Assembly: GCA_016218805.1 (NCBI GenBank) | Contig: JACRCW010000143.1 | Span: 1-52,711, forward strand | DNA length: 52,711 nt | Source of the DNA: Deltaproteobacteria bacterium | GTDB taxonomy: Bacteria; Myxococcota; JACRCW01 | Direction of reading: 5' to 3' | Shown: piece by piece, positions 1 to 52,711 of the stretch | Position numbering within the stretch: the first letter of the stretch is position 1 | Layout: each line of letters starts with the position of its first letter | Notes under the pieces: model-generated | Database searches by the model: none | Told to the model about the DNA's origin: nothing | The model's input: the letters and a program-made list of their open reading frames with translations, nothing else | Made by a program: the position numbers and the translations under genes

Positions 1-1
1 C

Positions 2-736
<735 letters not shown>

Positions 737-832
737 GCGGCGGGCGTTCTACGGGGCGGCTGGGGTCCCCGTCAAGCGTTTTGACGCGCGGACACCTCTG
801 CGCCGCACGGTCCGGATCGGTAGCTCCGTCCC

Positions 833-1165
833 ATGCACCAGGAGCCGGTTGAGGTTGTCCCCGTGGAGCTGCAGAGCCGGCTGGGCCGGCCGGGAGCGCC
901 CGTCATCGTGGACGTCCGTGAAGCGTGGGAGGTGGCGTTGGCGCCGTTCCCCCACGCGGTCCACATCCCGCTGGGCGAACTCACCACCCGGGCAGCCGGG
1001 GAGTTGTCGCCGGACGCGGAGACGGTGGTGGTGTGCCACCACGGCGTGCGGAGCCTGCAGGGGACGCGGGTGTTGCGGTCACTGGGCTTCCGGGCGGTGC
1101 GCAGCCTGAGGGGCGGAGCGGACCTGTGGAGCCGGACGGTGGACCCGTCCGTGGCCCGCTACTGA
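833..1165 (+). CDS. Rhodanese-like domain protein (single-domain sulfurtransferase)
   Basis: 110 aa. It reads ...VIVDVREAWEVALAPFPHAVHIPLGEL...VVVCHHGVRSLQGTRVLRSLGFRAVRSLRGGADLW, with the active-site Cys in the CHHGVRS loop typical of the rhodanese fold. Confidence 0.75.
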   Translation: MHQEPVEVVPVELQSRLGRPGAPVIVDVREAWEVALAPFPHAVHIPLGELTTRAAGELSPDAETVVVCHHGVRSLQGTRVLRSLGFRAVRSLRGGADLWSRTVDPSVARY

Positions 1166-1212
1166 ACCGCGAAGTGGAGCGCGTGCGGCGGGCGGGCTAG
1201 CGTGGAACGCCG

Positions 1213-3276
1213 ATGGTGGCCCCTTCCCGCACGCCCGACGAGACGCGCGCGCCCTCTCCCCCGCCCGAGCAGCTGGGCAAATACGCGCTGCTGGAGCGCA
1301 TTGGCGTGGGCGGCATGGCGGAGGTGTGGCTGGCGCGGGCGTCGGGCCCGGGGGGGTTTGCCAAGAGCTGCGTGGTGAAGATGGTGCGGCCCGGGGTGGA
1401 CCAGGCCCGCTTCAGCCGCATGTTCATGGATGAAGCGCGCCTGGCGGCGCTGCTCAACCACCCCAACATCGTGCAGCTGTTTGACTTCGGTGAGCACGAG
1501 GGGCGGCTCTTCATTGCCATGGAGTTTGTGCAGGGGCGCACGCTGCGGGCATTGATCAAGAAGTGCGAAACCAAGGGAATGCGCGTCCCGTTGGACCACG
1601 CCGCGCGCATCATGCTGAACGTGCTGGACGGGCTGCACCACGCGCACACGCTGGCGGACGAGCACGGTGACCCGCTGCGCGTCATCCACCGCGACGTGTC
1701 GCCCGAGAACATCATGATCACGTACTCGGGGGTGCCCAAGCTGCTGGACTTCGGCATTGCCAAGGCGACGTTGTCCACGGACCGCACGCGCGACGGGCGC
1801 GCCAAGGGCAAGCTCACGTACATGGCGCCCGAGCAGCTGATGGGGGCGCCGCTGGACCACCGCGTGGACCTCTACGCGGCGGGCACGCTGCTGTACGAGA
1901 CCTGCTGCGGCCGCCATCCGTTCCCTTTCCCCAGCGCAGAACAGCTGGCCCGCGCCATCCTGGATGACCCGGTGACGCCGCCGCAGAAGCTGGACCCCTC
2001 CCTGCCGGATGACCTGTGCGACATCATCATGAAGGCGCTGGAGAAGGACCCGGCCAACCGGTTTGGCTCCGCGGCGGACATGCGCGACGCGCTGGACGGG
2101 TTCCTGCAGACGCTGACGGTGAACACCGCGTTCCCGCGGCTGGACCAGCTGCTGGGCGCGGTGTGGCAGGAGGAGATGGCGGAGGACGCCTCACGCACGC
2201 GCAAGGCCACGGGCAGTTCCACGCAGCAGAGCCTGCCGCCGCGCGGCATCCCCGCCCTGGTGCCCGTGGGCAGCGACGCCGACGTGGAGGACGCCACCGT
2301 GCGCGATCCCCAGGCCAGCCGCGCCATGGCGGCGGCGGCTCAGGCGCTGTCCCACAGCCACCCGCGCGCGCAGCCGGCCACGCGGTCGGAGTTCGGCATC
2401 TCGGCCACGTCACAACCGGACTTTCCGCCGCCACCGCCGCTGCCCACCGGCGAGCAGCTGTTGTCCACGGATGACCGGCACCGTCTGGACCAGGTGTTCT
2501 CAGAGGCGGGCGGGCTGGCCCCGCGGCACCTGGAGCCCACCGGCCCCCTGGATGACGAGGTCATCACCGCGCGGCGCTTCCGCGAGGACAGCACGGCCAC
2601 GCCCATGCCGCCGCCGCGCGACGGGGCCGGCCGCGCCGCGCCGCCCTCTTTCACCGGGCCCATCCTGTCCGGGAACATGTGGCACGTGCCGCGGCGCGTG
2701 GGCATCAGCGGGCTGGTTTCGGCGGCCATGGCGTCAGGTGCGGTGTTTGGCGCCACGTTCTGGGTGTTGGGGCTGCGCCAGGGTCAGGGCCAGGTGCCGC
2801 TGCCCATGCCGCCGTCAGCCGGCGTGCTGCACGTGCTGGGGCGCGCGGGGTGCGCGCTGGAGTTGGACGGGCTGTCGCTCGCGCGCAGCCCGGTGGGGTC
2901 GGTGGAGGTGCCGCCCGGGGACCATTCGCTGGTGGCGCGGTGCCCCGGCAGTCCGGCGCAGGAGTTCCCCGTCCGGGGTGACCGGGACACGGTGGTGGTG
3001 CTGTCCGACCCGCCGCGCGGCGCGGACCGCCCGCGTGACCCCGCACCCGCGGCCCCGGCGAACGACCCCGCCGCCGACGAGGGTTACATTGTGGTGATGG
3101 CGCGCAAGCCGGCGAGCGTGTTTGTGGACGGGCGCCGGGTGGGTGACGTCCCGGACAAGCCGCTGGCCGTGCCGCCGGGCTCGCACGTGGTGCGCGTGGT
3201 GACGCGGGACAAAAAGGACCGCACCGTCACCGTGGAAGTGGCCCGGGGCAGGACCGCGACGGCGCGGTTCCCGTAG
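1213..3276 (+). CDS. Eukaryotic-like Ser/Thr protein kinase with Pro-rich linker, TM segment and C-terminal PEGA domain
   Basis: G-loop IGVGGMAEVW, VVKMV lysine, catalytic loop HRDVSPENIMIT, DFGIAKA, YMAPEQ. The C-terminus VVMARKPASVFVDGRRVGDVPDKPLAVPPGSHVVRVV is PEGA-like. Confidence 0.9.
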   Translation: MVAPSRTPDETRAPSPPPEQLGKYALLERIGVGGMAEVWLARASGPGGFAKSCVVKMVRPGVDQARFSRMFMDEARLAALLNHPNIVQLFDFGEHEGRLFIAMEFVQGRTLRALIKKCETKGMRVPLDHAARIMLNVLDGLHHAHTLADEHGDPLRVIHRDVSPENIMITYSGVPKLLDFGIAKATLSTDRTRDGRAKGKLTYMAPEQLMGAPLDHRVDLYAAGTLLYETCCGRHPFPFPSAEQLARAILDDPVTPPQKLDPSLPDDLCDIIMKALEKDPANRFGSAADMRDALDGFLQTLTVNTAFPRLDQLLGAVWQEEMAEDASRTRKATGSSTQQSLPPRGIPALVPVGSDADVEDATVRDPQASRAMAAAAQALSHSHPRAQPATRSEFGISATSQPDFPPPPPLPTGEQLLSTDDRHRLDQVFSEAGGLAPRHLEPTGPLDDEVITARRFREDSTATPMPPPRDGAGRAAPPSFTGPILSGNMWHVPRRVGISGLVSAAMASGAVFGATFWVLGLRQGQGQVPLPMPPSAGVLHVLGRAGCALELDGLSLARSPVGSVEVPPGDHSLVARCPGSPAQEFPVRGDRDTVVVLSDPPRGADRPRDPAPAAPANDPAADEGYIVVMARKPASVFVDGRRVGDVPDKPLAVPPGSHVVRVVTRDKKDRTVTVEVARGRTATARFP

Positions 3277-3529
3277 GACCGCACTATCCCTCCGGAGCGT
3301 CTTCTATCCGGATGTATCAGCGTGGGCCCTCCCGGTGGCGCGCGCGGCGGCCCGTTGCCCGGCACGCGCGTTGCTCCGCCCGTGCGCGCCGGGGCGGGCA
3401 CGTCCCGGTACGAGGACACGGCTCCCGGCAGCGTCCGCGGGCCGCCGGAGAAGACGACGACGGGTTCACCCCGCCGGCGTTCCCTCCCCGGCGTCGCCGC
3501 AGCGGCGTCCTGCAGATCGGGCCGCGCAC

Positions 3530-3603
3530 TCGGTCGTAGCTCAGCGGGATAGAGCACTGGTCTGAAGAACCAGCGGTCGACGGTTCGAATCCGTCCGGCG
3601 CCA
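3530..3603 (+). tRNA. tRNA-Phe(GAA)-like gene with an unpaired 5' acceptor end (possible pseudo-tRNA or relic)
   Basis: D arm TAGCTCAGCGGGATAGAGC, anticodon stem CTGGT/ACCAG with loop CTGAAGA (GAA), and T arm GACGG-TTCGAAT-CCGTC are all canonical. The 3' acceptor strand CGGCGCC+A needs a 5' strand GGCGCCG, but the sequence there is TCGGTCG, so only the inner 4 bp pair. Coordinates are +/-1. Confidence 0.55.
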
Positions 3604-3852
3604 TCGTGGAAGGAGGGAACACCATCGTCCGCTCGTCAGGCCGCCGTGCCGGGAACGCACGGGCCCGACGTGTACCGCCGCGCACCGGGCCAGCCGGACC
3701 GCCATGGGGTCACCTCGGTGACGAGGAGACCCACACCGCGCACTGGCCCGCCCGCTGCAACGCGGCCCCGCAGGGCCGGGCGCCCCGGCAAGGAGGGGCG
3801 GCGGTCTGACGACGGACGGTGGTGGTCCGCCACGCATCATCAGGAGGTCGTC

Positions 3853-4938
3853 ATGCTGCACCGCTTCACCATCCCGTCCCATGAACGCGCGCTGCTCCAC
3901 GTGGACGGCGTGCCCACGGCGTACCTTGGCCCCGGGCGGCACTGGGTGTTCCGCCCGCTGGCGCGCGTGGAACTGGTCCGCTTCAGCGTGGACAAGCTCG
4001 CCGTGGACCTGCGTCCGGAGCAGGCGGCGCTGGCCCCGCCGGGTGAAGTGCGCGTGCTGCAACTGGCGTCCCATGAACGCGCCGTGGTGCACGCGCGCGG
4101 CAAGCCGGCCCTGTGGCTGGGCCCGGGACGGCACGTGTTGTTCACGCTGGACCCGGCGCTGGCCGTTGAGGTGCTGGATACGCGCGGCAACGCCATCACG
4201 CCGCTGGACGCGGAGGTGCGCAAGATCGCCGCGGCGGCGGACTACCTGGAGGTGACCGTGCCGGAGGGGGCGGTGGGCCTGCGCTACGTGGACGGGCGCC
4301 TGGACAACGTGCTGCCGCCGGGACGGCACGCGGCGTGGAAGACCGTGCACCAGGTGAACATTGCCGTGGTAGAAACGCGCGAGCGGCAGCTGGCCATCAG
4401 CGGCCAGGAGGTGATGACCAAGGACCGCGTGAGCCTGCGGCTCAACGTCACCGTGGAGTTCCAGGTGGCGGACCCGCGCAAGCTGGCCACCGTGGCGCGT
4501 GAGGCGGACGACGCGCTCTACCTGGCCGTGCAGTTGGTGACGCGCGATGCGGTCACCTCCCGCACGCTGGACGGGCTGTTGTCCGCGCGTGACGCGCTTG
4601 CGCTGGAACTGCGTCAGGGCGTGGCGGCGCGCGCGGCGGAGCTGGGGCTGCGCGTTGTCACGCTGGGCCTCAAGGACATGATCCTGCCGGGAGAGATCCG
4701 CGAGCTGATGAACAAGGTGATGGAGGCGCAGAAGGCGGCGGAGGCCAACGTCATTGCGCGGCGCGAGGAGATAGCGGCGACCAAGGCGCTGGCCCAGACG
4801 GCGGAGGTGTTGCGCGAGCACCCGGTGTTGCTGCGCCTCAAGGAGCTGGAGGCCTACGGCGAGCTGGCCGGCAAGGTGGGCCAGCTGCACCTGGTGCTGG
4901 GCGACGGCGCGCTGCCGCAACTGCAGCTGCGCACCTGA
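3853..4938 (+). CDS. SPFH/band-7 (stomatin/prohibitin-like) domain protein with triplicated N-terminal motif
   Basis: AGGAGG lies 7 nt upstream of the ATG at 3853. The QEVMTKDRVSLRLNVTVEFQVADPRK core is classic SPFH, followed by a coiled-coil tail (EAQKAAEANVIARREE...). The long Arg/Pro-rich extension back to 3646 in the ORF table is rejected. Confidence 0.8.
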   Translation: MLHRFTIPSHERALLHVDGVPTAYLGPGRHWVFRPLARVELVRFSVDKLAVDLRPEQAALAPPGEVRVLQLASHERAVVHARGKPALWLGPGRHVLFTLDPALAVEVLDTRGNAITPLDAEVRKIAAAADYLEVTVPEGAVGLRYVDGRLDNVLPPGRHAAWKTVHQVNIAVVETRERQLAISGQEVMTKDRVSLRLNVTVEFQVADPRKLATVAREADDALYLAVQLVTRDAVTSRTLDGLLSARDALALELRQGVAARAAELGLRVVTLGLKDMILPGEIRELMNKVMEAQKAAEANVIARREEIAATKALAQTAEVLREHPVLLRLKELEAYGELAGKVGQLHLVLGDGALPQLQLRT

Positions 4939-4999
4939 ACCGTGTCCACCCGCGTGCGGGGGAGGCGGGCGTCGCCAGTCGGCGGGTGGGGGATGGTTG

Positions 5000-5067
5000 C
5001 GGCCCGCCGGCCCCTCACCCGCGGCCCTGGCGGGCCGCGACCTCTCCCCGGCTCCGCCGGGGAGAGG
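5000..5067. terminator. Two GC-rich hairpins between convergent genes (putative bidirectional terminator)
   Basis: GCGGCCCGCC(5000-5009)/GGCGGGCCGC(5030-5039), and an 11-bp perfect stem CCTCTCCCCGG(5041-5051)/CCGGGGAGAGG(5057-5067) with a 5-nt loop. These lie between the SPFH stop (4938) and the ychF stop (5075). Confidence 0.35.
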
Positions 5068-5074
5068 TGTTGCA

Positions 5075-6181
5075 TCACACGTTGAACTTGAAGTGCATCA
5101 CGTCGCCATCCCGCACAACGTACTCCTTGCCCTCCATGGACATCTTGCCGTTGGCCTTGCAGGCGGCTTCGCTGCCGTACTTGAGCAGGTCCTCCCAGCC
5201 AATGACCTCCGCCTTGATGAACCCGCGTTCAAAGTCGCTGTGGATCTTCCCCGCCGCACCGGGCGCCTTGGTGCCACGCGTGATGGTCCACGCGCGGACT
5301 TCCTTTTCGCCGGCGGTGAAGAACGTGATGAGGTTCAGCAACGCGTAGCTCTCCCGCACCAGGCGGTTCAGCCCCGGCTCCTTGAGGCCCGCGTGGGAGA
5401 GGAACTCCGCCTGTTCCTCGCGCGGGAGCGCTTGCAGCTGCGCTTCCAGCTCCGCGCAGATGGGCACGCACGGGCTCCCCTGGGCACGCGCAATCTCCGC
5501 CACCTGCGCCACCAGCGGGTGCTTTCCCTCCAGCGCCGCGACGATCTCCGTCTCCTTCACGTTGGCCACGTACAACATCGCCCGCGCCGTCAGCAGGCAC
5601 AGCGACGCGAGCACCTCCCGGCCATCATCATCCAGCTTCATCTTGCGCGCGGGCACGCCCTTGCCCAGCTCCGCGCCAATGAACTCCGTGATCTCCGCCT
5701 GCTTCTTGTCCGCCGCCACGCCGCTCTTGGCCTTGCGCCGCACCGTCTCCAGCCGCTTCTCCACGGTGGCCAGGTCGGACAGCAGCAGCTCGGCCTCAAT
5801 GGTCTCAACATCGCGCTTGGGGTTCACGCTGCCGTCCACGTGCACCACGTTGTCATCCACAAAGCAGCGCACCACGTGCGCCACCGCGTCCGTCTCACGG
5901 ATGTGTGCCAGGAACTGGTTGCCCAGCCCTTCACCCTTGCTGGCGCCGCGCACCAACCCGGCAATGTCCACAAACTCGTAGGTGGCCGGCACCACGCTGG
6001 CGGGCTTCACCAGCGCGACGATACGGTCAAACCGGTCATCCGGGACCGGGACGACCCCCACGTTGGGTTCAATGGTGCAGAACGGGTAGTTGGCCGCCTG
6101 CGCCTGCGCGTTGCTGAGCGCGTTGAAGAGGGTGGACTTCCCAACGTTGGGAAGCCCGACGATGCCGCACTTGAATGCCAT
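5075..6181 (-). CDS. ychF: Ribosome-binding ATPase YchF (Obg-family P-loop GTPase/ATPase)
   Basis: MAFKCGIVGLPNVGKSTLFNAL...TITRGTKAPGAAGKIHSDFERGFIKAEV...FKFNV, 368 aa, with a GGAAGG RBS upstream. This is the C-terminal part of the long minus ORF 5075..8485; the rest of that ORF is antisense to the next gene. Confidence 0.9.
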   Translation of the reverse strand: MAFKCGIVGLPNVGKSTLFNALSNAQAQAANYPFCTIEPNVGVVPVPDDRFDRIVALVKPASVVPATYEFVDIAGLVRGASKGEGLGNQFLAHIRETDAVAHVVRCFVDDNVVHVDGSVNPKRDVETIEAELLLSDLATVEKRLETVRRKAKSGVAADKKQAEITEFIGAELGKGVPARKMKLDDDGREVLASLCLLTARAMLYVANVKETEIVAALEGKHPLVAQVAEIARAQGSPCVPICAELEAQLQALPREEQAEFLSHAGLKEPGLNRLVRESYALLNLITFFTAGEKEVRAWTITRGTKAPGAAGKIHSDFERGFIKAEVIGWEDLLKYGSEAACKANGKMSMEGKEYVVRDGDVMHFKFNV

Positions 6182-6301
6182 CTGCCTTCCTGGGTGGTCC
6201 GGGGGGGGCCCCGGGGGGCGCGCCTTGTGGCCCACACGCGCGCCACTTTCAACTGTGCCGGGGTGTCGCCGCCGGGCGCGCTCCGGTATGAGACCGCGCC
6301 C

Positions 6302-9300
6302 ATGGTCCGCGTGGTCGTCGCCGAGAAACCGTCCGTTGCCCGGGACATTGCCCAGGTGCTTGGCGCCAGGTCCCGCGGGGACGGTCATCTGCACGGCTCC
6401 GGTTGGGTGGTGACGTGGGCGTTGGGGCACCTGGTGACGCTGCCGCAACCGCACCAGGTGGACCGGGCGTGGAAGCCCTGGCGCTGGGAACGCCTGCCCA
6501 TGCTGCCGCGCCACTGGCCGCTGGCCGTGCTGGAGAAGACGGCGGATCAGTTTGCCGCGGTGAAGCGCCTCATCACCGGGCAGGACGTGGAGTACGTGGT
6601 GTGCGCCACAGATGCGGGGCGCGAGGGCGAGCTGATCTTCCGCTTCATCTACGACGCCGCCGGCTGTCGCGCGCCCACCCGGCGGTTGTGGATTTCGTCG
6701 CTGACGGCGGACGCCATCCGCCGCGGGTTCGCCGCGCTGCAGCCCGGCTCCGCGCGGGATGCGCTGGCTGAGGCCGCGCGCGGGCGCGCGCAGGCGGATT
6801 GGCTCGTCGGGATGAACCTGAGCCGCGCGTACTCGCTGGGACAGCAGGACGTGTTCAGCGTGGGCCGCGTGCAGACGCCCACGCTGGCCATGCTGGTGGA
6901 GCGCGAGAACGCCATCCGCGCCTTTGTCCCGGCGGATTACCTGGAGGTGGTGGCGAACTTCCGCGCGCCGGGCGGTGCGTACACCGGGCGGTGGTTCGCA
7001 CCCACGCCGGAGAAGGACCCGTTGAGCGCCCGCCGGCGCCTTCCCGCGGAGGGCCAACGTGCGGGGGACATTGCGGCGCGCGTGAACGCCGCGGGACGCG
7101 GCTGCGTGGAGCGCCTGGACGAGGAGACCCGGCGGATGCCGCCCCCGCAGCTGTACGACCTCACCGAGCTGCAGCGCCACGCCAACCGCCTGTTCGGCTT
7201 CAGCGCGGAGAAGACGCTGAACGTTGCGCAGTCCCTCTATGAGACGCACAAGCTGCTGAGCTACCCGCGCACCGACTCGCGCCACCTCTCCGCTGACGTC
7301 GCGGCCACGCTGCCCGCGGTGGTTGCCGCCATCGCGCATGCGTACCAGGGAGACCTGGCGCCGGACACGGGAGCCCGTCCGCTGGGACGCCGCCACGTGG
7401 ATGACACTGAGGTGACCGACCACCACGCGATCATCCCGACGACGGTTGACGCGCGCGCGCTTTCGCTCACGGCGGACGAGCGCAAGGTCTACGACCTGGT
7501 CTGCCGCCGCCTGCTGATGGCCTGGCACCCGGAGCACATCTGGGCGGTCACCAACGTCGTCACGCGGGTGGACACGCCGGCGGGGCCGGAGCGTTTCCAC
7601 AGCCACGGCACCGCGGTGCAACAGGTGGGGTTCAAGGTGCTGGACGTGCAGCGTCCCGGCGCAGCCCGGCGGGCACCCGGCCCGCGGGACGACGACGACG
7701 ACGATGCGGCGGACCAGGACCTGCCCGGCGGGCTGCAAACGGGGCTGGAAGTGGGCGCGGGCGGTGCCAAGGTGGAGCGCAAGCAGACCCGCCCGCCCAA
7801 GCGCTACACGGATGCCACGCTGCTCTCCGCCATGGAGGGTGCGGGCCGCATTGTGGAGGACAAGGAGCTGTCCCGCGCCATGAAGGACCGCGGCCTGGGC
7901 ACGCCCGCCACGCGCGCCGCCATCCTGGAGAACCTCATCAAGCGCGCATACGTGCAGCGGGACGGTCGCGCGCTGGCCGCCACGGACAAGGGCATTGATC
8001 TCATCGCCCGGGTGCATCCCGACGTGAAGAGCCCCGCCATGACGGGCGACTGGGAGGCGCAGCTCAAGGCGGTGGAACGCGGCCAGGGAACGCGCGCGGA
8101 GTTCATCCAGCGGGTGGAGACCTACGTCACCGACGTGGTGGGCCGCGTCCGCAATGACCCGGTGACCACGCGGCCCCCTCCCCCGCCCGCCGCCACTGCG
8201 GCCACGCGGAGCGTGTCGCTGGCCCAGCGTGACATGCAGGACCTCCTCACCCGCGTGTTCGGACACGCCCGCTTCCGCCCGCACCAGGAGGAGGTGTGCC
8301 GCGCCGTCGCGTCGGGGGACAACGCGCTGCTGGTCATGCCCACGGGCGCGGGCAAGTCGCTCTGCTACCAGTTGCCCGGGCTGTGCCGTGGTGGGACCAC
8401 GCTGGTCATCAGTCCGCTCATTGCGCTGATGGAGGACCAGGTGGCCAAGCTCCAGAGCCTGGGCCTGGCCGCGGAGCGCATCCACTCCGGGCGGGACCGC
8501 CCGGCGTCACGCGCGGCGTGTGAGGCCTACCTGCAGGGCACGTTGGACTTCCTGTTCATCGCGCCGGAGCGCCTGGCCGTGCCGGGGTTCCCGGAGCTGC
8601 TCGCCCGCCGCAAGCCTGCGCTCATTGCGGTGGATGAAGCGCACTGCATTTCGCAGTGGGGGCATGACTTCCGTCCTGACTACCGCATGCTGAGCCAGCG
8701 CCTGCCGCTGCTGCTGCCGGCCCCGGTGCTGGCGCTCACCGCCACCGCAACGCCGCGCGTGCAGCAGGACATTGTGGAGCAGCTGGGCATGGAGGCGCCG
8801 CGCCGCTTCATCCACGGTTTCCGACGGGAGAACCTGGCGTTGGAGCTGGTGGAAGTTCCCAAGCCGGCGCGGTTTGAAGCCGCGCTGCGCGCGCTGTCTG
8901 AGCCGGAGCGGCGCCCGGCGATTCTCTACGCGCCCTCGCGGGCGGACGCGGAGGAACTGGCGTCATTCCTGTCACCGCATTTTTCCGCGGCCGCCTACCA
9001 CGCCGGCATGACCGCGCGTGCGCGCGACACCACGCAGACCGCGTTCCAGGCCGGGAAGCTGGACGCGGTGGTGGCGACGATTGCGTTTGGCATGGGCATT
9101 GACAAGGCGGACATCCGTACCGTGGTGCACCTGGCCCTGCCGGTGAGCGTGGAGGGTTACTACCAGGAGGTGGGGCGCGCGGGGCGGGATGGCAAGCCGT
9201 CGCGTGCGGTGCTGATGCACTCCTACGTGGACCGGCGCATGCACCAGTTCTTCCGCGAAAAGACCTATCCACCGACGACGACGCTGGCGCAGCTGCTCAA

Positions 9301-10222
9301 GCGCGTCCCCGCGCATGGCATCCCGCGCGGGGAGCTGCGCGCGCGCGCGCGCCTGGATGAAGAGGAGTTTGACGCGGCGTTGGACAAGCTGTGGGTGCAC
9401 CGCGCCGTGACGGTGGACGCGGACGAAACCGTCCGCCCGACGGGCGCGCACTGGCAGCAGAGCTATGAGGCGCAGGTGGCGCACCGCATCCAGCAGGAGG
9501 AGGCGATTGCGCGGTTTGCGCAGGCGCACGGGTGCCGCATGCTCCGTCTGGTGCAGCACTTCGGGGACACGTCGGACCCTGGCACGCCGTGCGGGATGTG
9601 TGACGCGTGCGACCCCGGTGCGTGCACATCTCAGCAGTTCACGCCACCGGACGCGGCCGCGGTGGCGGGCATGCGCGCCATCCTTGGCCGGTTCCCGGGG
9701 TGGGGCGCCGTATCCCTTGGCGCGCTGTTCCGGGACGTGGAGACCGCCGTGGGTGATCGCCGTGCGTTTGAGATCCTGGTGTCCGCGCTGGTGCGCGCGG
9801 GCCTGGTGCACGCCGATGAGGCGGTGTTCCACAAGGTCGGGAAGGACATCACCTACCAACGCTTGGCGCTCACCCCTGACGGCGAAGCGGCGGACGACGC
9901 CATCCTGCGCGCCGTCCAGTTGCCGCGGGGCCTGGAGCCCACGGCCACACGGGGCCGGCGGCGCCGGACAAAAGCCCGGACGGAGCAGCCCGCGGCACCG
10001 GCGGACGGCGCGCTGGTGGAGCGCCTGCGCGAATGGCGCAAGAAGGAAGCGCACAAGCGCGGCGTGCCCGCGTTCCGCGTGATGGCGGACAAGGTGCTCC
10101 ACGAACTGGCCGCGCGCCGCCCCGCCGACGAGGAACAGCTGGAGCAGGTCAGCGGGGTGGGGACCGCGTTTGTGAAGAAATACGGCAAGGCGGTGCTGGG
10201 CCTGGTGGGCAGGCACCGCTGA
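6302..10222 (+). CDS. Single-ORF fusion: DNA topoisomerase III (type IA, N-terminal ~620 aa) + RecQ helicase (C-terminal ~680 aa, with Zn-binding and HRDC domains)
   Basis: TopoIII part: MVRVVVAEKPSVARDIA (TOPRIM Glu), ATDAGREGE (DxD), active-site LLSYPRTDSRHL. A linker follows (DPVTTRPPPPPAATAATRS). RecQ part: FRPHQEEV...MPTGAGKSLCYQLP (motif I), DEAHCISQWGHDFRPDY (DEAH), Zn motif CGMCDACDPGAC, and a C-terminal HRDC (LREWRKKEAHKRGVPAFRVMADKVLHELA). There is no stop between the two modules in the six-frame track. Confidence 0.85.
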   Translation: MVRVVVAEKPSVARDIAQVLGARSRGDGHLHGSGWVVTWALGHLVTLPQPHQVDRAWKPWRWERLPMLPRHWPLAVLEKTADQFAAVKRLITGQDVEYVVCATDAGREGELIFRFIYDAAGCRAPTRRLWISSLTADAIRRGFAALQPGSARDALAEAARGRAQADWLVGMNLSRAYSLGQQDVFSVGRVQTPTLAMLVERENAIRAFVPADYLEVVANFRAPGGAYTGRWFAPTPEKDPLSARRRLPAEGQRAGDIAARVNAAGRGCVERLDEETRRMPPPQLYDLTELQRHANRLFGFSAEKTLNVAQSLYETHKLLSYPRTDSRHLSADVAATLPAVVAAIAHAYQGDLAPDTGARPLGRRHVDDTEVTDHHAIIPTTVDARALSLTADERKVYDLVCRRLLMAWHPEHIWAVTNVVTRVDTPAGPERFHSHGTAVQQVGFKVLDVQRPGAARRAPGPRDDDDDDAADQDLPGGLQTGLEVGAGGAKVERKQTRPPKRYTDATLLSAMEGAGRIVEDKELSRAMKDRGLGTPATRAAILENLIKRAYVQRDGRALAATDKGIDLIARVHPDVKSPAMTGDWEAQLKAVERGQGTRAEFIQRVETYVTDVVGRVRNDPVTTRPPPPPAATAATRSVSLAQRDMQDLLTRVFGHARFRPHQEEVCRAVASGDNALLVMPTGAGKSLCYQLPGLCRGGTTLVISPLIALMEDQVAKLQSLGLAAERIHSGRDRPASRAACEAYLQGTLDFLFIAPERLAVPGFPELLARRKPALIAVDEAHCISQWGHDFRPDYRMLSQRLPLLLPAPVLALTATATPRVQQDIVEQLGMEAPRRFIHGFRRENLALELVEVPKPARFEAALRALSEPERRPAILYAPSRADAEELASFLSPHFSAAAYHAGMTARARDTTQTAFQAGKLDAVVATIAFGMGIDKADIRTVVHLALPVSVEGYYQEVGRAGRDGKPSRAVLMHSYVDRRMHQFFREKTYPPTTTLAQLLKRVPAHGIPRGELRARARLDEEEFDAALDKLWVHRAVTVDADETVRPTGAHWQQSYEAQVAHRIQQEEAIARFAQAHGCRMLRLVQHFGDTSDPGTPCGMCDACDPGACTSQQFTPPDAAAVAGMRAILGRFPGWGAVSLGALFRDVETAVGDRRAFEILVSALVRAGLVHADEAVFHKVGKDITYQRLALTPDGEAADDAILRAVQLPRGLEPTATRGRRRRTKARTEQPAAPADGALVERLREWRKKEAHKRGVPAFRVMADKVLHELAARRPADEEQLEQVSGVGTAFVKKYGKAVLGLVGRHR

Positions 10223-10234
10223 ACGCCGCCCGCA

Positions 10235-11272
10235 TCACCCGCGCACGGCCCGGCGCGCGCGGTTGGCAAAGAACCGGACCAGCCCGGCCTGGTTGTCCGC
10301 GCCCGTGGACAGCACCAGGTGGTCCAGGCTCAACCGCCGGAACCGGTCCGCCCGGCTGGCGCGTTCTTCGTGCAACCGGCGCTCAAACGCGGTCCGCACT
10401 GACGGGGACGAGGTGTCCACCAGCGACCGGCGCGCGGTCTCCGCGTCATACACCTCCAGCAGGCCCACGTCCGGGAGCTTCTCCTCGAGCGGGTCGGTGA
10501 CCTCCATGCAGATGAGATCATGCCGGCGGCCGGCGGCGCGCAGCGCCTTCTCCTCCGGGGAGCCCGGAGCACCCGCAAACGCGCCCGCAAAGTCACTGAT
10601 GAGGAACACCACCGCCTGCCGCTTGGCGGACGTGGACAACCACTTGAGGGGCTCTTCAAAGTCCGTGCGCGTGCCGCGCGCGCGCCCGGTGAGCACTTCG
10701 CGGATGACGCGCAACACCTGGCCGCGGCCCTTGCGGGGCGGGAGGAAGGTCTCCACGCGGTCCGTGAAGGTGAGCAGGCCCACCTTGTCCTGGTTGCGCA
10801 TGGCGCTCATGGCCAGCATGGCGGCCAGCTCCGCCGCCAGCTGCCGCTTGGTGCGCTGCCGCGTGCCAAAATCCAGTGACGACGACAAATCCACCGCCAG
10901 GAACACCGTGAGCTCGCGCTCCTCCACAAACTGTTTGACGTGCAGGTGGCCAGTGCGCGCGGTGACGTTCCAATCAATGAAGCGCACCTCGTCCCCGGGC
11001 GCGTACGCGCGCACGTCCGCAAAGGACATGCCGCGGCCCTTGAAATTGGAGTGGTAGGACCCGGCCAGCTGGTCATTCACCGTGCGGCGCGACGCGATCT
11101 CAATACGCCGCACGCGCTTGAGCAGGTCCCGCGTCTGCGCGATGGCCGCGTCCTGCCCGGACAGGACGGGGGCGCGCGGGCGCTTGAGCCAGCGGTCCAA
11201 CCACAGGCCGCTGCCGGCCAGCAGCAGTCCCGCACTGGCGGCGAGCAGCAGGATGAACGGATCCGCGTCCAT
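10235..11272 (-). CDS. DUF58 family (vWA-like) protein, MoxR-associated
   Basis: MDADPFILLLAASAGLLLAGSGLWL... has an N-terminal TM segment, then ...RGMSFADVRAYAPGDEVRFIDWNVTART... and VFLAVDLSSSLDFG (vWA MIDAS-like). It sits immediately downstream of moxR, with a GAGGAA RBS in the 10-nt gap. The start was chosen at the internal Met (M29 of the table ORF). Confidence 0.75.
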   Translation of the reverse strand: MDADPFILLLAASAGLLLAGSGLWLDRWLKRPRAPVLSGQDAAIAQTRDLLKRVRRIEIASRRTVNDQLAGSYHSNFKGRGMSFADVRAYAPGDEVRFIDWNVTARTGHLHVKQFVEERELTVFLAVDLSSSLDFGTRQRTKRQLAAELAAMLAMSAMRNQDKVGLLTFTDRVETFLPPRKGRGQVLRVIREVLTGRARGTRTDFEEPLKWLSTSAKRQAVVFLISDFAGAFAGAPGSPEEKALRAAGRRHDLICMEVTDPLEEKLPDVGLLEVYDAETARRSLVDTSSPSVRTAFERRLHEERASRADRFRRLSLDHLVLSTGADNQAGLVRFFANRARRAVRG

Positions 11273-11282
11273 GCCGCTTTCC

Positions 11283-12275
11283 TCAGGGGACCTCAACCCG
11301 CTCAAACACCTTGCGGATGATGTTGTCCGAGTTGATCTCCTCGGCCTCCGCCTCAAATGTCAGCAGCACGCGGTGGCGCAGGACGTCCAGCCCCACGGCC
11401 TTGATGTCCTCCGGGATGACAAACCCGCGGTGCCGCAGGAACGCGTGCGCGCGCGCGGCCAGGTTGAGCGCAATGGAGGCGCGCGGGGACGCGCCAAACG
11501 CAATGAGCGGCTTGAGCTCGCGCAGGCCCACGTTCTCCGGCTCGCGCGTGGCAATGATGAGATTGACAATGTAGTTCTTGATGCGGTCATCCATGTACAC
11601 GTCACGGACCACTTCGCGCGCGCGCTGGACCTGTTCCAGGGTGACCACGGGGCCGGCTTCCGCGGGGTGGCCCGCGGTCATGCGGTCCATGATGGCGCGC
11701 TCCTCGTCCCGCGTGGGGTAGCCCACCTTCACCAGCATCATGAAGCGGTCCACCTGCGCTTCCGGGAGCGGGTAGGTCCCCTCCTGCTCAATGGGGTTCT
11801 GCGTGGCCAGCACCAGGAACGGGTCCGGCAGCTTGAAGGTGGAGTCGCCCAGGGTGACCTGGCGCTCCTGCATGGCCTCCAGCAGCGCGGACTGCACCTT
11901 GGCGGGGGCGCGGTTCACCTCGTCAGCCAGGACCACGTTGGCAAACACGGGTCCCTGCTTGGGTGAGAAGCGGCGGGTCTCCGGGTCCCAGATCTGCGTG
12001 CCCACCAGGTCAGCGGGGAGCAGGTCCGGCGTGAACTGGATGCGCTTGAAGGTGCAGTGCAACGTCCGCGCGATGGTGTTGACCGTGAGCGTCTTGGCCA
12101 GGCCCGGCACGCCTTCCAGCAGGATGTGGCCGCCGGTGAGCAGGCCAATGAGGACGCGCTCCACCATCACCTTCTGGCCAACAATCACCTTCTGCGTTTC
12201 CTGCAGCACCGATTCCACGAACGCGCTCTCCTGCTGGATGCGCTGGTGCAGTGCTTCAATCTCCGCGTTCATCAT
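11283..12275 (-). CDS. MoxR-family AAA+ ATPase
   Basis: MMNAEIEALHQRIQQ...VIVGQKVMVERVLIGLLTGGHILLEGVPGLAKTLTVNTIARTL (Walker A) ...VVLADEVNRAPAKVQSALLEAMQE (Walker B/sensor). About 330 aa, with GGAGG before the ATGATG start. The start was trimmed from the table ORF (12446) to M58. Confidence 0.85.
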   Translation of the reverse strand: MMNAEIEALHQRIQQESAFVESVLQETQKVIVGQKVMVERVLIGLLTGGHILLEGVPGLAKTLTVNTIARTLHCTFKRIQFTPDLLPADLVGTQIWDPETRRFSPKQGPVFANVVLADEVNRAPAKVQSALLEAMQERQVTLGDSTFKLPDPFLVLATQNPIEQEGTYPLPEAQVDRFMMLVKVGYPTRDEERAIMDRMTAGHPAEAGPVVTLEQVQRAREVVRDVYMDDRIKNYIVNLIIATREPENVGLRELKPLIAFGASPRASIALNLAARAHAFLRHRGFVIPEDIKAVGLDVLRHRVLLTFEAEAEEINSDNIIRKVFERVEVP

Positions 12276-12430
12276 TCCTCCAAAGCCACCCGCCCCGGCC
12301 CACCGGGCGGCCCATCGGGGGCGCCTGTTTACCGCATGTGGGCCGCGGGGGAAGGGCCGCCCGGGACTGGCGCGGTCTTGCCGGCGGGCGGACGCGTGGT
12401 AGTAGCCGCGCGCGGCGACGGAGCGAGCGC

Positions 12431-13777
12431 ATGGCGCGGTCCACACAGGAATCCCACGGCGGCCCGCGCATGCTGGCGGCGCGCGTCCTGCACCGCGTGG
12501 TGGAGGAGGACGCGTACGTGGCGCTGGCGCTGGACGCGGCGCTGGGGCGGGCGGGCACGCTGGCGGCGCCGGACCGCGGGCTGGCCACGGAGCTGGTGTA
12601 CGGGACGCTGCGCCACCTGGCCCGGCTGGACGCCGCGCTGGGCCAGGCCTGTACGCGGCCGCTCAAGAAGGTGGACGCGCTGCTGCTGTGCCACGCGCGC
12701 GTGGGCGCATACGAAATGCTGGCCCTGGGCACCCCCGACCACGCAGCAGTGAATGAAGCGGTCACCGCCGCCCGGCGCAGCCGTGGGCCGGGCGCGGGGG
12801 GATTCCTCAACGGCGTGTTGCGCGGGCTGGCGCGGCTGCGGGACTCCGGGGCGCTGGCGCCCTCCCCGTCTGACGACACGGCGGCGGTGGTGGCGCGCAC
12901 GGGCGTGCCCGCCTGGCTGGTGGAGGACGTGCGGGCGCGGCTGGGACCAGCGGAAGCGGCGGCCTTTGCGGCCCAGTCACTGGAACGGCCGCGGGTGCAC
13001 CTGTGCGTGCCACGGCCCGGGGACCGGGACGCCACGGCGGCGCTGCTGGTGGGTGCGGGTGTGGAGGCGGAGGCGCACCCGTGGTGCGCCACGGGCGTGG
13101 TGCTGGAGCCGGGCAGCGGCTCCTGGGAGAAGCTGGAAGGGATCGTGGGAACGCGCGCGTTGGTGCAGAACGTGTCCAGCCAGTGCGTGGCCGGCTGGGC
13201 AGCGCGCGTGGCGGGGACCGGCGCGGTGCTGGACCTGTGCGCGGCGCCGGGCGGCAAGTCCTCCGTGCTGCGCGCGGCCGGCGCGGACGTCACGGCGGTG
13301 GACGTGCACGTGGACAAGCTGCACCTGGCGCGCAAGCAGTGGGCGCGGCTGGGGCTGGCGGTGCGTGCGGTGGCGGCGGACGGGACGCGGCCGCCGTTCG
13401 CGGACGGAGCGTTCCCCGTGGTGCTGCTGGACGCGCCGTGTACGGGCAGCGGGCTGTTGGCGCGGCGGCCGGAGATGAAGCTGCGCCGCGGTGAGGACGT
13501 GCTGGCGCGCCTGGTGGCGCTGCAGCGCGGGCTGCTGGACGCGGCGGCGGGGCTGGTCAGCCCCGGCGGGAGCCTGTTGTACAGCGTGTGCTCGGTGTCC
13601 AACGCGGAGGGGCCGGCCCAGGTGGACGCGTTCCTGGCGCGCCACCCGTCCTTCCGGCGCGCGGCCTGCGCCTTGCCGGTGCCGGAGGACGCCCTGGAGG
13701 AGGGCGCGCTGGCGTTGTGGCCGCACCGGCACGGCGTGGACGGTTTCTACGCGGCGCGTTTGCAGCGCGGCATCTGA
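12431..13777 (+). CDS. rsmB: 16S rRNA (cytosine-C5) methyltransferase RsmB/Sun (NusB-like N-domain + SAM MTase)
   Basis: MARSTQESHGGPRMLAARVLHRVVEEDAYV... is the NusB-like domain. ...VLDLCAAPGGKS (SAM motif), ...VVLLDAPCTGSGLLARRPEMK (PC motif) and ...SLLYSVCSVSNAEG (TC motif) identify the methyltransferase. Confidence 0.85.
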   Translation: MARSTQESHGGPRMLAARVLHRVVEEDAYVALALDAALGRAGTLAAPDRGLATELVYGTLRHLARLDAALGQACTRPLKKVDALLLCHARVGAYEMLALGTPDHAAVNEAVTAARRSRGPGAGGFLNGVLRGLARLRDSGALAPSPSDDTAAVVARTGVPAWLVEDVRARLGPAEAAAFAAQSLERPRVHLCVPRPGDRDATAALLVGAGVEAEAHPWCATGVVLEPGSGSWEKLEGIVGTRALVQNVSSQCVAGWAARVAGTGAVLDLCAAPGGKSSVLRAAGADVTAVDVHVDKLHLARKQWARLGLAVRAVAADGTRPPFADGAFPVVLLDAPCTGSGLLARRPEMKLRRGEDVLARLVALQRGLLDAAAGLVSPGGSLLYSVCSVSNAEGPAQVDAFLARHPSFRRAACALPVPEDALEEGALALWPHRHGVDGFYAARLQRGI

Positions 13778-13781
13778 GCGC

Positions 13782-14660
13782 TCACCGCCCGGGACGCACC
13801 AGGTACAGCGCGGGGGCCCGCGCGCTCAGCGTGAGCACGTCCCCCATGCCCACGGGGAAGCGCAGGTGGGAGCCGTCCACAAACACGGCGCCCTCGCGCA
13901 TGCCGCTGATGAAGCGCAGCAGGCCATGGCTCCCCACAAACCCGCCCACGTGGTGGACCACGGTGCCCGGCGGCGCGTAGGGCTCACGCACGCGATACTG
14001 GAAGCGGCGCGCCTCCATGTCATCCCGCTGGCCACCGGCGGAAAGCACTGCCGCGGTGGAGCCGGCGGCCGTGGCCACCCAGGCGCCGCTGCTCTTCTGT
14101 TCCTCGCGCGCGCGTCCCAGCTGCAGCGTGTAGCGCGAGGTGGCGGCAGGATTGACGTGGCAGAACAGCACGTCATTGAGGACGGGGACGCCCAGGCTGC
14201 GGCCATTGATGGCCACGTCCAGGCGCAGCAGGCGCAGCGGGCGCAGCGTGCGCGCCAGCACGCCCTCCAGCACGTCCGCAAACGTGGCGGCGGTGGCGCC
14301 GGTGAGAAACCCCACGCTGCGCGTGGGGTTGGAGTTCACACCCAGCAGCGGTGTGCGCGCCACGCGGTGGCTGGCGTCCAGCAGCGTGCCGTCCCCGCCC
14401 ACGGTGACGACAAGATCCGCGTGCGAGGTGGACCGCAGGTGCGCGCGGTACACCTCGCGCACGTCCGCCCCGGTGGCGCGGCAGGCGCCAAGCACGGCCT
14501 GAAGGCTGGCGGCGTGCTCCAGGTGGGACTGGGCCATGATGCGGGTCTGCACGGACCCGCGGCGCATCAACGCGCGGACCTTGGGCTCCTTGCGCTCCAG
14601 TGCGTACAACTGGAACGCGCTCTTTTTGTACACAACCAGGATGGTGCGGCGGCGTGCCAT
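13782..14660 (-). CDS. nadK: NAD+ kinase
   Basis: ...ADLVVTVGGDGTLLDASHRV (GGDGT), NDVLF..., ...WVATAAGSTAAVLSAGG, 292 aa. The start lies 7 nt after the stop of the upstream giant gene. Confidence 0.85.
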   Translation of the reverse strand: MARRRTILVVYKKSAFQLYALERKEPKVRALMRRGSVQTRIMAQSHLEHAASLQAVLGACRATGADVREVYRAHLRSTSHADLVVTVGGDGTLLDASHRVARTPLLGVNSNPTRSVGFLTGATAATFADVLEGVLARTLRPLRLLRLDVAINGRSLGVPVLNDVLFCHVNPAATSRYTLQLGRAREEQKSSGAWVATAAGSTAAVLSAGGQRDDMEARRFQYRVREPYAPPGTVVHHVGGFVGSHGLLRFISGMREGAVFVDGSHLRFPVGMGDVLTLSARAPALYLVRPGR

Positions 14661-14667
14661 GGGTGGG

Positions 14668-17600
14668 TCAGGCGCCCGGGCCCTTGCCGCCGCCCGGCTG
14701 CAGGTAGGGGTTCACGGAGATCATCGTCGCGCCGCCTTCGGGCTCAGCCTCCGGGGTGGGGGGCGCCACGGCGGGGCGCGGGCCGGGGGTGGGCGTGGGT
14801 TCCGCGGGCAGGGCCACGCCCGCCTCCAGCAGGGCGCGGGTGAGGCGGTCCACGCGCCCCTGCAGCGCCTGCATCCGGCCCAGGGACTCGCGGCGGATGG
14901 CATCGCGCTCCACGCGCGCCTTCTGGGCTTCCGCGCGCAGCGCCTCCACCTCGCGCCCCGCCTGCGAGGCTTGGGTTGCCTGCTGGGCGGAGGCTGCCGC
15001 GCGGGTCTCCGCGTCCTTGTACTTCTCCTCAAACTGCCGGAGCTTCTGCAGCGCCTGCTGGCGCAGTTTCTCCTTGTCGTCCTGGGCCTGGCGGGCAGCG
15101 GCCTCCGCCCGCCCGCGCGCGGCGTCCAACTCGGCCACGCGTTTCTTGAGCTCATCGCGCTCATTGGCGGCCTGCTGGGTGACGGTCTCCAGGCGGCCCT
15201 GCACCTCAGCCACGTGGTCCTTGCCGGCGCGGTCCGCCTGCTCCACGGCTTTCTGCAGTTCCTGCGCACGCCGCTCCAGCTGCTGCGCCTTGGCCACCAG
15301 CTGGGTGCGCGCGCGCTCCAGTTCCTCGCGCTCACGGGTCCGCGCGCCCAGGTCCGCTTCCAGCTGGGCGGCCCGTTCACGCTCCGCGGCGTGCGCGGCC
15401 TCCAGCTGCGTGCGGGCCAGCGTCTCCTGTTCCAGGCGCGCTTGCGCGCGCTCCACCTCGTGCTGCTTGTCCTCAATCTTCTTGCGCGCCGTCTCCAGGG
15501 ACGCGGCGGTCTCCTTCTGCGCGGCCTCGGCGCGGGAGCGCTCCTCCAGGGACTTCTGCCGCAGGCCGCCCTCGGTGGAGCGCGCGGCCTTCTGCGCCTC
15601 CAGCTCGGCGCGCAGCTCATTGACGGACTCCTCCAGCTCCGTCTTCTGCAGGCTCATCACCTGGTGGGAATTCTCCAGCTGGGCCACCCGGCCGCGCGTC
15701 TCCACCAGCTGCCGGTTGAGCGCCGCCTCGCGCGCGGTGACGTCCTTGCGCTCGCGGACCTGCTCGTGGGTCGCATCCTCCAGCTGCTTGATGCGGTCCT
15801 TCAGCTGGGAGGCGGTCTGCGCGTTGTCGTCACGTTCCTTGCGTGCCTGCGCCAGTTCGTCGGCCACCCCGCGTGCGCGCTCCGCCTCCGCGCGTGCCTG
15901 GCGTTGTGCCTCGGCCACCGCGGCCTGCGCCTTCTCCCGCACCTGCTGTTCGCTGGCCTGCACCGCGCGCAGCTTGTCGGCGCGTTCGCCGGCCAGTGTC
16001 TCGGCCTGCTTGAGGGCCACCTGGAGTTCGCCCAGGCGGACCTGCAGTCCCTCGCGCTCCGTCTTGAGGGCCTGCATGGCCTGGCCCGCCTGACCCTGGA
16101 CGCGCTCACCGTCGGCCTGCAGGCGTTGCAGGTCCGCCGCCACGGCGGAGGCCTCGGCCAGCGCGCGCTGTGCCTCCTCCAGTTCGCGCTCGCGGCTGCG
16201 CGCGTGCTCGTCGCGCTCGCGCAGGCGCGCTTCCAGCGCCTTGAGGGCCTGGTCGCGCTGCGAAATCGCCTCGCCCAACCGCTGCATCTCCGCCTGCGTC
16301 TGGCTCAGGGCCCGGGTGTTCTCGCCCTGCCGGCCGGCCAACTCCGCCTCGGCCTGCTGGGCGCCGGCCAGCAGCGCCTTGAGGCGCGCCACCTCGGATG
16401 ACAACTCGCGCGCGGAGGCGCGCGCCTCGTCCAGCTCCGCCTGCAGGCGCGCCAGCGCATCCCGGGCCTGGTCGCGCTCTTCGGCGCGCGCGGCCACGGC
16501 CCGCCGCTCGCCCTCCAGTTCCTGCGCGGCGGACGCCAGGCGCGCCTGCAGCCGCTCCACCTCCGCGGCGCGCGTCTCCAGGTCCGCCTCCCGCGCGCGG
16601 ACGGCGGCGCGGGCGTCCTCCAGCTCCCGCCGCGCCGCGGCCACCTGCGCCTCGCGCGCGGCCAGGTCCACCTGCAGGACCTTCTCGCGCGCCTCCACCT
16701 CACCGCGCTCCCGCTCCACGTCACGGACCTGCGCCTCCAGCGCCTGCAGGCCCGCGTCCCGCTGCGCCACCTCCTGCCGCAGGCGCGCGGCCCCGGCCCG
16801 CTCCTCCTCAATGCGCGCCTGCAGGCCGCGCTCCCGGTCAGCCTGCGTGCGCACATCCTCGTCGGCCTTCAGCAGGGACTGTTCCAGCCCCTCAATGGCG
16901 GCCTGCTTGTCGGCCAGCTGCCCCTTGAGCCCGGCCATCTCCTCGTTGAGGTGGACAATGTCCGCCTGCAGCCCGCGGAGGTCCCGCTCCTTTTGTTGGA
17001 TGGCGGCGTGCGCCTCATTGAGGCGCCCGCGCTGGGCCTGGAACGCCTCGTCACCGCGGGTGACCTGCTGGTGCAGCAGCTGCCGCCCCTGTTCCAGCTC
17101 CTCAATCTCCCCCACCTTGCGCTGGACGGAGGCCTCCAGGTTCTTGAGCTCCAGCGCGCGCGCACGCAGTGCCTCCTGCTGCGCGTTGATCTCCTCCTGG
17201 AGGCGCTCCACCTCCTCGGTGCGGGCGCGAACCTCCGCCCGCAGCGCGGTGAGCTGCCCATCGCGCTGCACCAGCGTGTGCTCGCGGTCCTCCAGGCGGA
17301 TGTTCAACGCACGCAGCTGCGCCTGCTCCGCCCCCAGCGCGCTGTCCAGCGCGGCGTGCGCCTCCGCGGCCTCATCCAGTTTCTGCCCCAGCTCGCGCAG
17401 CGAAAGGTCCCGCGCCTCAATCTGCTTCTCCAGGCCGGCGCGGCGCTCGTTGGCCAGCGCCAGCTTGTTGGACTCGTCGGCCAGCCGGCGCTCCAACTCG
17501 CCCAGGCGCGCCTCGCGCTCGCGCATGGCGGTCTCTGCCGCCTCCTGCATGCGGCGGGTCTCGCCCTCCTGGTTGGACTGGACGTCCTTGGCCTCCTCCA

Positions 17601-19524
17601 GCCGCAGCTCGCGGCCGTGCAGCTCGTCCTGCAGGCGTTCCACGTCCGCGGTCAGCCCGTGGATGCGGTCCTCCAGGGCGGCGGTGTCCCGCAGGCGCAC
17701 GTGGTTCACTGCGCCGGTGGCGGCGCGCGCTGCCACCACGTCTTCCTCCAGCTCGCGGACCAGTTGCTCCGCCGCCAGCGTCTCGCGGTCCAGCAGCGCC
17801 TGCAGTGCCTGCCGTTCCTCGCTCTCGCGCCGGTGCAGGACGGTGAGCCGGGCAATCTCGTCGTCGCGCTCGGCGATGGCGCGGACCAGCCACGCCTCCA
17901 CGCGGCGCATGCGGTCGTGCCAGGCCGCCCGGGCGTTGTCCGCGCAGTGCAGGGCCTGCTCGGCGGCCAGCATGTCGTCGTGGAAGTCGCGCTCACGCTG
18001 GCGCAGCGTGCGCTCCAGCTGGCGGGTGCGCGCGGACAGGTCATGGATGCGCGCGTACAGCACGCCGCGGGTCAGCGTGACGGCGTGGAACAGTTCCCGG
18101 CTGTCGGCGGTCTCCTCATCGCGCGAGCGCAGCAGCACCGCCACGCGCGTCTCAGCGCGGGCCAGCGCGGTGCGCGCCTGGTGCAGGGCACCGCGCGTGT
18201 CATCCAGGCGCTGGTAGAGGTCCCCCAGGATGCCGGCGCCGTGCGCCACGGTGCGTTGCAGGCGTGCGTCCAGCTCGCGGTACGCGCCCTCCCACTCGTA
18301 GATGCGGGCGACGAGTTGCTGCTTCATCGTCTCCGCGGCGGCTTCCAGCTCGCGGCGCTCGCGGCGCAGCGCAAACACCTCCTTCTCCTTGGCCGCCACA
18401 ACCTCAATGAGGTCCTTCTCCATCATCACGCGCTCGGTGAGCATGCCCTCCACCGACGCGCCAAGCTCCTTCTCCTTGTCCGCCAGCGCCGCCTGCAGCC
18501 GCTGCACCTCACGGGTCAGCTCGTTCATTTGGACTATGTAGCTCTCAACCTCGCTCTCCTTCTGCGCGACGCGCGACTCCGCGCCCTGGATTTCCGCCTC
18601 CTTGGCGCGCCACAGGCGGGCCAGCCGCTGCAAGTCCCGCTCGCGTTCACGCAGCTTGTCCCGGAGGAACTGCGTGCGGGAGTCCGCGGCCTCCTGGGAC
18701 CCGCGCGCCCCCGTCCCCAAGGCGTCCGTGGCCACGTCCGCAAACCCGCCCGCGCCCAGCGAGCCGAACAACCGCTCCACACACGCGAGCTCAGTGGGAT
18801 CCACCGCGGGGCCGCCGCGGCCCGCGGAGGGCGCGCCCGGACGGGGCAGGCCCGGGTCCACGCCGGGCGGCGCCGGCAGGCCCGCCGTGACCGCCGCGGC
18901 CGGCGCCTCCAGGGCGTCCAGTCCGCCGGCCAGCTCATCCGCGGAGGGCATCTCCATCCCGGGGTCCGTGACCTCCGGCAGCGGGGGCAGCGGCGGCAGG
19001 TCCGCGGTGGGGTCCCGCTCCGGGATGGCCACGTCCGCCATGGCGCTCTGCACCCACGGGCCGCCCGGAGACACGCTGCGCCGCAGCCGCGGCGGCTCCA
19101 TGGGCCCGCCGCCCGCGGCCTCCACCAGCGCGCGGTGGCTCTGGGCGCGCTCCGCCAGGCTGCGGATGGCCGTCTCCAGGTCCGCACGTGAGGCGGGCAG
19201 CATCAGGTAGTGGTCCGCGCGTGCAGGTGACCCGCGGTGCCGCTCCACGGCGTCACGCGTGGCGTCAGAAGTGGTCAGCAGGATGGGCAGCGCCTTGTGC
19301 TGCGCGTTCTTGCGCAACCGCCCCACCAGCGCAAAACCCGTCGCCCCGCTGCGCTCGTGCCGCAGCATCACAATGTCCGGCCGGATGCGGTCCACCTCCT
19401 CGGTGGGGTCGGACCCCGCAAACACCACGACGTCCAGCTCCAGCCCGTCGATCTCGCGCAACGCCGCTTCCTGCGAGCGGGCCGTGCCGCTGTCCGGTTC
19501 GGCGAGGAGGACGGTGAGCGCCAT
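14668..19524 (-). CDS. AglZ/FrzS-like protein: N-terminal pseudo-receiver domain + ~1450-aa Glu/Arg/Ala-rich coiled coil
   Basis: MALTVLLAEPDSG...RPDIVMLRHERSG...LPILLTTSD has a receiver fold, but the phospho-acceptor Asp position is Arg (DIVMLR) and the acidic pair is EPD. The remainder is a continuous heptad-like ER/QA-rich coiled coil. The C-terminus is a Pro-rich tail ...PEPEGGATMISVNPYLQPGGGKGPGA. Confidence 0.75.
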   Translation of the reverse strand: MALTVLLAEPDSGTARSQEAALREIDGLELDVVVFAGSDPTEEVDRIRPDIVMLRHERSGATGFALVGRLRKNAQHKALPILLTTSDATRDAVERHRGSPARADHYLMLPASRADLETAIRSLAERAQSHRALVEAAGGGPMEPPRLRRSVSPGGPWVQSAMADVAIPERDPTADLPPLPPLPEVTDPGMEMPSADELAGGLDALEAPAAAVTAGLPAPPGVDPGLPRPGAPSAGRGGPAVDPTELACVERLFGSLGAGGFADVATDALGTGARGSQEAADSRTQFLRDKLRERERDLQRLARLWRAKEAEIQGAESRVAQKESEVESYIVQMNELTREVQRLQAALADKEKELGASVEGMLTERVMMEKDLIEVVAAKEKEVFALRRERRELEAAAETMKQQLVARIYEWEGAYRELDARLQRTVAHGAGILGDLYQRLDDTRGALHQARTALARAETRVAVLLRSRDEETADSRELFHAVTLTRGVLYARIHDLSARTRQLERTLRQRERDFHDDMLAAEQALHCADNARAAWHDRMRRVEAWLVRAIAERDDEIARLTVLHRRESEERQALQALLDRETLAAEQLVRELEEDVVAARAATGAVNHVRLRDTAALEDRIHGLTADVERLQDELHGRELRLEEAKDVQSNQEGETRRMQEAAETAMREREARLGELERRLADESNKLALANERRAGLEKQIEARDLSLRELGQKLDEAAEAHAALDSALGAEQAQLRALNIRLEDREHTLVQRDGQLTALRAEVRARTEEVERLQEEINAQQEALRARALELKNLEASVQRKVGEIEELEQGRQLLHQQVTRGDEAFQAQRGRLNEAHAAIQQKERDLRGLQADIVHLNEEMAGLKGQLADKQAAIEGLEQSLLKADEDVRTQADRERGLQARIEEERAGAARLRQEVAQRDAGLQALEAQVRDVERERGEVEAREKVLQVDLAAREAQVAAARRELEDARAAVRAREADLETRAAEVERLQARLASAAQELEGERRAVAARAEERDQARDALARLQAELDEARASARELSSEVARLKALLAGAQQAEAELAGRQGENTRALSQTQAEMQRLGEAISQRDQALKALEARLRERDEHARSRERELEEAQRALAEASAVAADLQRLQADGERVQGQAGQAMQALKTEREGLQVRLGELQVALKQAETLAGERADKLRAVQASEQQVREKAQAAVAEAQRQARAEAERARGVADELAQARKERDDNAQTASQLKDRIKQLEDATHEQVRERKDVTAREAALNRQLVETRGRVAQLENSHQVMSLQKTELEESVNELRAELEAQKAARSTEGGLRQKSLEERSRAEAAQKETAASLETARKKIEDKQHEVERAQARLEQETLARTQLEAAHAAERERAAQLEADLGARTREREELERARTQLVAKAQQLERRAQELQKAVEQADRAGKDHVAEVQGRLETVTQQAANERDELKKRVAELDAARGRAEAAARQAQDDKEKLRQQALQKLRQFEEKYKDAETRAAASAQQATQASQAGREVEALRAEAQKARVERDAIRRESLGRMQALQGRVDRLTRALLEAGVALPAEPTPTPGPRPAVAPPTPEAEPEGGATMISVNPYLQPGGGKGPGA

Positions 19525-19744
19525 GGGGTGGGGTACGCCTTCCGTGATCGCCCCCGGGGGGCCCGGGGGTCAACCACCCTACCAAGCCCGGCCGGGCGCG
19601 CCCCAGCCCCGCGCCACCGCGGGCGCCGGCGGGGACACGGCGGGTGAAGGGCGCCGGGCGGAATGGCACAGCCAACCCGGCGCCGGCGGGCTGTTTCCTC
19701 GCCCCCGAACGGCGGGCAGTCAGGAAGTGATCGGCGCGCTCGTC

Positions 19745-20278
19745 CTACTGCAATTCCACGGTCACCCCGGGCGTAAGACCGACAAGCGTGACGCCGTTCA
19801 GATCAACGGCGGCAAACCCGTGTGCGGAGAAGTCCGCTGCCGTCACCGTCGTGCCGGACGCGAGGTCGCAACCCACGGTAGCGAACTCTCCGGTGCCGAA
19901 CCCGATAGGGTTGACCACCTTGAGCGCAACGGTGCGGGTGCTCAACGTGTACGTTCCCATCGCCAGCGCACTTGCGCCCGCCGCCACGCCTGACGCCGTG
20001 GCGATGCCCGGATCCACAACGAGCACGCGCTCGTTCACGCTGTCGGGGGTTGCCTTGACCGAAACGCCCGCCGGCAGCGAGACCGTGATGTCAATCCCAC
20101 CGATCAACGCGCCCGATGCCAGGCTGCCCGACGTCGTGAGCTTCACGATGGCCTTGGTGGGCCCCGCGGGCGACGGTTGAGGGCCGCGGCAATTGCAGCC
20201 GGCGAGGCTCATGGCACCCAGGACGCCCAAAGCAAGAAGATGCCGTGTCATCGTGAGGTATTGCATCGGGTTTCCCAT
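19745..20278 (-). CDS. Small secreted beta-rich lipoprotein (function unknown)
   Basis: Signal peptide ...MTRHLLALGVLGAMSLAGC carries a lipobox (LAGC). The mature part is Gly/Thr/Val-rich. The start is ambiguous between M12, M16 and M21 of the table ORF. The gene lies 26-60 nt downstream of the giant adhesin gene. Confidence 0.55.
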   Translation of the reverse strand: MGNPMQYLTMTRHLLALGVLGAMSLAGCNCRGPQPSPAGPTKAIVKLTTSGSLASGALIGGIDITVSLPAGVSVKATPDSVNERVLVVDPGIATASGVAAGASALAMGTYTLSTRTVALKVVNPIGFGTGEFATVGCDLASGTTVTAADFSAHGFAAVDLNGVTLVGLTPGVTVELQ

Positions 20279-20304
20279 TCCATGCTCCCGGTTGTGCATC
20301 GGAC

Positions 20305-23300
20305 TCACCACGTGACCAGCCCCGCTGCTCGCCTGAGGATCACAACAACGTCTCCGGTATCAATGACGCCGTCGGAGGCAGGGGTTCCGCCGACCAGCGG
20401 GGCCACGTCGCCTCTCGCAAGATCCGTCGGCGATGCCACATCCAGTCCCGACGCGATGCGCAGGGCCTTGAGGCCATCCGCGTTGTCAACCCTGCCGTCT
20501 CCGTTGAGGTCGCCGTCGGGCACGGCGACAAGCTCGTCAGCCAGGCAGTCCGCCGTCGTTCCGCCGTTGAGGCCCGTGCAGGTCCAGGTCCATGGGCCGG
20601 CGCCACTGACGGTGGAGGCAACACCAGTCGCGCATAGGTCGCTGGCGGGCGCTTCGGTGTGCAGCGCGCTGCTTGCGGTACCGCACGCTCCATCCACCGC
20701 GTCGGCGGAAAAGTTGGCCGTGATCGTGTGGCTGGAGACCACATTGTCCAGGATCAGCGGGTTCAGGACAGTTGCGACAAACCCGTTGGTCCCAGTCCAG
20801 TTCAGGAAGTGGTAGCCCGAGTTCGCGGTAGCGGTCACCTGGGTCGTGCTGCCACCGTGGTTCACGGTCTGGCTGGTCGCTCCCGTGATCGTGCCGTTGC
20901 CGTCGCTCAGGAACGTCACGCCATAGGTCTGGATGTTGGCCGAGCAGTTCGCCGTGCTCCCGCCGTATTGCCCCGCGCAGGTCCAGCTCCAAGGGCCCGA
21001 TCCGGCAACGGCCGACGATACGCCGGAACTGCACAGACTCATCGGGGTCGTACCCGCGAGAGTCTGACCATGGTCAGCGCCGCACGCTCCGTTCACGCTG
21101 TCGTGCGCAAAGTTCGCCGTGATCACCATGGCCGCGGTCACGTTGGTCACCACCAGCGGGTTCGCCAACGTCGTCACAAAGCCGCTTGTCCCGGTCCACT
21201 CAACGAAGTGATAACCCGCTGCAGCCAGCGCTTCGATTTCAGCGGCATCGCCGCCATGATTCACGGTCTGGCTGGTTTCGCCCGCGATCGTGCCGTTGCC
21301 GTCGCTCAGGAACGTCACGCCATAGGTCTGGATGCTGGCCGAGCAGTTCGCCGTGCTCCCGCCGTATTGCCCCGCGCAGGTCCAGCTCCAAGGGCCCGAG
21401 CCGGCAACGGCTGACGAAACACCGGAACTGCACAGACTCGTCGGCGTCGTACCCGCAAGAGTCTGACCATGGTCAGCGCCGCACGCTCCGTTCACGTTGT
21501 CATGCGCAAAGCTCGCGGTGATCACCATGGCCGCGGTCACGCCGGTCACGACCAGAGGGTTCGCCAACGTCGTCACAAAGCCGTTTGTCCCGGTCCACTC
21601 AACAAAGTGATATCCCGCTGCGGCCCATGCTTGGACCTCAGAGGCATCGCCGCCATGATTCACGGTCTGGCTGGTCGTCCCCGTGATCGTGCCGTTGCCA
21701 TCGCTCTGGAACGTCACGGCATAGGTCTGGATGGCGGCCGAGCAGTCCGCCGTGGCCCCGCCGTACTGACCCTCGCAGGTCCAGGTCCAAGGACCCAAGC
21801 CGGCCGCAGCCGAGGCAATGCCGGCGCTGCACAGGTTCGTCGGCGAGGTGGTGCCGAGCGTCTGACCATGGTCAGCGCCGCACGCTCCGTCCACTCTGTC
21901 GTGGACGAAGTTCGCGGTGATCTCCATGGCTGCCGTCACGTTGGTCACCACGAGCGGGTTGGCCACCGTGGTCACAAAGCCGTTTGTCCCGGTCCAATCA
22001 ACGAAATGAAAACCCGCCGCAGCCACCGCGCCGACCTCCGAGGCGTCGCCGCCATGCACCACGGTCTGGCTGGTCACGCCGGTGACGGTGCCGTTGCCAC
22101 CGCTCTGGAAGGTCAGGGCATAACTCCGGATGTCGGCCAGGCAGGACGCCGTGCTCCCGCCGTACTGACCCGCGCACGTCCAACTCCAAGGGCCTGAGCC
22201 CGCCACAGCCGAGGCCGTGCCGGCGCCGCACAGGTCCACGGGCGTAGCGGTCAGGGCCGCGCCGTCATCTGCGCCACACTGGCCGTTCACAACGGCGACA
22301 AAGCTCGCCGTCACCTCACCGTCCGCGGTCACGGGCCCGGTCGAGCACGTATAGGTTCTTCCTGACAGGGTCCCGGTGCACCCGGTGACCACGTCCACGC
22401 CGTAGCCGTCGTCGGCCGTAATGGTGAAGGAGGCGGTCTGGTTGTTGGCCACGGCCTGCACTGTGCTGGGGCTGATGCTGCCGCCGCTTCCCGCCGAGGG
22501 CGTCACGTACCAAAGCAGCGTCATCGCTCCCGACGCGACCCAGTTGGAGCTCGCGCCACTCAAGGCGAAGTTGTTGAGTGTCCCATCCTGGGCGCTGGGT
22601 GAGGTCTGCCCCTTGAGCGTGGTTCGGGCCGCGTTGTCCCCGCCTGCAACACCTTCGTCGAACCGGTAGTACGCGACGAGACCGCTCTCGTCGTATGCGA
22701 CCGTGGTGAAGGCTGACGCGAGAATCTCCGCCTGGCTGCGCGCCGTGCTCCAGATACGCACCTCGTCGATGGCCCCCGCGAAGAACCGGTTGTTGAAGTC
22801 GGAGCCGATCATCACCGGATCGGTGTTCGCGGCTGGGACGAAGGACGTGCCCGTGAGCGCGTGCTCCAGGCCGTTCACGTAGACATGCCGGGCTGCGCCG
22901 TCATACACGGCGGCCACGTGCTGCCACCTGCCAGGATGCAGAATCCCCCCGGCGGTCTCCATGCCGTCGAAGTTGATGCCGTCGTAGTTGCCGCTTGCGC
23001 CAAGCCGGAGTGTGTACCCGTTGGCGGACGGTGAGTGGTACTTGGACACAATACCGGCCAGCCACATGAATGCGGCGGGTTTGATCCACGCCTCCACCGT
23101 GTAGCTCGTGGACAGGTCGAGCGCCGTGGCGTCGGGAATACTCACGTGGTCGTTCGTCCCGTCAAAATCCAGGGCGTTTCCCGGGGGCGTCACAAGGTCG
23201 GACAGCTCGGGCCAGGTCAGCTCAACCGCGCCGATATCGCAGGCGCCGTTCTGCGGTCGGACGATTCCTCGCTGGTCATTGTTGAGGCAACTGCCCGCAT

Positions 23301-24846
23301 TGATGGCGGGGCTCCCGGCGAGCAGGGAGCGCGTGAGCGTGAGGCCCCCGTTGTCCTGCAGCGGCCCGAGCAGCGGGGCCTGGCCGTAGACGTCATGGGT
23401 GGTGGTCCCCGTAATCGTGCAATCAGCCGTGTTCCCGATGAGATTGTAGTCGTTCGAGACCAGCGTCCCGCGGCAGTCAGGCCCGCCGCCGGTGGCGGTG
23501 TTGTCGGCGAGAATCGTGTTCTGCGCGCTCGTGCCGACCAGGGTTCCCCTGATGCCGCCGCCCACCTCAGCAGAATTGCCGCTGATCGTGGAGTCGACGA
23601 CGCTGAAAACGTCGTAGCTGAATACGCCGCCTCCGTTGACCGCCGCGGTGTTGCCGCTGATGGTCGAGGCGCTGACCTCGATCTTCCCCAGGTTGGTGAA
23701 GATGCCGCCGCCGCCGCGAGCCGAGTTGCCGCTGATCGTACATTTGATGAGCGCCACGTCGCGCGGCTCCTTCATTTCTCCCCACACGTACAGGCCCCCG
23801 CCCGTCCCCGATGCGGTATTGCCGCTGAGGGTGAGGCTGTCCGCAGCCAGGTAACCCGTGTTGTGGTAGATGCCGGCGCCGTCGGTGGCTGAGTTGTTGC
23901 TGACCGTGCCGCCCACAATGAGCCAACCGTTGACGTTGGTGATGCCTCCGCCCACTTGAGTTGCGGTGTTACCCGTGATGGTCCCGAAGGTCATGGTGGC
24001 GAACGCGCCATAGACCGTATTGGCCATGTAGATGCCGCCGCCCTGCTGCGCGCGGTTGCCGCTGATGGTCGTGGCCGGATTGATGCTGAACGACCCGGAG
24101 GACTTCAGGCCGCCGCCGTTGCCCGTGGCTTGGTTGCCGCTGATCTGGCTGCCGTTGAGCGTCATGCTGGCCGTGCTGGCAATGCCGGCGCCGTCAACCG
24201 CTGAATTGCCGGAGATGACCGAGTCAGTGACCACCGTGTTTGCTGAGACATCCAGACCACCGCCTTGGGCGGCGGAGTTGTTGCTGACAACGGACGTGGT
24301 CAGGGTGAGCGGCCCGGCGCTCAGGATGCCTCCGCCAAACCCCGTGGCGGTGTTTCCGGTGACCCGTGTGTTGACCAGCCGCAGGTTCCCGGTGGCGGTG
24401 TTGTAGATGCCGCCCCCGCCCGCATCCGCGGCGCTGTTCTGCACAACCACGTCCGTCAGGACGAGTGTCGCCCCAGTCAGAATGCCGCCGCCGGCGCTCG
24501 CGGCGCGGCCGTCCGCCACGGTGATGCCCGTAAGGCTTGCGGTGATGGCCTGCTCAAAGCCAAACACTATGGCGGCGTCGTTGCCGGAGACCGTGAGATT
24601 GGCTGACCCCGGCCCGGTGATGGTCAGATTCTTGTCCACGAGGATCCCGCCGCTCGTGAGGGTGATCGTGCCGGACACAGTGACCAGGACGGTGTCCCCC
24701 GCTGCCGCGTCGGCAACGGCCTGACGCAGGGACCCCGGTCCGGAGTCACCCGTGGTGGTCACCGTGTGCGTCGCGGCGTGAGCCGTGCCGCCGCAAACAC
24801 CGCTGCCGATGGTCAGCAGCGCGAGCGTCGAGAGTCCCCTTGTCAT
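20305..24846 (-). CDS. Giant secreted protein: right-handed beta-helix repeats + LamG/ConA-like domain + 5x tandem ~133-aa Cys-linker/Listeria-Bacteroides-type repeats + C-terminal dockerin-like Ca-binding module
   Basis: GAGGAAAG RBS and a signal peptide MTRGLSTLALLTIGSGVCGGTAHA. The beta-helix region repeats units like GGGI.N....L.N..V.GN.A. LamG: LDFDGTNDHVSIPD...YTVEAWIKP...WQHVAAVYDG...DEVRIWS. Repeat unit: ...CGADHGQTL...GPWTWTC.GQYGG.TA.C...IQTY.VTF.SDGNGTI.G.TSQTV.HGGDA.E..A.AA.GYHFV.WTG. The C-terminus DGDLNGDGRVDNADGL is dockerin-like. The start was trimmed to M39 of the table ORF. Confidence 0.8.
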   Translation of the reverse strand: MTRGLSTLALLTIGSGVCGGTAHAATHTVTTTGDSGPGSLRQAVADAAAGDTVLVTVSGTITLTSGGILVDKNLTITGPGSANLTVSGNDAAIVFGFEQAITASLTGITVADGRAASAGGGILTGATLVLTDVVVQNSAADAGGGGIYNTATGNLRLVNTRVTGNTATGFGGGILSAGPLTLTTSVVSNNSAAQGGGLDVSANTVVTDSVISGNSAVDGAGIASTASMTLNGSQISGNQATGNGGGLKSSGSFSINPATTISGNRAQQGGGIYMANTVYGAFATMTFGTITGNTATQVGGGITNVNGWLIVGGTVSNNSATDGAGIYHNTGYLAADSLTLSGNTASGTGGGLYVWGEMKEPRDVALIKCTISGNSARGGGGIFTNLGKIEVSASTISGNTAAVNGGGVFSYDVFSVVDSTISGNSAEVGGGIRGTLVGTSAQNTILADNTATGGGPDCRGTLVSNDYNLIGNTADCTITGTTTHDVYGQAPLLGPLQDNGGLTLTRSLLAGSPAINAGSCLNNDQRGIVRPQNGACDIGAVELTWPELSDLVTPPGNALDFDGTNDHVSIPDATALDLSTSYTVEAWIKPAAFMWLAGIVSKYHSPSANGYTLRLGASGNYDGINFDGMETAGGILHPGRWQHVAAVYDGAARHVYVNGLEHALTGTSFVPAANTDPVMIGSDFNNRFFAGAIDEVRIWSTARSQAEILASAFTTVAYDESGLVAYYRFDEGVAGGDNAARTTLKGQTSPSAQDGTLNNFALSGASSNWVASGAMTLLWYVTPSAGSGGSISPSTVQAVANNQTASFTITADDGYGVDVVTGCTGTLSGRTYTCSTGPVTADGEVTASFVAVVNGQCGADDGAALTATPVDLCGAGTASAVAGSGPWSWTCAGQYGGSTASCLADIRSYALTFQSGGNGTVTGVTSQTVVHGGDASEVGAVAAAGFHFVDWTGTNGFVTTVANPLVVTNVTAAMEITANFVHDRVDGACGADHGQTLGTTSPTNLCSAGIASAAAGLGPWTWTCEGQYGGATADCSAAIQTYAVTFQSDGNGTITGTTSQTVNHGGDASEVQAWAAAGYHFVEWTGTNGFVTTLANPLVVTGVTAAMVITASFAHDNVNGACGADHGQTLAGTTPTSLCSSGVSSAVAGSGPWSWTCAGQYGGSTANCSASIQTYGVTFLSDGNGTIAGETSQTVNHGGDAAEIEALAAAGYHFVEWTGTSGFVTTLANPLVVTNVTAAMVITANFAHDSVNGACGADHGQTLAGTTPMSLCSSGVSSAVAGSGPWSWTCAGQYGGSTANCSANIQTYGVTFLSDGNGTITGATSQTVNHGGSTTQVTATANSGYHFLNWTGTNGFVATVLNPLILDNVVSSHTITANFSADAVDGACGTASSALHTEAPASDLCATGVASTVSGAGPWTWTCTGLNGGTTADCLADELVAVPDGDLNGDGRVDNADGLKALRIASGLDVASPTDLARGDVAPLVGGTPASDGVIDTGDVVVILRRAAGLVTW
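20640..22440. repeat. About 4.5 tandem copies of a 399-bp unit (133 codons) inside the giant adhesin gene, highly similar at DNA level
   Basis: Near-identical segments recur with exact 399-nt spacing, e.g. gtctgaccatggtcagcgccgcacgctccgttcac at 21062 and 21461. The antisense ORFs start at 21034, 21433, 21832 and 22231, a constant +399 step. Outer copies are more diverged; the boundaries are approximate. Confidence 0.75.
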
Positions 24847-25170
24847 GGTTCTTTCCTCGTCATCAGAGCTTCCTGCGCAAACCGCGGGCAATCCTCGGTG
24901 GACACGCGCCGCTTTGCGGCGCAGGAGAGGATTGATGCGGGGGGAGTTGGCCTCTAACAACTCCAGCGTCGATCTTCAACAAACGCCTGCACTTGCCAAG
25001 CGCGGGTTGCTGGCGGCGCAAGGCGCCCCGAACCCACAGGGCGAGGATGGACGCTGGCGGCGCGCGGACACCCGGCGTCAGGGTCCGTTCCCGCGCCTGG
25101 CCGTGCCTGGCGGGGACGGGGGCGCCAAGCACATGACGCGCGCCGCGCGCCCACGGTAGGGTCCGCCGCC

Positions 25171-26556
25171 ATGGAGATGCTGGGACCTTACGCGCTCATT
25201 GACCCGCTGGGGTCCGGCAGCCTGTGCGACGTGTGGCGCGCGGTGCGGCCGGAGGAAGCGCGGCGGGCCCGCTGGCTGGCGGTCAAGCGTCCCAAGCCGG
25301 CCGTGGCGGCCGAACGCGCGTTCGTGGACACCTGGCTGACGCTGGCGCGCACCGCCATGGTCATCCAGCACCCGTTTGTGGTCCCCATCCTGGATGCGGG
25401 CGAGTTCCAGGCGCCGCAAGGCGGCCCGCCGCAGCCCGTGGTGGTGACCGAGGCCGTCACCGGCGCAGCGCTCAACGCGCTGCTCAATCACCTGATGACC
25501 AAGACGCGGGACATCCCGCGCGCGTTTGCGCTGGAGGTGGTGCACCGCGTGCTGGAGGGCCTGGTCCACGTCCACGCCGCCACGGACCCCACCACGGGCG
25601 CGCCGCTGGTCCACGGGGACGTGTGCCCCGCCAATGTGATGGTCTCCATGGACGGCCGCGTGCGCCTGTGTGACCCGGTGCTGGGCCGCGCACGGACCGC
25701 GCTCAGCCGGTTGGAGAACCAGGCGCTGCGCTTCCGCTGGCACTACATGGCGCCCGAAGAGGCCCGCGGCGCCACCCCGGACGCGCGCGCGGACCTGTAC
25801 GCGGTGGGCGTCATGCTGCATGAGATGCTCACCCAGCGGCGCATGCGCCGTGCCAACCGGCCTGAGGAGTTCCAGCAGCTGGTGGCCGCCGGCACCTGGA
25901 CGCCGCTGCAGCAGCTCAACATCCCCACGGACAACGGTCTGGACACGCTGCTGTTCCGCGCGCTGGCCCCGGACCCGGCGGCCCGCTACCCCACCGCGGC
26001 GGCGTTCCTGGCGGACGCGGAGGCGCACATGCGCGCGTTTGGCGTGGAGGTGCCGGCCGCGGCCACCGCGTCCGTCATGGCGCAGGCTTTCCCGCAGGTC
26101 CTACCGGCGGAGGAGACCGCCCGGGCGTTGGCGCGCTCGCTGGCGCCCGCCCCCACCGCTCCCGCCGAAGACGCGCCGGGGGAAGCGGCCCCCGCCGGCC
26201 GGCCGCGCCCAGCGGGGAGACGCAAACCGCCGTCGGATACTGGCAAGAAGCTCCTGATGGCTGTGGGCGGCCTGGCGCTGATGGGGGCGCTGGGCGCCGG
26301 CGTCATCTGGCTGGTGGGACGCCGGCCGGAGACCGCGGCGCGCCCCGCCGCGCCGGTGGAAGCCCCGCGCGACCTGACGCACCTGGTGGGCGGGCGCACG
26401 CAGCAGCACTGGACGGAGCGCCTGGCGGAGATGGACAAGGCGCTGGAAACCGCGCGCCGCGAGGAGCCGGGCCGGGTGCCGGCCATGGAGGCGCTCCGCG
26501 CGGACCTGGTCCGCAAGGGGCAGGCGCTGGGCCTCAAAGGCTACGGCGGGGAGTGA
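25171..26556 (+). CDS. Ser/Thr kinase-like protein with degenerate catalytic motifs (possible pseudokinase), one TM segment
   Basis: Kinase fold: LGSGSLCDVWRA (G-loop), WLAVKRP (Lys), YMAPEE. The catalytic loop is VHGDVCPANVMV (HRD->HGD, Lys->Cys), and DFG is replaced by LCDPV. A TM segment (LLMAVGGLALMGALGAGVIWLV) precedes a C-terminal tail. Confidence 0.8.
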   Translation: MEMLGPYALIDPLGSGSLCDVWRAVRPEEARRARWLAVKRPKPAVAAERAFVDTWLTLARTAMVIQHPFVVPILDAGEFQAPQGGPPQPVVVTEAVTGAALNALLNHLMTKTRDIPRAFALEVVHRVLEGLVHVHAATDPTTGAPLVHGDVCPANVMVSMDGRVRLCDPVLGRARTALSRLENQALRFRWHYMAPEEARGATPDARADLYAVGVMLHEMLTQRRMRRANRPEEFQQLVAAGTWTPLQQLNIPTDNGLDTLLFRALAPDPAARYPTAAAFLADAEAHMRAFGVEVPAAATASVMAQAFPQVLPAEETARALARSLAPAPTAPAEDAPGEAAPAGRPRPAGRRKPPSDTGKKLLMAVGGLALMGALGAGVIWLVGRRPETAARPAAPVEAPRDLTHLVGGRTQQHWTERLAEMDKALETARREEPGRVPAMEALRADLVRKGQALGLKGYGGE

Positions 26557-26559
26557 CGG

Positions 26560-26790
26560 ATGCTGTGGTGGATCGTCGGCGGGATGTTTGCGGGGTTGGG
26601 GGCGGTGATGATGGGCCGCGGGTGGAACTACTTCCTCCACCCCGAGGGCCCGCGCGCACTCAAGCGGCGCGCACGCAACGTGGAGCTGGGCTTCCCCACG
26701 GACATGCGCGTGTTTGGCCGCAAGGTGCGCCGCATGGGCACCATCCTGGTGATCACGGGGGGCGTATTGATCAGCGTGCCGTGGTGGTGA
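26560..26790 (+). CDS. Small membrane protein (2 predicted TM helices), translationally adjacent to the kinase-like gene
   Basis: MLWWIVGGMFAGLGAVMMG...GTILVITGGVLISVPWW. The ATG is 3 nt after the kinase stop, with GGGGAG upstream. The 3' end overlaps the convergent GGDEF gene by 20 nt. Confidence 0.45.
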   Translation: MLWWIVGGMFAGLGAVMMGRGWNYFLHPEGPRALKRRARNVELGFPTDMRVFGRKVRRMGTILVITGGVLISVPWW

Positions 26791-27856
26791 GCGGCCGGTC
26801 CCGCCCCCACACGCGCACCTGGTCCCGCCCGGAGCGCTTGGCCAGGTAGACCATCTGGTCCGCGCATTCGATGAGTTGCTGCTTGTTGATGGCATCATCC
26901 GGGAACGCCGCCACGCCGACGCTGATGGTCACCCGCCCGCCCGGCTGCACGTTCCCGCCCGGGAACGGAAAGCTGGCCACCGCCTCCCGCAGGCGCTCCG
27001 CACGCACAATCGTCCCGTCCTTGGGCGTCTGCGGCAGCACAATGACAAACTCCTCGCCGCCGTAGCGCGCGGGGATGTCCCCCATGCGCCCGCGGAAGCT
27101 GATCTCAGGAATCTCACCGGTGTTGCACAGGATGCGCGCCAGGTCCTTGAGCAGCTTGTCCCCGGCGGGGTGCCCCAGCATGTCGTTGTAGTTCTTGAAG
27201 TGATCCACGTCGAGAAACACCAGGCCAACCGGCGTGTGGTAGCGCGCGCCGCGCGCCAGCTCCTGCGTCAGGGCCTCCTGGAAGAAGCGGTGGTTGTACA
27301 ACCCGGTGAGCCCGTCCCGCAGGGCCAGCTGCTCCAGCTCCGCATTGGCTGCCCGCAGCTCACGCGTGCGCTCCTCCACCTGCCGCTCCAGCCGCCGCTC
27401 CTGCTCCTGCACCGCGGACAGCGCCCGGGCCAGCATGTCGTTCTTCTCGCGCAGCTCCACCACCAGCCGCGCGTTCTCCTCCTCCAGCAGGTTGGCCCGC
27501 ACCGCCTCCGCCACCAGCGCGCGCAGGTCCATCACCCGCAATGGCTTGGAAATGAACCGGTGCACGTGCGCCAGGTTGACCGCGTCGCGCAGGTCCTCCA
27601 CCCGTTCACTGGCGGTGACCAGGATGCGCACCGCCTTGGGCTGCACGTCCCGCGTGGCCGTCAGCAGATTGACGCCCGTGATGCCGGGCATCATGTGGTC
27701 CGCCACCACGCAGTCCACCGGCTGGGTCCGCAACACCTCCAGCGCCGCGGCCCCGTCCGCCGCCGTCATGACCTCATAGTCCTTCTGCAGCGCCGCCTGG
27801 ATCAGGTTGCGAATGTCGGCGTCGTCGTCAACCACCAGCACCCGGAGCTGCCGCAT
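26771..27856 (-). CDS. Response regulator with receiver domain + GGDEF diguanylate cyclase domain
   Basis: MRQLRVLVVDDDADIRNL...DCVVADHMMPGITG (phospho-acceptor Asp present), a coiled-coil linker, then LTGLYNHRFF...RYGGEEF (an intact GGEEF) and KRSGRDQV. The start was trimmed to M30 of the table ORF. Confidence 0.85.
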   Translation of the reverse strand: MRQLRVLVVDDDADIRNLIQAALQKDYEVMTAADGAAALEVLRTQPVDCVVADHMMPGITGVNLLTATRDVQPKAVRILVTASERVEDLRDAVNLAHVHRFISKPLRVMDLRALVAEAVRANLLEEENARLVVELREKNDMLARALSAVQEQERRLERQVEERTRELRAANAELEQLALRDGLTGLYNHRFFQEALTQELARGARYHTPVGLVFLDVDHFKNYNDMLGHPAGDKLLKDLARILCNTGEIPEISFRGRMGDIPARYGGEEFVIVLPQTPKDGTIVRAERLREAVASFPFPGGNVQPGGRVTISVGVAAFPDDAINKQQLIECADQMVYLAKRSGRDQVRVWGRDRPLTTTAR

Positions 27857-28007
27857 GCACCCCACCGTCGTCACGCGGCGGGAGACGCGCTCCCGTGCCG
27901 CCGGCCCTTGCTGCCCCGCATGCCGCGCCAAGTCAACCGCCACCGCCTGCTTCCACCCGGGCCCACGGCCGCGCTAGCTTGCCCGCGCCAGTCACCCTGG
28001 AGCCTCC

Positions 28008-28331
28008 GTGGCGGACACCCTTCCCGGCCTTGCGCTGTCGTTTGTGTCCGGCCGCTTCCGCGGCGGCGAATTCCCCCTCCCGGACGACCGCGAGGTCCTG
28101 GTGGGGCGCGAGGAATCCAACGACATCCAGCTCAACGAGACCGGCGTCAGCCGCGTCCATGCCAAGCTCATCATGGAACAGGGCCGCCTGGAGCTGCGCG
28201 ACCTCAACAGCACCAACGGCACGTTTGTGAACGGCCAGCGCGCCACGCGGGCGTCCCTGAAGGAGGGGGACCGCGTGCTCATTGGCCAGTCCATCATGCT
28301 CGTCACCCGTGACCGTGGCTGGGCCACGTGA
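28008..28331 (+). CDS. Stand-alone FHA-domain protein
   Basis: 107 aa, reading ...EVLVGREESNDIQLNETGVSRVHAKLIMEQGRLELRDLNSTNGTFVNGQR...LKEGDRVLIGQSIM. This is the phosphothreonine-binding FHA signature (G-R...S-R-x-H...N-G-T-x-V-N). GTG start. Confidence 0.8.
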   Translation: MADTLPGLALSFVSGRFRGGEFPLPDDREVLVGREESNDIQLNETGVSRVHAKLIMEQGRLELRDLNSTNGTFVNGQRATRASLKEGDRVLIGQSIMLVTRDRGWAT

Positions 28332-28384
28332 CCCGGATTGACGGGGTCAGCCGCGCAATGTTAGCTGCGCGCCACCTGTGAGAT

Positions 28385-28457
<73 letters not shown>

Positions 28458-28499
28458 CATTGAAACCCCGCCAACCGGCGGGGTTTTTTCTTGCCCCCC

Positions 28500-29588
28500 T
28501 CACTCCGACGCCACCGGCTGGCCGTCACTTCGCCGGCACTTCGTGGCGCCTTTGTACGGCAGCCACTGACCCGGCTTGGACGGATCCAAGTCGTGGTCCG
28601 TGCTGTAGAAGTTCGGCGAATCCAGCTGGAGTTCACCCTTGCCGTTCTCCGTCGGGACAGACACGTTCAGTGACGGCCGTTCCCCATAGTTGTTCACCGT
28701 GACGGACCCGCCCCACGTCGGGTTGCCGGTGCTGTCTTCGCCGCCCGGGCCCAGTTCCTTGGGGTCACCGCTGGTGACCTGCGCGTACTCGGTGCCCGCG
28801 CGTTTCTGGGAATTGATGTGCACCACGTTGCCGGACCCATCGCCCGTGGTGACCGTCCAGTGGGCGGCCGGCGTGCGGTTGAGGTGGAAGGTCGGGTTGC
28901 TGTGGGCCAGGCCGCCTCGCTCGCGCAGGCCCGCGGCCAGGTTGGACATCTGGTCCACGCTCAAACCGCCGCCGGTGAGGCCGTCACCCGACGAGCGGCC
29001 GATGGCGAACATCGCCTCCTGCAGGTGCGCGGAGTTGGTGGGCGTCATCTCGCCTTTCTCCAGCGCGGTCACCGCGTCTTTCTGCGGTTGGGTCAGTTCC
29101 ACGCCACGGTCCTTGGCCAGCCGACGGGTGGCCGCCGCGTTGTTCTGCGCCGCGGTGGCATCCTTGGAATCCATGATGATCGCGTTGGCCGCGGCGGCGC
29201 CGCCGCAGCGGACGTCATCGTTGGTGGTGGATGTGACGCGGTCCACCTGCGGGGAGTTGAGCAGCAGTTGCGTGCGTTGCTCCGGAAGCTTGAACCGCGT
29301 GTTCATGGAGCGTCCCGGCGCGGCCATCTCCGGCACAGCCAGCGCCATGCGCGACGTCACCGCCGCCTGCGTGATGCCGCCGGCGGAAGCGCTGCGGGCG
29401 TGCGCCTCCGACGCACTCTGCGCGGTGGCCGTGGGCTGGTGGCGTGCGGGCGCGACGGGCGCGCTGGACGGCGCGGGGGCCGGCGCCGCCGCTGCTGTCC
29501 CCGGCGCGGCGTGGGTGGTGGTTGCCGGCGTGGCGGCGGGAGCAGCTGGCTTGGGCGGCGCGTTCTTGGGCCGGATGGTGACGTTCAT
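28500..29588 (-). CDS. Hypothetical protein: Pro/Ala-rich N-terminus, Gly/Ser/Asn/Thr-rich C-terminal region, no recognisable signal peptide or domain
   Basis: Strong GGGGAGG RBS 5 nt before the ATG at 29588. MNVTIRPKNAPPKPAAPAATPATTTHAAPGTAAAAPAPAPSS... then a globular part with GDGSGNVVHINSQ...TWGGSVTVNNYGERP. Third-position GC is consistent with a real gene. Confidence 0.6.
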   Translation of the reverse strand: MNVTIRPKNAPPKPAAPAATPATTTHAAPGTAAAAPAPAPSSAPVAPARHQPTATAQSASEAHARSASAGGITQAAVTSRMALAVPEMAAPGRSMNTRFKLPEQRTQLLLNSPQVDRVTSTTNDDVRCGGAAAANAIIMDSKDATAAQNNAAATRRLAKDRGVELTQPQKDAVTALEKGEMTPTNSAHLQEAMFAIGRSSGDGLTGGGLSVDQMSNLAAGLRERGGLAHSNPTFHLNRTPAAHWTVTTGDGSGNVVHINSQKRAGTEYAQVTSGDPKELGPGGEDSTGNPTWGGSVTVNNYGERPSLNVSVPTENGKGELQLDSPNFYSTDHDLDPSKPGQWLPYKGATKCRRSDGQPVASE

Positions 29589-29888
29589 GGATTCCTCCCC
29601 AACGTGTTGTGCGCCGGGCGGTCATGCCGCGGTGGGCGTCCGCATTGAACTCCCGCGCCAGGAAACGGGCAAGCCCGCCGCAGGGAAACGCGCGATTCCG
29701 AGGCGCCGGCGCCCGCAGGAGAATCCACGCATGCGGAACCCCGCCCCGACGGCACGTTGCTCCGCGTCACACGCGCTGTGGCACCAACTTCACACCCAAC
29801 CCGCACACCAACAACCGCGCGCCCAGGCAATTCACGTCGTTTCCTGGTGGCGCAACCCATGCACAACCCCTCCGTCCCGGAGGTGCCC

Positions 29889-31235
29889 ATGCGTCGCCTT
29901 GCGCTGTTGCTCGCCGCTGCTGCCTTGTTCAGCGCCGCCATCTGCCAGCCCATTGACCTGAGGCTTCCCGCCACCTTCCCCGTGCCACCGCCGCCTCCTG
30001 ACGTCGTCATGGACAACCTCATGACCTGGGTGACGGACCCGCTGCTCGGTCCCATCGCAGCCACACTTGGCGTGGCACTGGGCCGCGCACTGGCCGAGGC
30101 ATTTGACACTGTTACCGGCATGCTCACCGCGTTGCTGGAAGCGCTGCAGCATTTCCGGCACTTTCCGGGCACCGGGTGCAACGTGTGGTTCACCGCTGAC
30201 GACGGCAATCCCCTGGGGGTGTGGCGACCGGGAATGCCCATCGCCGTTGGGGCGCCGCTGCGGTTGGAGGCGGTGGACCTGGTGGCGCGCGGTGGTGAGC
30301 TGCCGGACACAGTGCCGACGGTGGAACCACCGGAGCTGTTCGTGGAGGTCTCCGCGGAGCGCAACCTGTTCCGCGGCCGGGCGGCCGCACCGGGCACGGC
30401 GCGCGTGGCCTTCACCGGTCCCACGTCGGACGCGGTGGACGTGGAGATCCGCGCCACCGCAAAGGCCAACTTCATGGATCCCGTGCAGCACGTTGCCGCC
30501 CTGCTGGCGCTGGGCCTGGGTCCGCGGCTCGCGCCGTTCTGGCCTGACGTTGGTGACGACGTGGTGATGGCGCCCGGCGCCAGTCTGTTGTTGCGCCCCC
30601 GCTTGCTGGATGCTGCGGGTGAATCGCTCTATTTCCGCGCGGACGATTTCGAGGTCGGAGCCGGGCAGGAAGTGATTGTGACGCCGTGGCGCGTCGTCGG
30701 CGTGGTGGTGAATGCGGGCGCCACCGCGGGTGAGAACCAGGCGCTTGCGCTGCACCACCGGGGCGAGGAACTGGGCGCGCTCCGCGTGTCCACCGCCGCA
30801 CCCGGGGCCGTCACGCAGTTGTCAGCGGAGGTCCACGGCGAGCCGGGGGCTTGCCTCTATTGGGTGCACGTGACGGCGGCGCTGCCGGACGGGACCAAGC
30901 TGTGGCAGGCGCCCGTTGAGTGGGACGTGGACGCGGGGTTGGAGCGCTGGGACCTCCTCGGTGAGTTGGGGTCACCCTTGTCGCGCACGGACCTGGCGTT
31001 GGTGCGGGTGCTGCCGCCGGGGACCACCGCGGAGACCCGGCAGGTGCGCCTGCGGCTGGGCGTCCTGGAGACGGCTGTTTCCATTCAGGTGCCCGCGCGT
31101 CCACCGCCTCCGGCGCCATCGCCACCGCCCAGCCGGTCGCGCGGGTGTGCCGAAGCGTCGGCCGTCGTTTCGACGCCGTCGCTCTCCGCGTTGCTGCTCG
31201 TGATCGCTGCGCTGCGTGCGCGCCGGCGGCGCTGA
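29889..31235 (+). CDS. Secreted protein with C-terminal MYXO-CTERM sorting signal
   Basis: GGAGGTG RBS and signal peptide MRRLALLLAAAALFSAAIC. The C-terminus ...SRSRGCAEASAVVSTPSLSALLLVIAALRARRRR has Gly-Cys, a hydrophobic helix and an Arg-rich tail, matching the MYXO-CTERM pattern. The start was trimmed to M45 of the table ORF. Confidence 0.75.
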   Translation: MRRLALLLAAAALFSAAICQPIDLRLPATFPVPPPPPDVVMDNLMTWVTDPLLGPIAATLGVALGRALAEAFDTVTGMLTALLEALQHFRHFPGTGCNVWFTADDGNPLGVWRPGMPIAVGAPLRLEAVDLVARGGELPDTVPTVEPPELFVEVSAERNLFRGRAAAPGTARVAFTGPTSDAVDVEIRATAKANFMDPVQHVAALLALGLGPRLAPFWPDVGDDVVMAPGASLLLRPRLLDAAGESLYFRADDFEVGAGQEVIVTPWRVVGVVVNAGATAGENQALALHHRGEELGALRVSTAAPGAVTQLSAEVHGEPGACLYWVHVTAALPDGTKLWQAPVEWDVDAGLERWDLLGELGSPLSRTDLALVRVLPPGTTAETRQVRLRLGVLETAVSIQVPARPPPPAPSPPPSRSRGCAEASAVVSTPSLSALLLVIAALRARRRR

Positions 31236-31249
31236 ACCGGTCCGGCTGT

Positions 31250-32665
31250 TCAGCCCATCAACGCGCGCGCCGCCGCCAGCGCCGTCTCCACAAACGGTGC
31301 GGGATACAGGCCCACGCCCACGACGCCCACGCACGCCACCGTCACGGCTGCCTTCATGGACAGCGCCATCGGCACGCGGCCTTCGGTGCCGGCCACGGGA
31401 CGCTCCATGTAGATGCTGCGCGCGACGCGCATGTAATAGAAAACGCTGACCACCGCGAGCACCGCGCCGAGCACGACGATCCACACGTAGCCCGCGCGGT
31501 ACGCCGCCACGAACACGCCCACCTTGGCCCAGAAACCCGCCACAAACGGGATGCCGCCGAGCGACAGCAGGAACAGCAACATCGCCATGGCGAGGCCCGG
31601 GTTGCGGCGCGACAGTCCCTTGAACGCGTCCAGGTGGTCGCTGCCGGACGCATCCTCAATCACGGAAGCCACCGCGAACGCGCCCATGTTCGTGAACAGG
31701 TACGCCACCAGGTAAAACAGAAGCATCCCCAGCCCGTCAGGCGTGACCAACCCTATGCCCAGCAGCATGGTCCCCATCTGGCCAATGCCACTGTACGCCA
31801 GCAGCCGCTTCACGCTGGTCTGCGGAATGGCCAGCACGTTCCCCACCACCATGGTGATCACGCACATGACAATCACCGCCGGCGCCCACGTTGCCTTCTG
31901 GCCCGGCAGCGCCTCAATGAAGATGCGGATCAGCGCGGCAAAGCCCGCCGCCTTGGGCGCCACCGAGAGGAACGCGACAAACGGCGTGGGCGCGCCTTCA
32001 TACGTATCCGGCACCCACATGTGGAACGGGACGACGCCAATCTTGAACCCCAACCCCGCCAGCGTGATGACCAGGCCCGGAACCACCATGGGGTTGCCCG
32101 CCTTGGCCGCCGCGGTGACGCCGGACAGCATGGTGGTGCCCGCCGCGGCGAACAGCAGCGACAGGCCGTACAGCGTCACCACCGACGACACCGCGCCCAC
32201 CAGGTAGAGCTTGAGGGCCGCCTCGGCGGACCGCTCGGACTTGCGCATGGCGGCCAGCACGTACAGCGGCATGCTCATCAGTTCAAAACTGACGACGATG
32301 AAGATGAGTTCGCGCGCGCTGGCCAGCAGCGTCATCCCCAGCAGGCTGGAGAGCACCAGCAAGTGGTACTCGCCCTGGCGGCGGGGGAAGAACCGGTCCG
32401 CGTGGTCCATCCCAATGAGCACGCCCAGCGCACCCGCGGCCAGGAACACGCGCTTGAGGTACAGCGCCACCGCGTCGTTCACAAACGCGCCACCAAACGC
32501 GGTGCCCTGCACGTCCAGCACAAAGCTCGCCGCGAGCGTGATGAGCGCGCCTGCGCACGCCACCACCGCAATGCCGCGCTTGTCCTCCGCGGGCAGCAGC
32601 AGGTCCACCACAAACACCAGCAGCAGGATGCAGGCGAGGAGGATGTCGAGCGCAAGCGGCATCAT
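31250..32665 (-). CDS. nuoN: NADH-quinone oxidoreductase subunit N
   Basis: 471 aa, polytopic antiporter-like subunit (…FELMSMPLYVL…, …GFKIGVVPFHMWVPDTYEGAPTP…). GAGGTGA RBS. It is the last gene of the nuo operon. Confidence 0.9.
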   Translation of the reverse strand: MMPLALDILLACILLLVFVVDLLLPAEDKRGIAVVACAGALITLAASFVLDVQGTAFGGAFVNDAVALYLKRVFLAAGALGVLIGMDHADRFFPRRQGEYHLLVLSSLLGMTLLASARELIFIVVSFELMSMPLYVLAAMRKSERSAEAALKLYLVGAVSSVVTLYGLSLLFAAAGTTMLSGVTAAAKAGNPMVVPGLVITLAGLGFKIGVVPFHMWVPDTYEGAPTPFVAFLSVAPKAAGFAALIRIFIEALPGQKATWAPAVIVMCVITMVVGNVLAIPQTSVKRLLAYSGIGQMGTMLLGIGLVTPDGLGMLLFYLVAYLFTNMGAFAVASVIEDASGSDHLDAFKGLSRRNPGLAMAMLLFLLSLGGIPFVAGFWAKVGVFVAAYRAGYVWIVVLGAVLAVVSVFYYMRVARSIYMERPVAGTEGRVPMALSMKAAVTVACVGVVGVGLYPAPFVETALAAARALMG

Positions 32666-32674
32666 GGCATCACC

Positions 32675-34234
32675 TCACGGCACCAGCGCGGGCCCAGCGG
32701 CCGCGACCGAAGTTCCGACGACACGGGACAGGTACTCCACGGTGGCCTTGTCCACACCGGTCAGCGCCAGGTTGGGCCAGAAGCCAAACAGGACCAGGCA
32801 GACCGCCAACATGCTGATGGCCACCCACTCGGTCCCGCGCGCGTCCTCCAGGTGTTCAAAGCGCCCTTCCGGGAACGGGCCCCAGAAGATCTGCCGCGTG
32901 GCCTTGAGCACGTAGATGGCCGTGATGAACGCGCCAAGGATGCCCGGCAGCATCCACCACCCGTGCGCGCTCTTGTACGCGCCCAGGAACACCAGGAACT
33001 CCGCCACAAACCCCGCCGTTCCCGGCAGCCCCAATGACGACAGGCACCCCAGCGTGAACACCACGGAGATGCCGGGCATGAACTTCGCGAACCCGCCCAT
33101 GGAAGCGACGTCGCGCGTGTGGCTCTTCTCGTAGATGAGGCCCACCAGGGCAAAGAACGCGCCCGTCATGATGCCGTGGGCAAACATCTGGAACACCGCG
33201 CCGTTCCACCCGCTCACCGTGAGCGTGGCGGCGCCCAGCATCACCACGCCCATGTGTGACACCGACGAGTACGCAATGATGTACTTGAGGTCCTTCTGGC
33301 TCATGGCGCTGAACGCGCCGTACACCACGTTGATGGACGCCACGATGCCGACGACCAGCGCCCAGGCCTGCGCGCCCTCCGGCAGCATCACCATGCCCAC
33401 ACGGATCACGCCAAACGCGCCCAGCTTCATCAGCACGCCGGCGTGCAGCATGGAGACCGCGGTGGGCGCGGCCGCGTGACCGTCGGGGGACCAGGTGTGG
33501 AACGGGAACAGGCCGGCCAGCGTGCCAAAGCCCACCCACAGCGCGGGGAACACCCACAGCTGCGTGTCGCGTGACATCACCATGTTGCCGCGCAGCAACT
33601 CCATGTTGAACGTCTTGCCACCGCCCGCCATGTACAGCGCCAGGATGCCCACAAGGATGAACGCGGAGCCCATCAGCAGCATCAGGGTCAGCTTCATGGC
33701 GGCGTATTCGCGCCCGCCGATGTCCAGGCGCTTGAGGAACGGCGCCAGCGGGCCCTGGATCTCCACCTTCTTGGTGGAACCCCAGATGCCAATGAGCAGG
33801 TACATCGGCAGCACGGCAATCTCGTAGAACAGGAAGAACACAAACATGTCCAGGCTGACAAACACGCCGAACACGCCCGCGGACAGCACCAGCAGCAGCA
33901 CGTAGAAGTCGCGGTCACGGTCCTTCACCGTCCAGGACGCCCAGCAGCCCGCAAACAGGATGATGCCAGTCAGCAGCAGCAGTGACAGCGACCACCCGTC
34001 GACAGCGACCGCGTAGGAAATCCCAAGCGACGGCACCAGCGGCACAACCTTCTGCATCTGCAGGCCGCCGCGCGCCAGGTCATACTGCAGGATGGTGGCA
34101 ATGGCGCCGGCCAGCGAGACACCCGCACCGGTGATGGCCACCAGGCGGGTGGCGGCGCGCGCGCGGTCCGGCAGCGCGATGATCACCATCGCGGCGATGA
34201 ACGGGGCAAGGACGATCAGCGTCAGCAGGTGCAT
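32675..34234 (-). CDS. nuoM: NADH-quinone oxidoreductase subunit M
   Basis: 519 aa, reading ...FFLFYEIAVLPMYLLIGIWGS...FPFHTWSPDGHAAAPTAVSMLHAGVLMKLG... (NuoM/ND4 family). Confidence 0.9.
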   Translation of the reverse strand: MHLLTLIVLAPFIAAMVIIALPDRARAATRLVAITGAGVSLAGAIATILQYDLARGGLQMQKVVPLVPSLGISYAVAVDGWSLSLLLLTGIILFAGCWASWTVKDRDRDFYVLLLVLSAGVFGVFVSLDMFVFFLFYEIAVLPMYLLIGIWGSTKKVEIQGPLAPFLKRLDIGGREYAAMKLTLMLLMGSAFILVGILALYMAGGGKTFNMELLRGNMVMSRDTQLWVFPALWVGFGTLAGLFPFHTWSPDGHAAAPTAVSMLHAGVLMKLGAFGVIRVGMVMLPEGAQAWALVVGIVASINVVYGAFSAMSQKDLKYIIAYSSVSHMGVVMLGAATLTVSGWNGAVFQMFAHGIMTGAFFALVGLIYEKSHTRDVASMGGFAKFMPGISVVFTLGCLSSLGLPGTAGFVAEFLVFLGAYKSAHGWWMLPGILGAFITAIYVLKATRQIFWGPFPEGRFEHLEDARGTEWVAISMLAVCLVLFGFWPNLALTGVDKATVEYLSRVVGTSVAAAGPALVP

Positions 34235-34235
34235 G

Positions 34236-36062
<1,827 letters not shown>

Positions 36063-36073
36063 TTGTCTCCTCC

Positions 36074-36379
36074 TCAGCCGTGCATGGAGGCAGCCTGGTC
36101 CACGTCAATGGACCGGCGGCTACGGTGGAGGAAGATGACAATGGCCAGCCCCACCACCACCTCCGCGACCGTCAGCGCGATGGCGAACAGCGCGAACGCT
36201 TCGCCGCGGCCATCCCCCAACGAACGCCCGATGGCGACGAGGTTCACGTTCACCGCGTTGGCCATCAGCTCCACGCTCAGAAGAATTCCCAGCACGTTCT
36301 TGCGCGTCAGCACCCCGTACAGGCCCATGCTGAACATCCCCGCCGCCAGCAGCATGTAGGACGAGACGGGCACCATCAC
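36074..36379 (-). CDS. nuoK: NADH-quinone oxidoreductase subunit K
   Basis: 101 aa with 3 TM helices (MMVPVSSYMLLAAGMFSMGLYGVLTRKNVLGILLSVELMANAVNVNLVA…). Confidence 0.85.
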   Translation of the reverse strand: MMVPVSSYMLLAAGMFSMGLYGVLTRKNVLGILLSVELMANAVNVNLVAIGRSLGDGRGEAFALFAIALTVAEVVVGLAIVIFLHRSRRSIDVDQAASMHG

Positions 36380-36873
36380 GCATCCTCCTTCCGCGCAATG
36401 ACGATGGCCCCGATCATCGTCGCCACCAGCAGCACGCTGAGCACCTCAAACGGCAGCGCGTAATCCACCAAGAACCGTTCACCCAGCACCTTGGTGGCCG
36501 AGCGCTGGGCCGGCTGCGCATAGGACGCGGGCATCCGCAGGATGAACGCCGTCAGCAGGCCGAACACCGACAGTGAGGCCAGCGCGGCGCGCACGCGGTT
36601 GCCGCTTTCGTGCGGGATGCGCTCGCCGGTGAGCCGCTTGGTGAGCAGCACTGCAAAGATCATCAGCACCGCCACGCCACCCGCGTACAAAAGCACCTGC
36701 ACCGCGGCGATGAACTCCGCCTGCAGCTGCACGTACACGCCGGCGGTGACCACCAGGGTCAACGCCAGCCACAGCACCGAGTGCACCAGGTCATCGGAAG
36801 TGACCACGCACCACGCACACGCGAGCAACGCGCTGGCGAGCAGCGCGAAGGGAACCATCGGGAGCCAGCTCAT
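36376..36873 (-). CDS. nuoJ: NADH-quinone oxidoreductase subunit J
   Basis: 165 aa, NuoJ/ND6-like membrane protein. It overlaps nuoK by 4 nt. Confidence 0.85.
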   Translation of the reverse strand: MSWLPMVPFALLASALLACAWCVVTSDDLVHSVLWLALTLVVTAGVYVQLQAEFIAAVQVLLYAGGVAVLMIFAVLLTKRLTGERIPHESGNRVRAALASLSVFGLLTAFILRMPASYAQPAQRSATKVLGERFLVDYALPFEVLSVLLVATMIGAIVIARKEDA

Positions 36874-37520
36874 GCGCCCTCCTTGGCCCCGGCGGGCGGC
36901 GGCGGCGTTTCCTTGGGGGGTTCAACGGGCTTGGCCGCGTCCACGGAAGCGGCGGGCGCAACTTCGGCGGGTTTGGGTTTGGCCACCTTGGCGGGCTTGG
37001 CCGGCACCTCGCCCTCCGCGCCAGGCGGCGGCTTGGGCAGGCCGTACTTGGTGTCATGCATCTCCACAAACCGGGAGCCAATGCCCCACGCCTTCTCCAG
37101 CTTTTCATTGGCAAACAGTTTGTCCTTGGTCAGCACCAGGTCCTCGCGTGAGAACCCGGGGATCTCCTGCGTGCGGCACATGGTGATGGCGTCCTCGGGA
37201 CACACCTGCACGCAGAGTTCACAGAAGATGCAGGCCTGGAGGTTGAGCGTGAAGTCCTCAATGTAGCCGCGCTTCTTGCCGGTGACGGGGGACTCCTTCT
37301 TCCCCAGCGCCTTGATGCTGATGACCTGCGAGGGACAGATGTTCTCGCACATCAGACAGCCGATGCAGGCCTCCTCGCCGTGCTCGTTGTGCAGCAGCGC
37401 GAACGTGGCGCGGGCGCGCGGCGGCCGCGTCCGCTTCTGGAACGGGTGCAGCATCGTCACGGGCGGACGGATCACGTTCCGCATGGTCTCGCCCATGGCC
37501 CGCAGCATGTGCAGGATCAC
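36870..37520 (-). CDS. nuoI: NADH-quinone oxidoreductase subunit I (2x[4Fe-4S] ferredoxin) with Pro/Ala/Lys-rich C-terminal extension
   Basis: CIGCLMCENICP and CIFCELCVQVCP cluster motifs. The preferred start is GTG at 37520, overlapping the nuoH stop as GTGA, with GGGAGG 6 nt upstream. The C-terminal ~60 aa are PKPPPGAEGEVPAKPAKVAKPKPAEVAP... The table ORF extends to 37604. Confidence 0.8.
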   Translation of the reverse strand: MILHMLRAMGETMRNVIRPPVTMLHPFQKRTRPPRARATFALLHNEHGEEACIGCLMCENICPSQVISIKALGKKESPVTGKKRGYIEDFTLNLQACIFCELCVQVCPEDAITMCRTQEIPGFSREDLVLTKDKLFANEKLEKAWGIGSRFVEMHDTKYGLPKPPPGAEGEVPAKPAKVAKPKPAEVAPAASVDAAKPVEPPKETPPPPAGAKEGA

Positions 37521-38509
37521 GGCGTGCCTCCCGGGAAGAAGCGCACCCACACCGCGGCCCACGCCAGCGCCACCAGTGACAGCGGGAGGAACCACTTCCA
37601 GCACAGGCGCATCAGCTGGTCACTGCGCAGCCGCACCCAGCTCCAGCGGATCCACGTGATGAGCGTGAACACCAGGAACGTCTTGATGAGCGTCCAGTGC
37701 AGCCCGGGCAGGAACGGCCCGTCCCACCCGCCCATGAACAGCGTGGCCACCACAATGGAGGTGATGATGGTGTGCAGGTACTCCGTCAGCAGGAACATGC
37801 CGAATTTCATTCCCGTGTATTCCACGGAAACCCCGGCAATCAGCTCGCTCTCCGCCTCCGGCACGTCAAACGGGATGCGGTTGGCCTCCGCCAGGGAGGC
37901 CAGCAGGAAGATGACACCGGCCAGCAACCCGGGCCCGGCGGGCCACCACAGGTACCAGCGGTAGCCGGCCTGCGCGTTGGCAATCTCCGTGATGTTCATG
38001 GAGCCGGCCAGCACCACGGGCACCAGCGCGCTGAGCACCAGCGGGATTTCATACGCAATGGACTGCGCCACCGCGCGCATGCCGCCCAGCAGCGCGTACT
38101 TGTTGTTGGAGGCCCAGCCCGCCATCCACAGCGGGATGACGGTCATGGAGCCCAGCGCGATCATGAAAAGCACGCCAATGTCCAGGTTGGCCACCGCAAG
38201 TGTCGACGTGATGGGGACCACCGCGAGGGTGCCCAGCACGCAGAACAGCACCATGGGCGGCGCCATGTTGTACAGGACCTTGTCCGCGCGGGCCGGCGTG
38301 AGGTCCTCCTTCTGAAACATCTTGAACGCGTCCGCCAGCGGCTGCAGCAGGCCGTAGGGCCCCACCACGTTCACGCCGTAGCGGTTCTGCAGCAGCGCGG
38401 AGAACTTGCGCTCCCACCAGATGGACCACGCGGCCGCGCCCAGCAGCACGCCCAGCAGCACCGCCCCCACCACCAACCCGTGGAGCCAGGGATTGCCAAA
38501 GAGGATCAT
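37517..38509 (-). CDS. nuoH: NADH-quinone oxidoreductase subunit H
   Basis: 330 aa, NuoH/ND1 family (…ADAFKMFQKEDLTP…, …RSDQLMRLCWKWFLP…). It overlaps nuoD by 4 nt. Confidence 0.9.
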   Translation of the reverse strand: MILFGNPWLHGLVVGAVLLGVLLGAAAWSIWWERKFSALLQNRYGVNVVGPYGLLQPLADAFKMFQKEDLTPARADKVLYNMAPPMVLFCVLGTLAVVPITSTLAVANLDIGVLFMIALGSMTVIPLWMAGWASNNKYALLGGMRAVAQSIAYEIPLVLSALVPVVLAGSMNITEIANAQAGYRWYLWWPAGPGLLAGVIFLLASLAEANRIPFDVPEAESELIAGVSVEYTGMKFGMFLLTEYLHTIITSIVVATLFMGGWDGPFLPGLHWTLIKTFLVFTLITWIRWSWVRLRSDQLMRLCWKWFLPLSLVALAWAAVWVRFFPGGTP

Positions 38510-39750
38510 CGGTCCGCCTCCCCCATGATGGGATCCAGGCTGCCCAGGATGGTGACCACGTCGGAAATGGTGGCGCCGGGGAGCAGGTACGGAGTCAACG
38601 CCAGCGCGTGGAAGGACGGCGGGCGGATCTTCAGGCGGTACGCGTTGGGCGTACCGTCGGAGATGACGTAGGTGCCCAGCTCGCCGCGCGGGCTCTCAAT
38701 GCCCACGTACACCTGCCCCGCCGGCGGCTTGAACCCGCCCGGCAGTTTGACGAACTTACCACCCATCACCGGTCCCTCGGGCAGGCCGGACAGCAGCGTG
38801 GTGGCCAGGCGCAGCGCTTCGCGCGTTTCCGCCATGCGCACCTTGAACCGCGCAAACGCATCGCCCGTGTATTCCACGAACGTCTTCACCTCGATCTCGT
38901 TGTAGGCGGCGTAGGGCCGCGCCTTGCGCAGGTCCCAGTCCACGCCGGAAGCGCGCAGCGCGGGGCCGCCCACGCCCACCTCCTGCGCCAGCACGGCATC
39001 CAGCACACCCACGTTGACGGAGCGGGCAAGGAACACCCCGTTGTCAATGAGCATCGCCTCGGTCTCTTCCAAGCGCCCCAGGATGTGCTTGGCGGTGGCG
39101 TTGACCTTCTCTGCCCAGCCGGCCGGGACGTCGTGACGGACGCCGCCCACCTGGTGGTAGTTGTAGTGGAACCGCGCGCCGGTAAGTTCTTCAAAGAGGT
39201 CCAGGATCAATTCGCGTTCCTGGAACGTGTACATGAACACGCTGGCGCCGCCGCCAATACCCCCGCCAATGTCCAGGCAGAACGTGCCCAGCCACAGCAG
39301 GTGGGACGCGGCGCGCTGCAGCTCCGCGCAGATGGAGCGGAGGTACCGGGCGCGGCGGGGCACCTCCACCTTGCCCAGCGCCTCAAACGCCATGTTGACG
39401 GCCAGCTCGTTCATCATCGGTGACACGTAATCGTTCTTGTCGACGATGGGCGTGATCTGCACGTAGGTGAGCTTCTCGCACAGCTTCTCCACGCCGCGGT
39501 GCAGGTAGCCCAGGTACGGGACCGCCTTGACCACCACTTCGCCGTCCAGGTGGAGCTTCACGCGGAACACGCCGTGCGTGGAGGGATGCTGCGGCCCCAT
39601 GTTGAGGGCCATCAGGTCACCCTCGGGGTCATAGCTGGCCAGGTCCAGGTGCGGGTTGGCGCGGGGCCGGCGCACCGGTTGCCGGGGGGTGGCGTCTTGC
39701 GGTTGCGGCGTGCCTCCAGGCTCATGGGCCGCCGCGGCGTGGGTGTCCAA
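38506..39750 (-). CDS. nuoD: NADH-quinone oxidoreductase subunit D (49 kDa) with ~45-aa N-terminal extension
   Basis: ...MALNMGPQHPSTHGVFRVKLHLDGEVV...RASGVDWDLRKARPYAAYNE... The N-terminal extension MDTHAAAAHEPGGTPQPQDATPRQP is kept because the nuoC stop abuts it. An alternative start at MALNMGPQHP is possible. Confidence 0.85.
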   Translation of the reverse strand: MDTHAAAAHEPGGTPQPQDATPRQPVRRPRANPHLDLASYDPEGDLMALNMGPQHPSTHGVFRVKLHLDGEVVVKAVPYLGYLHRGVEKLCEKLTYVQITPIVDKNDYVSPMMNELAVNMAFEALGKVEVPRRARYLRSICAELQRAASHLLWLGTFCLDIGGGIGGGASVFMYTFQERELILDLFEELTGARFHYNYHQVGGVRHDVPAGWAEKVNATAKHILGRLEETEAMLIDNGVFLARSVNVGVLDAVLAQEVGVGGPALRASGVDWDLRKARPYAAYNEIEVKTFVEYTGDAFARFKVRMAETREALRLATTLLSGLPEGPVMGGKFVKLPGGFKPPAGQVYVGIESPRGELGTYVISDGTPNAYRLKIRPPSFHALALTPYLLPGATISDVVTILGSLDPIMGEADR

Positions 39751-39752
39751 GG

Positions 39753-40238
39753 CTACCTCCAGGGCTTGTGCGGCGTGTCAATGGCGTAGTCACGGTGCAG
39801 CGGGTGACCCTCCCAGTCCTCCGGCAACATGATGCGCCGCAGGTCCGGGTGTCCGTCGAACACCGGCCCGACGAGGTCATACGCCTCGCGCTCCTGCCAG
39901 TCCGCGCCGGCCCAGGACGGGAAGACGCTGGGGACCTTCTCATCCAGCGCCACGCGGCAGCGCCACGTGAGCTCCTGGTTCTTCTCCAGGTTCCGCGCGT
40001 GGTACGCCACGACATAGGACGCCGGCACCGCGGGGATGACCGTGTCGCCCTTCTTCTTCTCCGGCTCGGCGGGATGGTGCGCGGCCGTGATGTACGTGAG
40101 CCACGCAAACCCCAGCTCATGCCGCACGGTGCGCGCGAATTCCGCCAGTTTCTCGCGCGGGACCAGCATGCCCTCCGGCGCCTCGGCCAGGCCAAAGCGC
40201 TCCGCCAGCAGCGCGGCGGGTTCCACCGTGTCAGTCAT
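39753..40238 (-). CDS. nuoC: NADH-quinone oxidoreductase subunit C (30 kDa)
   Basis: 161 aa, reading ...LTWRCRVALDEKVPSVFPSWAGADWQEREAYDLVGPVFDGHPDLRRIMLPEDWEGHPLHRDY. Confidence 0.85.
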   Translation of the reverse strand: MTDTVEPAALLAERFGLAEAPEGMLVPREKLAEFARTVRHELGFAWLTYITAAHHPAEPEKKKGDTVIPAVPASYVVAYHARNLEKNQELTWRCRVALDEKVPSVFPSWAGADWQEREAYDLVGPVFDGHPDLRRIMLPEDWEGHPLHRDYAIDTPHKPWR

Positions 40239-40954
40239 GGCTGCTCCTTGCGCTCAATGGCCACCGCGCCCGGCGGCAGGATGGGCAGGCGGCGCGTCAT
40301 GGCACCACCCAGGTCCATGCCCATCACGCTCTCCATCTGGGCCGCGGTGATGGCGGGATCACGGTCCGCGTCCCCCAGCCGCTTCACGTCCGGAATGATG
40401 GACTTTGCCGTTTCCGGGCGTTTCTCCGGCTCCACCCACTTGCCCTGGCGCTTGAGGCGGATCTTCTCCTGCAGGCGCCGGATGCCGTCCACCAACCACT
40501 CCGGGTTGGGCGGACAGCCGGGCACGTACACGTCCACCGGCATGAACGTGTCCACGCCGGGGACCACGCTGTAGATATCCCGGTAGAAATCACCGGAAAT
40601 GGCGCAGGACCCCATGGCAATGGCCCACTTGGGCTCCGGCATCTGGTCCCACAGCTTCTTGACCCGCGGCGCCATCTTCACGGTGATGGTGCCGGCAATG
40701 ATCATCACGTCCGCGTGGCGCGGGCTGGCGCGCACCACCGCGCCAAAGCGGTCCAGGTCCATGCGCGCGGTGAACCCCGCCATGAACTCAATGCCGCAGC
40801 AGGACGTGGCCATGGGGAAGATGTGCGGGGAATTCTCGCCACCCCAGTCCAGCACCTTGTCCGCCGCGGTCACCAGCAGGTCCAGCCCGGGCATCCGCTC
40901 CACGTACGCGAACGGTTCGTGCGCGTAATTCCGGTCATCCTTTTTCACGGCCAT
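40235..40954 (-). CDS. nuoB: NADH-quinone oxidoreductase subunit B (20 kDa, Fe-S N2)
   Basis: ...PMATSCCGIEFMA...IAMGSCAISGDFY...VYVPGCPP are the Cys ligands for cluster N2. The start is ATG at 40954 (or GTG at 40948 forming GTGA with the nuoA stop). A C-terminal extension ~80 aa long follows. Confidence 0.85.
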   Translation of the reverse strand: MAVKKDDRNYAHEPFAYVERMPGLDLLVTAADKVLDWGGENSPHIFPMATSCCGIEFMAGFTARMDLDRFGAVVRASPRHADVMIIAGTITVKMAPRVKKLWDQMPEPKWAIAMGSCAISGDFYRDIYSVVPGVDTFMPVDVYVPGCPPNPEWLVDGIRRLQEKIRLKRQGKWVEPEKRPETAKSIIPDVKRLGDADRDPAITAAQMESVMGMDLGGAMTRRLPILPPGAVAIERKEQP

Positions 40955-41307
40955 TGCAGCGCCCCTTTCCGGATGGCGTAGGCCCAGCCCGTGAGCAGCA
41001 CGCCCACAAACAGGAGCATCTCCCACAGCGCTGTATCGCCCAGCGTCCGGATGTTCAGGGCCCACGGGAAGAGGAACACGGCTTCCACGTCAAACAGCAC
41101 AAACACCAGCGCAACAAGGTAGTAGCGCGGGTGGAACTTGATCCACGCGCCGCCGTCGGGCTCTTCGCCGCATTCATAGGTTGCGGTGCGGTCCGGCGAC
41201 GTGGTGCGGGACTTCACGGCGGTCACCAACGTGACCAGGATGACGCCGAACGCGGCTGCCGCCGCGATGGCAAGGAACGTGATGGCTGCGGACCACTGCT
41301 CCGTCAT
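40945..41307 (-). CDS. nuoA: NADH-quinone oxidoreductase subunit A
   Basis: 120 aa, MTEQWSAAITFLAIAAAAAFGVILVTLV...YECGEEPDGGAWIKFHPRYYLVALVFVLFDVEAVFLFPWA. It is the C-terminal part of the long table ORF 40945..42513. Confidence 0.85.
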   Translation of the reverse strand: MTEQWSAAITFLAIAAAAAFGVILVTLVTAVKSRTTSPDRTATYECGEEPDGGAWIKFHPRYYLVALVFVLFDVEAVFLFPWALNIRTLGDTALWEMLLFVGVLLTGWAYAIRKGALQWP

Positions 41308-41574
41308 GGACGACCTCGCCCGTGGGTGGCGGCGCTCCTTTGGGGCGTGCGCCGTCACGCTGTCAAGAGGGTGTGCGCGCGCACCGCAGGCTTTCTGCGA
41401 GAGAAATGCGCCGGCGCGAGTGTCGACGAGAAACGGGTCTGGCGGGCAGTGCCGTTCTTGCAGAGCGCGCGGCCTCCGCAGCACGCGGACTGTGCGGTGA
41501 ACCCACCTTGACACCGTCATTGCAGCCCTGAACAGTTCCAGCACTTGCCGGCCCAATCTCTCGAGGTGACGGTC

Positions 41575-44500
41575 ATGTCCAACACCGTGACGCGCTGGGT
41601 TCCCGCTGTGTTCGCCACCTCGCTCTGGTCCACGGCCGTGCTGGCGGCGCCGCCCACCGTCACGGACATCACGGACCGTTCCACGCCGGAGGACACACCG
41701 GCCACGGCCAGCTTCACCGTGGGCGACCCGGACACCAGCCTGGACCAGCTGACCCTGGGCGGCGCGTCCTCCAACACCGCGCTGGTGCCGCTCACGGGCA
41801 TCGCCTTTGGCGGAAGCGGCGCCAGCCGCACGCTCACGGTGACACCGCTGGCCAACCAGAGCGGTACAACGACCATCACCGTGACGGTGAGCGACCCGGG
41901 CGGCGAAACCGCCACGGACGCGTTCCTGCTCACCGTCAACGCCGTCAATGATCCGCCCACCATCACCGCCCTGCCCCCCACCTCCATTCCGGAGGACGGC
42001 GTCACCGCGGAGCTTGCCTTCACCATCAGCGACGTTGAGACACCGGCGGCCAATCTCACGGTGGTGGCCAACTCGGCCAACAGCGCGCTGGTCCCGGACG
42101 CCAACCTGGTGCTGGCGGGGACGGGTGCGGACCGCACGCTGGTGGCCACGCCGCTGGCCAACCAGTTTGGCACCGCCAACATCACGGTGACGGTGCGGGA
42201 CCCATCCGGCGCCGCCGCCGCGTCCACCTTCCTGCTCACCGTGACGTCGGTGAATGACCTCCCGGCGCTCTCCCCCGTTGCCAACCAGCGAATCAACCAG
42301 GGCTCCACCACCGGTGCGCTGGCCTACACAGTGGCGGACGTGGAGAGCGGCGCGGCGGGCGTCACGGTGACGCGCGCATCCTCCAACCTGGTGCTGCTGC
42401 CGCTGGCGGGCATTGTGCTCGGCGGGACGGGGGCGAACCGCACGGTGACCGTCACGCCCGCCGCGGGGCAGTACGGCACCGTGACGGTGACGTTGACGGG
42501 GACGGACGGACAATCCGGCACCGGGACCAGCGCGTTCCAGGTGGTGGTCAACGCGCTCCCCACCGTCAGCGCCATGGGCCCGCAGTCCACGCCGGAGGAC
42601 ACGCGCACGGCGGACCTGCCCTTCACCGTCAATGACCCAGATGGTGACCCGGCCACGCTGACCCTCACCCCATCCTCCTCCAACACCACGCTGGTGCCGG
42701 TCACCAACATGGTCCTCAGCGGCGCGGGCACTGCGCGGACGCTGGCGGTGACGCCCGCCGCCAACCAGGTGGGGACGGCCACGCTGACCATCCTCGTCGG
42801 AGATGGAACGGGCACCGCCAGCACGTCGTTTGTCCTCACGGTCACCGCGGTGAATGACGCGCCCACCATCACGGACCTGGCGGACCGGCAGATCAATGAG
42901 AACAGCAACACCGGGGCGGTGGCCTTCACCGTGGGTGATGTGGAGACGGCGCCGGGCAACCTCACACTCACCGGCGGCTCGTCCAACACCACGCTGGTCC
43001 CGGTGGGACGCATTGTGTTTGGCGGTGCGGGGGCCAACCGGACGGTGACGGTGACGCCGGTTGCGGGGCTGGCGGGCACGGCCACCATCTCCGTCGCCGT
43101 GCGGGACGCGGGCGCGGCCACGGCCACGGATGCCTTTGTGCTCACGGTGAATGCGCTGCCGCGCGTCTCAGACATCACCGCCAAGGTCACCGCGGAGGAC
43201 ACGCCCACGGCGGCCATTGCGTTCACCGTTTCTGACGCGGAAACCGCGGCTGACCAGCTGGTGGTCAGCGCCACGTCCGGCAACACCACGGTCCTGCCGG
43301 ATGCCAACATTGCGTTGGGCGGTACGGGCGGTGCGCGGACCATCACGCTCACCCCCGCGCCCAACCAGGCGGGCTCCGCCGTGGTCACCGTGCGCGCCAC
43401 GGATGCCAGCGGCGCAACGGGCACCGACCCGTTCACGCTCACCGTCACCGCCGTGAATGACCCGCCCACCCTCAGCGACATCACCGACCGGACCATCAAC
43501 CAGGGCGGGAACACCGGCGCCGTGGCGTTCACCGTGGGGGACCCGGACAACGCGGCGGGAACGCTCACGCTCAGCGGCCAATCCAGCAACACCGCACTGG
43601 TGCCCGTGGGGGCAATGGTGTTTGGCGGCGCCGGCGCCAACCGCAACGTCACGGTCACGCCGGCCGCGGGGCAATACGGCGTGGTGACCCTCACGGTGCG
43701 CGTGTCTGACGGCGCGCTCAACGCGAGCGACAGCTTTGTGCTGACGGTCAACGCGCTGCCGACCATCAGCACCATCACTCCGCAAACCATTGCGGAGGAC
43801 TCCGCAACGGCGGCACTCGCGTTCACGGTGGGGGATCCGGATGGAACCGCCGGCGCGGTGACCGTCACCGCCGCGTCCAGCAACACCACGCTGGTGCCCG
43901 TGGCGAACATTGTGTTGGGCGGCAGCGGCGCCGCCCGGACGGTGACGGTGACGCCAGGCGCCAACCGGACCGGAACGTCCAACATCACGTTGACCGCCAG
44001 TGACGGTTTGGGAAGCCGCGCCACCACGTTTGCACTGGCGGTGACGGCGGTGAATGACCGCCCCACCATCAGTGCCGTGGCTGATCAGTCCATCTCTGAA
44101 GACGCCACCACCGGTGCGCTGCCGTTCGCCGTGGGTGACGTGGAGACCGCGCCGGGGACGCTCACGGTCACCGCGTCCAGCAGCAACACCACGGTGGTCC
44201 CCAACGGGCGCATCACGCTGGGCGGCGCCGGTGCGGCGCGCACGGTCACGGTGGCCCCCGCCGCCAACGCCGCGGGATCCACCACCATCACGCTGACGGT
44301 GTCTGACGGCGGGCTCACGGCCACCACGTCGTTCCTGGTGGATGTGGCGCAGGTCAATGACACGCCCACCCTCACCGCGCTGGCCAACACCACCGTGGCT
44401 GAGGACACCGCCGCGGGCCCGCTGGCCACCACCGTGGGTGACGTGGAGACGGCGGCGGGTTCACTGGTCCTGACCGGCGCGTCGTCCAATGCGGCGCTGG

Positions 44501-47500
44501 TGCCGGTGGCCAACATCGTGTTCGGCGGCACCGGTGCGGCGCGCAACGTCACGGTCACACCCGCGCTGAACATGGCGGGTGTTGCGGACATCACGGTGCG
44601 CGTCACGGATGAGGCCGGCGCATTTGCCGAACGCACGTTCCGCCTGACCGTCAACGCGGTGAATGACGCTCCCACCATCTCCAACATCCCCAACCAGTCC
44701 ACGCCCCAGTCTGTGGCCATTGGACCCATTCCGTTCACGGTGGGTGACGTGGACAACCCGCCCACGCTGACGGTGACCGCCACGTCACTCAATACGGTGC
44801 TGGTGCCCAACGCCAGCATTGTGCTCACGGGGAGCGGCAACCAGGCGGACCGGACCATCACCATCACGCCCTTTGCCGGGCGCTCCGGCACGGCAACCAT
44901 CAACGTGCGCGTCAGCGACGGCACGCTGGCGGCAACGGACGGGTTTGTGCTGACGGTGGCGGCACCGGGCAATCCGCCCACCATCAGTGACATTCCCAAC
45001 CAGACCATCCCGGAGGACTCCGCCACCAACGCCATCACATTCACGGTGAATGACGTGGAAACGCCCGCCACGGCGCTGGTGGTCACCGCCCAGGCGGACG
45101 ACCCGGCCAAGGTGTCCAACATTGAGGTGAGCGACCTGGGCGGGAGCAACCGCACCATCCGCGTGACGCCGGCGCCCAACTTCTGCGGGCCCATTGACAT
45201 GACGGTGACCGTGCAGGACGGCGGGCTGGCCGCGGCGTCAGACGCATTCACGGTCACCGTGACGTGCGTGAATGATGCGCCGACGGTGGTGGACGTGCCC
45301 AACCAGGCCGGGACCGAGGACACGCCGCTGGGCCCCCTCACGGTGACGGTGGCGGATGCGGACGGGGACACGCTCACCGTGGTGGCGACATCATCTGACC
45401 AGGCGCTGCTTCCAGACGGCAGCATGGTCCTGGGCGCCGCGGGGGCAGACCGGACCCTGACGCTGACGCCGGCGGCGGACCGCAACGGAGGACCGGTGAC
45501 GGTGACCATCACGGTCACGGACGGACGCGGCGGCCAGGCGCAGGACACGTTTGAGGTGACGGTGGCCGCGGTGAACGACGCGCCGCTCCTGGCGGCCGTG
45601 GCGGACCAGGCCATTGGGGAGGACGGCGCCACGGGCGATCTTGACGTCATGGTCCTGGACGTGGAGGGCGACGCCTTCACGCTGACCGCGTCCGCGGCGG
45701 ATCCACTCCTGGTGGCTCCCACCGGGATGATCCTGGGCGGTGCGGCGGGCAACCGCACCATCCGGGTGACGCCGGAACCGGACGCGTGCGGCGGGACCAC
45801 CGTCACCATCACGGCCACGGACAGCAACGGGGCTGCGTCAGCCATGTCGTTCAACATCCTGGTGACGTGCGTGAATGATCCCCCGTTCCTGACAACCATC
45901 ACGGATGTCAGCACGGACGAAGACGTTCCGTCCGCGCCGCTGCCGTTCACCGTGGGTGACCCGGAAGATGCCGTGGACACGCTGGTGGTGACGGCGGTCA
46001 GTTCCGACCCGCTGATCCTTCCCCCGGACGCGGCGCACATTGCGTTGGCCGGGGTGGGCGCGTCACGCACGGTGACGCTGCTGGGTGCGCCGGACGCGTC
46101 AGGTCAGGTGTCCATCACCCTGCGCGCCACGGATCCCTCCGGCGCGTTCAGCGAGATGACGTTCCGCGTGACCATCAACGCCGTCAACGACGCGCCGCGG
46201 CTGGGCGCGGTGGTTGACCAGGCGGCGGACGAAGACACGCTGGTGGGCCCGGTGGTGTTCAGCGTCAGTGATGAGAGCGCGGCGGACCTGCTGCTGGTCA
46301 CGGCCAGCGCGGCGGACACTGCGCTCCTGCCGGGCGCGGGGATCCTGGTGCGGCCGCTGCCGGCCGGGTTGTTTGAGCTGACCGCGGTGCCCGCCCCTGA
46401 CGCCCACGGCAGCACCACGCTCACCCTGTCCGCCTCAGACGGGTTGCTGGTGGGGACGCTGGATGTGGGCGTGGTGATCCGGCCGGTGAATGACCCGCCC
46501 GTCGCCACGGCGGTCACGCTCACGGTGACCGAGGACGGCACGGCCCCCGTGACGTTTGCGGGAGCGGACGTGGATGGTGACGTGCTCGCGTTTGCAGTGA
46601 CTACGCAGCCACAACACGGCACGTTGGCGGGGGCGGCGGGGGCGGTCAGCTACACGCCGGTTGCGGACTACTTTGGCCCGGACACCTTCACGTTCACGGC
46701 GTCAGACCCCGCGGGTGCATTGTCTGCCGCCGCCCCGGTCACGGTGGATGTGACGCCGGTGCAGGACCCGCCGGTGTTCGTGTCTCCCCCCACGCCCAGC
46801 GGGCAGCAGAACACCACCGCGGGGGCGCTGGTGCAGTTTGTGGTGGAAGCGCGGGATCCGGACGGTCAGGCGGTGACGCTGTCCGCGCCGGCGCTTCCCG
46901 CAGGGGCGGGGTTTGACCCCAGTACCGGCACGCTCACCTGGCAGCCGGGTCCGTCAGACGCGGGGGATCACGTGCTGACGTTCTCCGCCACGGACGGCAC
47001 GGACACCACCAGCGTCAACATCCGCGTGCACGTGGATGCGGACGGAGATGCGGACGGCCTGGCGGACGCGGATGAACTGCGGCTGGGAACGAGCCCCACG
47101 GACGCCGACAGCGACGACGACACGATTGCCGATGGCGAGGAGGTGGGACCAGACGGGTTAAACCCGCGGAACACGGACGGCGAGGGCCCGATTGACGCGC
47201 TGGATGATGACAGCGACGGCGACACCATCCTGGACAAGGACGAGGCGGGGGACACGGACCTGGTGTCCCCGGCGCGGGACACGGACGGTGACGGCACGCC
47301 GGACTACCGCCAGCTTGACGCGGACGCGGACGGCGTCAGTGACGGCGTGGAATCCGGTGACGCCAACCCCACCACGCCGCCGGTGAACACGGACGCCACG
47401 GACGTGCCGGACTTCCAGGACCCGGACAGCGACAACGACGGCGCGGGCGACGCCACCGACAACTGCCGCGTGGTGCAGAACCCGCAGCAGGAGGACGCGG

Positions 47501-47874
47501 ACGGGGACGCGGTGGGCGACGCGTGCGACCCCACGCCACAGGGTGGCTCCAGCGGGCCGTTGGCATCGTCCGGAGCCGGCTCTTCCGCCGCCGGAGCGTC
47601 CTCGGCATTCGGCTCTTCGCAGGCGAGCTCCGGGGGCGCCTCCGCCGCGTCCGGATCGGGCATCAGCGGGTCGTCCGCCGGGGCCACCAGTGGCACCGCC
47701 GCCAGCAGCGGGGCCGCCACCAGCACGGGCGCCACCTCCGGCCCGCCGCCCGAGGAGGAACCGCCCTCCGGTGGGTGCGCGTGCCGGCAGGACGGCAACG
47801 GGGCCGCCGGGTTGGCGGTGTTGGCGGTTGCGCTGGTGGGGCTGGGTTTGCGCCGGCGCCTCGGCGGGCGCTGA
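41575..47874 (+). CDS. Giant (2099 aa) surface adhesin: ~17 tandem cadherin-like ~100-aa repeats (VND[AP]PT motif) + thrombospondin type-3 Ca-binding repeats + Ser/Gly/Ala-rich linker + MYXO-CTERM
   Basis: GAGGTGA RBS and signal peptide MSNTVTRWVPAVFATSLWSTAVLAAP. The repeats end in (N/T)AVNDAPTI(S/T), with internal TPED..A..FTVGD.ET.....L...SSN.ALVP...I.LGG.GA.RT.TVTP. TSP3 repeats: DADGDADGLADADE..., DDSDGDTILDKDE..., DNCRVVQNPQQEDADGDAVGDACD. C-terminus: GGCACRQDGNGAAGLAVLAVALVGLGLRRR. Confidence 0.8.
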   Translation: MSNTVTRWVPAVFATSLWSTAVLAAPPTVTDITDRSTPEDTPATASFTVGDPDTSLDQLTLGGASSNTALVPLTGIAFGGSGASRTLTVTPLANQSGTTTITVTVSDPGGETATDAFLLTVNAVNDPPTITALPPTSIPEDGVTAELAFTISDVETPAANLTVVANSANSALVPDANLVLAGTGADRTLVATPLANQFGTANITVTVRDPSGAAAASTFLLTVTSVNDLPALSPVANQRINQGSTTGALAYTVADVESGAAGVTVTRASSNLVLLPLAGIVLGGTGANRTVTVTPAAGQYGTVTVTLTGTDGQSGTGTSAFQVVVNALPTVSAMGPQSTPEDTRTADLPFTVNDPDGDPATLTLTPSSSNTTLVPVTNMVLSGAGTARTLAVTPAANQVGTATLTILVGDGTGTASTSFVLTVTAVNDAPTITDLADRQINENSNTGAVAFTVGDVETAPGNLTLTGGSSNTTLVPVGRIVFGGAGANRTVTVTPVAGLAGTATISVAVRDAGAATATDAFVLTVNALPRVSDITAKVTAEDTPTAAIAFTVSDAETAADQLVVSATSGNTTVLPDANIALGGTGGARTITLTPAPNQAGSAVVTVRATDASGATGTDPFTLTVTAVNDPPTLSDITDRTINQGGNTGAVAFTVGDPDNAAGTLTLSGQSSNTALVPVGAMVFGGAGANRNVTVTPAAGQYGVVTLTVRVSDGALNASDSFVLTVNALPTISTITPQTIAEDSATAALAFTVGDPDGTAGAVTVTAASSNTTLVPVANIVLGGSGAARTVTVTPGANRTGTSNITLTASDGLGSRATTFALAVTAVNDRPTISAVADQSISEDATTGALPFAVGDVETAPGTLTVTASSSNTTVVPNGRITLGGAGAARTVTVAPAANAAGSTTITLTVSDGGLTATTSFLVDVAQVNDTPTLTALANTTVAEDTAAGPLATTVGDVETAAGSLVLTGASSNAALVPVANIVFGGTGAARNVTVTPALNMAGVADITVRVTDEAGAFAERTFRLTVNAVNDAPTISNIPNQSTPQSVAIGPIPFTVGDVDNPPTLTVTATSLNTVLVPNASIVLTGSGNQADRTITITPFAGRSGTATINVRVSDGTLAATDGFVLTVAAPGNPPTISDIPNQTIPEDSATNAITFTVNDVETPATALVVTAQADDPAKVSNIEVSDLGGSNRTIRVTPAPNFCGPIDMTVTVQDGGLAAASDAFTVTVTCVNDAPTVVDVPNQAGTEDTPLGPLTVTVADADGDTLTVVATSSDQALLPDGSMVLGAAGADRTLTLTPAADRNGGPVTVTITVTDGRGGQAQDTFEVTVAAVNDAPLLAAVADQAIGEDGATGDLDVMVLDVEGDAFTLTASAADPLLVAPTGMILGGAAGNRTIRVTPEPDACGGTTVTITATDSNGAASAMSFNILVTCVNDPPFLTTITDVSTDEDVPSAPLPFTVGDPEDAVDTLVVTAVSSDPLILPPDAAHIALAGVGASRTVTLLGAPDASGQVSITLRATDPSGAFSEMTFRVTINAVNDAPRLGAVVDQAADEDTLVGPVVFSVSDESAADLLLVTASAADTALLPGAGILVRPLPAGLFELTAVPAPDAHGSTTLTLSASDGLLVGTLDVGVVIRPVNDPPVATAVTLTVTEDGTAPVTFAGADVDGDVLAFAVTTQPQHGTLAGAAGAVSYTPVADYFGPDTFTFTASDPAGALSAAAPVTVDVTPVQDPPVFVSPPTPSGQQNTTAGALVQFVVEARDPDGQAVTLSAPALPAGAGFDPSTGTLTWQPGPSDAGDHVLTFSATDGTDTTSVNIRVHVDADGDADGLADADELRLGTSPTDADSDDDTIADGEEVGPDGLNPRNTDGEGPIDALDDDSDGDTILDKDEAGDTDLVSPARDTDGDGTPDYRQLDADADGVSDGVESGDANPTTPPVNTDATDVPDFQDPDSDNDGAGDATDNCRVVQNPQQEDADGDAVGDACDPTPQGGSSGPLASSGAGSSAAGASSAFGSSQASSGGASAASGSGISGSSAGATSGTAASSGAATSTGATSGPPPEEEPPSGGCACRQDGNGAAGLAVLAVALVGLGLRRRLGGR

Positions 47875-47892
47875 GGGGGCACCATACCTACT

Positions 47893-47911
47893 GGATACCA
47901 TTCAGGTATCG
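47893..47911. terminator. AT-richer hairpin between convergent adhesin and kinase genes
   Basis: GATACC(47894-47899) - attca - GGTATC(47905-47910) sits in a locally lower-GC 74-bp gap between the stops at 47874 (+) and 47949 (-). Confidence 0.3.
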
Positions 47912-47948
47912 TGTCTGATGGCGGGCGGTGCGCGCCTGCGCCGTGGGG

Positions 47949-49694
47949 TCACTTGAGCTTCCAGGTGTCGGAGAACTCGCCGTTGCCCGGGATGACCACG
48001 TCCCGGGTGACATCAATCCCGAGCGGTTCATTGACCAGGCGGAGCTGGTGTTTCCCGGCCGTCAGCGGAAGGCGATACACGGGCGTCTGCCCGGCTGCCT
48101 TGCCGTCCACGTACAGGCGGGCCCAGGGCGTGGTGCGCAGGGACAGCTGGCCCATGGCGGGCGCGCGCACCTCCGGCTGGGTGGGCGGCGGGCGGTCCCG
48201 CGGGGGCTTCTTCTCCAGCGGACGGAGGACCACGTTGTGGGTCACCTCCTCGCCGGGGCCGGCCTTCACCCGAAGCTCCTCGGGCCGGTAACCGCGCAGC
48301 TCCACGGTAAGCAGGTATTCCACGTCGGGACGCAGTTCCCGGAAGGTGACGGGCGTGGTGCCCATGGCCTCGCGCCCCAGCCACACCGCGGCGTTGGGCG
48401 GCGTGCTTTCCACGCGCACCACGGGCGGGGCGCGCGCGGGGGGGGGCACGGGGTCCGTGGCGCCGGCAGCGCCGGTGGGCGCGGGGGGAGCCACCGGCGG
48501 GGCCGCAGGCATGGAGTCCCGCGGAATCAGCGCCCACGCCAGCCCGCCCAGGACCAGGGCGGCGGCCACACCTGCCGCGCCGGCCTTCCAGGGCGTGCCC
48601 ATGCCGGTCTGGGCGCTCACCGGCGCGCGGCCGCGCACGGTGGGAAGCATCTGGTCGGTGTGGATGGGCGTGGGCGGTGACAGCGCCCCGGCCAGCCCAA
48701 TGCCCGTGGCAAACGCGTTGCTCTGCGTCAGGCGCGCCTCCAGCTCCTTCCCAACCAGCGCGCGCACCGTATCGGCAACGCGCGGCTCGCCCACTTCAGA
48801 GGACAGCACCGCCAGGTAGCTGCCCAGTTCGCTGCCCACCTCCGCGCAGGACGGGAAGCGGTCCGTGGGGTCCCGCGCCAGCATCCGCGCCACCACCGCC
48901 GCCACGTCACGCGGCACGTCCACCACGTCCTCCAGCCGCGGGTAGGGCTTCTTGAGGATCAGCTCAAACACCTGCATCTCGGTGTCCGCCTTGAACAGGC
49001 GCTGGCCGCTGCACAGCTCCCAGAACACCACGCCCAGCGCGAACTGATCCGCGCGCCCGTCCAGCGGCTCGCCCAGCAGCTGTTCCGGGGGCATGTACTG
49101 GATCTTGCCCTTCACCGCGCCGGTGCGCGTGCGTGAACTCTTGTTGGACGCCTTGGCAATCCCAAAGTCCACCACCTTGGTGACGCCGTCCTCGCGCACC
49201 ATGATGTTCTGCGGCGAGATGTCCCGGTGGACAATGCGCAGCGGGTGGCCCTGCACGTCCGTGGCCCTGTGCGCGTGATCCAGGCCGCTGGCGGCGTCCC
49301 GGATGATGCGGGCGGCCACCGGCACCGGTACGCGGGTGTCCTTCATGGCGGCGGCCCGCACCAGCCCCGCCAGGTCCACGCCGTGGATGTACTCCATGGC
49401 AATGAAGTAGACGCCCTGCCATTCGCCCACTTCGTACACGCCCACAATGTTGGGGTGGTTGAGGGTGGCGATCACGCGCGCCTCGTCCAGGAACTGGTCC
49501 ACAAAGTCCCGTTGCACGGCGAGTTCCGGGAGCAGGTTCTTGAGGATGGCGCGCCGTTCAAACCCGGGCACGCCCACCTGGCGGGCGAGGAACACCTCTC
49601 CCATCCCGCCGATGGCGAGACGCCGCAGCACCTCGTACTTGCCAAAGACAAGCTGGGCGGTGCTGGGCGGGGCGGTGGTGCCCGTGCCGGTCAT
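47949..49694 (-). CDS. Eukaryotic-like Ser/Thr protein kinase with TM segment and two C-terminal PEGA-like domains
   Basis: LAIGGMGEVFLA, AILKNL, HRDISPQNIMV, DFGIAKA, YMPPEQ. TM: AAGVAAALVLGGLAWALI. PEGA-like: VVRVESTPPNAAVWLGREAMGTTPVTF and LSLRTTPWARLYVDGKAAGQTPVYRLPLTAGKHQLRLV. Confidence 0.9.
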   Translation of the reverse strand: MTGTGTTAPPSTAQLVFGKYEVLRRLAIGGMGEVFLARQVGVPGFERRAILKNLLPELAVQRDFVDQFLDEARVIATLNHPNIVGVYEVGEWQGVYFIAMEYIHGVDLAGLVRAAAMKDTRVPVPVAARIIRDAASGLDHAHRATDVQGHPLRIVHRDISPQNIMVREDGVTKVVDFGIAKASNKSSRTRTGAVKGKIQYMPPEQLLGEPLDGRADQFALGVVFWELCSGQRLFKADTEMQVFELILKKPYPRLEDVVDVPRDVAAVVARMLARDPTDRFPSCAEVGSELGSYLAVLSSEVGEPRVADTVRALVGKELEARLTQSNAFATGIGLAGALSPPTPIHTDQMLPTVRGRAPVSAQTGMGTPWKAGAAGVAAALVLGGLAWALIPRDSMPAAPPVAPPAPTGAAGATDPVPPPARAPPVVRVESTPPNAAVWLGREAMGTTPVTFRELRPDVEYLLTVELRGYRPEELRVKAGPGEEVTHNVVLRPLEKKPPRDRPPPTQPEVRAPAMGQLSLRTTPWARLYVDGKAAGQTPVYRLPLTAGKHQLRLVNEPLGIDVTRDVVIPGNGEFSDTWKLK

Positions 49695-49795
49695 GGAGGT
49701 GGTGTAACACCCCGCGCGCGTCCCGCGGTACTGGCCGACGACGCGCGGCCGCGCCTTTCTTGACGCTTCCCCGGGCGCGGAGTCTGATCACGCGG

Positions 49796-50824
49796 ATGCA
49801 GGGCTTCCTGGTGGCGGGTTTGCTGGCCTGGGTGTGGGTGGTGCCCGGGGCGCCGCCGGCGCGCGGCAAGGCGCCCCGGGAGCGGCCGGCCGCCGGCGGG
49901 CAGGGCGGCAAGGCGCAGGAGCCCGTGCCGGCACTGGCCACCCCCGTCCGCAAGGTGCGCACGGCCGCGCGCACGCCGTCCGCCGCAGAAATCCCGCAGA
50001 TGCTGCAACAGGCGCAGCAGGCGTGCGAATCCTTTGACCTGGACCGCTGTGTGGAACTGGGCCTGGCGCTGCTGGGTGCACCGGAGTTGCAGAGCGAGCA
50101 GCAGGCCGCCGTGTACACGCACCTGGCCGGGTCCTACGCCGTCATGGGGGACCCCACGGAGAGCGAGCGGTACTACCGCCTGCTGTTGCGCCTCAAGCCG
50201 GACTTTGACCTCCCGGCGGAGACACCGCCCAAGATCCTGGTGGTGTTCCGCAACGTGCAGGCGGAGGAGCAGCGCATCCGTGACGCCATGAAGGAGGCGG
50301 AGAAGAAGCGCCTGCGCGAGGGCATTGCCCTGGAGGTGAAGGCGCCCAAGCGGACCGTGGGCGGCCAGCCCCTGGTGATTGCCGCGCTGGTGAGCAGCAA
50401 GCAGGGCGGCGTGGAATCTGTGGCGCTGCGGTTCCGGAAAGACCCCGCCGAGCAATTCGCAACGCTGCCCATGGTGAAGGCCGGCAAGGCCCGCTACGAG
50501 GCGACCTTTCCCGCGGTGCAGACGGCCGGGGAGCAGGTCCGGAAGTGGGAGTACTTTGTCACCGTGCACGGCGAGGGTTCCGAGACCCTGAAAGCGGAAG
50601 GATCGCCGGAGGCGCCGCTGGCCGTGGAACTCAGCGCCGGCGCGGTGCCCAGCCCGCCGCTGTGGCGCCAGCCGCGCCTGTGGGTGGCCGTGGCGGTGCC
50701 CGCCGTCTCCGCGCTGACCGCTGCGGGCGTGCTCACCGCGGCGGGACTGGGCGGCTCGGTGGCCGCCGTGTGGCTGTATTCCATCCAACCCCCGCGCGGC
50801 GCGCTGGGCACGCAGCGGCTGTGA
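49796..50824 (+). CDS. Secreted or membrane-anchored protein with one TPR-like segment and a C-terminal TM helix (function unknown)
   Basis: MQGFLVAGLLAWVWVVPGAPPA looks like a signal or anchor sequence. ...AVYTHLAGSYAVMGDPTESERYYRLLLRLKPDFD is TPR-like. The C-terminus is LWVAVAVPAVSALTAAGVLTAAGLGG. It is divergent from the kinase across 101 bp. An upstream TTG start at 49760 is possible. Confidence 0.55.
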   Translation: MQGFLVAGLLAWVWVVPGAPPARGKAPRERPAAGGQGGKAQEPVPALATPVRKVRTAARTPSAAEIPQMLQQAQQACESFDLDRCVELGLALLGAPELQSEQQAAVYTHLAGSYAVMGDPTESERYYRLLLRLKPDFDLPAETPPKILVVFRNVQAEEQRIRDAMKEAEKKRLREGIALEVKAPKRTVGGQPLVIAALVSSKQGGVESVALRFRKDPAEQFATLPMVKAGKARYEATFPAVQTAGEQVRKWEYFVTVHGEGSETLKAEGSPEAPLAVELSAGAVPSPPLWRQPRLWVAVAVPAVSALTAAGVLTAAGLGGSVAAVWLYSIQPPRGALGTQRL

Positions 50825-52191
50825 GACCCCTGGCCGCCTCCCTGGCTTGTCTTGCCACCGGCGCGGCCACGCTGGGCGTGCTGGCCGCGTGTGACCCCGC
50901 CAACGAGCGCGCCTGTGATCCCGGCGCCACCCAGCCCTGCACCTGCCCGGACGGCACAGCGGGCCAGGCCACGTGCTGGTACGACGGCTACCGCTGGTCC
51001 GAGTGCCACTGCGGCCTCACGGGCGCCAGTTCCGGCGGACCGTCATCCTCCGCCGCGGGCACCTCGGCCCCTTCCGGCTCGTCGGGCCCCGCTTCGGGGG
51101 CGTCCTCGGGCCCGCCGGCGTCCTCCGCGGCGTCCGGTGCCGCGGACGGCGGCGCCTGCCTTCCCTCCGTGACCGTGTTGTGCAGCAGCCCGTCCGGAGA
51201 CGGCACGGATCACGTGCTGACCACCACCGGCAGCGGCCCGCGCGGCATCACCGGCCTCATTGAAGTGGGCATGACCCGCGCGCAGGTGAGCGCCGCCATT
51301 GGGGACGCGGAGAACATCCTGCCACCGGACCCCCTGGCCGCCAGCACGCTGCAGGTCAGCTACTGCGCGCGCCGGCTGTACGTGGAGTACGCGGACGGCG
51401 TGAACGCGGACGGCGGTCTCAACGGCTACCTCACGGACGACGACAGGGTGGCGCGCGTTTCCACCATTGCAGGGTTTGCAGGACACGCGGACACGGGGCT
51501 GGTCCCCGGGGCCACCCGTGCCGCCGCGCGCGCGCTGTACGCCACGGACGCGGGTCCATGGTCCAATGACCGGGAACACCCGGGCGGCCTGCGGGACCTG
51601 TGGCCCGCCACGGGCGTGGCCGCGCTGTACGGTGACGGCGGCGTCCGCTCCATCTCCGTGCACGCGCCCAACCTGCTGGCGGCGGGGGACCTGGCCTACC
51701 CGGTGTTCGCCACGCGTGAGGTGGTCATTGGCACCACGCGCATCTCAGCGCGGCTGGGAGGGCTGGAGGCGGCCGGCAGCACGTTTGGAGCGGTGAAGGC
51801 GGTGCTGGGCCCGGCTGACGAAGAGGGCTTTGGCCAGCTGGGGGATTTCCCCATTGCGGAACTGTCCTACGTGAACCTGGGGATGCGCTTTGCAGCGCAG
51901 GCCGGCGGCGGGCCGCTGGATGACCAGACGGTGATCATCATCATCCTGGTGGCGCCGTTCCAGGGGCTGGACCCCGCCGGGCAATTGGGCCTGGGGAGCA
52001 CGCGCGCGGAGTGGGATTCCGCAGGCTTCACTCCCATGGGCCCCGTGTCACAGGTGGGCCTGACGTTGGAGCGCTACCGGGTGGGCATGGTGTTCGGCGG
52101 GCTGCCGTTGCTGGTGGCGGTGTCCTTCCAGCGGGGCGCGGACTGCGTGGAACGCGCCGCCGCCATTGTCATTGACCCGCCGGCCATTTGA
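50821..52191 (+). CDS. Lipoprotein with Cys-rich N-terminal module and Ser/Gly-rich linker (function unknown)
   Basis: The GTG start overlaps the upstream stop (GTGA). The signal peptide (M)RPLAASLACLATGAATLGVLAAC carries a LAAC lipobox. Then CDPANERACDPGATQPCTCPDGTAGQATCWYDGYRWSECHC (8 Cys), an S/G/A/P-rich linker, and a ~300-aa globular domain. Confidence 0.6.
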   Translation: MRPLAASLACLATGAATLGVLAACDPANERACDPGATQPCTCPDGTAGQATCWYDGYRWSECHCGLTGASSGGPSSSAAGTSAPSGSSGPASGASSGPPASSAASGAADGGACLPSVTVLCSSPSGDGTDHVLTTTGSGPRGITGLIEVGMTRAQVSAAIGDAENILPPDPLAASTLQVSYCARRLYVEYADGVNADGGLNGYLTDDDRVARVSTIAGFAGHADTGLVPGATRAAARALYATDAGPWSNDREHPGGLRDLWPATGVAALYGDGGVRSISVHAPNLLAAGDLAYPVFATREVVIGTTRISARLGGLEAAGSTFGAVKAVLGPADEEGFGQLGDFPIAELSYVNLGMRFAAQAGGGPLDDQTVIIIILVAPFQGLDPAGQLGLGSTRAEWDSAGFTPMGPVSQVGLTLERYRVGMVFGGLPLLVAVSFQRGADCVERAAAIVIDPPAI

Positions 52192-52220
52192 GGCGCCGCC
52201 CAGCCGCCCACCGCGGTCGC

Positions 52221-52462
52221 CAGCGGTCGGCGGGTGTGTCCCCAGCGGTCGGCGGGTGCGTCTCCAGCGGTCGGCGGGTGTGTCCCCAGCGGTCGGCGGG
52301 TGTGTCCCCAGCGGTCGGCGGGTGCGTCTCCAGCGGTCGGCGGGTGCATCTCCAGCGGTCGGCGGGTGCATCTCCAGCGGTCGGCGGGTGCATCTCCAGC
52401 GGTCGGCGGGTGCATCTCCAGCGGTCGGCGGGTGTGTCCCCAGCGGTCGGCGGGTGCCTCAC
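52221..52462. repeat. Array of 11 contiguous 22-bp direct repeats (consensus CAGCGGTCGGCGGGTG-YR-TC-YC), with 1-2 degenerate units extending to ~52500
   Basis: Read directly from the sequence. Units sit at 52221, 52243, 52265, 52287, 52309, 52331, 52353, 52375, 52397, 52419 and 52441. Three variants occur (..GTGTGTCCC x4, ..GTGCGTCTC x2, ..GTGCATCTC x4). There are no spacers, so it is not a CRISPR array. Confidence 0.85.
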
Positions 52463-52691
52463 CGCTCCGAGGGTGCGGCTCCAGCGGTTTGCCGGGCTCA
52501 CGCCCAGGGCGTTTCACGGTGCCACCGCGGACAGCACGCCAGGGGGTGTGATGCGGGATGGTTGTAGAACGGGAACGACAGGGGTGCCATGGGTTTGGCA
52601 TGTCTCGCGGCCCCCTGACAAAGCGGCCCGCCTGGCGACGTCGGCCCCGCGTTTCGTTCCGGCTGGTCGCCATGAAACGGAGGCCACAACC

Positions 52692-52711
52692 ATGGGAGAG
52701 CACACCGCCGC
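52692..52711 (+). CDS. 5' end of an unidentified gene running off the window
   Basis: aaacGGAGGccacaaccATGGGAGAGCACACC: a GGAGG RBS lies 8 nt before the ATG at 52692. Only 7 codons are visible. Confidence 0.25.

What the first reader, a model, noticed from the sequence alone, without database searches (positions are those of the whole stretch)
6302..10222. Natural single-polypeptide fusion of topoisomerase III and RecQ helicase (a one-gene 'dissolvasome')
One uninterrupted 1306-codon ORF encodes a complete type IA topoisomerase (TOPRIM Glu and DxD, active-site SYPRTDS tyrosine). A Pro/Ala linker joins it to a complete RecQ (Walker A, DEAH, Zn-binding Cys4, HRDC). RecQ and Topo III normally act together as separate proteins (bacterial RecQ-TopB, Sgs1-Top3, BLM-TopoIIIalpha-RMI) to dissolve double Holliday junctions and resolve converging forks. 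A covalent fusion would hard-wire that partnership. The order is topo-then-helicase, the reverse of reverse gyrase (helicase-then-topo). It is divergently transcribed from ychF. I cannot tell from the sequence whether this window's genome also carries stand-alone recQ or topB copies.
Basis: partly seen in the sequence, partly recalled or inferred. Interest (0 to 1): 0.85.

Follow-up and report, generated by a model that had tools for sequence, protein, structure and literature searches.

The report
Natural topoisomerase III–RecQ helicase fusion
One real 1306-codon gene joins a complete topoisomerase III to a complete RecQ helicase through a floppy linker; the fusion is conserved in many soil and sediment bacteria, which argues that the two enzymes work as a unit in bacteria.

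Summary
Window 6302-10222 (+) is one uninterrupted 1306-codon ORF with uniform coding statistics across the junction.

- **N-terminal half:** a Topo III-type type IA topoisomerase that passes the NCBIfam topB cut-offs. It has E8, Y321 and the decatenation-loop region.
the acidic motif is D104-x-G106-x-E108, not DxD. This is normal for this TopB subfamily.
- **C-terminal half:** a RecQ-family helicase with Walker A, DEAH, the aromatic loop, Cys4 and HRDC. It also has an extra winged helix inserted before the zinc module.

It is not an assembly artefact. At least 120 full-length homologs (53-68% identical) keep both catalytic sets invariant. At 50% clustering, 46 of the best 150 representatives are fusions, always topoisomerase first. 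They come from Acidobacteriota (including the isolate Solibacter usitatus), Myxococcota, Oligoflexus and Zetaproteobacteria.

The linker is variable (29-159 aa) and rich in Pro/Gly/Ala. AlphaFold gives two confident modules with no fixed interface.

The gene sits among housekeeping genes with no conserved neighbour. It is not a Dpd defence gene and not a reverse gyrase.

The most likely function is a tethered RecQ-Topo III strand-passage machine. Ten literature searches found no description of it. Databases call it "DNA topoisomerase 3" or "RecQ". I rate it a new variant of a known kind, interest about 0.6.

The parts
6302..10222 (+). Whole Topo III-RecQ fusion gene (1306 codons plus stop)
   Evidence: ORF and translation. 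Continuous GC3 of about 0.9 through the junction. Identical to an NCBI protein annotated 'DNA topoisomerase 3 [Deltaproteobacteria bacterium]' on a 52,711-bp contig.
6311..6700 (+). TOPRIM domain (aa 4-133) with catalytic E8 and acidic motif D104-x-G106-x-E108
   Evidence: Pfam Toprim, E 3.9e-10. E8, D104, G106 and E108 are invariant in 120 homologs.
6758..8110 (+). Type IA topoisomerase core (aa 153-603), including active-site Tyr321 (codon 7262-7264)
   Evidence: Pfam Topoisom_bac, 346 bits. Aligns to E. coli Topo III residues 2-611. Y321 is invariant. The AF2 model matches 1i7d/2o19 with target TM 0.75-0.80.
7838..7888 (+). Region aligned to the E. coli Topo III decatenation loop (aa ~513-529, GAGRIVEDKELSRAMKD)
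   Evidence: Aligns to E. coli Topo III residues ~502-519 with one gap. Mean conservation 0.87 across the fusions. Low pLDDT at 505-527 fits an exposed, flexible loop. The loop's coordinates in E. coli come from my own knowledge (Li et al. 2000).
8156..8236 (+). Inter-module linker (aa ~619-645), rich in Pro/Ala/Thr
   Evidence: Lowest conservation (0.22) and highest gap fraction (0.58) in the protein. The equivalent segment is 29-159 aa (median 49) in 120 homologs, rich in P/G/A/S. pLDDT is below 50 at 625-636. It takes the place of the C-terminal tail of stand-alone TopB, since the topB profiles stop matching at 602/669 and 618/706.
8276..9193 (+). RecQ helicase core: RecA-like lobes 1 and 2 (DEAD aa 659-822, Helicase_C aa 859-964) with Walker A K685, DEAH 778-781, aromatic loop SQWGHDFRPDY and motif VI R959/R962
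   Evidence: Pfam. The aligned stretches score 301 bits against the E. coli RecQ core (1oyw, chain residues 14-345) and 291 bits against the C. sakazakii RecQ core (4tmu, 34-375). Motif residues are invariant.
9266..9448 (+). Extra winged-helix domain inserted between RecA lobe 2 and the Zn module (aa ~989-1049)
   Evidence: About 65 extra residues relative to E. coli RecQ. Weak SelB-wing_2 hit at 1006-1031. AF2 predicts three helices plus a beta wing with pLDDT above 90. Gap-free in all fusions and present in the stand-alone orthologs.
9455..9616 (+). RecQ zinc-binding module (aa ~1052-1105) with C1078, C1097, C1100 and C1103
   Evidence: Pfam RecQ_Zn_bind. Aligns to E. coli RecQ 369-406. The four Cys are invariant in alignment A1.
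9653..9871 (+). C-terminal winged-helix (RQC-like) domain with a long beta hairpin (aa ~1118-1190)
   Evidence: AF2 model elements H494-505, H515-526, H529-541, E545-554 and E557-566 in model numbering; add 624 for protein numbering. The Foldseek alignment spans whole RecQ catalytic cores: 591-610 columns against targets of 511-516 residues. There is no Pfam RQC hit, so the assignment rests on predicted structure only.
9899..10006 (+). Basic, variable linker before HRDC (aa ~1200-1235)
   Evidence: Low conservation, 0.30-0.35. 42-106 aa in homologs, rich in A/R/K/P. pLDDT below 50.
10010..10207 (+). HRDC domain (aa 1237-1302)
   Evidence: Pfam HRDC, E 3.4e-21. Present in 119 of 120 close homologs.

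Best explanation
This is a genuine, expressed-as-one-chain bifunctional enzyme. A Topo III-type type IA topoisomerase has lost its own C-terminal DNA-binding tail. It is tethered by a disordered Pro/Gly/Ala-rich linker to a full RecQ-family helicase.

Inferred mechanism:
1. The RecQ module recognises branched or forked DNA through its winged-helix, Zn and HRDC elements.
2. It uses ATP to translocate 3'->5' and open duplex DNA.
3. This feeds single-stranded DNA to the Topo III module held at high local concentration and 1:1 stoichiometry.
4. Topo III cleaves one strand through Tyr321, passes another strand or duplex through the gate, and reseals.

The net result would be decatenation or unlinking of recombination and late-replication intermediates: hemicatenanes, double Holliday junctions, converging forks and precatenanes. 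This would happen without crossovers. In other words, it is a hard-wired version of the RecQ + Topo III (+SSB) strand-passage reaction of E. coli, and of the Sgs1-Top3 and BLM-TOP3A pairing in eukaryotes.

Shown: the gene, both domain sets, conservation of both active sites, the flexible tether, the housekeeping context and the wide distribution.

Inferred: the enzymatic activities, the substrates and the coupling.
For: The gene is real and continuous.

Both halves pass curated family cut-offs. They align end-to-end with E. coli Topo III and with the RecQ core. Predicted folds match Topo III (target TM 0.75-0.80) and RecQ/BLM cores.

E8, D104, E108, Y321, K685, DEAH, R959/R962 and Cys4 are invariant in 120 homologs at 53-68% identity. 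They are kept in nearly all full-length fusion representatives down to about 40% identity. So both activities are under purifying selection.

The region aligned to the Topo III-specific decatenation loop is retained and conserved.

The linker varies from 29 to 159 aa, is poorly conserved and is predicted disordered. AF2 on aa 1-985 gives pLDDT 83.5 but pTM only 0.58. This fits a tether, not a rigid machine.

The fusion recurs in several phyla and is always topoisomerase first.

Independent genomic linkage of the two partners exists in Listeria, where recQ and topB are adjacent with a 24-bp gap.

The context is chromosomal housekeeping: ychF, rsmB, NAD kinase and MoxR/DUF58.

The two-protein reaction is documented for E. 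coli (Harmon 1999; Suski & Marians 2008) and for eukaryotes, as cited in the reviews read. An engineered Top3-Sgs1 fusion study exists (Bennett & Wang 2001, listed as a reference; its content is from my own knowledge).
Against: - No biochemical or genetic data exist for any member.
- pTM is only an indirect measure of inter-module contacts. No PAE or coordinates were available.
- The RecQ half is a divergent subfamily with an extra winged helix, and it fails the canonical recQ equivalog cut-off. Its substrate preference may differ from that of E. coli RecQ.
- The same RecQ subfamily is also found alone and fused to Ser/Thr kinases. The helicase therefore has roles that do not need a covalently attached topoisomerase.
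- At least one lineage (P0175) keeps the topoisomerase site but has lost the helicase motifs. So ATP-driven unwinding is not indispensable for every member.
- No RMI1-like or SSB partner was found next to the gene.
Confidence: 0.7

Rival explanations
1. Artefact: two adjacent genes (topB and recQ) were merged by a sequencing or assembly error, or by a MAG chimera at the junction.
For: The window is a metagenome-assembled contig. Adjacent recQ and topB genes do exist in nature, as in Listeria.
Against: - GC3 runs through the junction without a break, and the other frames are closed.
- At least 120 independently assembled homologs have the same continuous ORF, including an isolate genome (Solibacter usitatus, P0097).
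- Seven further species-representative genomes have uninterrupted ORFs.
- The Met at the start of the RecQ part is not conserved (9 of 120), and no Shine-Dalgarno sequence sits at a usable distance upstream of it.
Confidence: 0.02
2. Reverse-gyrase-like machine: the helicase module acts as a nucleotide-dependent switch, not as a real helicase, and drives the topoisomerase to change supercoiling directionally in an ATP-dependent way.
For: It is, like reverse gyrase, an SF2 ATPase covalently joined to a type IA topoisomerase. A weak TIGR01054 rgy hit covers the topoisomerase part. The member P0175, with a dead helicase, shows the helicase module can have a non-catalytic role.
Against: - The domain order is reversed.
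- The rgy model scores 93 against a cut-off of 472.
- The helicase is a complete RecQ with Zn, WH and HRDC, not the minimal helicase-like module with a latch.
- The linker is long, variable and disordered, and pTM is 0.58.
- No reverse gyrase structure appears among the 50 best Foldseek matches to the aa 1-985 model.
- The genome is about 70% G+C with myxobacterial-type content, and its relatives are soil and sediment bacteria. Reverse gyrase is described only from thermophiles (PMC2647321). No growth temperature is known for this organism.
Confidence: 0.07
3. Anti-phage defence component (a DpdF-type helicase of a Dpd 7-deazaguanine DNA-modification system, or another defence helicase).
For: The PADLOC model PDLC02865 'DpdF' (1499 positions) matches the whole protein at 1536 bits. 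Other DpdF, PsyrT and BrxH models hit the RecQ half.
Against: - The curated NCBIfam DpdF equivalog scores 207 against a cut-off of 550.
- Several of the other PADLOC 'DpdF' models are about 610 positions long and match only the helicase half. I take them to be over-inclusive RecQ-like models, but I did not test them against a canonical RecQ.
- Neighbours are housekeeping genes, with no dpd, restriction-modification or mobile-element genes.
- No neighbour is shared among eight fusion loci.
- No plasmid in PLSDB carries the fusion.
Confidence: 0.03
4. Only one module is functionally relevant. For example, a RecQ that uses an inert topoisomerase domain as a DNA-binding or targeting module, or the reverse.
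For: P0175 and, in part, P0154 have degenerate helicase motifs with an intact topoisomerase site.
Against: In the window protein and in nearly all other full-length members, both catalytic sets are strictly conserved.
Confidence: 0.08

Closest known systems
E. coli RecQ + Topoisomerase III (+SSB) two-protein strand-passage system (Harmon, DiGate & Kowalczykowski 1999; Suski & Marians 2008)
   Same: The same two enzyme families are involved. The topoisomerase half aligns to E. coli Topo III over its residues 2-611, including the decatenation-loop region. The helicase core aligns to E. coli RecQ over its residues 14-345 (stretch score 301 bits) and keeps Cys4 and HRDC. The expected chemistry is helicase-generated ssDNA used by a type IA strand-passage enzyme.
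   Different: - Here the two are one polypeptide; in E. coli they are separate, unlinked gene products bridged functionally by SSB.
- The topoisomerase lacks its own C-terminal tail.
- The topoisomerase belongs to the PRK07726 (DxGxE) subfamily.
- The RecQ belongs to a subfamily with an extra winged helix, and it fails the canonical recQ equivalog cut-off.
Eukaryotic dissolvasome (Sgs1-Top3-Rmi1; BLM-TOP3A-RMI1/2)
   Same: A RecQ-family helicase physically coupled to a Topo III. In eukaryotes the topoisomerase is bound at the helicase's N-terminal region (PMC3905885). That gives the same N-to-C topology as this fusion.
   Different: The coupling is non-covalent and needs an OB-fold RMI1 subunit. 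No RMI1-like partner or conserved neighbour was seen here. The Foldseek match to the TOP3A-RMI1 structure (4cgy) is only a fold-level match to the topoisomerase module.
Engineered Top3-Sgs1 fusion proteins (Bennett & Wang, PNAS 2001)
   Same: A covalent Topo III-RecQ-helicase chimera built to test whether proximity is the main role of the Sgs1 N-terminus. The natural protein is the evolutionary equivalent of that experiment.
   Different: The engineered protein is artificial and from yeast. I could not read the paper here; it appears only as a reference, so details are from my own knowledge.
Reverse gyrase
   Same: It is the only well-described natural covalent fusion of an SF2 ATPase with a type IA topoisomerase (PMC2647321).
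   Different: - The order is opposite: helicase-like module N-terminal, topoisomerase C-terminal.
- Its helicase-like module is not a RecQ and lacks Zn/WH/HRDC.
- It has tight inter-domain coupling and makes positive supercoils.
- It is restricted to thermophiles.
- The rgy model scores 93 against a cut-off of 472 here.
Listeria monocytogenes recQ-topB gene pair
   Same: The two partners are genomically linked: adjacent, same strand, 24-bp gap. Listeria TopB has the same DAGREG motif.
   Different: They are two separate genes in the order recQ then topB. The RecQ is of ordinary length (590 aa).

Membership tests
Type IA topoisomerase, Topo III (TopB) subfamily | Curated profile match above cut-off | tested here: met
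   NF005829 scores 657 against 597. TIGR01056 topB scores 566 against 516. Pfam Topoisom_bac scores 346 bits.
Type IA topoisomerase, Topo III (TopB) subfamily | Active-site tyrosine in a (S/T)YPR(T/S)D context, and the TOPRIM glutamate | tested here: met
   Y321 and E8 are invariant in 120 homologs. They align to the E. coli Topo III ITYPRSD and AEKPS motifs.
Type IA topoisomerase, Topo III (TopB) subfamily | Acidic DxDxE metal-binding cluster | tested here: inconclusive
   The motif is D104-A-G106-R-E108, so the second Asp is Gly. Listeria TopB and 33 of the 62 nearest stand-alone TopB representatives have the same variant. It is therefore a subfamily trait, not a sign of decay. Its effect on metal binding was not tested.
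Type IA topoisomerase, Topo III (TopB) subfamily | Topo III-specific decatenation loop | tested here: met
   aa ~513-529 align to the E. coli Topo III loop region with one gap and are conserved. The function of the loop is from my own knowledge.
Type IA topoisomerase, Topo III (TopB) subfamily | Toroidal four-domain fold | tested here: met
   The AF2 model (pLDDT 83.5) matches 1i7d, 2o19 and 1d6m with target TM 0.75-0.80.
Type IA topoisomerase, Topo III (TopB) subfamily | Relaxation and decatenation activity | not testable with these tools
   Needs purified protein.
RecQ-family helicase | SF2 motifs including Walker A, DEAH, motif VI and the RecQ aromatic-rich loop | tested here: met
   K685, D778-E-A-H781 and R959/R962 are invariant. 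SQWGHDFRPDY is present. TIGR00614 recQ_fam scores 370 against 220.
RecQ-family helicase | Zn-binding Cys4 module | tested here: met
   C1078, C1097, C1100 and C1103 are invariant. Pfam RecQ_Zn_bind scores 28.5 against 25.
RecQ-family helicase | Winged-helix (RQC) domain after the Zn module | tested here: inconclusive
   There is no Pfam RQC hit. AF2 predicts a WH with a long beta hairpin at aa ~1118-1190, and Foldseek aligns over whole RecQ cores. This is a prediction only.
RecQ-family helicase | HRDC domain | tested here: met
   Pfam HRDC, E 3.4e-21.
Canonical bacterial RecQ (equivalog TIGR01389 / PRK11057) | Score above the equivalog cut-off | tested here: not met
   486 against 640, and 387 against 1015. 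An insertion of about 65 aa (extra WH) lies between the helicase core and the Zn module. In an unbootstrapped NJ tree this subfamily sits nested among the seven canonical RecQs sampled, closest to an alphaproteobacterial one.
Reverse gyrase | N-terminal helicase-like module followed by a C-terminal Topo IA; rgy profile above cut-off | tested here: not met
   The order is reversed. TIGR01054 scores 93 against 472. No reverse gyrase is among the top 50 Foldseek hits.
DpdF (Dpd DNA-modification defence system) | DpdF equivalog score above cut-off, and dpd gene neighbourhood | tested here: not met
   NF041063 scores 207 against 550. Neighbours are housekeeping genes and none is conserved. The PADLOC PDLC02865 hit probably reflects a model built from such fusions.
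Eukaryote-type dissolvasome (RecQ-Top3-RMI1) | OB-fold RMI1-like third subunit | not tested
   No conserved neighbour was found in eight loci. A genome-wide search was not possible.

The most novel reading that the evidence does not exclude
The Topo III-RecQ fusions are an uncharacterised, phylum-spanning class of bacterial genome-maintenance enzyme. The covalent tether, together with loss of the topoisomerase's own C-terminal tail and gain of an extra winged helix in the helicase, creates an activity that neither separate enzyme has. Examples would be processive ATP-coupled decatenation or hemicatenane dissolution without SSB or RMI1, or directional supercoiling. On this reading it is a mesophilic, inverted-order counterpart of reverse gyrase. 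It would also be Rosetta-stone evidence that RecQ and Topo III act as one unit in bacteria.
Probability: 0.2. Interest if true: 0.8.

Novelty: new variant of a known kind. Interest (0 to 1): 0.6.

Why it matters
RecQ helicases and Topo III cooperate from bacteria to humans. A recent paper still states that Topo III's role in suppressing inappropriate recombination "remains poorly defined in prokaryotes" (abstract of PMC13244152).

A fusion that is conserved across several phyla, with both active sites under selection, is strong evolutionary evidence that the two enzymes work as one unit in bacteria.

It also offers a minimal, single-chain system with fixed 1:1 stoichiometry. That system could be used for structural and single-molecule work on how helicase translocation is coupled to type IA strand passage. 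Such work is hard with multi-subunit BTR/STR complexes.

It gives a natural comparison to reverse gyrase, with the opposite domain order and a flexible coupling.

On the practical side, these proteins are annotated only as "DNA topoisomerase 3" or "RecQ", and a PADLOC "DpdF" model matches them. Annotation and defence-system pipelines therefore mislabel them.

Tried and rejected
- **Literature.** Ten full-text searches on Topo III/RecQ/fusion/Acidobacteria/Myxococc*/dissolvasome/reverse gyrase terms, plus reading four topoisomerase or RecQ papers, found no description of a natural Topo III-RecQ fusion. The library omits most subscription journals, so this is absence of evidence only. Bennett & Wang 2001 could not be opened.
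- **Structure of aa 1-1200.** The job failed. It was replaced by aa 625-1306 and aa 1-985.
- **Conserved neighbourhood.** None of the window's neighbours (ychF, SPFH, DUF58, MoxR, RsmB, NADK) flanks the fusion in other fusion loci, apart from a generic Ser/Thr-kinase similarity in L002. No neighbour family is shared among the eight loci. The ychF adjacency is incidental.
- **Adjacent topB next to stand-alone orthologous RecQs.** None within 6 kb.
- **Plasmid or mobile origin.** No PLSDB record covers 80% or more of the protein.
- **Defence (Dpd) reading.** Rejected.
- **Internal translation start for a separate RecQ.** Met645 is not conserved, and no Shine-Dalgarno sequence sits at a usable distance upstream.
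- **Apparent loss of the active-site Tyr in L005.** This is a masked run of N in the collection, not a deletion.
- **Single or multiple origin of the fusion.** An NJ tree of the RecQ parts interleaves fused and stand-alone sequences on very short internal branches. Some "stand-alone" representatives may be gene fragments, so the question stays unresolved.

Full report

Yes. The reading frame holding the gene is open from 4997 to 10222 on the + strand. The translation shows that the protein proper starts at the ATG at 6302 (MVRVVVAEKPSVARD...) and ends at the stop at 10220-10222, giving 1306 aa. Sequence upstream of 6302 in that frame is the antisense of ychF (5075-6187, minus strand).

In the frame of the ORF, G+C at the third codon position is 0.82-0.95 in every 60-codon block from 6362 to 10142. 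The block covering the junction (8162) scores 0.93. The two other frames contain stops between 8000 and 8400. The sequence gives no hint of a frameshift or stop at the junction.

**2. What are the two halves?**

Pfam finds Toprim (aa 4-133), Topoisom_bac (153-603, 346 bits), DEAD (659-822), Helicase_C (859-964), RecQ_Zn_bind (1055-1103) and HRDC (1237-1302).

*The topoisomerase half:*
- It passes both NCBIfam Topo III subfamily models: NF005829 scores 657 against 597, and TIGR01056 scores 566 against 516.
- It aligns with E. coli Topo III over that enzyme's residues 2-611 (E 2e-91).
- The alignment includes the stretch that in E. coli forms the Topo III-specific decatenation loop. Query 513-529 (GAGRIVEDKELSRAMKD) matches E. 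coli GIARFVQDKDLKKILRAT. The loop's role is from my own knowledge.
- The topB profiles stop matching at positions 602/669 and 618/706. The C-terminal tail of stand-alone Topo III is therefore absent, and the linker plus RecQ take its place.

*The RecQ half:*
- It passes the RecQ-family model TIGR00614 (370 against 220) but not the canonical recQ equivalog TIGR01389 (486 against 640).
- It aligns with the E. coli RecQ core over residues 14-345 (stretch score 301 bits). After about 65 extra residues, it aligns again with the Zn-binding region 369-406.

An AlphaFold2 model of aa 625-1306 was built on 46 fusion sequences and scored pLDDT 87.3 and pTM 0.78. It shows:
- The extra residues form a winged-helix domain (aa ~989-1049) inserted between RecA lobe 2 and the Zn module.
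- A second winged helix with a long beta hairpin follows (aa ~1118-1190).
- Then comes a disordered basic linker, then HRDC.
- Foldseek matches the model to RecQ catalytic cores (4tmu, 1oyw, 4q47) and to BLM (4cgz).

**3.

The acidic TOPRIM motif is T-D104-A-G106-R-E108-G-E, not DxD. The Gly is invariant in all 120 close homologs. The same DAGREG/DSGREG motif is found in Listeria TopB and in 33 of the 62 nearest stand-alone TopB representatives; the search pattern was not found in the other 29, some of which are fragments. It is a trait of this TopB subfamily and not a sign of inactivation.

**4. Is it an artefact?**

No.
- The window protein is itself in NCBI as "DNA topoisomerase 3 [Deltaproteobacteria bacterium]".
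- The 120 best hits of a 5.8-billion-protein search are all fusions of 1251-1486 aa with the same Pfam set. The 119 other than the window protein itself are 53-68% identical to it.
- They come from many independent assemblies and include the isolate Solibacter usitatus Ellin6076.
- In a MAFFT alignment of these 120, the catalytic residues E8, D104, E108, Y321, K685, D778-E-A-H781, R959 and R962 are invariant; a few flanking motif positions vary. The four Zn cysteines are invariant in a 46-sequence subset.
- In the exhaustive search of 50%-identity representatives (query aa 1-1200), 46 of the best 150 are fusions, with identity down to about 35%. Topoisomerase precedes RecQ in all 46.
- Nearly all full-length fusion representatives keep both catalytic sets.
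- Seven loci from species-representative genomes carry uninterrupted fusion ORFs with all motifs. They come from Solibacteraceae, Bryobacterales, an unclassified Acidobacteria MAG, Oligoflexus, an uncultured proteobacterium and Polyangiaceae. In L005 the active-site stretch is masked as N.
- A divergent member is annotated as coming from Zetaproteobacteria.

**5. The join.**

The segment between the last conserved topoisomerase helix and RecQ motif 0 is the least conserved part of the protein (conservation 0.22, gap fraction 0.58).
- It is 29-159 aa long (median 49) in the 120 homologs and rich in P, G, A and S.
- An AF2 model of aa 1-985 has well-folded modules (pLDDT 83.5) but pTM of only 0.58, with pLDDT below 50 at 625-636.
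- Its Foldseek hits are Topo III structures (target TM 0.75-0.80) and, separately, RecQ cores. No solved structure spans both modules, and no reverse gyrase is in the top 50.
- This points to a flexible tether rather than a rigid inter-domain machine. pTM is only an indirect measure.
- Met645 at the start of the RecQ part is not conserved (9 of 120), and no Shine-Dalgarno sequence sits at a usable distance upstream of it. There is no sign of an internal start.

**6. Context.**

The neighbours are housekeeping genes: a Ser/Thr kinase, an SPFH protein, ychF (divergent), DUF58/MoxR, rsmB and NAD kinase. Further along are a nuo operon, a GGDEF regulator and more kinases.
- None of the window's neighbours flanks the fusion in other fusion loci, apart from a generic Ser/Thr-kinase similarity in L002, and no neighbour family is shared among the eight loci.
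- No PLSDB plasmid carries the fusion.
- The window holds no second topB or recQ.

**7. Relatives of the halves.**

- The insert-bearing RecQ subfamily also exists as a stand-alone gene, about 50% identical over aa 644-1302. It occurs in Acidobacteriaceae, Ktedonobacteraceae and Polyangiaceae, with no topoisomerase gene within 6 kb.
- One Polyangiaceae MAG has both a fusion (L013) and a stand-alone paralog (L018). A fusion can therefore coexist with a separate RecQ.
- In an NJ tree, the insert-bearing subfamily groups together, nested among the seven canonical RecQs sampled and closest to an alphaproteobacterial one. Fused and stand-alone members interleave on short branches. Whether the fusion arose once or several times is unresolved.
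- In Listeria monocytogenes, recQ and topB are adjacent genes with a 24-bp gap, in the order recQ then topB. This is an independent case of genomic linkage.

**8. Rivals.**

- *Dpd defence.* A PADLOC model called DpdF (PDLC02865, 1499 positions) matches the whole protein at 1536 bits. Against this, the curated DpdF equivalog scores 207 against 550, and there are no dpd neighbours. Several other PADLOC "DpdF" models are about 610 positions long and match only the helicase half, which looks over-inclusive, though I did not test them against a canonical RecQ. I conclude that PDLC02865 was built from such fusions, and I reject the defence reading.
- *Reverse gyrase.* Rejected as a family: the order is reversed, the rgy model scores 93 against 472, the helicase is a complete RecQ, and the linker is flexible. 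A reverse-gyrase-like emergent activity cannot be excluded without biochemistry.

**9. Mechanism (inferred).**

1. RecQ binds branched DNA and unwinds it 3'->5' using ATP.
2. The tethered Topo III lacks its own C-terminal DNA-binding tail. It captures the ssDNA that RecQ produces and carries out Tyr321-mediated strand passage.
3. The result is unlinking of hemicatenanes, double Holliday junctions, converging forks or precatenanes.

This is the E. coli RecQ + Topo III reaction and the eukaryotic Sgs1-Top3 / BLM-TOP3A logic (reviews read), with proximity and stoichiometry fixed by a peptide bond. Placing the topoisomerase N-terminal to the helicase mirrors the eukaryotic arrangement, in which Top3 binds the N-terminal region of Sgs1.

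**10. Novelty.**

Ten full-text searches and several reviews gave no description of a natural Topo III-RecQ fusion. Databases name these proteins generically. The components and their partnership are well known, and the family is large. I therefore rate it a new variant of a known kind, with interest about 0.6. The literature check is limited to open-access texts.

Noticed in passing
P0194 (1400 aa) and P0196 (1037 aa), representatives: The same insert-bearing RecQ subfamily also occurs fused to an N-terminal Ser/Thr protein kinase. P0194 is Pkinase + 9 Sel1 repeats + RecQ + HRDC; P0196 is Pkinase + RecQ + HRDC. This is another unusual RecQ fusion, possibly signalling-controlled.
   Followed up: partly
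P0175 (1193 aa; NCBI, 4.5-kb contig): This fusion member has an intact topoisomerase active site, but its helicase motifs are degenerate: Walker A K->A, DEAH->E-S-x-E, motif VI R->V/N. Cys4 is retained, and there are no DEAD or Helicase_C Pfam hits. It looks like a pseudo-helicase version. P0154 is partly degenerate.
   Followed up: partly
L081 3980-5752 (recQ) and 5776-7929 (topB), Listeria monocytogenes NZ_LR134400.1: recQ and topB are adjacent on the same strand with a 24-bp gap, in the order recQ then topB. The record is filed as a 594-kb 'plasmid' and may be mislabelled chromosomal sequence.
   Followed up: partly
window 6302-10222; PADLOC model PDLC02865: A PADLOC 'DpdF' HMM of 1499 positions matches the whole Topo III-RecQ fusion at 1536 bits. 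The model appears to be built from such fusions and could produce spurious DpdF labels.
   Followed up: partly
window 9266-9448 (aa ~989-1049): An extra winged-helix domain is inserted between RecA lobe 2 and the Zn module of the RecQ half. It is conserved in all fusions and in the stand-alone orthologs. Its function is unknown.
   Followed up: partly
L013 and L018 (Polyangiaceae MAG JAVTWR01): The same genome carries a fusion and an unlinked stand-alone RecQ of the same subfamily. This fusion has an 82-aa longer linker, and no HRDC match was found; it ends in a basic tail. P0050 (Myxococcota) has no HRDC in its precomputed Pfam list.
   Followed up: partly
L014 6031-8382 (Acidobacteriaceae): The stand-alone RecQ ortholog has a second HRDC-like stretch after the first.
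   Followed up: no
window 14668-19524 (-): A 1618-aa ORF with strong coding statistics (GC3 0.92) but no Pfam hit at E <= 0.001.
   Followed up: no
window 1213-3276, 25171-26556, 47949-49694; 41545-47874: There are three Ser/Thr kinases, two of them with PEGA domains, and a 2109-aa Big_9/cadherin-like protein. Together with about 70% G+C and a nuo operon (31250-36062), this looks like a myxobacterial-type chromosome.
   Followed up: no
window 7688-7705 (aa 463-468): A run of six Asp (DDDDDD) lies in a variable, disordered topoisomerase loop (aa 448-473; 12-37 aa in homologs). It aligns to the acidic RDEEND stretch of E. coli Topo III.
   Followed up: no

Follow-up and report, generated by a model that had tools for sequence, protein, structure and literature searches.

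The window analysed here, a 52.7-kb stretch of DNA, carries four co-directional genes on its minus strand which encode, in reading order, a large secreted adhesin, a small lipoprotein, a giant coiled-coil protein and a predicted NAD kinase. The sequence-only reading had described these genes as a closely spaced block, and the open reading frames and gaps determined here agree with it: 38-53 nt separate the adhesin stop codon from the lipoprotein ATG, and 220 nt separate the lipoprotein stop codon from the ATG of the coiled-coil gene. Rfam and tRNA scans of the block region gave no match. The genes and associated features are as follows.

12251-13777, plus strand: rsmB, 16S rRNA m5C methyltransferase (Pfam Methyltr_RsmB-F and NusB), convergent with nadK; context
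13782-14660, minus strand: nadK-like gene, 292 aa, predicted NADK2/NADK3-like NAD(H) kinase, second gene of the conserved pair
14661-14667, minus strand: spacer of 7 nt from the coiled-coil stop codon to the nadK ATG (TGA-CCCACCC-ATG, read from the sequence)
14668-19524, minus strand: coiled-coil gene, 1618 aa, pseudo-receiver and coiled coil (AglZ/FrzS superfamily, LRHER clade)
19575-19584, minus strand: TGGTAGGGTG, conserved putative promoter motif (extended -10-like), 51-60 nt before the ATG of the coiled-coil gene
19745-20251, minus strand: small lipoprotein gene, with signal peptide MTRHLLALGVLGAMSLAGC and lipobox LAGC
20305-24846, minus strand: adhesin gene, 1513 aa counted from the ATG, signal peptide ending AHA
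20308-20523, minus strand: 72-aa C-terminal dockerin-like tail of the adhesin, ending GLVTW, assigned by homology and weak dockerin matches
25171-26556, plus strand: Ser/Thr protein kinase gene (Pfam Pkinase); context

Architecture of the coiled-coil protein

The 1618-aa protein consists of an N-terminal receiver-like domain, a linker, a long coiled coil that opens with a conserved 'head', and a 53-aa Pro-rich tail.

19117-19524, minus strand: pseudo-receiver domain, residues 1-136 (phmmer, AlphaFold model, Foldseek)
18688-19116, minus strand: disordered Pro/Gly/Ala-rich linker, residues 137-279 (143 aa; pLDDT ~30; Pro 17%, Gly 15%)
18175-18687, minus strand: conserved 'head' of the coiled coil, residues ~280-450 (RERERDLQRLARLW ... 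TERVMMEKDLIEVVAAKEKE ... RIYEWE)
14830-18687, minus strand: continuous heptad coiled coil, residues 280-1565 (~1290 aa; composition and periodicity)

A phmmer search of the PDB gave the receiver domain of FrzS (2GKG) as the best match, with E=7.4e-8 and ahead of canonical receivers. Residues 1-136 were modelled by AlphaFold as a (beta-alpha)5 fold at a pLDDT of ~80-87, and the top Foldseek match of this predicted domain was again FrzS (2i6f, TM 0.86, rmsd 2.0). The roles of individual residues in the FrzS receiver, including the functionally essential His92 and Tyr102, have been described (PMC1974792). Arg55 of the coiled-coil protein aligns with FrzS Ala53, the position of the phospho-acceptor Asp57 of CheY; Pro10 aligns with FrzS Ser10, the position of the Mg-binding Asp13 of CheY; and a Leu occupies the position of CheY Lys109. 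The output-face pair His92/Tyr102 corresponds to His96/Tyr106, and these two residues, Pro10, Arg55 and the Leu at the Lys109 site are invariant in six family members. With Arg55 at the Asp57 site, and with neither the Mg-binding Asp nor Lys109 retained, the protein is predicted not to be phosphorylatable; judged by these residues, its N-terminal domain is a pseudo-receiver without a functional phosphorylation site. The sequence had been read as an FrzS/AglZ architecture in which Arg replaces the phospho-acceptor Asp, and this is borne out by the PDB match, by the predicted fold and by homology to the AglZ-like clade that extends past the receiver.

Among homologues the linker is little conserved and the head segment near-invariant, the latter being modelled as a single helix with a pLDDT of ~90 (the helix in the AlphaFold model starts at residue 277). 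The head was also the top-scoring stretch for most long matches in an exhaustive HMM search, and it is 33-35% identical to the AglZ-like proteins P0174 and P0138, in which it has a colinear position. No proline occurs in residues 244-1572, a stretch of 1329 residues. The coiled coil is composed mainly of A, E, R, L and Q, its hydrophobic periodicity peaks at 3.5 and 2.33 residues with 42x the mean power, and it would be ~190 nm long if fully extended. Its length had been put earlier at ~1450 aa; the measured ~1290 aa, after the linker and before the tail, corrects this figure.

Pairing with an NAD kinase gene

The nadK product matches the N-terminal domain of Pfam NAD_kinase (PF01513; EC 2.7.1.23) with 45.3 bits against a cut-off of 25.5. 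With the bacterial NadK/PpnK equivalogs of NCBIfam it scores 54 bits at best, below their cut-offs of 211-493, and its top PDB match is human mitochondrial NADK2 (E=2.5e-10). These matches place it in the NADK2/NADK3-like branch and not among the canonical NadK/PpnK equivalogs. In common with human NADK2 (C5orf33) and plant NADK3 it has the GGDG and NE/D motifs, and motif 1, PX-GXN(T/S)DP, which reads GVNSNP here and GVNSDP in most bacterial relatives; unlike C5orf33 it is a bacterial protein of 292 aa, without the additional region of C5orf33 or a targeting peptide. The prokaryotic provenance of this eukaryotic mitochondrial-type family has been described as uncertain (PMC6675116), and the present sequences highlight a large bacterial branch of it.

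Besides the window, seven further distinct related metagenomic loci (L001/L002, L003, L004, L005, L007, L012 and L013/L014) carry the coiled-coil gene and nadK side by side in the same direction; across these loci the coiled-coil proteins are 40-53% and the NAD kinases 60-68% identical. The two genes overlap by 4 nt (ATGA) in L007, L012, L013 and L014, and are separated by 11-59 nt in L001, L003 and L004. The earlier suggestion that nadK is effectively coupled behind the coiled-coil gene is upheld by the 7-nt gap and by the retention of this arrangement in the seven other loci. Of the other LRHER-clade relatives, L006 and L011 were inspected and neither has an adjoining NAD kinase gene; in these sister coiled-coil clades the coiled-coil gene is followed by a GAF-GGDEF gene (L006) or by an unknown gene plus one for a Ser/Thr kinase (L011).

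When NAD kinases were ranked by identity, the coiled-coil-linked sequences occupied the range 61-68%, followed by a fall to 51% or less. More distant relatives (45-49% identity) have no adjoining coiled-coil gene, and in two Myxococcota/Deltaproteobacteria MAGs they lie after a NUDIX gene, near rpmE, prfA and prmC. The GGDGT, GVNS(N/D)P, LND, GSTA and SAGG motifs do not vary among 12 clade members and 43 outgroup NADK sequences, and only five positions separate the coiled-coil-linked clade from the outgroup. In this comparison the nadK product looks like the ordinary NAD kinase of its lineage, without a sequence sign of new function. The pairing of the two genes is real and undescribed, and represents a clean association, in one subclade, of a cytoskeletal-type scaffold with NADP(H) synthesis.

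Module A (13782-19584) is predicted to be an operon in which a giant cytoplasmic scaffold of the AglZ/FrzS superfamily is followed by a catalytically intact NADK2/NADK3-type kinase, and nadK would be expressed from the coiled-coil transcript, through either translational coupling or re-initiation. Judged from FrzS and AglZ, the scaffold most likely docks a partner via its FrzS-type output face (His96/Tyr106), and the coiled coil with its head segment may form a dimer or filament that positions this partner in the cell.

Most likely, the pairing is an operon arrangement that was fixed in the ancestor of the clade and has been kept by descent; if it reflects inherited gene order only, it is ordinary genome architecture. 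The two proteins could alternatively be functional partners, with the scaffold localising the kinase, or the activity or product of the kinase regulating the scaffold, and with the operon retained by selection for co-expression at a fixed stoichiometry. The pair alone is kept across the loci while all flanking genes vary, and it is kept even where the proteins are only 40% identical, which could indicate selection for a functional link; the coupling is tight, down to the 4-nt overlaps, and the pairing marks a monophyletic subclade both in the NADK ranking and in the coiled-coil tree. On the other hand, the kinase shows no clade-specific remodelling, its motifs being intact and its discriminating positions few, the sister coiled-coil clades have other downstream genes, and the nearest NADK relatives lie in housekeeping neighbourhoods. 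No such partnership is known, and none of the papers searched names AglZ together with NAD kinase. Because the kinase looks ordinary, a dedicated biochemical partnership is less likely than descent, and we regard it as unlikely. If the scaffold did position or regulate the kinase, NADP(H) synthesis would be spatially organised and tied to a polarity- or motility-type scaffold.

Relation to AglZ, FrzS and SMC-type proteins

AglZ and FrzS are model proteins for the wiring of a Ras-like GTPase to bacterial motility machines. The coiled-coil protein had been taken for a gliding-motility regulator of this kind, and a further reading of it is as the AglZ orthologue of this organism, regulating Agl-Glt gliding (A-motility). 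The architecture is alike, as AglZ (MXAN_2991) and the AglZ-like clade also combine a non-phosphorylatable N-terminal receiver with a linker and a coiled coil of >1000 aa. In AglZ-like sequences, too, Arg stands in for CheY Asp57 and a hydrophobic residue replaces Lys109, the loss of this Lys being a feature of AglZ-like and not of FrzS-like sequences, and the motif H-R-x-x-P-x-x-A-D/N-x-Y-L-x-x-P is shared with their published alignment. Identity with AglZ-like proteins is 30-35% over the receiver domain and head segment, and colinear homology covers the first 110-140 aa of the coiled coil (33-35% identity).

The differences begin at the acceptor site, where the coiled-coil protein has VLRHERSG and the AglZ-like clade VLRAELPDQSGF, so that LRHER distinguishes the clade of the former and LRAEL the latter; the protein is also ~200 aa longer than M. 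xanthus AglZ. In a neighbour-joining tree of the receiver and head, which is rough, midpoint-rooted and without M. xanthus AglZ, the coiled-coil protein falls in the LRHER clade. The LRAEL clade is separate from it and holds P0138 and P0174, which were recognised as AglZ-like by their match to a published partial alignment (PMC4546325 S7). On this rough tree the coiled-coil protein appears to be homologous to the AglZ-like clade but to belong to a separate clade of uncultured Myxococcota. Published phylogeny restricts AglZ to the Cystobacterineae, and traces AglZ and FrzS to one duplication inside that group, from 26 sequences (PMC4546325). A genome scan found the present family in two uncultured MAGs only, and agl, glt, mgl (including mglA) and pil genes were sought in the window and none was found. 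It is very doubtful, given the tree, the published distribution, the genome scan and the gene content of the window, that the protein is an AglZ orthologue.

FrzS (MXAN_4149; 2GKG/2I6F) is the best PDB match in both sequence and structure, has lost the acceptor Asp and Asp13 as well, and shares the His/Tyr pair of the output face. It differs, however, in having Ala at the acceptor site, in retaining Lys109, and in a coiled coil of only ~235 residues (PMC4546325). FrzS-like sequences were absent from the best 150 family-profile matches.

The exhaustive HMM search returned 38 cluster representatives at E<=1e-30 and 167 at E<=1e-10, and the giant AglZ-type proteins of uncultured lineages fell into at least three deep clades, all with the head beside the pseudo-receiver. 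Word-indexed homologue searches with the full protein and with an N-terminal profile, which were saturated by low-complexity words, had given 3 and 4 matches only. The AglZ-type family is thus a wider one, and its head segment is a candidate functional region that is unmapped so far.

The identification as an SMC/RecN-type chromosome protein, in which the nadK adjacency would echo a nadK-recN neighbourhood, can be dismissed: over the coiled coil the NCBIfam SMC model reaches 87 bits, far short of its cut-off of 567, and SMC and Rad50 models match coiled-coil segments only; the N-terminus is a receiver fold without a Walker-A head and the C-terminus a Pro-rich tail without an ATPase head, an architecture that lacks the ABC-type ATPase head halves and so refutes this identity. 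In E. coli K-12 recN comes directly after nadK (b2615-b2616), and in many bacteria an NAD kinase gene adjoins that of a long coiled-coil protein in this way, but the gene order here is the reverse, RecN is an SMC-type ATPase without sequence similarity to the pseudo-receiver protein, and a search of the window with E. coli RecN gave no match. Homology to another family such as SMC, with an intact receiver Asp, had been named beforehand as evidence against the FrzS/AglZ assignment; what was found is an architecture foreign to SMC proteins and Arg55 in place of the Asp.

The adhesin and lipoprotein genes

In the adhesin, the signal peptide is followed by PMP-type beta-helix repeats, a choice-of-anchor Q region (491-543), a Laminin_G_3 domain (562-708), 133-aa modules with a Cys pair and an InlB-B repeat, and the dockerin-like tail. 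The choice-of-anchor Q model (NF041518) scored 80.2 bits against a cut-off of 25, Laminin_G_3 gave E=1.9e-29, four copies of Flg_new_2 gave E=6.7e-40, and List_Bact_rpt, Chlam_PMP and POMP_repeat were also matched. At the DNA level, a 399-bp tandem array (20861-22212) has 3.4 copies with 85% match, and a fifth, degenerate copy starts at 20540. The tail has a duplicated Ca-loop-like sequence; it matched Dockerin_1 with E=0.048 and 14.3 bits against a cut-off of 22.9, and dockerin_GC with E=0.26, and its four best PDB profile matches were all dockerins (E=0.011-0.47). From the domain composition proposed by the sequence-only reading, the LamG domain and the Listeria-Bacteroides-type repeats (List_Bact_rpt/Flg_new_2) were recovered, the dockerin remained sub-threshold, and Pfam Beta_helix did not match the adhesin, the beta-helix region appearing as PMP repeats and choice-of-anchor Q.

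The two genes occupy a 5.3-kb island between the coiled-coil gene and the Ser/Thr kinase gene. Its GC content is 0.64-0.69, against 0.73 or more on both sides, and its GC3 is 0.82 against 0.90-0.92, with the break in composition exactly at the module borders. In the related loci the coiled-coil gene and nadK were retained together, and adhesin and lipoprotein were absent from the five with readable upstream sequence (L001/L002, L003, L004, L007 and L012). In L004 an orthologous Ser/Thr kinase gene (824-2239; 42% identity to that of the window over 332 aa, E=1e-63) is divergently adjacent to the coiled-coil gene, with no island between them. Direct or inverted repeats and mobility genes were not found flanking the island. 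Module B (19745-24846) would be a compositionally distinct, lineage-specific insertion that encodes a beta-helix/LamG/InlB-repeat surface protein and a lipoprotein.

Within the 220-nt gap between the modules, TGGTAGGGTG is the sole match to TGNTAGGGTG in the window, where 0.10 would be expected. TGNTAGGGTG is also found on the coding strand of L001, L002, L003, L004, L007 and L012, 26-71 nt ahead of the start of the coiled-coil gene; these are all the related loci that retain DNA upstream of this gene, and we infer that the motif may be the promoter of the coiled-coil gene. A scan for sigma-70 consensus promoters found none, and terminator-like sites were at chance level. In the gap itself no terminator-like structure was found, and its RNA showed no better folding than shuffled sequences (z=0.45), so that read-through from module B into the coiled-coil gene is possible.

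It had been suggested that the adhesin could be functionally linked to the motility-type coiled-coil protein, and in the strongest form of this idea the four genes are one functional unit, with adhesin and lipoprotein co-regulated with the scaffold. Their common direction, close spacing and the lack of a terminator-like hairpin in the gap are in keeping with such a unit, but neither gene occurs in the five related loci whose upstream sequence can be read, the composition breaks at the module borders, the gap contains the conserved promoter-like motif, and the tail and lipoprotein pair travels alone in an unrelated organism. A single unit is extremely improbable, and the link to the adhesin is not supported, given the differing composition, the absence from relatives and the separate promoter-like motif. 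Our preferred reading, held with moderate confidence, is that two unrelated gene pairs, A (coiled coil and nadK) and B (adhesin and lipoprotein), make up the block and happen to be neighbours.

The adhesin tail shares 51% identity with the C-terminal end of an unrelated protein, which has Dicty_CTDC repeats (L016-L018). Homologues of the lipoprotein occur in L016-L019 (45-49% identity), and in L016-L018 they lie directly downstream of the gene ending in the dockerin-like tail, so that the tail and lipoprotein pair recurs, on contigs of 55% GC, together with another passenger protein. The pairing represents two independent lineages, as L016-L018 hardly differ from one another and no upstream gene is seen in L019. 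The mature part of the lipoprotein is beta-rich and ~150 aa long; searches of Pfam, NCBIfam and PDB sequences, including those with a 4-sequence profile, gave no match and no cohesin similarity, and a single-sequence structure model was unusable (pLDDT 31). Probably, the small lipoprotein holds the dockerin-like tail of the adhesin at the cell surface. As in cohesin-dockerin and 'choice-of-anchor' proteins, the adhesin has choice-of-anchor Q and a duplicated Ca-loop-like tail, and the gene of a small secreted partner follows it, the pair being kept with a different passenger. Unlike these systems, the tail does not reach the threshold of either Dockerin_1 or dockerin_GC, no similarity to cohesins could be detected in the lipoprotein, and the host is a diderm and not a cellulosome-forming Firmicute. 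If the tail and lipoprotein do form an anchor, they would be a new, portable, cohesin-dockerin-style means of surface display in diderm bacteria. The combined proposal, that the clade uses an AglZ-type scaffold to position or regulate an NADK2-like kinase and that, separately, the tail and lipoprotein are an unrecognised portable anchoring cassette, is distinctly unlikely.

A link between the scaffold and Ser/Thr kinases, whose genes occur near the coiled-coil gene in the window, L004 and L011, was set aside, as such kinases are abundant and three are encoded within the window. On the opposite flank, rsmB is also the convergent neighbour in L005, and lies nearby in L007.

The four genes and the giant coiled-coil protein

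The window has a GC content of ~70%, and the four minus-strand ORFs described in the sequence-only reading were recovered as follows.

13782-14660, minus strand: nadK-like gene (292 aa)
14668-19524, minus strand: coiled-coil gene (1618 aa)
19745-20251, minus strand: lipoprotein gene (signal peptide MTRHLLALGVLGAMSLAGC)
20305-24846, minus strand: secreted protein (adhesin) gene (1513 aa)

Read directly from the sequence, the intergenic spacings in this block are 7 nt, 220 nt and 38-53 nt. The reading frames of the coiled-coil gene and nadK are supported by GC3 values of 0.90-0.92, and the overlapping plus-strand ORFs are shadow frames such as high-GC DNA commonly shows.

The coiled-coil protein has no significant Pfam match, and the NCBIfam SMC/Rad50 models match its coiled-coil segments only, far under their cut-offs. 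Among PDB sequences, the top match to residues 1-136 is the FrzS pseudo-receiver (E=7.4e-8), ahead of PhoB or RpaA (~2e-4). In a structure model for which four homologues served as input, these residues form a (beta-alpha)5 receiver fold, and are followed by a disordered Pro/Gly-rich linker (residues 138-278, pLDDT ~30) and a single unbroken helix starting at residue 277 (pLDDT ~90). FrzS was again the top match in the structural comparison (TM 0.86, rmsd 2.0, 26% identity). The protein is proline-free from residue 244 to 1572 and has strong hydrophobic periodicity at 3.5 and 2.33 residues, so that the coiled coil spans ~1290 residues, with a 53-residue Pro-rich tail after it.

Residue equivalences were determined from a HMMER alignment and the residue roles in the FrzS structure paper (PMC1974792). 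Arg55 is aligned to FrzS Ala53 (CheY Asp57) and Pro10 to FrzS Ser10 (CheY Asp13), the CheY Lys109 position is occupied by Leu, and His96 and Tyr106 are the counterparts of FrzS His92 and Tyr102, output-face residues which are essential to FrzS function (PMC1974792). All of these residues of the window protein are invariant across its homologues. The FrzS/AglZ architecture first proposed for this protein is upheld.

In an exhaustive profile search of 1.84 billion representatives, 167 proteins scored E<=1e-10, of which 38 reached E<=1e-30. Many of these homologues have 1000-1700 aa and match in the receiver domain as well as in a conserved coiled-coil head segment (window-protein residues ~280-450). 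The acceptor site occurs in three N-terminal flavours, VLRHER (as in the window protein), VLRAELPDQSGF and RAE..GKESGF, all with Arg at the Asp57 position. Guzzo et al. 2015 (PMC4546325) give the second half of an AglZ-like/FrzS-like receiver alignment in their supplement. Of the homologous proteins found here, P0174 is almost the same as the Anaeromyxobacter AglZ-like sequence (LP.LLYSSDTPPE.LA.HARTPWAANGYLAMPLDTDALR) and P0138 resembles M. xanthus AglZ (GYLAIPFEMGEL), which identifies the LRAEL flavour as the AglZ-like clade. With P0174/P0138 the window protein shares 30-32% identity in the receiver domain and 33-35% in the head segment, over 111-139 colinear residues (E=6e-15 and 1e-22). 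It has lost Lys109, as have the AglZ-like sequences, whereas the FrzS-like sequences keep this residue; no FrzS-like sequence is among the best 150 matches of the family profile. The NADK-linked proteins are monophyletic within the LRHER clade of a neighbour-joining tree, apart from the AglZ-like clade. Judged from these comparisons, the window protein is a member of the AglZ/FrzS superfamily, which is the closest known system for this scaffold protein; it has more in common with AglZ than with FrzS, yet is not orthologous to AglZ.

The proteins P0128-P0273 from the exhaustive search show that giant pseudo-receiver coiled-coil proteins fall into at least three deep clades, LRHER, LRAEL (AglZ-like) and RAE..GKESGF, with the acceptor-position Arg and the conserved head helix common to all. 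The inference that AglZ arose in the Cystobacterineae was based on 26 sequences (PMC4546325), and the family is far broader than these.

Genes related to c-di-GMP recur close to LRHER-clade coiled-coil genes, in the window and in two related metagenomic loci (L006 and L011), which may be coincidence.

Window 26771-27943, minus strand: receiver-GGDEF gene, near the coiled-coil gene
L006 5600-6406: GAF-GGDEF gene, directly downstream of the coiled-coil gene
L011 4855-7761: MshEN/HEAT protein gene, divergent and upstream of the coiled-coil gene

The kinase and its pairing with the coiled-coil gene

The 292-aa protein passed the Pfam NAD_kinase model and reached only ~50 bits with the bacterial NadK equivalogs. 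Its top PDB match is human mitochondrial NADK2, and it carries motif 1 of NADK2/NADK3 as defined by Ohashi et al. 2012. The GGDGT, LND, GSTA and SAGG motifs are invariant in the kinase alignment, and by sequence the protein most probably has NAD(H) kinase activity; NADK2/NADK3 is its closest known system.

The large bacterial branch to which this kinase belongs has its closer relatives in NADK2 of eukaryotic mitochondria and NADK3 of plants, canonical NadK being more distant, and motif 1 (GVNSDP) is common to the branch and NADK2/NADK3. The branch bears on the prokaryotic origin of the mito-clade NADK, reported as unresolved (PMC6675116).

Of 8000 candidates scored, 1973 were kinase homologues at E<=1e-5; ranked by identity, they begin with a tight group at 61-68%, and the next ones have <=51%. 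All tight-group kinases with readable context lie directly downstream of a coiled-coil homologue, as verified by tblastn (loci L001/L002, L003 (partial), L004, L005, L007, L012 and L013/L014), and the two genes overlap by 4 nt in L007, L012 and L013; the coupling noticed in the window stands. Kinases at 45-49% identity are uncoupled. In two large MAG contigs (L008, L009) the kinase gene sits near rpmE, prfA and prmC, immediately behind a NUDIX hydrolase gene or overlapping it, and L015 has no coiled-coil gene. The genes for more remote LRHER coiled-coil proteins are followed by others: in L006 by GAF-GGDEF, in L011 by an unknown gene and a Ser/Thr kinase gene.

The pairing is best read from these sequences as an operon fixed by descent, because only five alignment positions discriminate coupled from uncoupled kinases; a dedicated partnership between the coiled-coil protein and the kinase is less likely. 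Inherited operon structure is also the simplest reading. In the literature searched, AglZ and NAD kinase do not occur together in any paper. The pairing is conserved and real, as is the enlarged AglZ-type family, and both can be tested.

The upstream regions of the coiled-coil gene were aligned for six lineages, and TGNTAGGGTG was found in all six, 26-71 nt before the ATG. It occurs once in the 52.7-kb window (19575-19584, minus strand; 0.10 expected). Its form is presumably the one that extended -10 elements take in high-GC bacteria (TG-n-TAGGGT), which would give the coiled-coil/nadK pair a promoter of its own within the 220-nt gap.

The nadK-recN neighbourhood was considered as a parallel and rejected, the likeness being superficial. 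A complex I (nuo) operon is present in the window (31250-41065, minus strand), and in L013 the coupled nadK is followed immediately by nuoC/nuoD.

The adhesin and lipoprotein genes

Profile searches confirmed the domains of the adhesin, namely PMP-type beta-helix repeats, choice-of-anchor Q, Laminin_G_3 and Flg_new_2; its 72-aa tail resembles a dockerin only weakly. A 399-bp tandem array encodes four to five modules of 133 aa, each with an InlB-B-repeat (Flg_new_2) domain.

A metagenome scan found lipoprotein homologues at 45-49% identity. On three contigs of one 55%-GC organism (L016 1-735, L017 1-846 and L018 1-1170), the gene upstream of the lipoprotein homologue ends in a like tail, 51% identical to that of the window adhesin (...GDVAPLVNGQPDPDGTIDIGDAVVILRKAIGLLTW), and the rest of the protein differs, having Dicty_CTDC Cys-rich repeats. 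As the tail is shared by different protein bodies, the conserved unit is the tail plus the lipoprotein, suggesting a role for the lipoprotein as receptor or anchor of the tail. Cohesin-dockerin anchoring is the closest known system, and no cohesin similarity was found in the lipoprotein. The cassette in L016-L018 sits upstream of rimP-nusA.

A functional link between the adhesin and the motility-type protein had been raised, and was not borne out. Neither the adhesin nor the lipoprotein gene is present in the five related coiled-coil loci whose upstream region could be read (L001/L002, L003, L004, L007 and L012), and GC is 0.64-0.69 at 19.9-25.1 kb compared to >=0.73 on both flanks. Beyond the adhesin, the Ser/Thr kinase gene at 25171-26556 is 42% identical to one which divergently adjoins the coiled-coil gene in L004. 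On these findings the adhesin/lipoprotein pair has the look of a 5.3-kb insertion, though its ends show neither repeats nor mobility genes.

Other genes of the window

Three Ser/Thr protein kinase genes are present in 52.7 kb, two of which encode PEGA domains. As such genes are abundant, their adjacency to coiled-coil genes was not taken as meaningful.

1201-3276, plus strand: Ser/Thr protein kinase gene
25171-26556, plus strand: Ser/Thr protein kinase gene
47949-49694, minus strand: Ser/Thr protein kinase gene
41545-47874, plus strand: Big_9/cadherin-like surface protein (2109 aa)
4775-10222, plus strand: 1815-aa ORF (stop-to-stop frame)

The 2109-aa protein is a second large adhesin, with a different anchor: its C-terminus carries a MYXO-CTERM sorting signal (TIGR03901, 23.7 bits; cut-off 20), which supports a Myxococcota origin of the contig. 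The 1815-aa ORF has Toprim/Topoisom_bac (type IA topoisomerase) and DEAD/Helicase_C/RecQ_Zn_bind/HRDC domains, and appears to be topoisomerase III fused to RecQ in a single polypeptide.

Follow-up and report, generated by a model that had tools for sequence, protein, structure and literature searches.

Two conserved gene pairs, a PknB-fold membrane protein with a 76-residue partner and a REC-GGDEF cyclase with an FHA protein, probably form separate modules in a deltaproteobacterial contig

Two independent, conserved two-gene modules, for each of which a role can be proposed, appear to abut in a 3.2-kb stretch of the 52,711-nucleotide deltaproteobacterial DNA analyzed here (the window); we hold this reading with a probability of roughly 0.55. 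Module A (25171-26790) would be a single operon for a membrane-anchored protein of the PknB fold and a coupled 76-aa protein with two transmembrane (TM) helices. Module B (26771-28331) would comprise an orphan cyclase, made up of a receiver (REC), a coiled coil and a GGDEF domain, and a divergent gene for a bare FHA protein. A functional link between the modules is optional at best. The first-pass annotation had named every component correctly (kinase-like, two-TM, receiver-GGDEF, FHA), and the four genes and the tRNA-Phe all lie where it placed them (Table 1). GC3 is 0.90-0.93 in all four ORFs, matching other real genes of this contig (70% GC). The position of tRNA-Phe beside the FHA gene is not kept in relatives, where enolase (locus L001) or another gene (L032) takes its place.

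Table 1. Features of the 3.2-kb stretch and its flank (positions counted from the first letter of the window)
Feature	Position	Strand	Description
Kinase-like gene	25171-26556	+	461 aa; Pfam Pkinase E=1.7e-18, 67.4 bits vs cut-off 31.7
beta3 (VAIK) Lys39	25285-25287	+	Kept; invariant in the kinase-like family
Catalytic loop HGDVCPAN, aa 148-155	25612-25635	+	Arg->Gly, Lys->Cys; Asp150 and Asn155 kept
DPV replacing DFG, aa 168-170	25672-25680	+	Asp168 invariant in family; +1/+2 relaxed family-wide
TM helix of kinase-like protein, aa 358-383	26242-26319	+	Hydropathy and AF2 model
Conserved periplasmic segment of kinase-like protein	26368-26526	+	Family alignment, AF2
Micro-protein gene	26560-26790	+	76 aa; two-TM
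REC-GGDEF cyclase, ORF	26771-27943	-	Response_reg 3e-21 and GGDEF 6e-42
REC-GGDEF cyclase, corrected gene	26771-27856	-	361 aa; REC, coiled-coil linker, GGDEF
Cyclase GGEEF	27047-27061	-	Active-site motif intact
Cyclase/FHA divergent intergenic region	27857-28007		151 bp
FHA gene	28008-28331	+	107 aa; FHA profile match 3e-21, 75.9 bits vs cut-off 20.7
tRNA-Phe (GAA)	28385-28458	+	Flanking gene
Terminator-like hairpin and T-run	28466-28489		3' of tRNA-Phe

The kinase-like protein is a bitopic membrane protein in which a PknB-fold domain (residues 1-290) is followed by juxtamembrane helices (296-324), a disordered linker, the TM helix and a small periplasmic helical hairpin (residues ~400-452). 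Its AlphaFold2 (AF2) model has a pLDDT of 89.6, and the best PDB matches found with Foldseek are PknB kinase domains (TM 0.80-0.87). A profile score above the curated threshold, together with the bilobal kinase fold, places the protein among Hanks-type (PF00069) members. The ectodomain of ~65 aa has no PASTA repeats, and assignment to the PASTA kinases PknB/Stk1 (NF033483) was rejected at 135 bits vs a cut-off of 450. Its conserved segment has no Pfam match, carries the motif RDLxxLVGGRTxxFWxER...R(A/E)DxxRKxxALGL, and is modeled as a short beta stretch and the hairpin, whose helices (411-431 and 433-452) reach pLDDT ~90-97.

Alignment to M. tuberculosis PknB sets the register of the catalytic motifs. 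It bears out the first-pass calls of a kept beta3 Lys and APE, of HRD changed to HGD, Lys to Cys and DFG to DPV, and of one TM helix; the motifs had not been mis-registered, and they are not all intact. Where PknB has HRDVKPAN, the catalytic loop has lost Arg and Lys and kept Asp and Asn; Pro-Val stands for Phe-Gly after a kept Asp; the Lys lies in LAVK; and APE is intact (SPE in PknB). Two further departures were absent from the earlier reading. The αC Glu (PknB E59) is Leu58 here, leaving Lys39 without its Glu partner, and the activation-loop residues Thr171 and Thr173 of PknB align to Glu and Gln in a loop that has no Thr at all. The Gly-rich loop, Lys39, Asp150, Asn155 and Asp168 are all retained.

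These changes belong to a family. About 10 sequences are known, all from Myxococcota, and this sample covers 8 genomic contexts, several of them on short contigs. Among 1.84 billion representative proteins, full-length matches form only ~8 clusters (440-749 bits); the next matches score 349 bits at most, the first of them covering only the kinase domain. All 10 members have HG[D/E], and all 10 lack both the αC Glu (the position is L, F, M, Q or A) and the catalytic-loop Lys, while canonical DFG survives in only 4/10, Phe and Gly varying in the other 6. Lys39 and the DFG Asp are present in every member, the catalytic Asp in 9/10 (Glu, as HGE, in P0002) and the Asn in 9/10 (Ser in another member). 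Six outgroup kinases all have the αC Glu and DFG, and 5/6 have HRD and an activation-loop Thr/Ser. Degeneration of the active site is thus a lineage-wide trait and not a one-off; DPV itself occurs only in the window protein. The surrounding clade most commonly has Ser, Ala or Cys in place of the catalytic-loop Lys (HRDxSPxN in 111/231 neighboring kinase domains), so loss of this Lys is no special lesion of this protein.

Under the triad rule, loss of any of three residues, the VAIK Lys, HRD Asp and DFG Asp, makes a pseudokinase (preprint 10.1101/2025.01.12.632604), and the window protein, with all three present, was rejected as one. The first-pass description of a candidate pseudokinase, perhaps catalytically dead, therefore stands for the degenerate active site, which is family-wide; with the triad intact, "dead" is a hypothesis only. 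Phosphotransfer looks weakly constrained, and a protein that keeps these three residues may yet be a non-RD kinase that is active and constitutively regulated.

The partner of the kinase-like protein is a real gene: the 76-aa, two-TM ORF noted 3 nt after the kinase-like stop has a GGGGAG Shine-Dalgarno sequence 7 nt upstream and a GC3 of 0.93, and it lies directly downstream of the kinase-like gene in 8/8 family loci (the window, L001, L002, L004, L005, L006, L007 and L016), on the same strand and across a gap of 2-57 nt. It is predicted to be translationally coupled to the kinase-like gene. Identity among loci is 57-75% for the micro-protein vs 38-51% for the kinase-like protein. Two hydrophobic helices flank a 39-aa loop of net charge +8, and the AF2 model (pLDDT 93.4) has three helices. 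The basic cytoplasmic loop is conserved as RGWNY..P.G..ALKR.ARN.ELGFPTDM..FGRKVRR. Neither Pfam nor NCBIfam gave a match at E up to 0.1, and Foldseek gave no significant match to the fold (best PDB E-value 1.6). The micro-protein family numbers at least 136 unannotated two-TM proteins, whose members elsewhere follow ftsJ or def; a subfamily scoring at least 125 bits is tied to the kinase-like gene. Highly conserved and usually coupled to ftsJ/rlmE, the family is an uncharacterized conserved component of Myxococcota membranes, and its invariable presence beside the kinase-like gene offers a concrete, testable handle on the role of the kinase-like domain.

For Module A we propose that the kinase-like domain still binds nucleotide and metal, with little or no phosphotransfer, and would serve as a scaffold or switch that depends on nucleotide. 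Within the membrane, its TM helix and periplasmic hairpin would pair with the micro-protein, whose basic cytoplasmic loop is the likely surface for contact or output.

A different account of this pair, which we consider unlikely, makes the kinase-like protein an active Ser/Thr kinase of an atypical, non-RD kind, independent of activation-loop phosphorylation and with the micro-protein as its dedicated substrate, at a near-invariant loop residue, Thr47 (Ser in one member); reading of the mark by the FHA protein would be optional. The retained Lys39, Asp150, Asn155, Asp168 and Gly-rich loop speak for it, as does the joint loss of the RD Arg and activation-loop Thr, which is typical of non-RD kinases. 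GFP[T/S]DM is conserved in the micro-protein loop, and Lys->Ser in the catalytic loop is the commonest state of a large, presumably functional neighboring clade. There are also precedents for kinases that work without a canonical Lys-Glu pair, among which POMK (protein O-mannose kinase) and the DYD family have been discussed (PMC12599244). However, Thr47 is equally conserved in the ftsJ/def-following subfamily that has no kinase partner, and its conservation is thus probably structural. The change of the catalytic Asp to Glu and of the Asn to Ser (one member each), together with the variation of the DFG Phe and Gly, is unexpected under selection for catalysis. Nor does a compensating acidic residue occur at or near the αC Glu position, where Leu58 stands; the invariant Glu48 lies at the αC N-cap and not at that position.

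Module B begins with a cyclase whose 3' end overlaps the micro-protein gene convergently by 20 nt, and whose true start, by comparison with 361-aa orthologues, is the ATG at 27856. Receiver residues Asp10, Asp11, Asp53, Thr81 and Lys104 are invariant in four orthologues. The GGDEF domain scores 143.5 bits with Pfam and 164 bits with TIGR00254, and its motif is RMGD-IPARY-GGEEF, in which five residues separate the RxxD I-site from the GGEEF downstream. The protein is, on these motifs, an orphan response-regulator diguanylate cyclase with intact phospho-acceptor, active and product-inhibition sites; the intact GGEEF had been noted before, and Asp53 and RxxD can be added to it. It does not belong to the PleD family (NF007135; 191 bits vs a cut-off of 474), having a single REC in place of the REC-REC-GGDEF arrangement.

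The FHA gene starts with GTG, 5 nt downstream of GGAG. That it encodes a divergent 107-aa FHA protein agrees with the earlier reading, and the phosphothreonine-binding residues are conserved (Gly33-Arg34, Ser48-Arg49-x-His51 and Thr69-Asn70-Gly71); Gly-Arg34, Ser48-x-x-His51 and Asn70-Gly are invariant in nine FHA relatives. A GarA/OdhI-type assignment was rejected at 49.6 bits vs a cut-off of 200; a conserved Thr is absent from the N-terminal extension of ~10 aa. Promoters are presumed to lie in the intergenic region between the two genes, where no conserved motif was found. Orthologues share 54-67% identity for REC-GGDEF and 54-62% for FHA, and the divergent pair recurs in L001 and L032-L036, in 3/4 lineages. 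Every catalytic and regulatory residue of the cyclase is kept among its orthologues. We propose that a canonical Ser/Thr kinase, of which the organism has many, makes a phosphothreonine on which the FHA protein docks, and that docking would couple Ser/Thr phosphorylation to c-di-GMP synthesis. The recurrent pair is thus a candidate meeting point of Ser/Thr phosphorylation and c-di-GMP signaling; a literature search found no direct description of a link of this REC-GGDEF/FHA kind.

The comparison of gene neighborhoods bears on whether the modules belong together. The first-pass annotation took all four genes for one relay from Ser/Thr kinase and FHA protein to c-di-GMP. Examined for their co-occurrence in relatives, the genes fall instead into two separate conserved pairs, linked only in the window and in L001. 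The pairs are adjacent only in the window; in L001 no more than 3 kb separates the four orthologues, and two genes stand between the pairs. Elsewhere the pairs are apart: in L002, L004, L006 and L007 the kinase-like gene has no orthologue of the cyclase or FHA gene in its vicinity, and in L019 and L032-36 the cyclase has neither an HGD kinase nor the micro-protein close by. The FHA gene beside the L006 kinase is not an orthologue (24% identity). The closest relative of the kinase-like gene (L005) and the closest relatives of the cyclase and FHA genes (L032) share a source metagenome and are compatible in composition; they are on different contigs, with other neighbors. The window holds three Pkinase genes among ~29, so a kinase gene next door is weak evidence.

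Set out as a mechanism, the single relay would make the dead kinase-like protein and the micro-protein a membrane scaffold that is phosphorylated in trans by an active kinase; the FHA protein would read the phosphothreonine and control the cyclase, as in PknB/MviN/FhaA of M. tuberculosis. We regard this as improbable. The adjacency in the window and the L001 cluster favor it, as do the canonical kinases encoded in the window, which could act in trans, and the precedent of a pseudokinase domain that recruits an FHA protein (PMC12599244). Against it stand the missing linkage in the other loci and the L006 FHA gene; the opposite strands, owing to which the four genes are not co-transcribed; and the kinase-like family, whose cytoplasmic portion has no invariant Ser/Thr and thus no conserved FHA docking site. 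A dead kinase would itself be unable to produce the phosphothreonine read by an FHA domain.

That the four genes have no specific relation, being a chance cluster of abundant Myxococcota kinase-like, FHA and GGDEF genes with the micro-protein as an operon passenger, is very unlikely: three Pkinase genes in 52.7 kb, the widely differing neighbors of relatives and the unrelated housekeeping genes that micro-protein family members follow elsewhere lend it something, but the tight 8/8 kinase-like/micro-protein linkage at kinase identities down to 38%, the distinct micro-protein subfamily tied to that gene and the recurrence of the cyclase/FHA pair in three lineages all oppose it.

Two modules, each conserved in its own right, remain our preferred reading, and their closeness in the window and in L001 deserves comment. 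The kinase-like proteins of these loci are only ~41% identical, so that proximity is seen in two rather divergent lineages, which is unlikely to arise by chance for unlinked genes in a multi-megabase genome. It may reflect ancestral linkage or a facultative functional link. A bolder proposal, which we offer as a long shot, is that the HGD family constitutes an undescribed membrane pseudokinase-like switch that has kept nucleotide and metal binding and given up phosphotransfer, with an obligate partner recruited from the widespread ftsJ/def-linked housekeeping family. The two would form a three-helix TM unit that, in some lineages including that of the window, feeds through the bare FHA adaptor into the orphan cyclase. 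If true, envelope sensing would be linked to c-di-GMP without a histidine kinase.

Several known systems resemble parts of this arrangement. Small membrane proteins that modulate sensor kinases include MgrB, which acts with PhoQ, and MacP is a substrate of StkP; the micro-protein is likewise a very small membrane protein encoded with, or acting on, a membrane signaling kinase. It has no sequence or structural similarity to MgrB or MacP, and differs in its two TM helices, structured basic loop and ftsJ/def-linked homologues. The cyclase shares with WspR-type enzymes a REC, a helical stalk and a GGDEF domain, with phospho-acceptor Asp, GGEEF and RxxD intact. Unlike them it has no Wsp chemosensory genes or histidine kinase nearby in the window, has an FHA gene as its partner, and falls far short of the cut-offs for PleD and other equivalogs.

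The Esp system of M. xanthus, with the FHA-containing hybrid histidine kinase EspA, the Ser/Thr kinases PktA5/PktB8 and the membrane protein EspB, offers a myxobacterial precedent: its Ser/Thr kinases feed receiver-domain signaling by way of an FHA domain, with a partner in the membrane (PMC4320627). Both the FHA protein and the REC domain of the window match the EspA model weakly; at 49-56 bits vs a cut-off of 1400, neither the FHA protein nor the cyclase is a member. The FHA domain of EspA is fused to a histidine kinase, and Esp output is MrpC turnover and not c-di-GMP.

PknB/MviN/FhaA of M. tuberculosis offers a precedent in which a kinase-like domain provides a platform for phospho-dependent docking; the pseudokinase domain of MviN (MurJ), fused to a flippase, has lost the Lys, HRD Asp and DFG Asp and does not bind ATP (PMC12599244). 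Here too the components include an FHA protein and a membrane protein whose intracellular kinase-fold domain is inactive or of doubtful activity. Unlike MviN, the kinase-like protein keeps K/D/D and is bitopic with a small periplasmic hairpin; the system of the window has no conserved phospho-acceptor, and the linkage of its FHA gene to the kinase-like gene varies among loci.

A comparison may also be drawn with ActPs1-3, GLW, CP1, DYD and DLHK, the seven families of bacterial pseudokinases in the Ser/Thr kinase atlas (preprint 10.1101/2025.01.12.632604), likewise conserved bacterial lineages of PknB-fold proteins with non-canonical catalytic motifs; as in DYD, the αC Glu is missing and ATP binding is still plausible. 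An HGD motif is described for none of the seven, nor is any of them reported from Myxococcota: Myxococcota are not mentioned in the review (PMC12599244), HGD appears nowhere in the preprint, and the only two Myxococcota families that the atlas names, Myxo1 and Myxo2, are not among the seven. In all seven the VAIK Lys is substituted in at least a third of members (preprint 10.1101/2025.01.12.632604), whereas the present family keeps the Lys and both Asp residues. Bacterial pseudokinases are only now being catalogued, by the K/D/D triad, and a family of this kind is missed by that rule. It represents a different route of decay, in which the αC Glu, the RD Arg, the activation-loop sites and the DFG+1/+2 residues are gone while the triad stays intact.

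The first-pass annotation placed four genes and a flanking tRNA-Phe in a short stretch of the window (52,711 bp, roughly 70% GC); the ORF list reproduces all four at the same positions, and the tRNA is called by both ARAGORN and Rfam. The genes encode a kinase-like protein (Pfam Pkinase, 67.4 bits against a cut-off of 31.7), a micro-protein on which the Pfam scan found no match, a convergent cyclase (Response_reg and GGDEF) and a small FHA protein (FHA). GC3 is 0.90-0.93 in each of the four ORFs, like that of the contig's other real genes, and relatives carry a Myxococcota label. By homology search, the kinase-like protein and the micro-protein are identical in sequence to NCBI entries of a Deltaproteobacteria bacterium MAG; an exact-sequence look-up of the former yielded no record. 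The cyclase start is set at ATG 27856 rather than at an upstream GTG, because its orthologues are 361 residues long; its gene overlaps that of the micro-protein tail to tail by 20 nt. Scanning 24.8-28.7 kb for promoters and terminators returned nothing, a result that is uninformative for this GC-rich organism because the scan overlooked even the obvious hairpin and T-run directly after the tRNA-Phe. That perfect 7-bp GC hairpin (CCCCGCC-AACC-GGCGGGG, then T6) looks like an intrinsic terminator. The Rfam scan gave tRNAs only and no riboswitch, and aligned cyclase-FHA intergenic regions from three lineages revealed no shared motif.

Features of the window, of the kinase-like protein and of two related loci
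Feature	Position (strand)	Observations
Ser/Thr kinase gene	1213-3276 (+)	Strong Pkinase profile match, 139 bits
Third tRNA	3532-3603 (+)	Rfam, 53.2 bits; absent from ARAGORN calls; between canonical kinase gene and Band_7 gene
Topoisomerase-helicase ORF	4997-10222 (+)	1741 aa
Gene of ~1600 aa	14668-19524	
Secreted protein gene	20305-24960 (-)	1551 aa
Kinase-like gene	25171-26556 (+)	461 aa
Complete kinase fold	aa 1-290	AlphaFold2
Two extra helices	aa 296-324	AlphaFold2; disordered linker follows
TM helix	aa 358-383	AlphaFold2
Short beta stretch and helical hairpin	aa 405-452	AlphaFold2
Micro-protein gene	26560-26790 (+)	76 aa; ATG 3 nt past kinase stop; GGGGAG 7 nt upstream
Cyclase gene	26771-27856 (-)	REC-GGDEF
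FHA gene	28008-28331 (+)	107 aa; GTG start; GGAG 5 nt upstream
tRNA-Phe	28385-28458	
Hairpin and T6	28466-28489 (+)	
nuo operon	31250-41065	
Ser/Thr kinase gene with PEGA domain	47949-49694 (-)	Strong Pkinase profile match, 124 bits
Canonical kinase, locus L019	6777-8636 (-)	HRDVKPAN and DFG; near cyclase orthologue
Canonical kinase, locus L032	7108-8394 (+)	HRDLKPEN and DFG; near cyclase orthologue

The register of the kinase-like protein was fixed by a HMMER alignment to M. tuberculosis PknB and by a MAFFT alignment, with PknB as the ruler. Both confirm the motif reading of the first-pass annotation and show decay of the active site beyond what was stated there. The Gly-rich loop GFGGMSEV of PknB is GSGSLCDV, VAVK of beta3 is LAVK (with Lys39 kept), the alphaC Glu (E59) is Leu58, the catalytic loop HRDVKPAN is HGDVCPAN, DFG of the metal-binding motif is DPV, and the activation-loop residues Thr171/Thr173 are Glu/Gln. 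APE (SPE in PknB), the F-helix Asp and the subdomain XI Arg are intact. The invariant Glu48 was considered as a stand-in for the alphaC Glu, a role that is unlikely for a residue at the alphaC N-cap, ten residues ahead of the canonical position. The AlphaFold2 model (pLDDT 89.6) finds its best PDB matches by Foldseek in PknB kinase domains, and the way charges are distributed about the TM helix requires that the C-terminal hairpin be periplasmic.

The kinase-like protein belongs to a small family. A word-indexed search recovered only six full-length relatives (38-49% identity) before scores halve, and a profile search run exhaustively over 1.84 billion representative proteins recovered about eight full-length clusters, past which scores are 349 bits or less and the first matches cover the kinase domain only. 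Ten aligned members, termed here the HGD family for their catalytic-loop motif, all have HG[D/E], all replace the alphaC Glu (by L/F/M/Q/A) and all replace the catalytic-loop Lys (by C/A/S). Canonical DFG is retained in 4/10, the others having DPV, DFQ, DLG, DFC (twice) or DCG, with DPV private to the window's protein, and activation loops mostly lack Ser/Thr. None of the ten departs from Lys39 or the DFG Asp; one has Glu for the catalytic Asp, and a different one has Ser for the Asn. The outgroup kinases closest to the family have the alphaC Glu (6/6), DFG (6/6), HRD (5/6) and an activation-loop Thr/Ser (5/6), and already carry Ser at the catalytic-loop Lys position. Among the 231 closest kinase domains, HRDxSPxN is the commonest loop (111, versus 72 with HRDxKPxN) and HGD is rare. 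The Lys to Cys change is therefore an inheritance from a larger clade, and loss of the Arg, the Glu and the phospho-acceptors, with a loosened DFG, is on this comparison specific to the HGD family. A literature search on the HRDVSP motif found no papers. Many of the closest kinase relatives (P0209-P0350 of the profile search) have two to six tandem kinase domains.

In a recent catalogue, bacterial pseudokinases are recognized by the absence of one or more of three residues, VAIK Lys, HRD Asp and DFG Asp (10.1101/2025.01.12.632604); its seven families include none that resembles the HGD family. The first-pass suggestion of a pseudokinase, possibly dead, thus holds as to degeneracy and fails by the triad rule, since Lys, Asp and Asp are all present. 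Nucleotide and metal ligands are fixed in the family and the residues that position or activate the phosphotransfer machinery vary, a pattern that would be expected of a nucleotide-binding domain no longer dependent on catalysis. On these sequence grounds we put the probability that the kinase-like protein is inactive or very weak at roughly 0.6.

The kinase-like gene and the micro-protein gene are coupled in operon-like fashion. Downstream of the kinase-like gene, 2-57 nt away and in the same orientation, lies an orthologous small ORF in all eight contexts available (the window and the relatives' loci L001, L002, L004, L005, L006, L007 and L016; that of L007 was left uncalled by its source). 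The micro-protein is 57-75% identical across loci, more conserved than the kinase-like protein itself. Its model (pLDDT 93.4) consists of TM1, a cytoplasmic amphipathic helix and TM2, with a net charge of +8 in the loop; a fold search of the PDB returned only generic helical hairpins (such as ATP synthase c subunits) at E above 1. By profile search the micro-protein family has at least 136 small members, of 75-127 aa among those listed, with no Pfam domain and a core of RGW.Y..P.G..A.KRK..N...GF[PT]TDM..FGRKVRR. One subfamily, which scores high (at least 125 bits), adjoins an HGD kinase wherever the locus extends far enough to tell. The other, which is larger, has a Pro/Ala-rich tail and no kinase upstream, and lies directly behind ftsJ/rlmE (L009, L010, L012, L018, L037, L038) or def, the peptide deformylase gene (L011, L017), often overlapping the ftsJ/rlmE stop (4 nt of overlap in L037 and L038). 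Conserved and without annotation, its members are two-TM proteins of Myxococcota-type genomes.

The cyclase retains the full receiver signature (Asp10, Asp11, Asp53, Thr81, Lys104), a coiled-coil linker, GGEEF and an RxxD inhibitory site, all invariant in four orthologues; the window holds no histidine kinase or PP2C phosphatase gene. The FHA protein consists of the domain alone, its Arg/Ser/His/Asn phosphothreonine-binding set conserved. Alignment with its relatives shows no conserved N-terminal Thr, so the protein does not belong with the self-inhibited regulators of GarA/OdhI type. ERT is a generic signature of signalling helices, so that Thr164 of the cyclase linker (ERTREL; pT+3 = Leu), considered as an FHA site, carries no specific weight. 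Orthologues of cyclase and FHA protein are paired divergently in the same way in L001 and L032-L036. A metagenome scan with the pair returned mostly generic GGDEF proteins and a sole cyclase orthologue, in L019, which has no FHA neighbour and lies between a canonical kinase and an M1-type peptidase. An M1-family peptidase turns up repeatedly close to these genes, in L004, L019 and L032; with the canonical kinases of L019 and L032, it may be remnant synteny. A literature search combining FHA, diguanylate cyclase and kinase returned tangential reviews only.

In the first-pass annotation the four genes were read as one relay from kinase and FHA protein to c-di-GMP. Its components are all present; neighbourhoods in relatives do not bear out a conserved linkage of the two pairs. 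These abut in the window and are separated in L001 by two genes (MoCF_biosynth and RNase_T); L002 has the same two genes, followed by a cNMP-binding protein where L001 has the cyclase. Unrelated neighbours stand beside the kinase-like gene in L004, L006 and L007, and an ABC transporter follows the cyclase in L032-36. The locus with the closest kinase (L005) and that with the closest cyclase and FHA protein (L032) come from the same metagenome and are similar in composition, on different contigs with different neighbours. The FHA gene beside the L006 kinase, tried as a kinase-FHA linkage, is not an orthologue (24% identity). The HGD family, moreover, lacks an invariant cytoplasmic Ser/Thr as a conserved FHA docking site, and Pkinase genes are frequent in the window (3 of about 29 genes). 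The first-pass annotation, correct and careful as an observation, is thus only in part borne out in its reading as an integrated relay. That relay is improbable; a small chance is retained for it because the pairs lie close in two divergent lineages (the window and L001), beyond chance for unlinked genes. The weight of evidence favors two modules, in which the kinase-like domain would bind nucleotide and transfer phosphate poorly if at all, within a putative membrane complex with the micro-protein, and the FHA protein may connect the phosphothreonine mark of a canonical kinase with the output of the cyclase.

Two other genes of the contig deserve mention. The topoisomerase-helicase ORF is a single-chain TopoIII-like/RecQ fusion, with Toprim and Topoisom_bac of a type IA topoisomerase (aa 439-1038, E=5e-103), the RecQ-type domains DEAD, Helicase_C, RecQ_Zn_bind and HRDC, and an N-terminal ~438 aa without match. 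The secreted protein has Chlam_PMP-type beta-helix repeats, LamG and four InlB B-repeat (Flg_new_2) units; its gene (GC about 65%, versus about 72% in the flanks) looks, by comparison with L016, to have been inserted between the ~1600-aa gene and the kinase-like gene.

The new elements, modest yet concrete, are three: a degenerate-kinase family, small and previously undescribed, whose micro-protein partner is obligate; a micro-protein family that is widespread and lacks annotation; and a recurrent cyclase-FHA pair. Functional or architectural likeness, as distinct from established membership, links these genes to the PknB/MviN-pseudokinase/FhaA system of M. tuberculosis and the Esp system of M. 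xanthus, and likewise the kinase-like protein to the catalogued bacterial pseudokinase families, the cyclase to WspR-type cyclases, and the micro-protein to small-protein modulators of sensor kinases.

Follow-up and report, generated by a model that had tools for sequence, protein, structure and literature searches.

The window analysed here, i.e. the whole stretch of 52.7 kb, is a complete contig of a short-read MAG, and the tandem array that is the subject of this analysis lies 220-250 bp from one of its ends. Pfam matches of GC3-supported ORFs revealed a complex I (nuo) operon at 31253-41089 as well as genes for RsmB, NAD kinase, a MoxR/DUF58 pair, a GGDEF response regulator, four Ser/Thr kinases and large surface proteins, and none of the 28 contig ORFs scanned against Pfam contained Rep, Par, Tra or Cas domains. 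Since housekeeping genes are present and rep, par and tra genes were not found, the contig is chromosomal. The best relatives of the kinase neighbouring the array locus were found in Myxococcota MAGs.

The protein encoded immediately upstream of the array starts with MRPLAASLACLATGAATLGVLAAC, which we judged by eye to be a signal peptide with an L-A-A-C lipobox, in line with the first-pass annotation, which had placed the repeats downstream of a lipoprotein gene. The GC content of this gene by codon position is 0.70/0.61/0.87. The protein is listed in NCBI as 'MAG: hypothetical protein HY904_21965 [Deltaproteobacteria bacterium]' and had no match in Pfam. A word-indexed protein search returned the query itself as the lone match, probably due to flooding of the index by the low-complexity Ser/Gly/Ala linker of the protein, and a HMMER search of 1.84 billion proteins recovered a family with 17 cluster representatives below an E value of 1e-10. 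The predicted lipoprotein is, as judged from these similarities, a member of a small uncharacterised family and not an orphan. It also carries a Cys-rich N-terminal motif (approximately aa 19-67) that matches multi-repeat proteins as well. Moreover, the GTG start of its gene overlaps the TGA stop codon of a preceding gene for a 354-aa protein (GTGA, 50821-50824), which suggests that the two genes may be translationally coupled. The array begins 30 nt past the stop codon of the lipoprotein gene in a spacer of 500 bp that separates two co-directional genes, and it ends 190-230 bp upstream of an ATG at 52692. This ATG is preceded by a GGAGG motif and agrees with the gene start that had been proposed about 190 bp past the array. 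Neither sigma-70-like promoters nor intrinsic terminators were detected between 51900 and 52711 on either strand (0 sites), and no site with the sigma-54 consensus was found near the array. The features of the locus are listed in Table 1.

Table 1. Coordinates of the array and of its flanking features, in positions of the window.
Feature	Position or length	Strand	Description
Putative lipoprotein gene	50821-52191	+	456 aa, GTG start; ORF and codon-position GC
C-rich segment ACCCGCCGGCC	52175-52185	+	Last codons of the lipoprotein gene; can pair with GGTCGGCGGGT of the core at 10 of 11 positions
Inverted core-like copy CCGCGGTGGGCGGCTG	52201-52216	-	Matches the core at 13 of 16 nt; 4 nt separate it from unit 1
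Array unit	22 bp	+	Invariant 16-nt core CAGCGGTCGGCGGGTG followed by a 6-nt tail
Two decayed units	52463-52481 (19 nt), 52482-52503 (22 nt)	+	16 and 15 consensus positions matched
Downstream gene start	52679-52711	+	GGAGG at 52679-52683, 8-nt spacer, ATG at 52692; 20 nt in contig

The array consists of 11 head-to-tail units of 22 bp that occupy positions 52221-52462 on the plus strand in perfect 22-bp register. Its core is present in exactly 11 copies, starting at 52221, 52243 and so forth up to 52441 at steps of 22 bp and on the plus strand only. Likewise, a single array with a score of 399 was called by Tandem Repeats Finder at 52216-52488, comprising 12.5 copies of a 22-bp period with 90% matches, and it is the only one in the window that combines a period of 20-30 bp with more than three copies. 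These results bear out the earlier description of 11 head-to-tail units of 22 bp. An extent from position 52211 had been given for the array, and an array is indeed found there, but its first full unit starts 10 nt later, at 52221. The tails of the units fall into three types, A (TGTCCC), B (CGTCTC) and C (CATCTC), and follow each other in the order A-B-A-A-B-C-C-C-C-A, with CCTCAC in unit 11, exactly as had been read before. When the 22-nt pattern was searched with up to three mismatches, all 11 matches in the 52.7 kb fell within the array, while 0.15 matches were expected from 100 shuffled sequences, none of which reached 11. Two worn units extend the repeats to approximately position 52503. 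Since their numbers of consensus matches correspond to the 95th to 99th percentile of random 22-mers drawn from the window, the 3' side of the array has indeed decayed, as the first-pass annotation had stated.

Variation among the 11 copies is confined to unit positions 17, 18 and 21, and the variants require at least five substitution events. In a Monte Carlo simulation in which events were distributed uniformly over the 22 positions, the probability that all events fall inside a span of 5 nt was 0.009 for the complete set of units and 0.13 for the three events that remain once the terminal unit is left out. When the array is compared with itself, the run of four C units overlaps exactly over 86 nt at a shift of 22, and the repetition of the A-B pair produces an exact match of 61 nt at a shift of 66. 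Core and unit are without dyad symmetry, and, by inspection, the unit lacks four closely spaced G-tracts, its runs of G and C being mixed, a composition that gives little reason to expect a G-quadruplex.

The 5' flank of the array is related to the core in inverted orientation. The inverted copy at 52201-52216 is the sole minus-strand match among 15 matches to the core with up to three mismatches, and apart from this flanking copy no match at this threshold was found in the contig outside the array. Over the whole window 4.75 such matches are expected, and we estimate the chance that one of them would lie directly beside the array to be on the order of 0.002. Folded as RNA, the segment 52170-52262 is predicted to form one long nested hairpin (52175-52257) across the stop codon of the lipoprotein gene (-54.2 kcal/mol, z=-2.79), whose energy was equalled by 2 of 200 shuffled sequences. 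In this structure positions 52175-52185, the outer 5' arm, pair with unit 2, and the inner segment at approximately 52195-52215 pairs with unit 1, which suggests that the repeat unit may be an amplified 3' arm of the hairpin. The inverted core-like segments of the flank and the position of the array at the contig end had not been mentioned in the earlier annotation.

Searches outside the window recovered no comparable array. No match to two adjacent units was found in JGI metagenome contigs, the 16-mer core matched viral contigs of IMG/VR at most once per stretch and formed no arrays there, and a blastn search of the plasmids in PLSDB gave no match. In the GTDB representative genomes the 17-mer CCAGCGGTCGGCGGGTG had at least 120 chance matches in unrelated GC-rich genomes; among the matches listed, one locus (L121) contained two copies of the 17-mer 5.5 kb apart in a duplicated segment, and none were in tandem. 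A comparison at the level of the locus was possible for the two homologous loci that were available, L145 and L146, with protein identities of 38-69%. A three-sequence alignment gave two loci, of which L146 was usable, and an alignment of 11 sequences was without a stretch that was conserved enough for a profile-based search. The closest available relative, L145, is an ENA MAG contig labelled Myxococcota_JACRCW01, and it retains the order of the kinase gene (69% identity), the gene for the 354-aa protein (59%) and the lipoprotein gene (44%, E=4e-76). In L145 the lipoprotein gene is separated from a convergent TPR gene downstream by a plain spacer of 139 bp that is free of tandem repeats, and in L146, a JGI contig with a lipoprotein of 38% identity, the next gene follows after a 60-bp spacer without an array. 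The absence of the array from both homologous loci points to a lineage-specific origin and suggests that the array may have arisen in the source lineage. A tblastn comparison of the L145 genes past the lipoprotein homologue with the window gave nothing significant, and alignment of the non-coding flanks scored 25, compared to a mean of 20 and a maximum of 31 for shuffled sequences. The non-coding flanks thus no longer align, which places the insertion point beyond base-by-base reconstruction.

Several features of L145 itself deserve mention. The gene pair of the window is syntenic there together with a divergent gene for a PEGA-domain Ser/Thr kinase, and the N-terminus of the lipoprotein homologue was apparently cut by the gene caller. 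Between the two conserved genes a gene for 117 aa was called on the opposite strand (7706-8059), overlapping two copies of a 33-bp repeat (7736-7802). This gene is likely a mis-call that probably extends over the low-complexity N-terminal region of the lipoprotein homologue.

The array exists, carries no signal of coding or of RNA structure (see below), is absent from the two homologous loci and has a 5' flank complementary to its core. Its tandem register, together with the missing coding and RNA signals, the absence at homologous loci and the lack of copies where we searched, favors the interpretation that the array is a non-coding, lineage-specific minisatellite of the VNTR type between two chromosomal genes of an uncultured Myxococcota-like bacterium, seeded from a hairpin arm and expanded by slippage, to which we assign a probability of about 0.7. 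Of the options raised by the first-pass annotation, a lineage-specific minisatellite or slippage product is therefore the one favored by the lack of an array at two related loci and elsewhere in the sequences searched. Minisatellites consist of head-to-tail units of approximately 10-100 bp, a range that includes the 22-bp period with its 11 exact cores. Similar to the VNTR loci used in MLVA and MIRU-VNTR typing and to promoter repeats of Mycobacterium tuberculosis (PMC12817950), the array is composed of head-to-tail units of some tens of bp and is intergenic in a GC-rich genome; no further copy of it was found in the 52.7-kb contig. It shares with them the arrangement of variants in blocks, decayed units at the edge and slipped-strand mispairing as a possible origin. 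In contrast to these loci its core is unusually uniform, with 11 of 11 copies identical over 16 nt, and it is known from one genome. For GC-rich bacteria there is ample documentation of intergenic and promoter tandem repeats that vary in copy number, and the copy number of promoter tandem repeats can alter expression (PMC12817950).

With regard to the formation of such a minisatellite, we infer the slippage mechanism, the origin from a hairpin arm and the neutrality of the array. A GC-rich stem-loop just past, and partly over, the stop codon of the lipoprotein gene would have come first, and its 3' arm plus a few bases, amounting to 22 nt, would then have been duplicated. Replication slippage or unequal recombination could have expanded the duplicated unit. 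The run of four C units and the repeated A-B pair may represent traces of recent duplications of units or blocks, with the 86-nt and 61-nt self-matches as possible footprints of one-unit and three-unit duplications, respectively, and the worn units at the 3' edge would be older copies in which homogenisation had ceased. If the array has any effect, it is most likely a passive one: the array may alter how far apart the two genes lie or how long the 3'-UTR is, or its units may compete for pairing with the 5' arm of the hairpin. Since intergenic minisatellites are common in GC-rich bacteria, the importance of the array is probably very small. It is nevertheless a possible VNTR strain marker for the source population, variation in copy number between strains being the operational hallmark of a VNTR, and it would be an example of a tandem array whose first unit came from one arm of a hairpin close to a stop codon.

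Two properties of the array run counter to the minisatellite interpretation, namely the invariance of the 16-nt core, with all substitutions at positions 17, 18 and 21, and the 22-bp period, which is close to two helical turns and thus has the geometry of protein-binding arrays. The uniformity of the core could reflect constraint, which is unexpected for a purely neutral repeat, or it could be the result of few events that were spread by duplication, and the Monte Carlo statistic for it is weak. Both properties would be expected if the array represented 11 in-phase protein-binding sites of 16 nt that are bound cooperatively and are either regulatory for the gene at 52692 or similar to plasmid iterons or partition centromeres, an alternative that we consider unlikely. 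It draws further support from the presence, 190-230 bp past the array, of a plausible start codon with a well-formed Shine-Dalgarno sequence and from the iterons of R6K and pPS10, which have the same 22-bp length (PMC4980987); the gene that begins at this codon is truncated by the contig end after 20 nt. However, core copies were not found singly elsewhere in the 52.7 kb, the array is absent at L145 and L146, the core lacks dyad symmetry, and neither a sigma-54 nor a sigma-70-like promoter was detected. The proposal in the first-pass annotation that the array might serve as binding sites for a regulator finds no support in the surroundings of the array, where no regulator gene, sigma-54 promoter, DnaA box or AT-rich region was found, but the restriction of variation to three tail positions and the truncation of the downstream gene leave it some probability.

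The comparison with plasmid iterons is instructive in this respect. Iterons are direct repeats of approximately 17-22 bp in one orientation, with seven 22-bp copies in R6K, four in pPS10 and units of 17-19 bp in RK2, F and P1 (PMC4980987), and the array lies within this range. It resembles them in being composed of contiguous 22-bp direct repeats of one orientation with a conserved core upstream of a gene, but its 11 copies exceed the three to seven given for the plasmids in that review (PMC4980987), and it resides on a chromosomal replicon with no Rep family among the 28 ORFs scanned, no DnaA boxes nearby and no AT-rich unwinding element. Two matches to the DnaA box TTATCCACA with up to one mismatch, at 5853 and 32748, correspond to chance level, so that the nearest one is approximately 20 kb away from the array, and the GC content is at least 0.64 in every 100-bp window between 50500 and 52711. 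An iteron-type origin was therefore rejected on the basis of the chromosomal contig, the lack of a DnaA box nearby, a GC content that never falls below 0.64 and the lack of similarity to any plasmid in PLSDB. Partition centromeres, such as sopC of F with 12 repeats of 43 bp and parC of R1 with 11-bp repeats, likewise comprise roughly ten direct repeats that share one orientation and adjoin an operon; here, however, the contig contains no parA, parB, parM or parR, and the genes around are chromosomal housekeeping genes. A more specific version, in which the array is a chromosomal landing pad similar to an iteron or centromere array for a protein encoded past the contig end, with the core under selection and the tail drifting, appears quite improbable. 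It would nonetheless represent a type of array, for regulation or segregation, that is not known from Myxococcota, and the array would gain in importance if the downstream gene encoded a protein that binds the invariant core.

It is also very improbable that an assembly artefact, produced by a de Bruijn cycle or by the threading of mixed strains near the contig end, accounts for the array as such or just for its length and the order of its variants. Apart from the location 220-250 bp from the end of a MAG contig, such an artefact is suggested by the length of the array (242-290 bp), which exceeds that of typical short reads and is thus a known source of errors in the length and copy number of tandem repeats (PMC6868369). 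The Logan assembly of run SRR12113407 contains the same lipoprotein gene, and its contig halts 8 nt into unit 2. This second assembly nevertheless reproduces the left junction and 1.4 units, which indicates that the reads contain the repeat, and a break in unit 2 is expected of a small-k unitig graph that enters a tandem repeat. The three variants in non-periodic order and the decayed units at the edge are, moreover, unlike the product of graph cycling, and assemblers are more prone to collapse tandem repeats than to create them (PMC6868369). Since every k-mer of at least 87 nt in the array region is unique, reads of 150 nt combined with a large k could in principle resolve the order of the units. 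The existence of the array is accordingly supported, while its 11 copies and the order of the variants rest on one short-read MAG contig. In more general terms, ends of MAG contigs coincide with such repeats, and copy numbers need spanning reads.

Least probable of all is a function of the array as transcribed sequence, be it a translated 22-aa repeat read across the three reading frames or a 3'-UTR RNA that is structured or acts as a protein sponge. The array is probably co-transcribed with the lipoprotein gene, as it starts only 30 nt past the stop codon, the hairpin at its 5' edge is significant, and ORFs of 105-209 aa run through it on both strands, as had been observed before. However, GC3 marks the lipoprotein frame, with values of 0.88-0.95, only as far as 52191, and from there on the three phases are equal, at approximately 0.75, through the array and beyond. 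ORFs crossing the array had no match in Pfam, and no homologue of its translations was found with a 200-aa query from both strands among 5.8 billion proteins, which indicates that no indexed assembly contains a gene-called ORF over a similar array. A coding repeat was rejected on these grounds and because the period of 22 is not a multiple of three, confirming the earlier judgement that the array is unlikely to be coding. With respect to RNA, Rfam searches at E values up to 10 returned only sub-threshold hits, the best of which, Pab160, reached 25.6 bits compared to a gathering threshold of 47.4, and the 381-nt array region as a whole folds worse than dinucleotide shuffles (z=+2.88 on the plus and +1.74 on the minus strand), so that a known structured RNA family was rejected as well. 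Such weak folding is expected since direct repeats have no complementary partner. GGA-type CsrA motifs were not visible in the unit.

Two known classes of repeats were also considered and rejected. Similar to REP/BIME elements and 3' stem-loops, the locus has a GC-rich hairpin after and over a stop codon in a spacer between co-directional genes, but only units 1 and 2 pair with the 5' arm and the other nine are without a partner; the units are not palindromic, the array is under-structured relative to shuffled sequences, and the contig contains no dispersed copies. CRISPR arrays, in which repeats of approximately 23-47 bp alternate with unique spacers of similar length, share with the array the regular spacing of identical repeats separated by short variable stretches, but here the 'repeat' has 16 nt and the 'spacer' 6 nt with three variable positions, the units abut without true spacers, as the first-pass annotation had recognized, no cas genes or Cas domains were present in the scanned ORFs, and no Rfam CRISPR-DR model matched even at E values up to 10.

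Further observations concern other parts of the contig. A partial ORF with a Phage_integrase domain (2-733, plus strand), followed by a rhodanese-like gene at 824-1162, is located at the contig end opposite to the array, and both contig ends thus adjoin repeat-prone or mobile sequence. An ORF of 1633 aa on the minus strand (14671-19569) has a strong coding signature, with a GC1 of 0.83 and a GC3 of 0.92, and is without a Pfam match at E<=1e-5. On the plus strand, positions 4775-10219 form one stop-to-stop ORF of 1815 codons that overlaps the preceding Band_7 gene and contains the Toprim and Topoisom_bac domains of a type IA topoisomerase at aa 513-1112 and the DEAD, Helicase_C, RecQ_Zn_bind and HRDC domains of a RecQ helicase at aa 1168-1811. 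From this domain order it looks like a TopoIII-RecQ fusion, preceded by approximately 500 N-terminal residues without a Pfam match. A second tandem repeat, with a period of 399 bp, 3.4 copies and 85% identity, is found at 20861-22212 inside a minus-strand ORF (20308-24975) of 1556 aa with InlB B-repeat (Flg_new_2) and Laminin_G_3 domains, and this repeat is a coding repeat of a putative surface protein.
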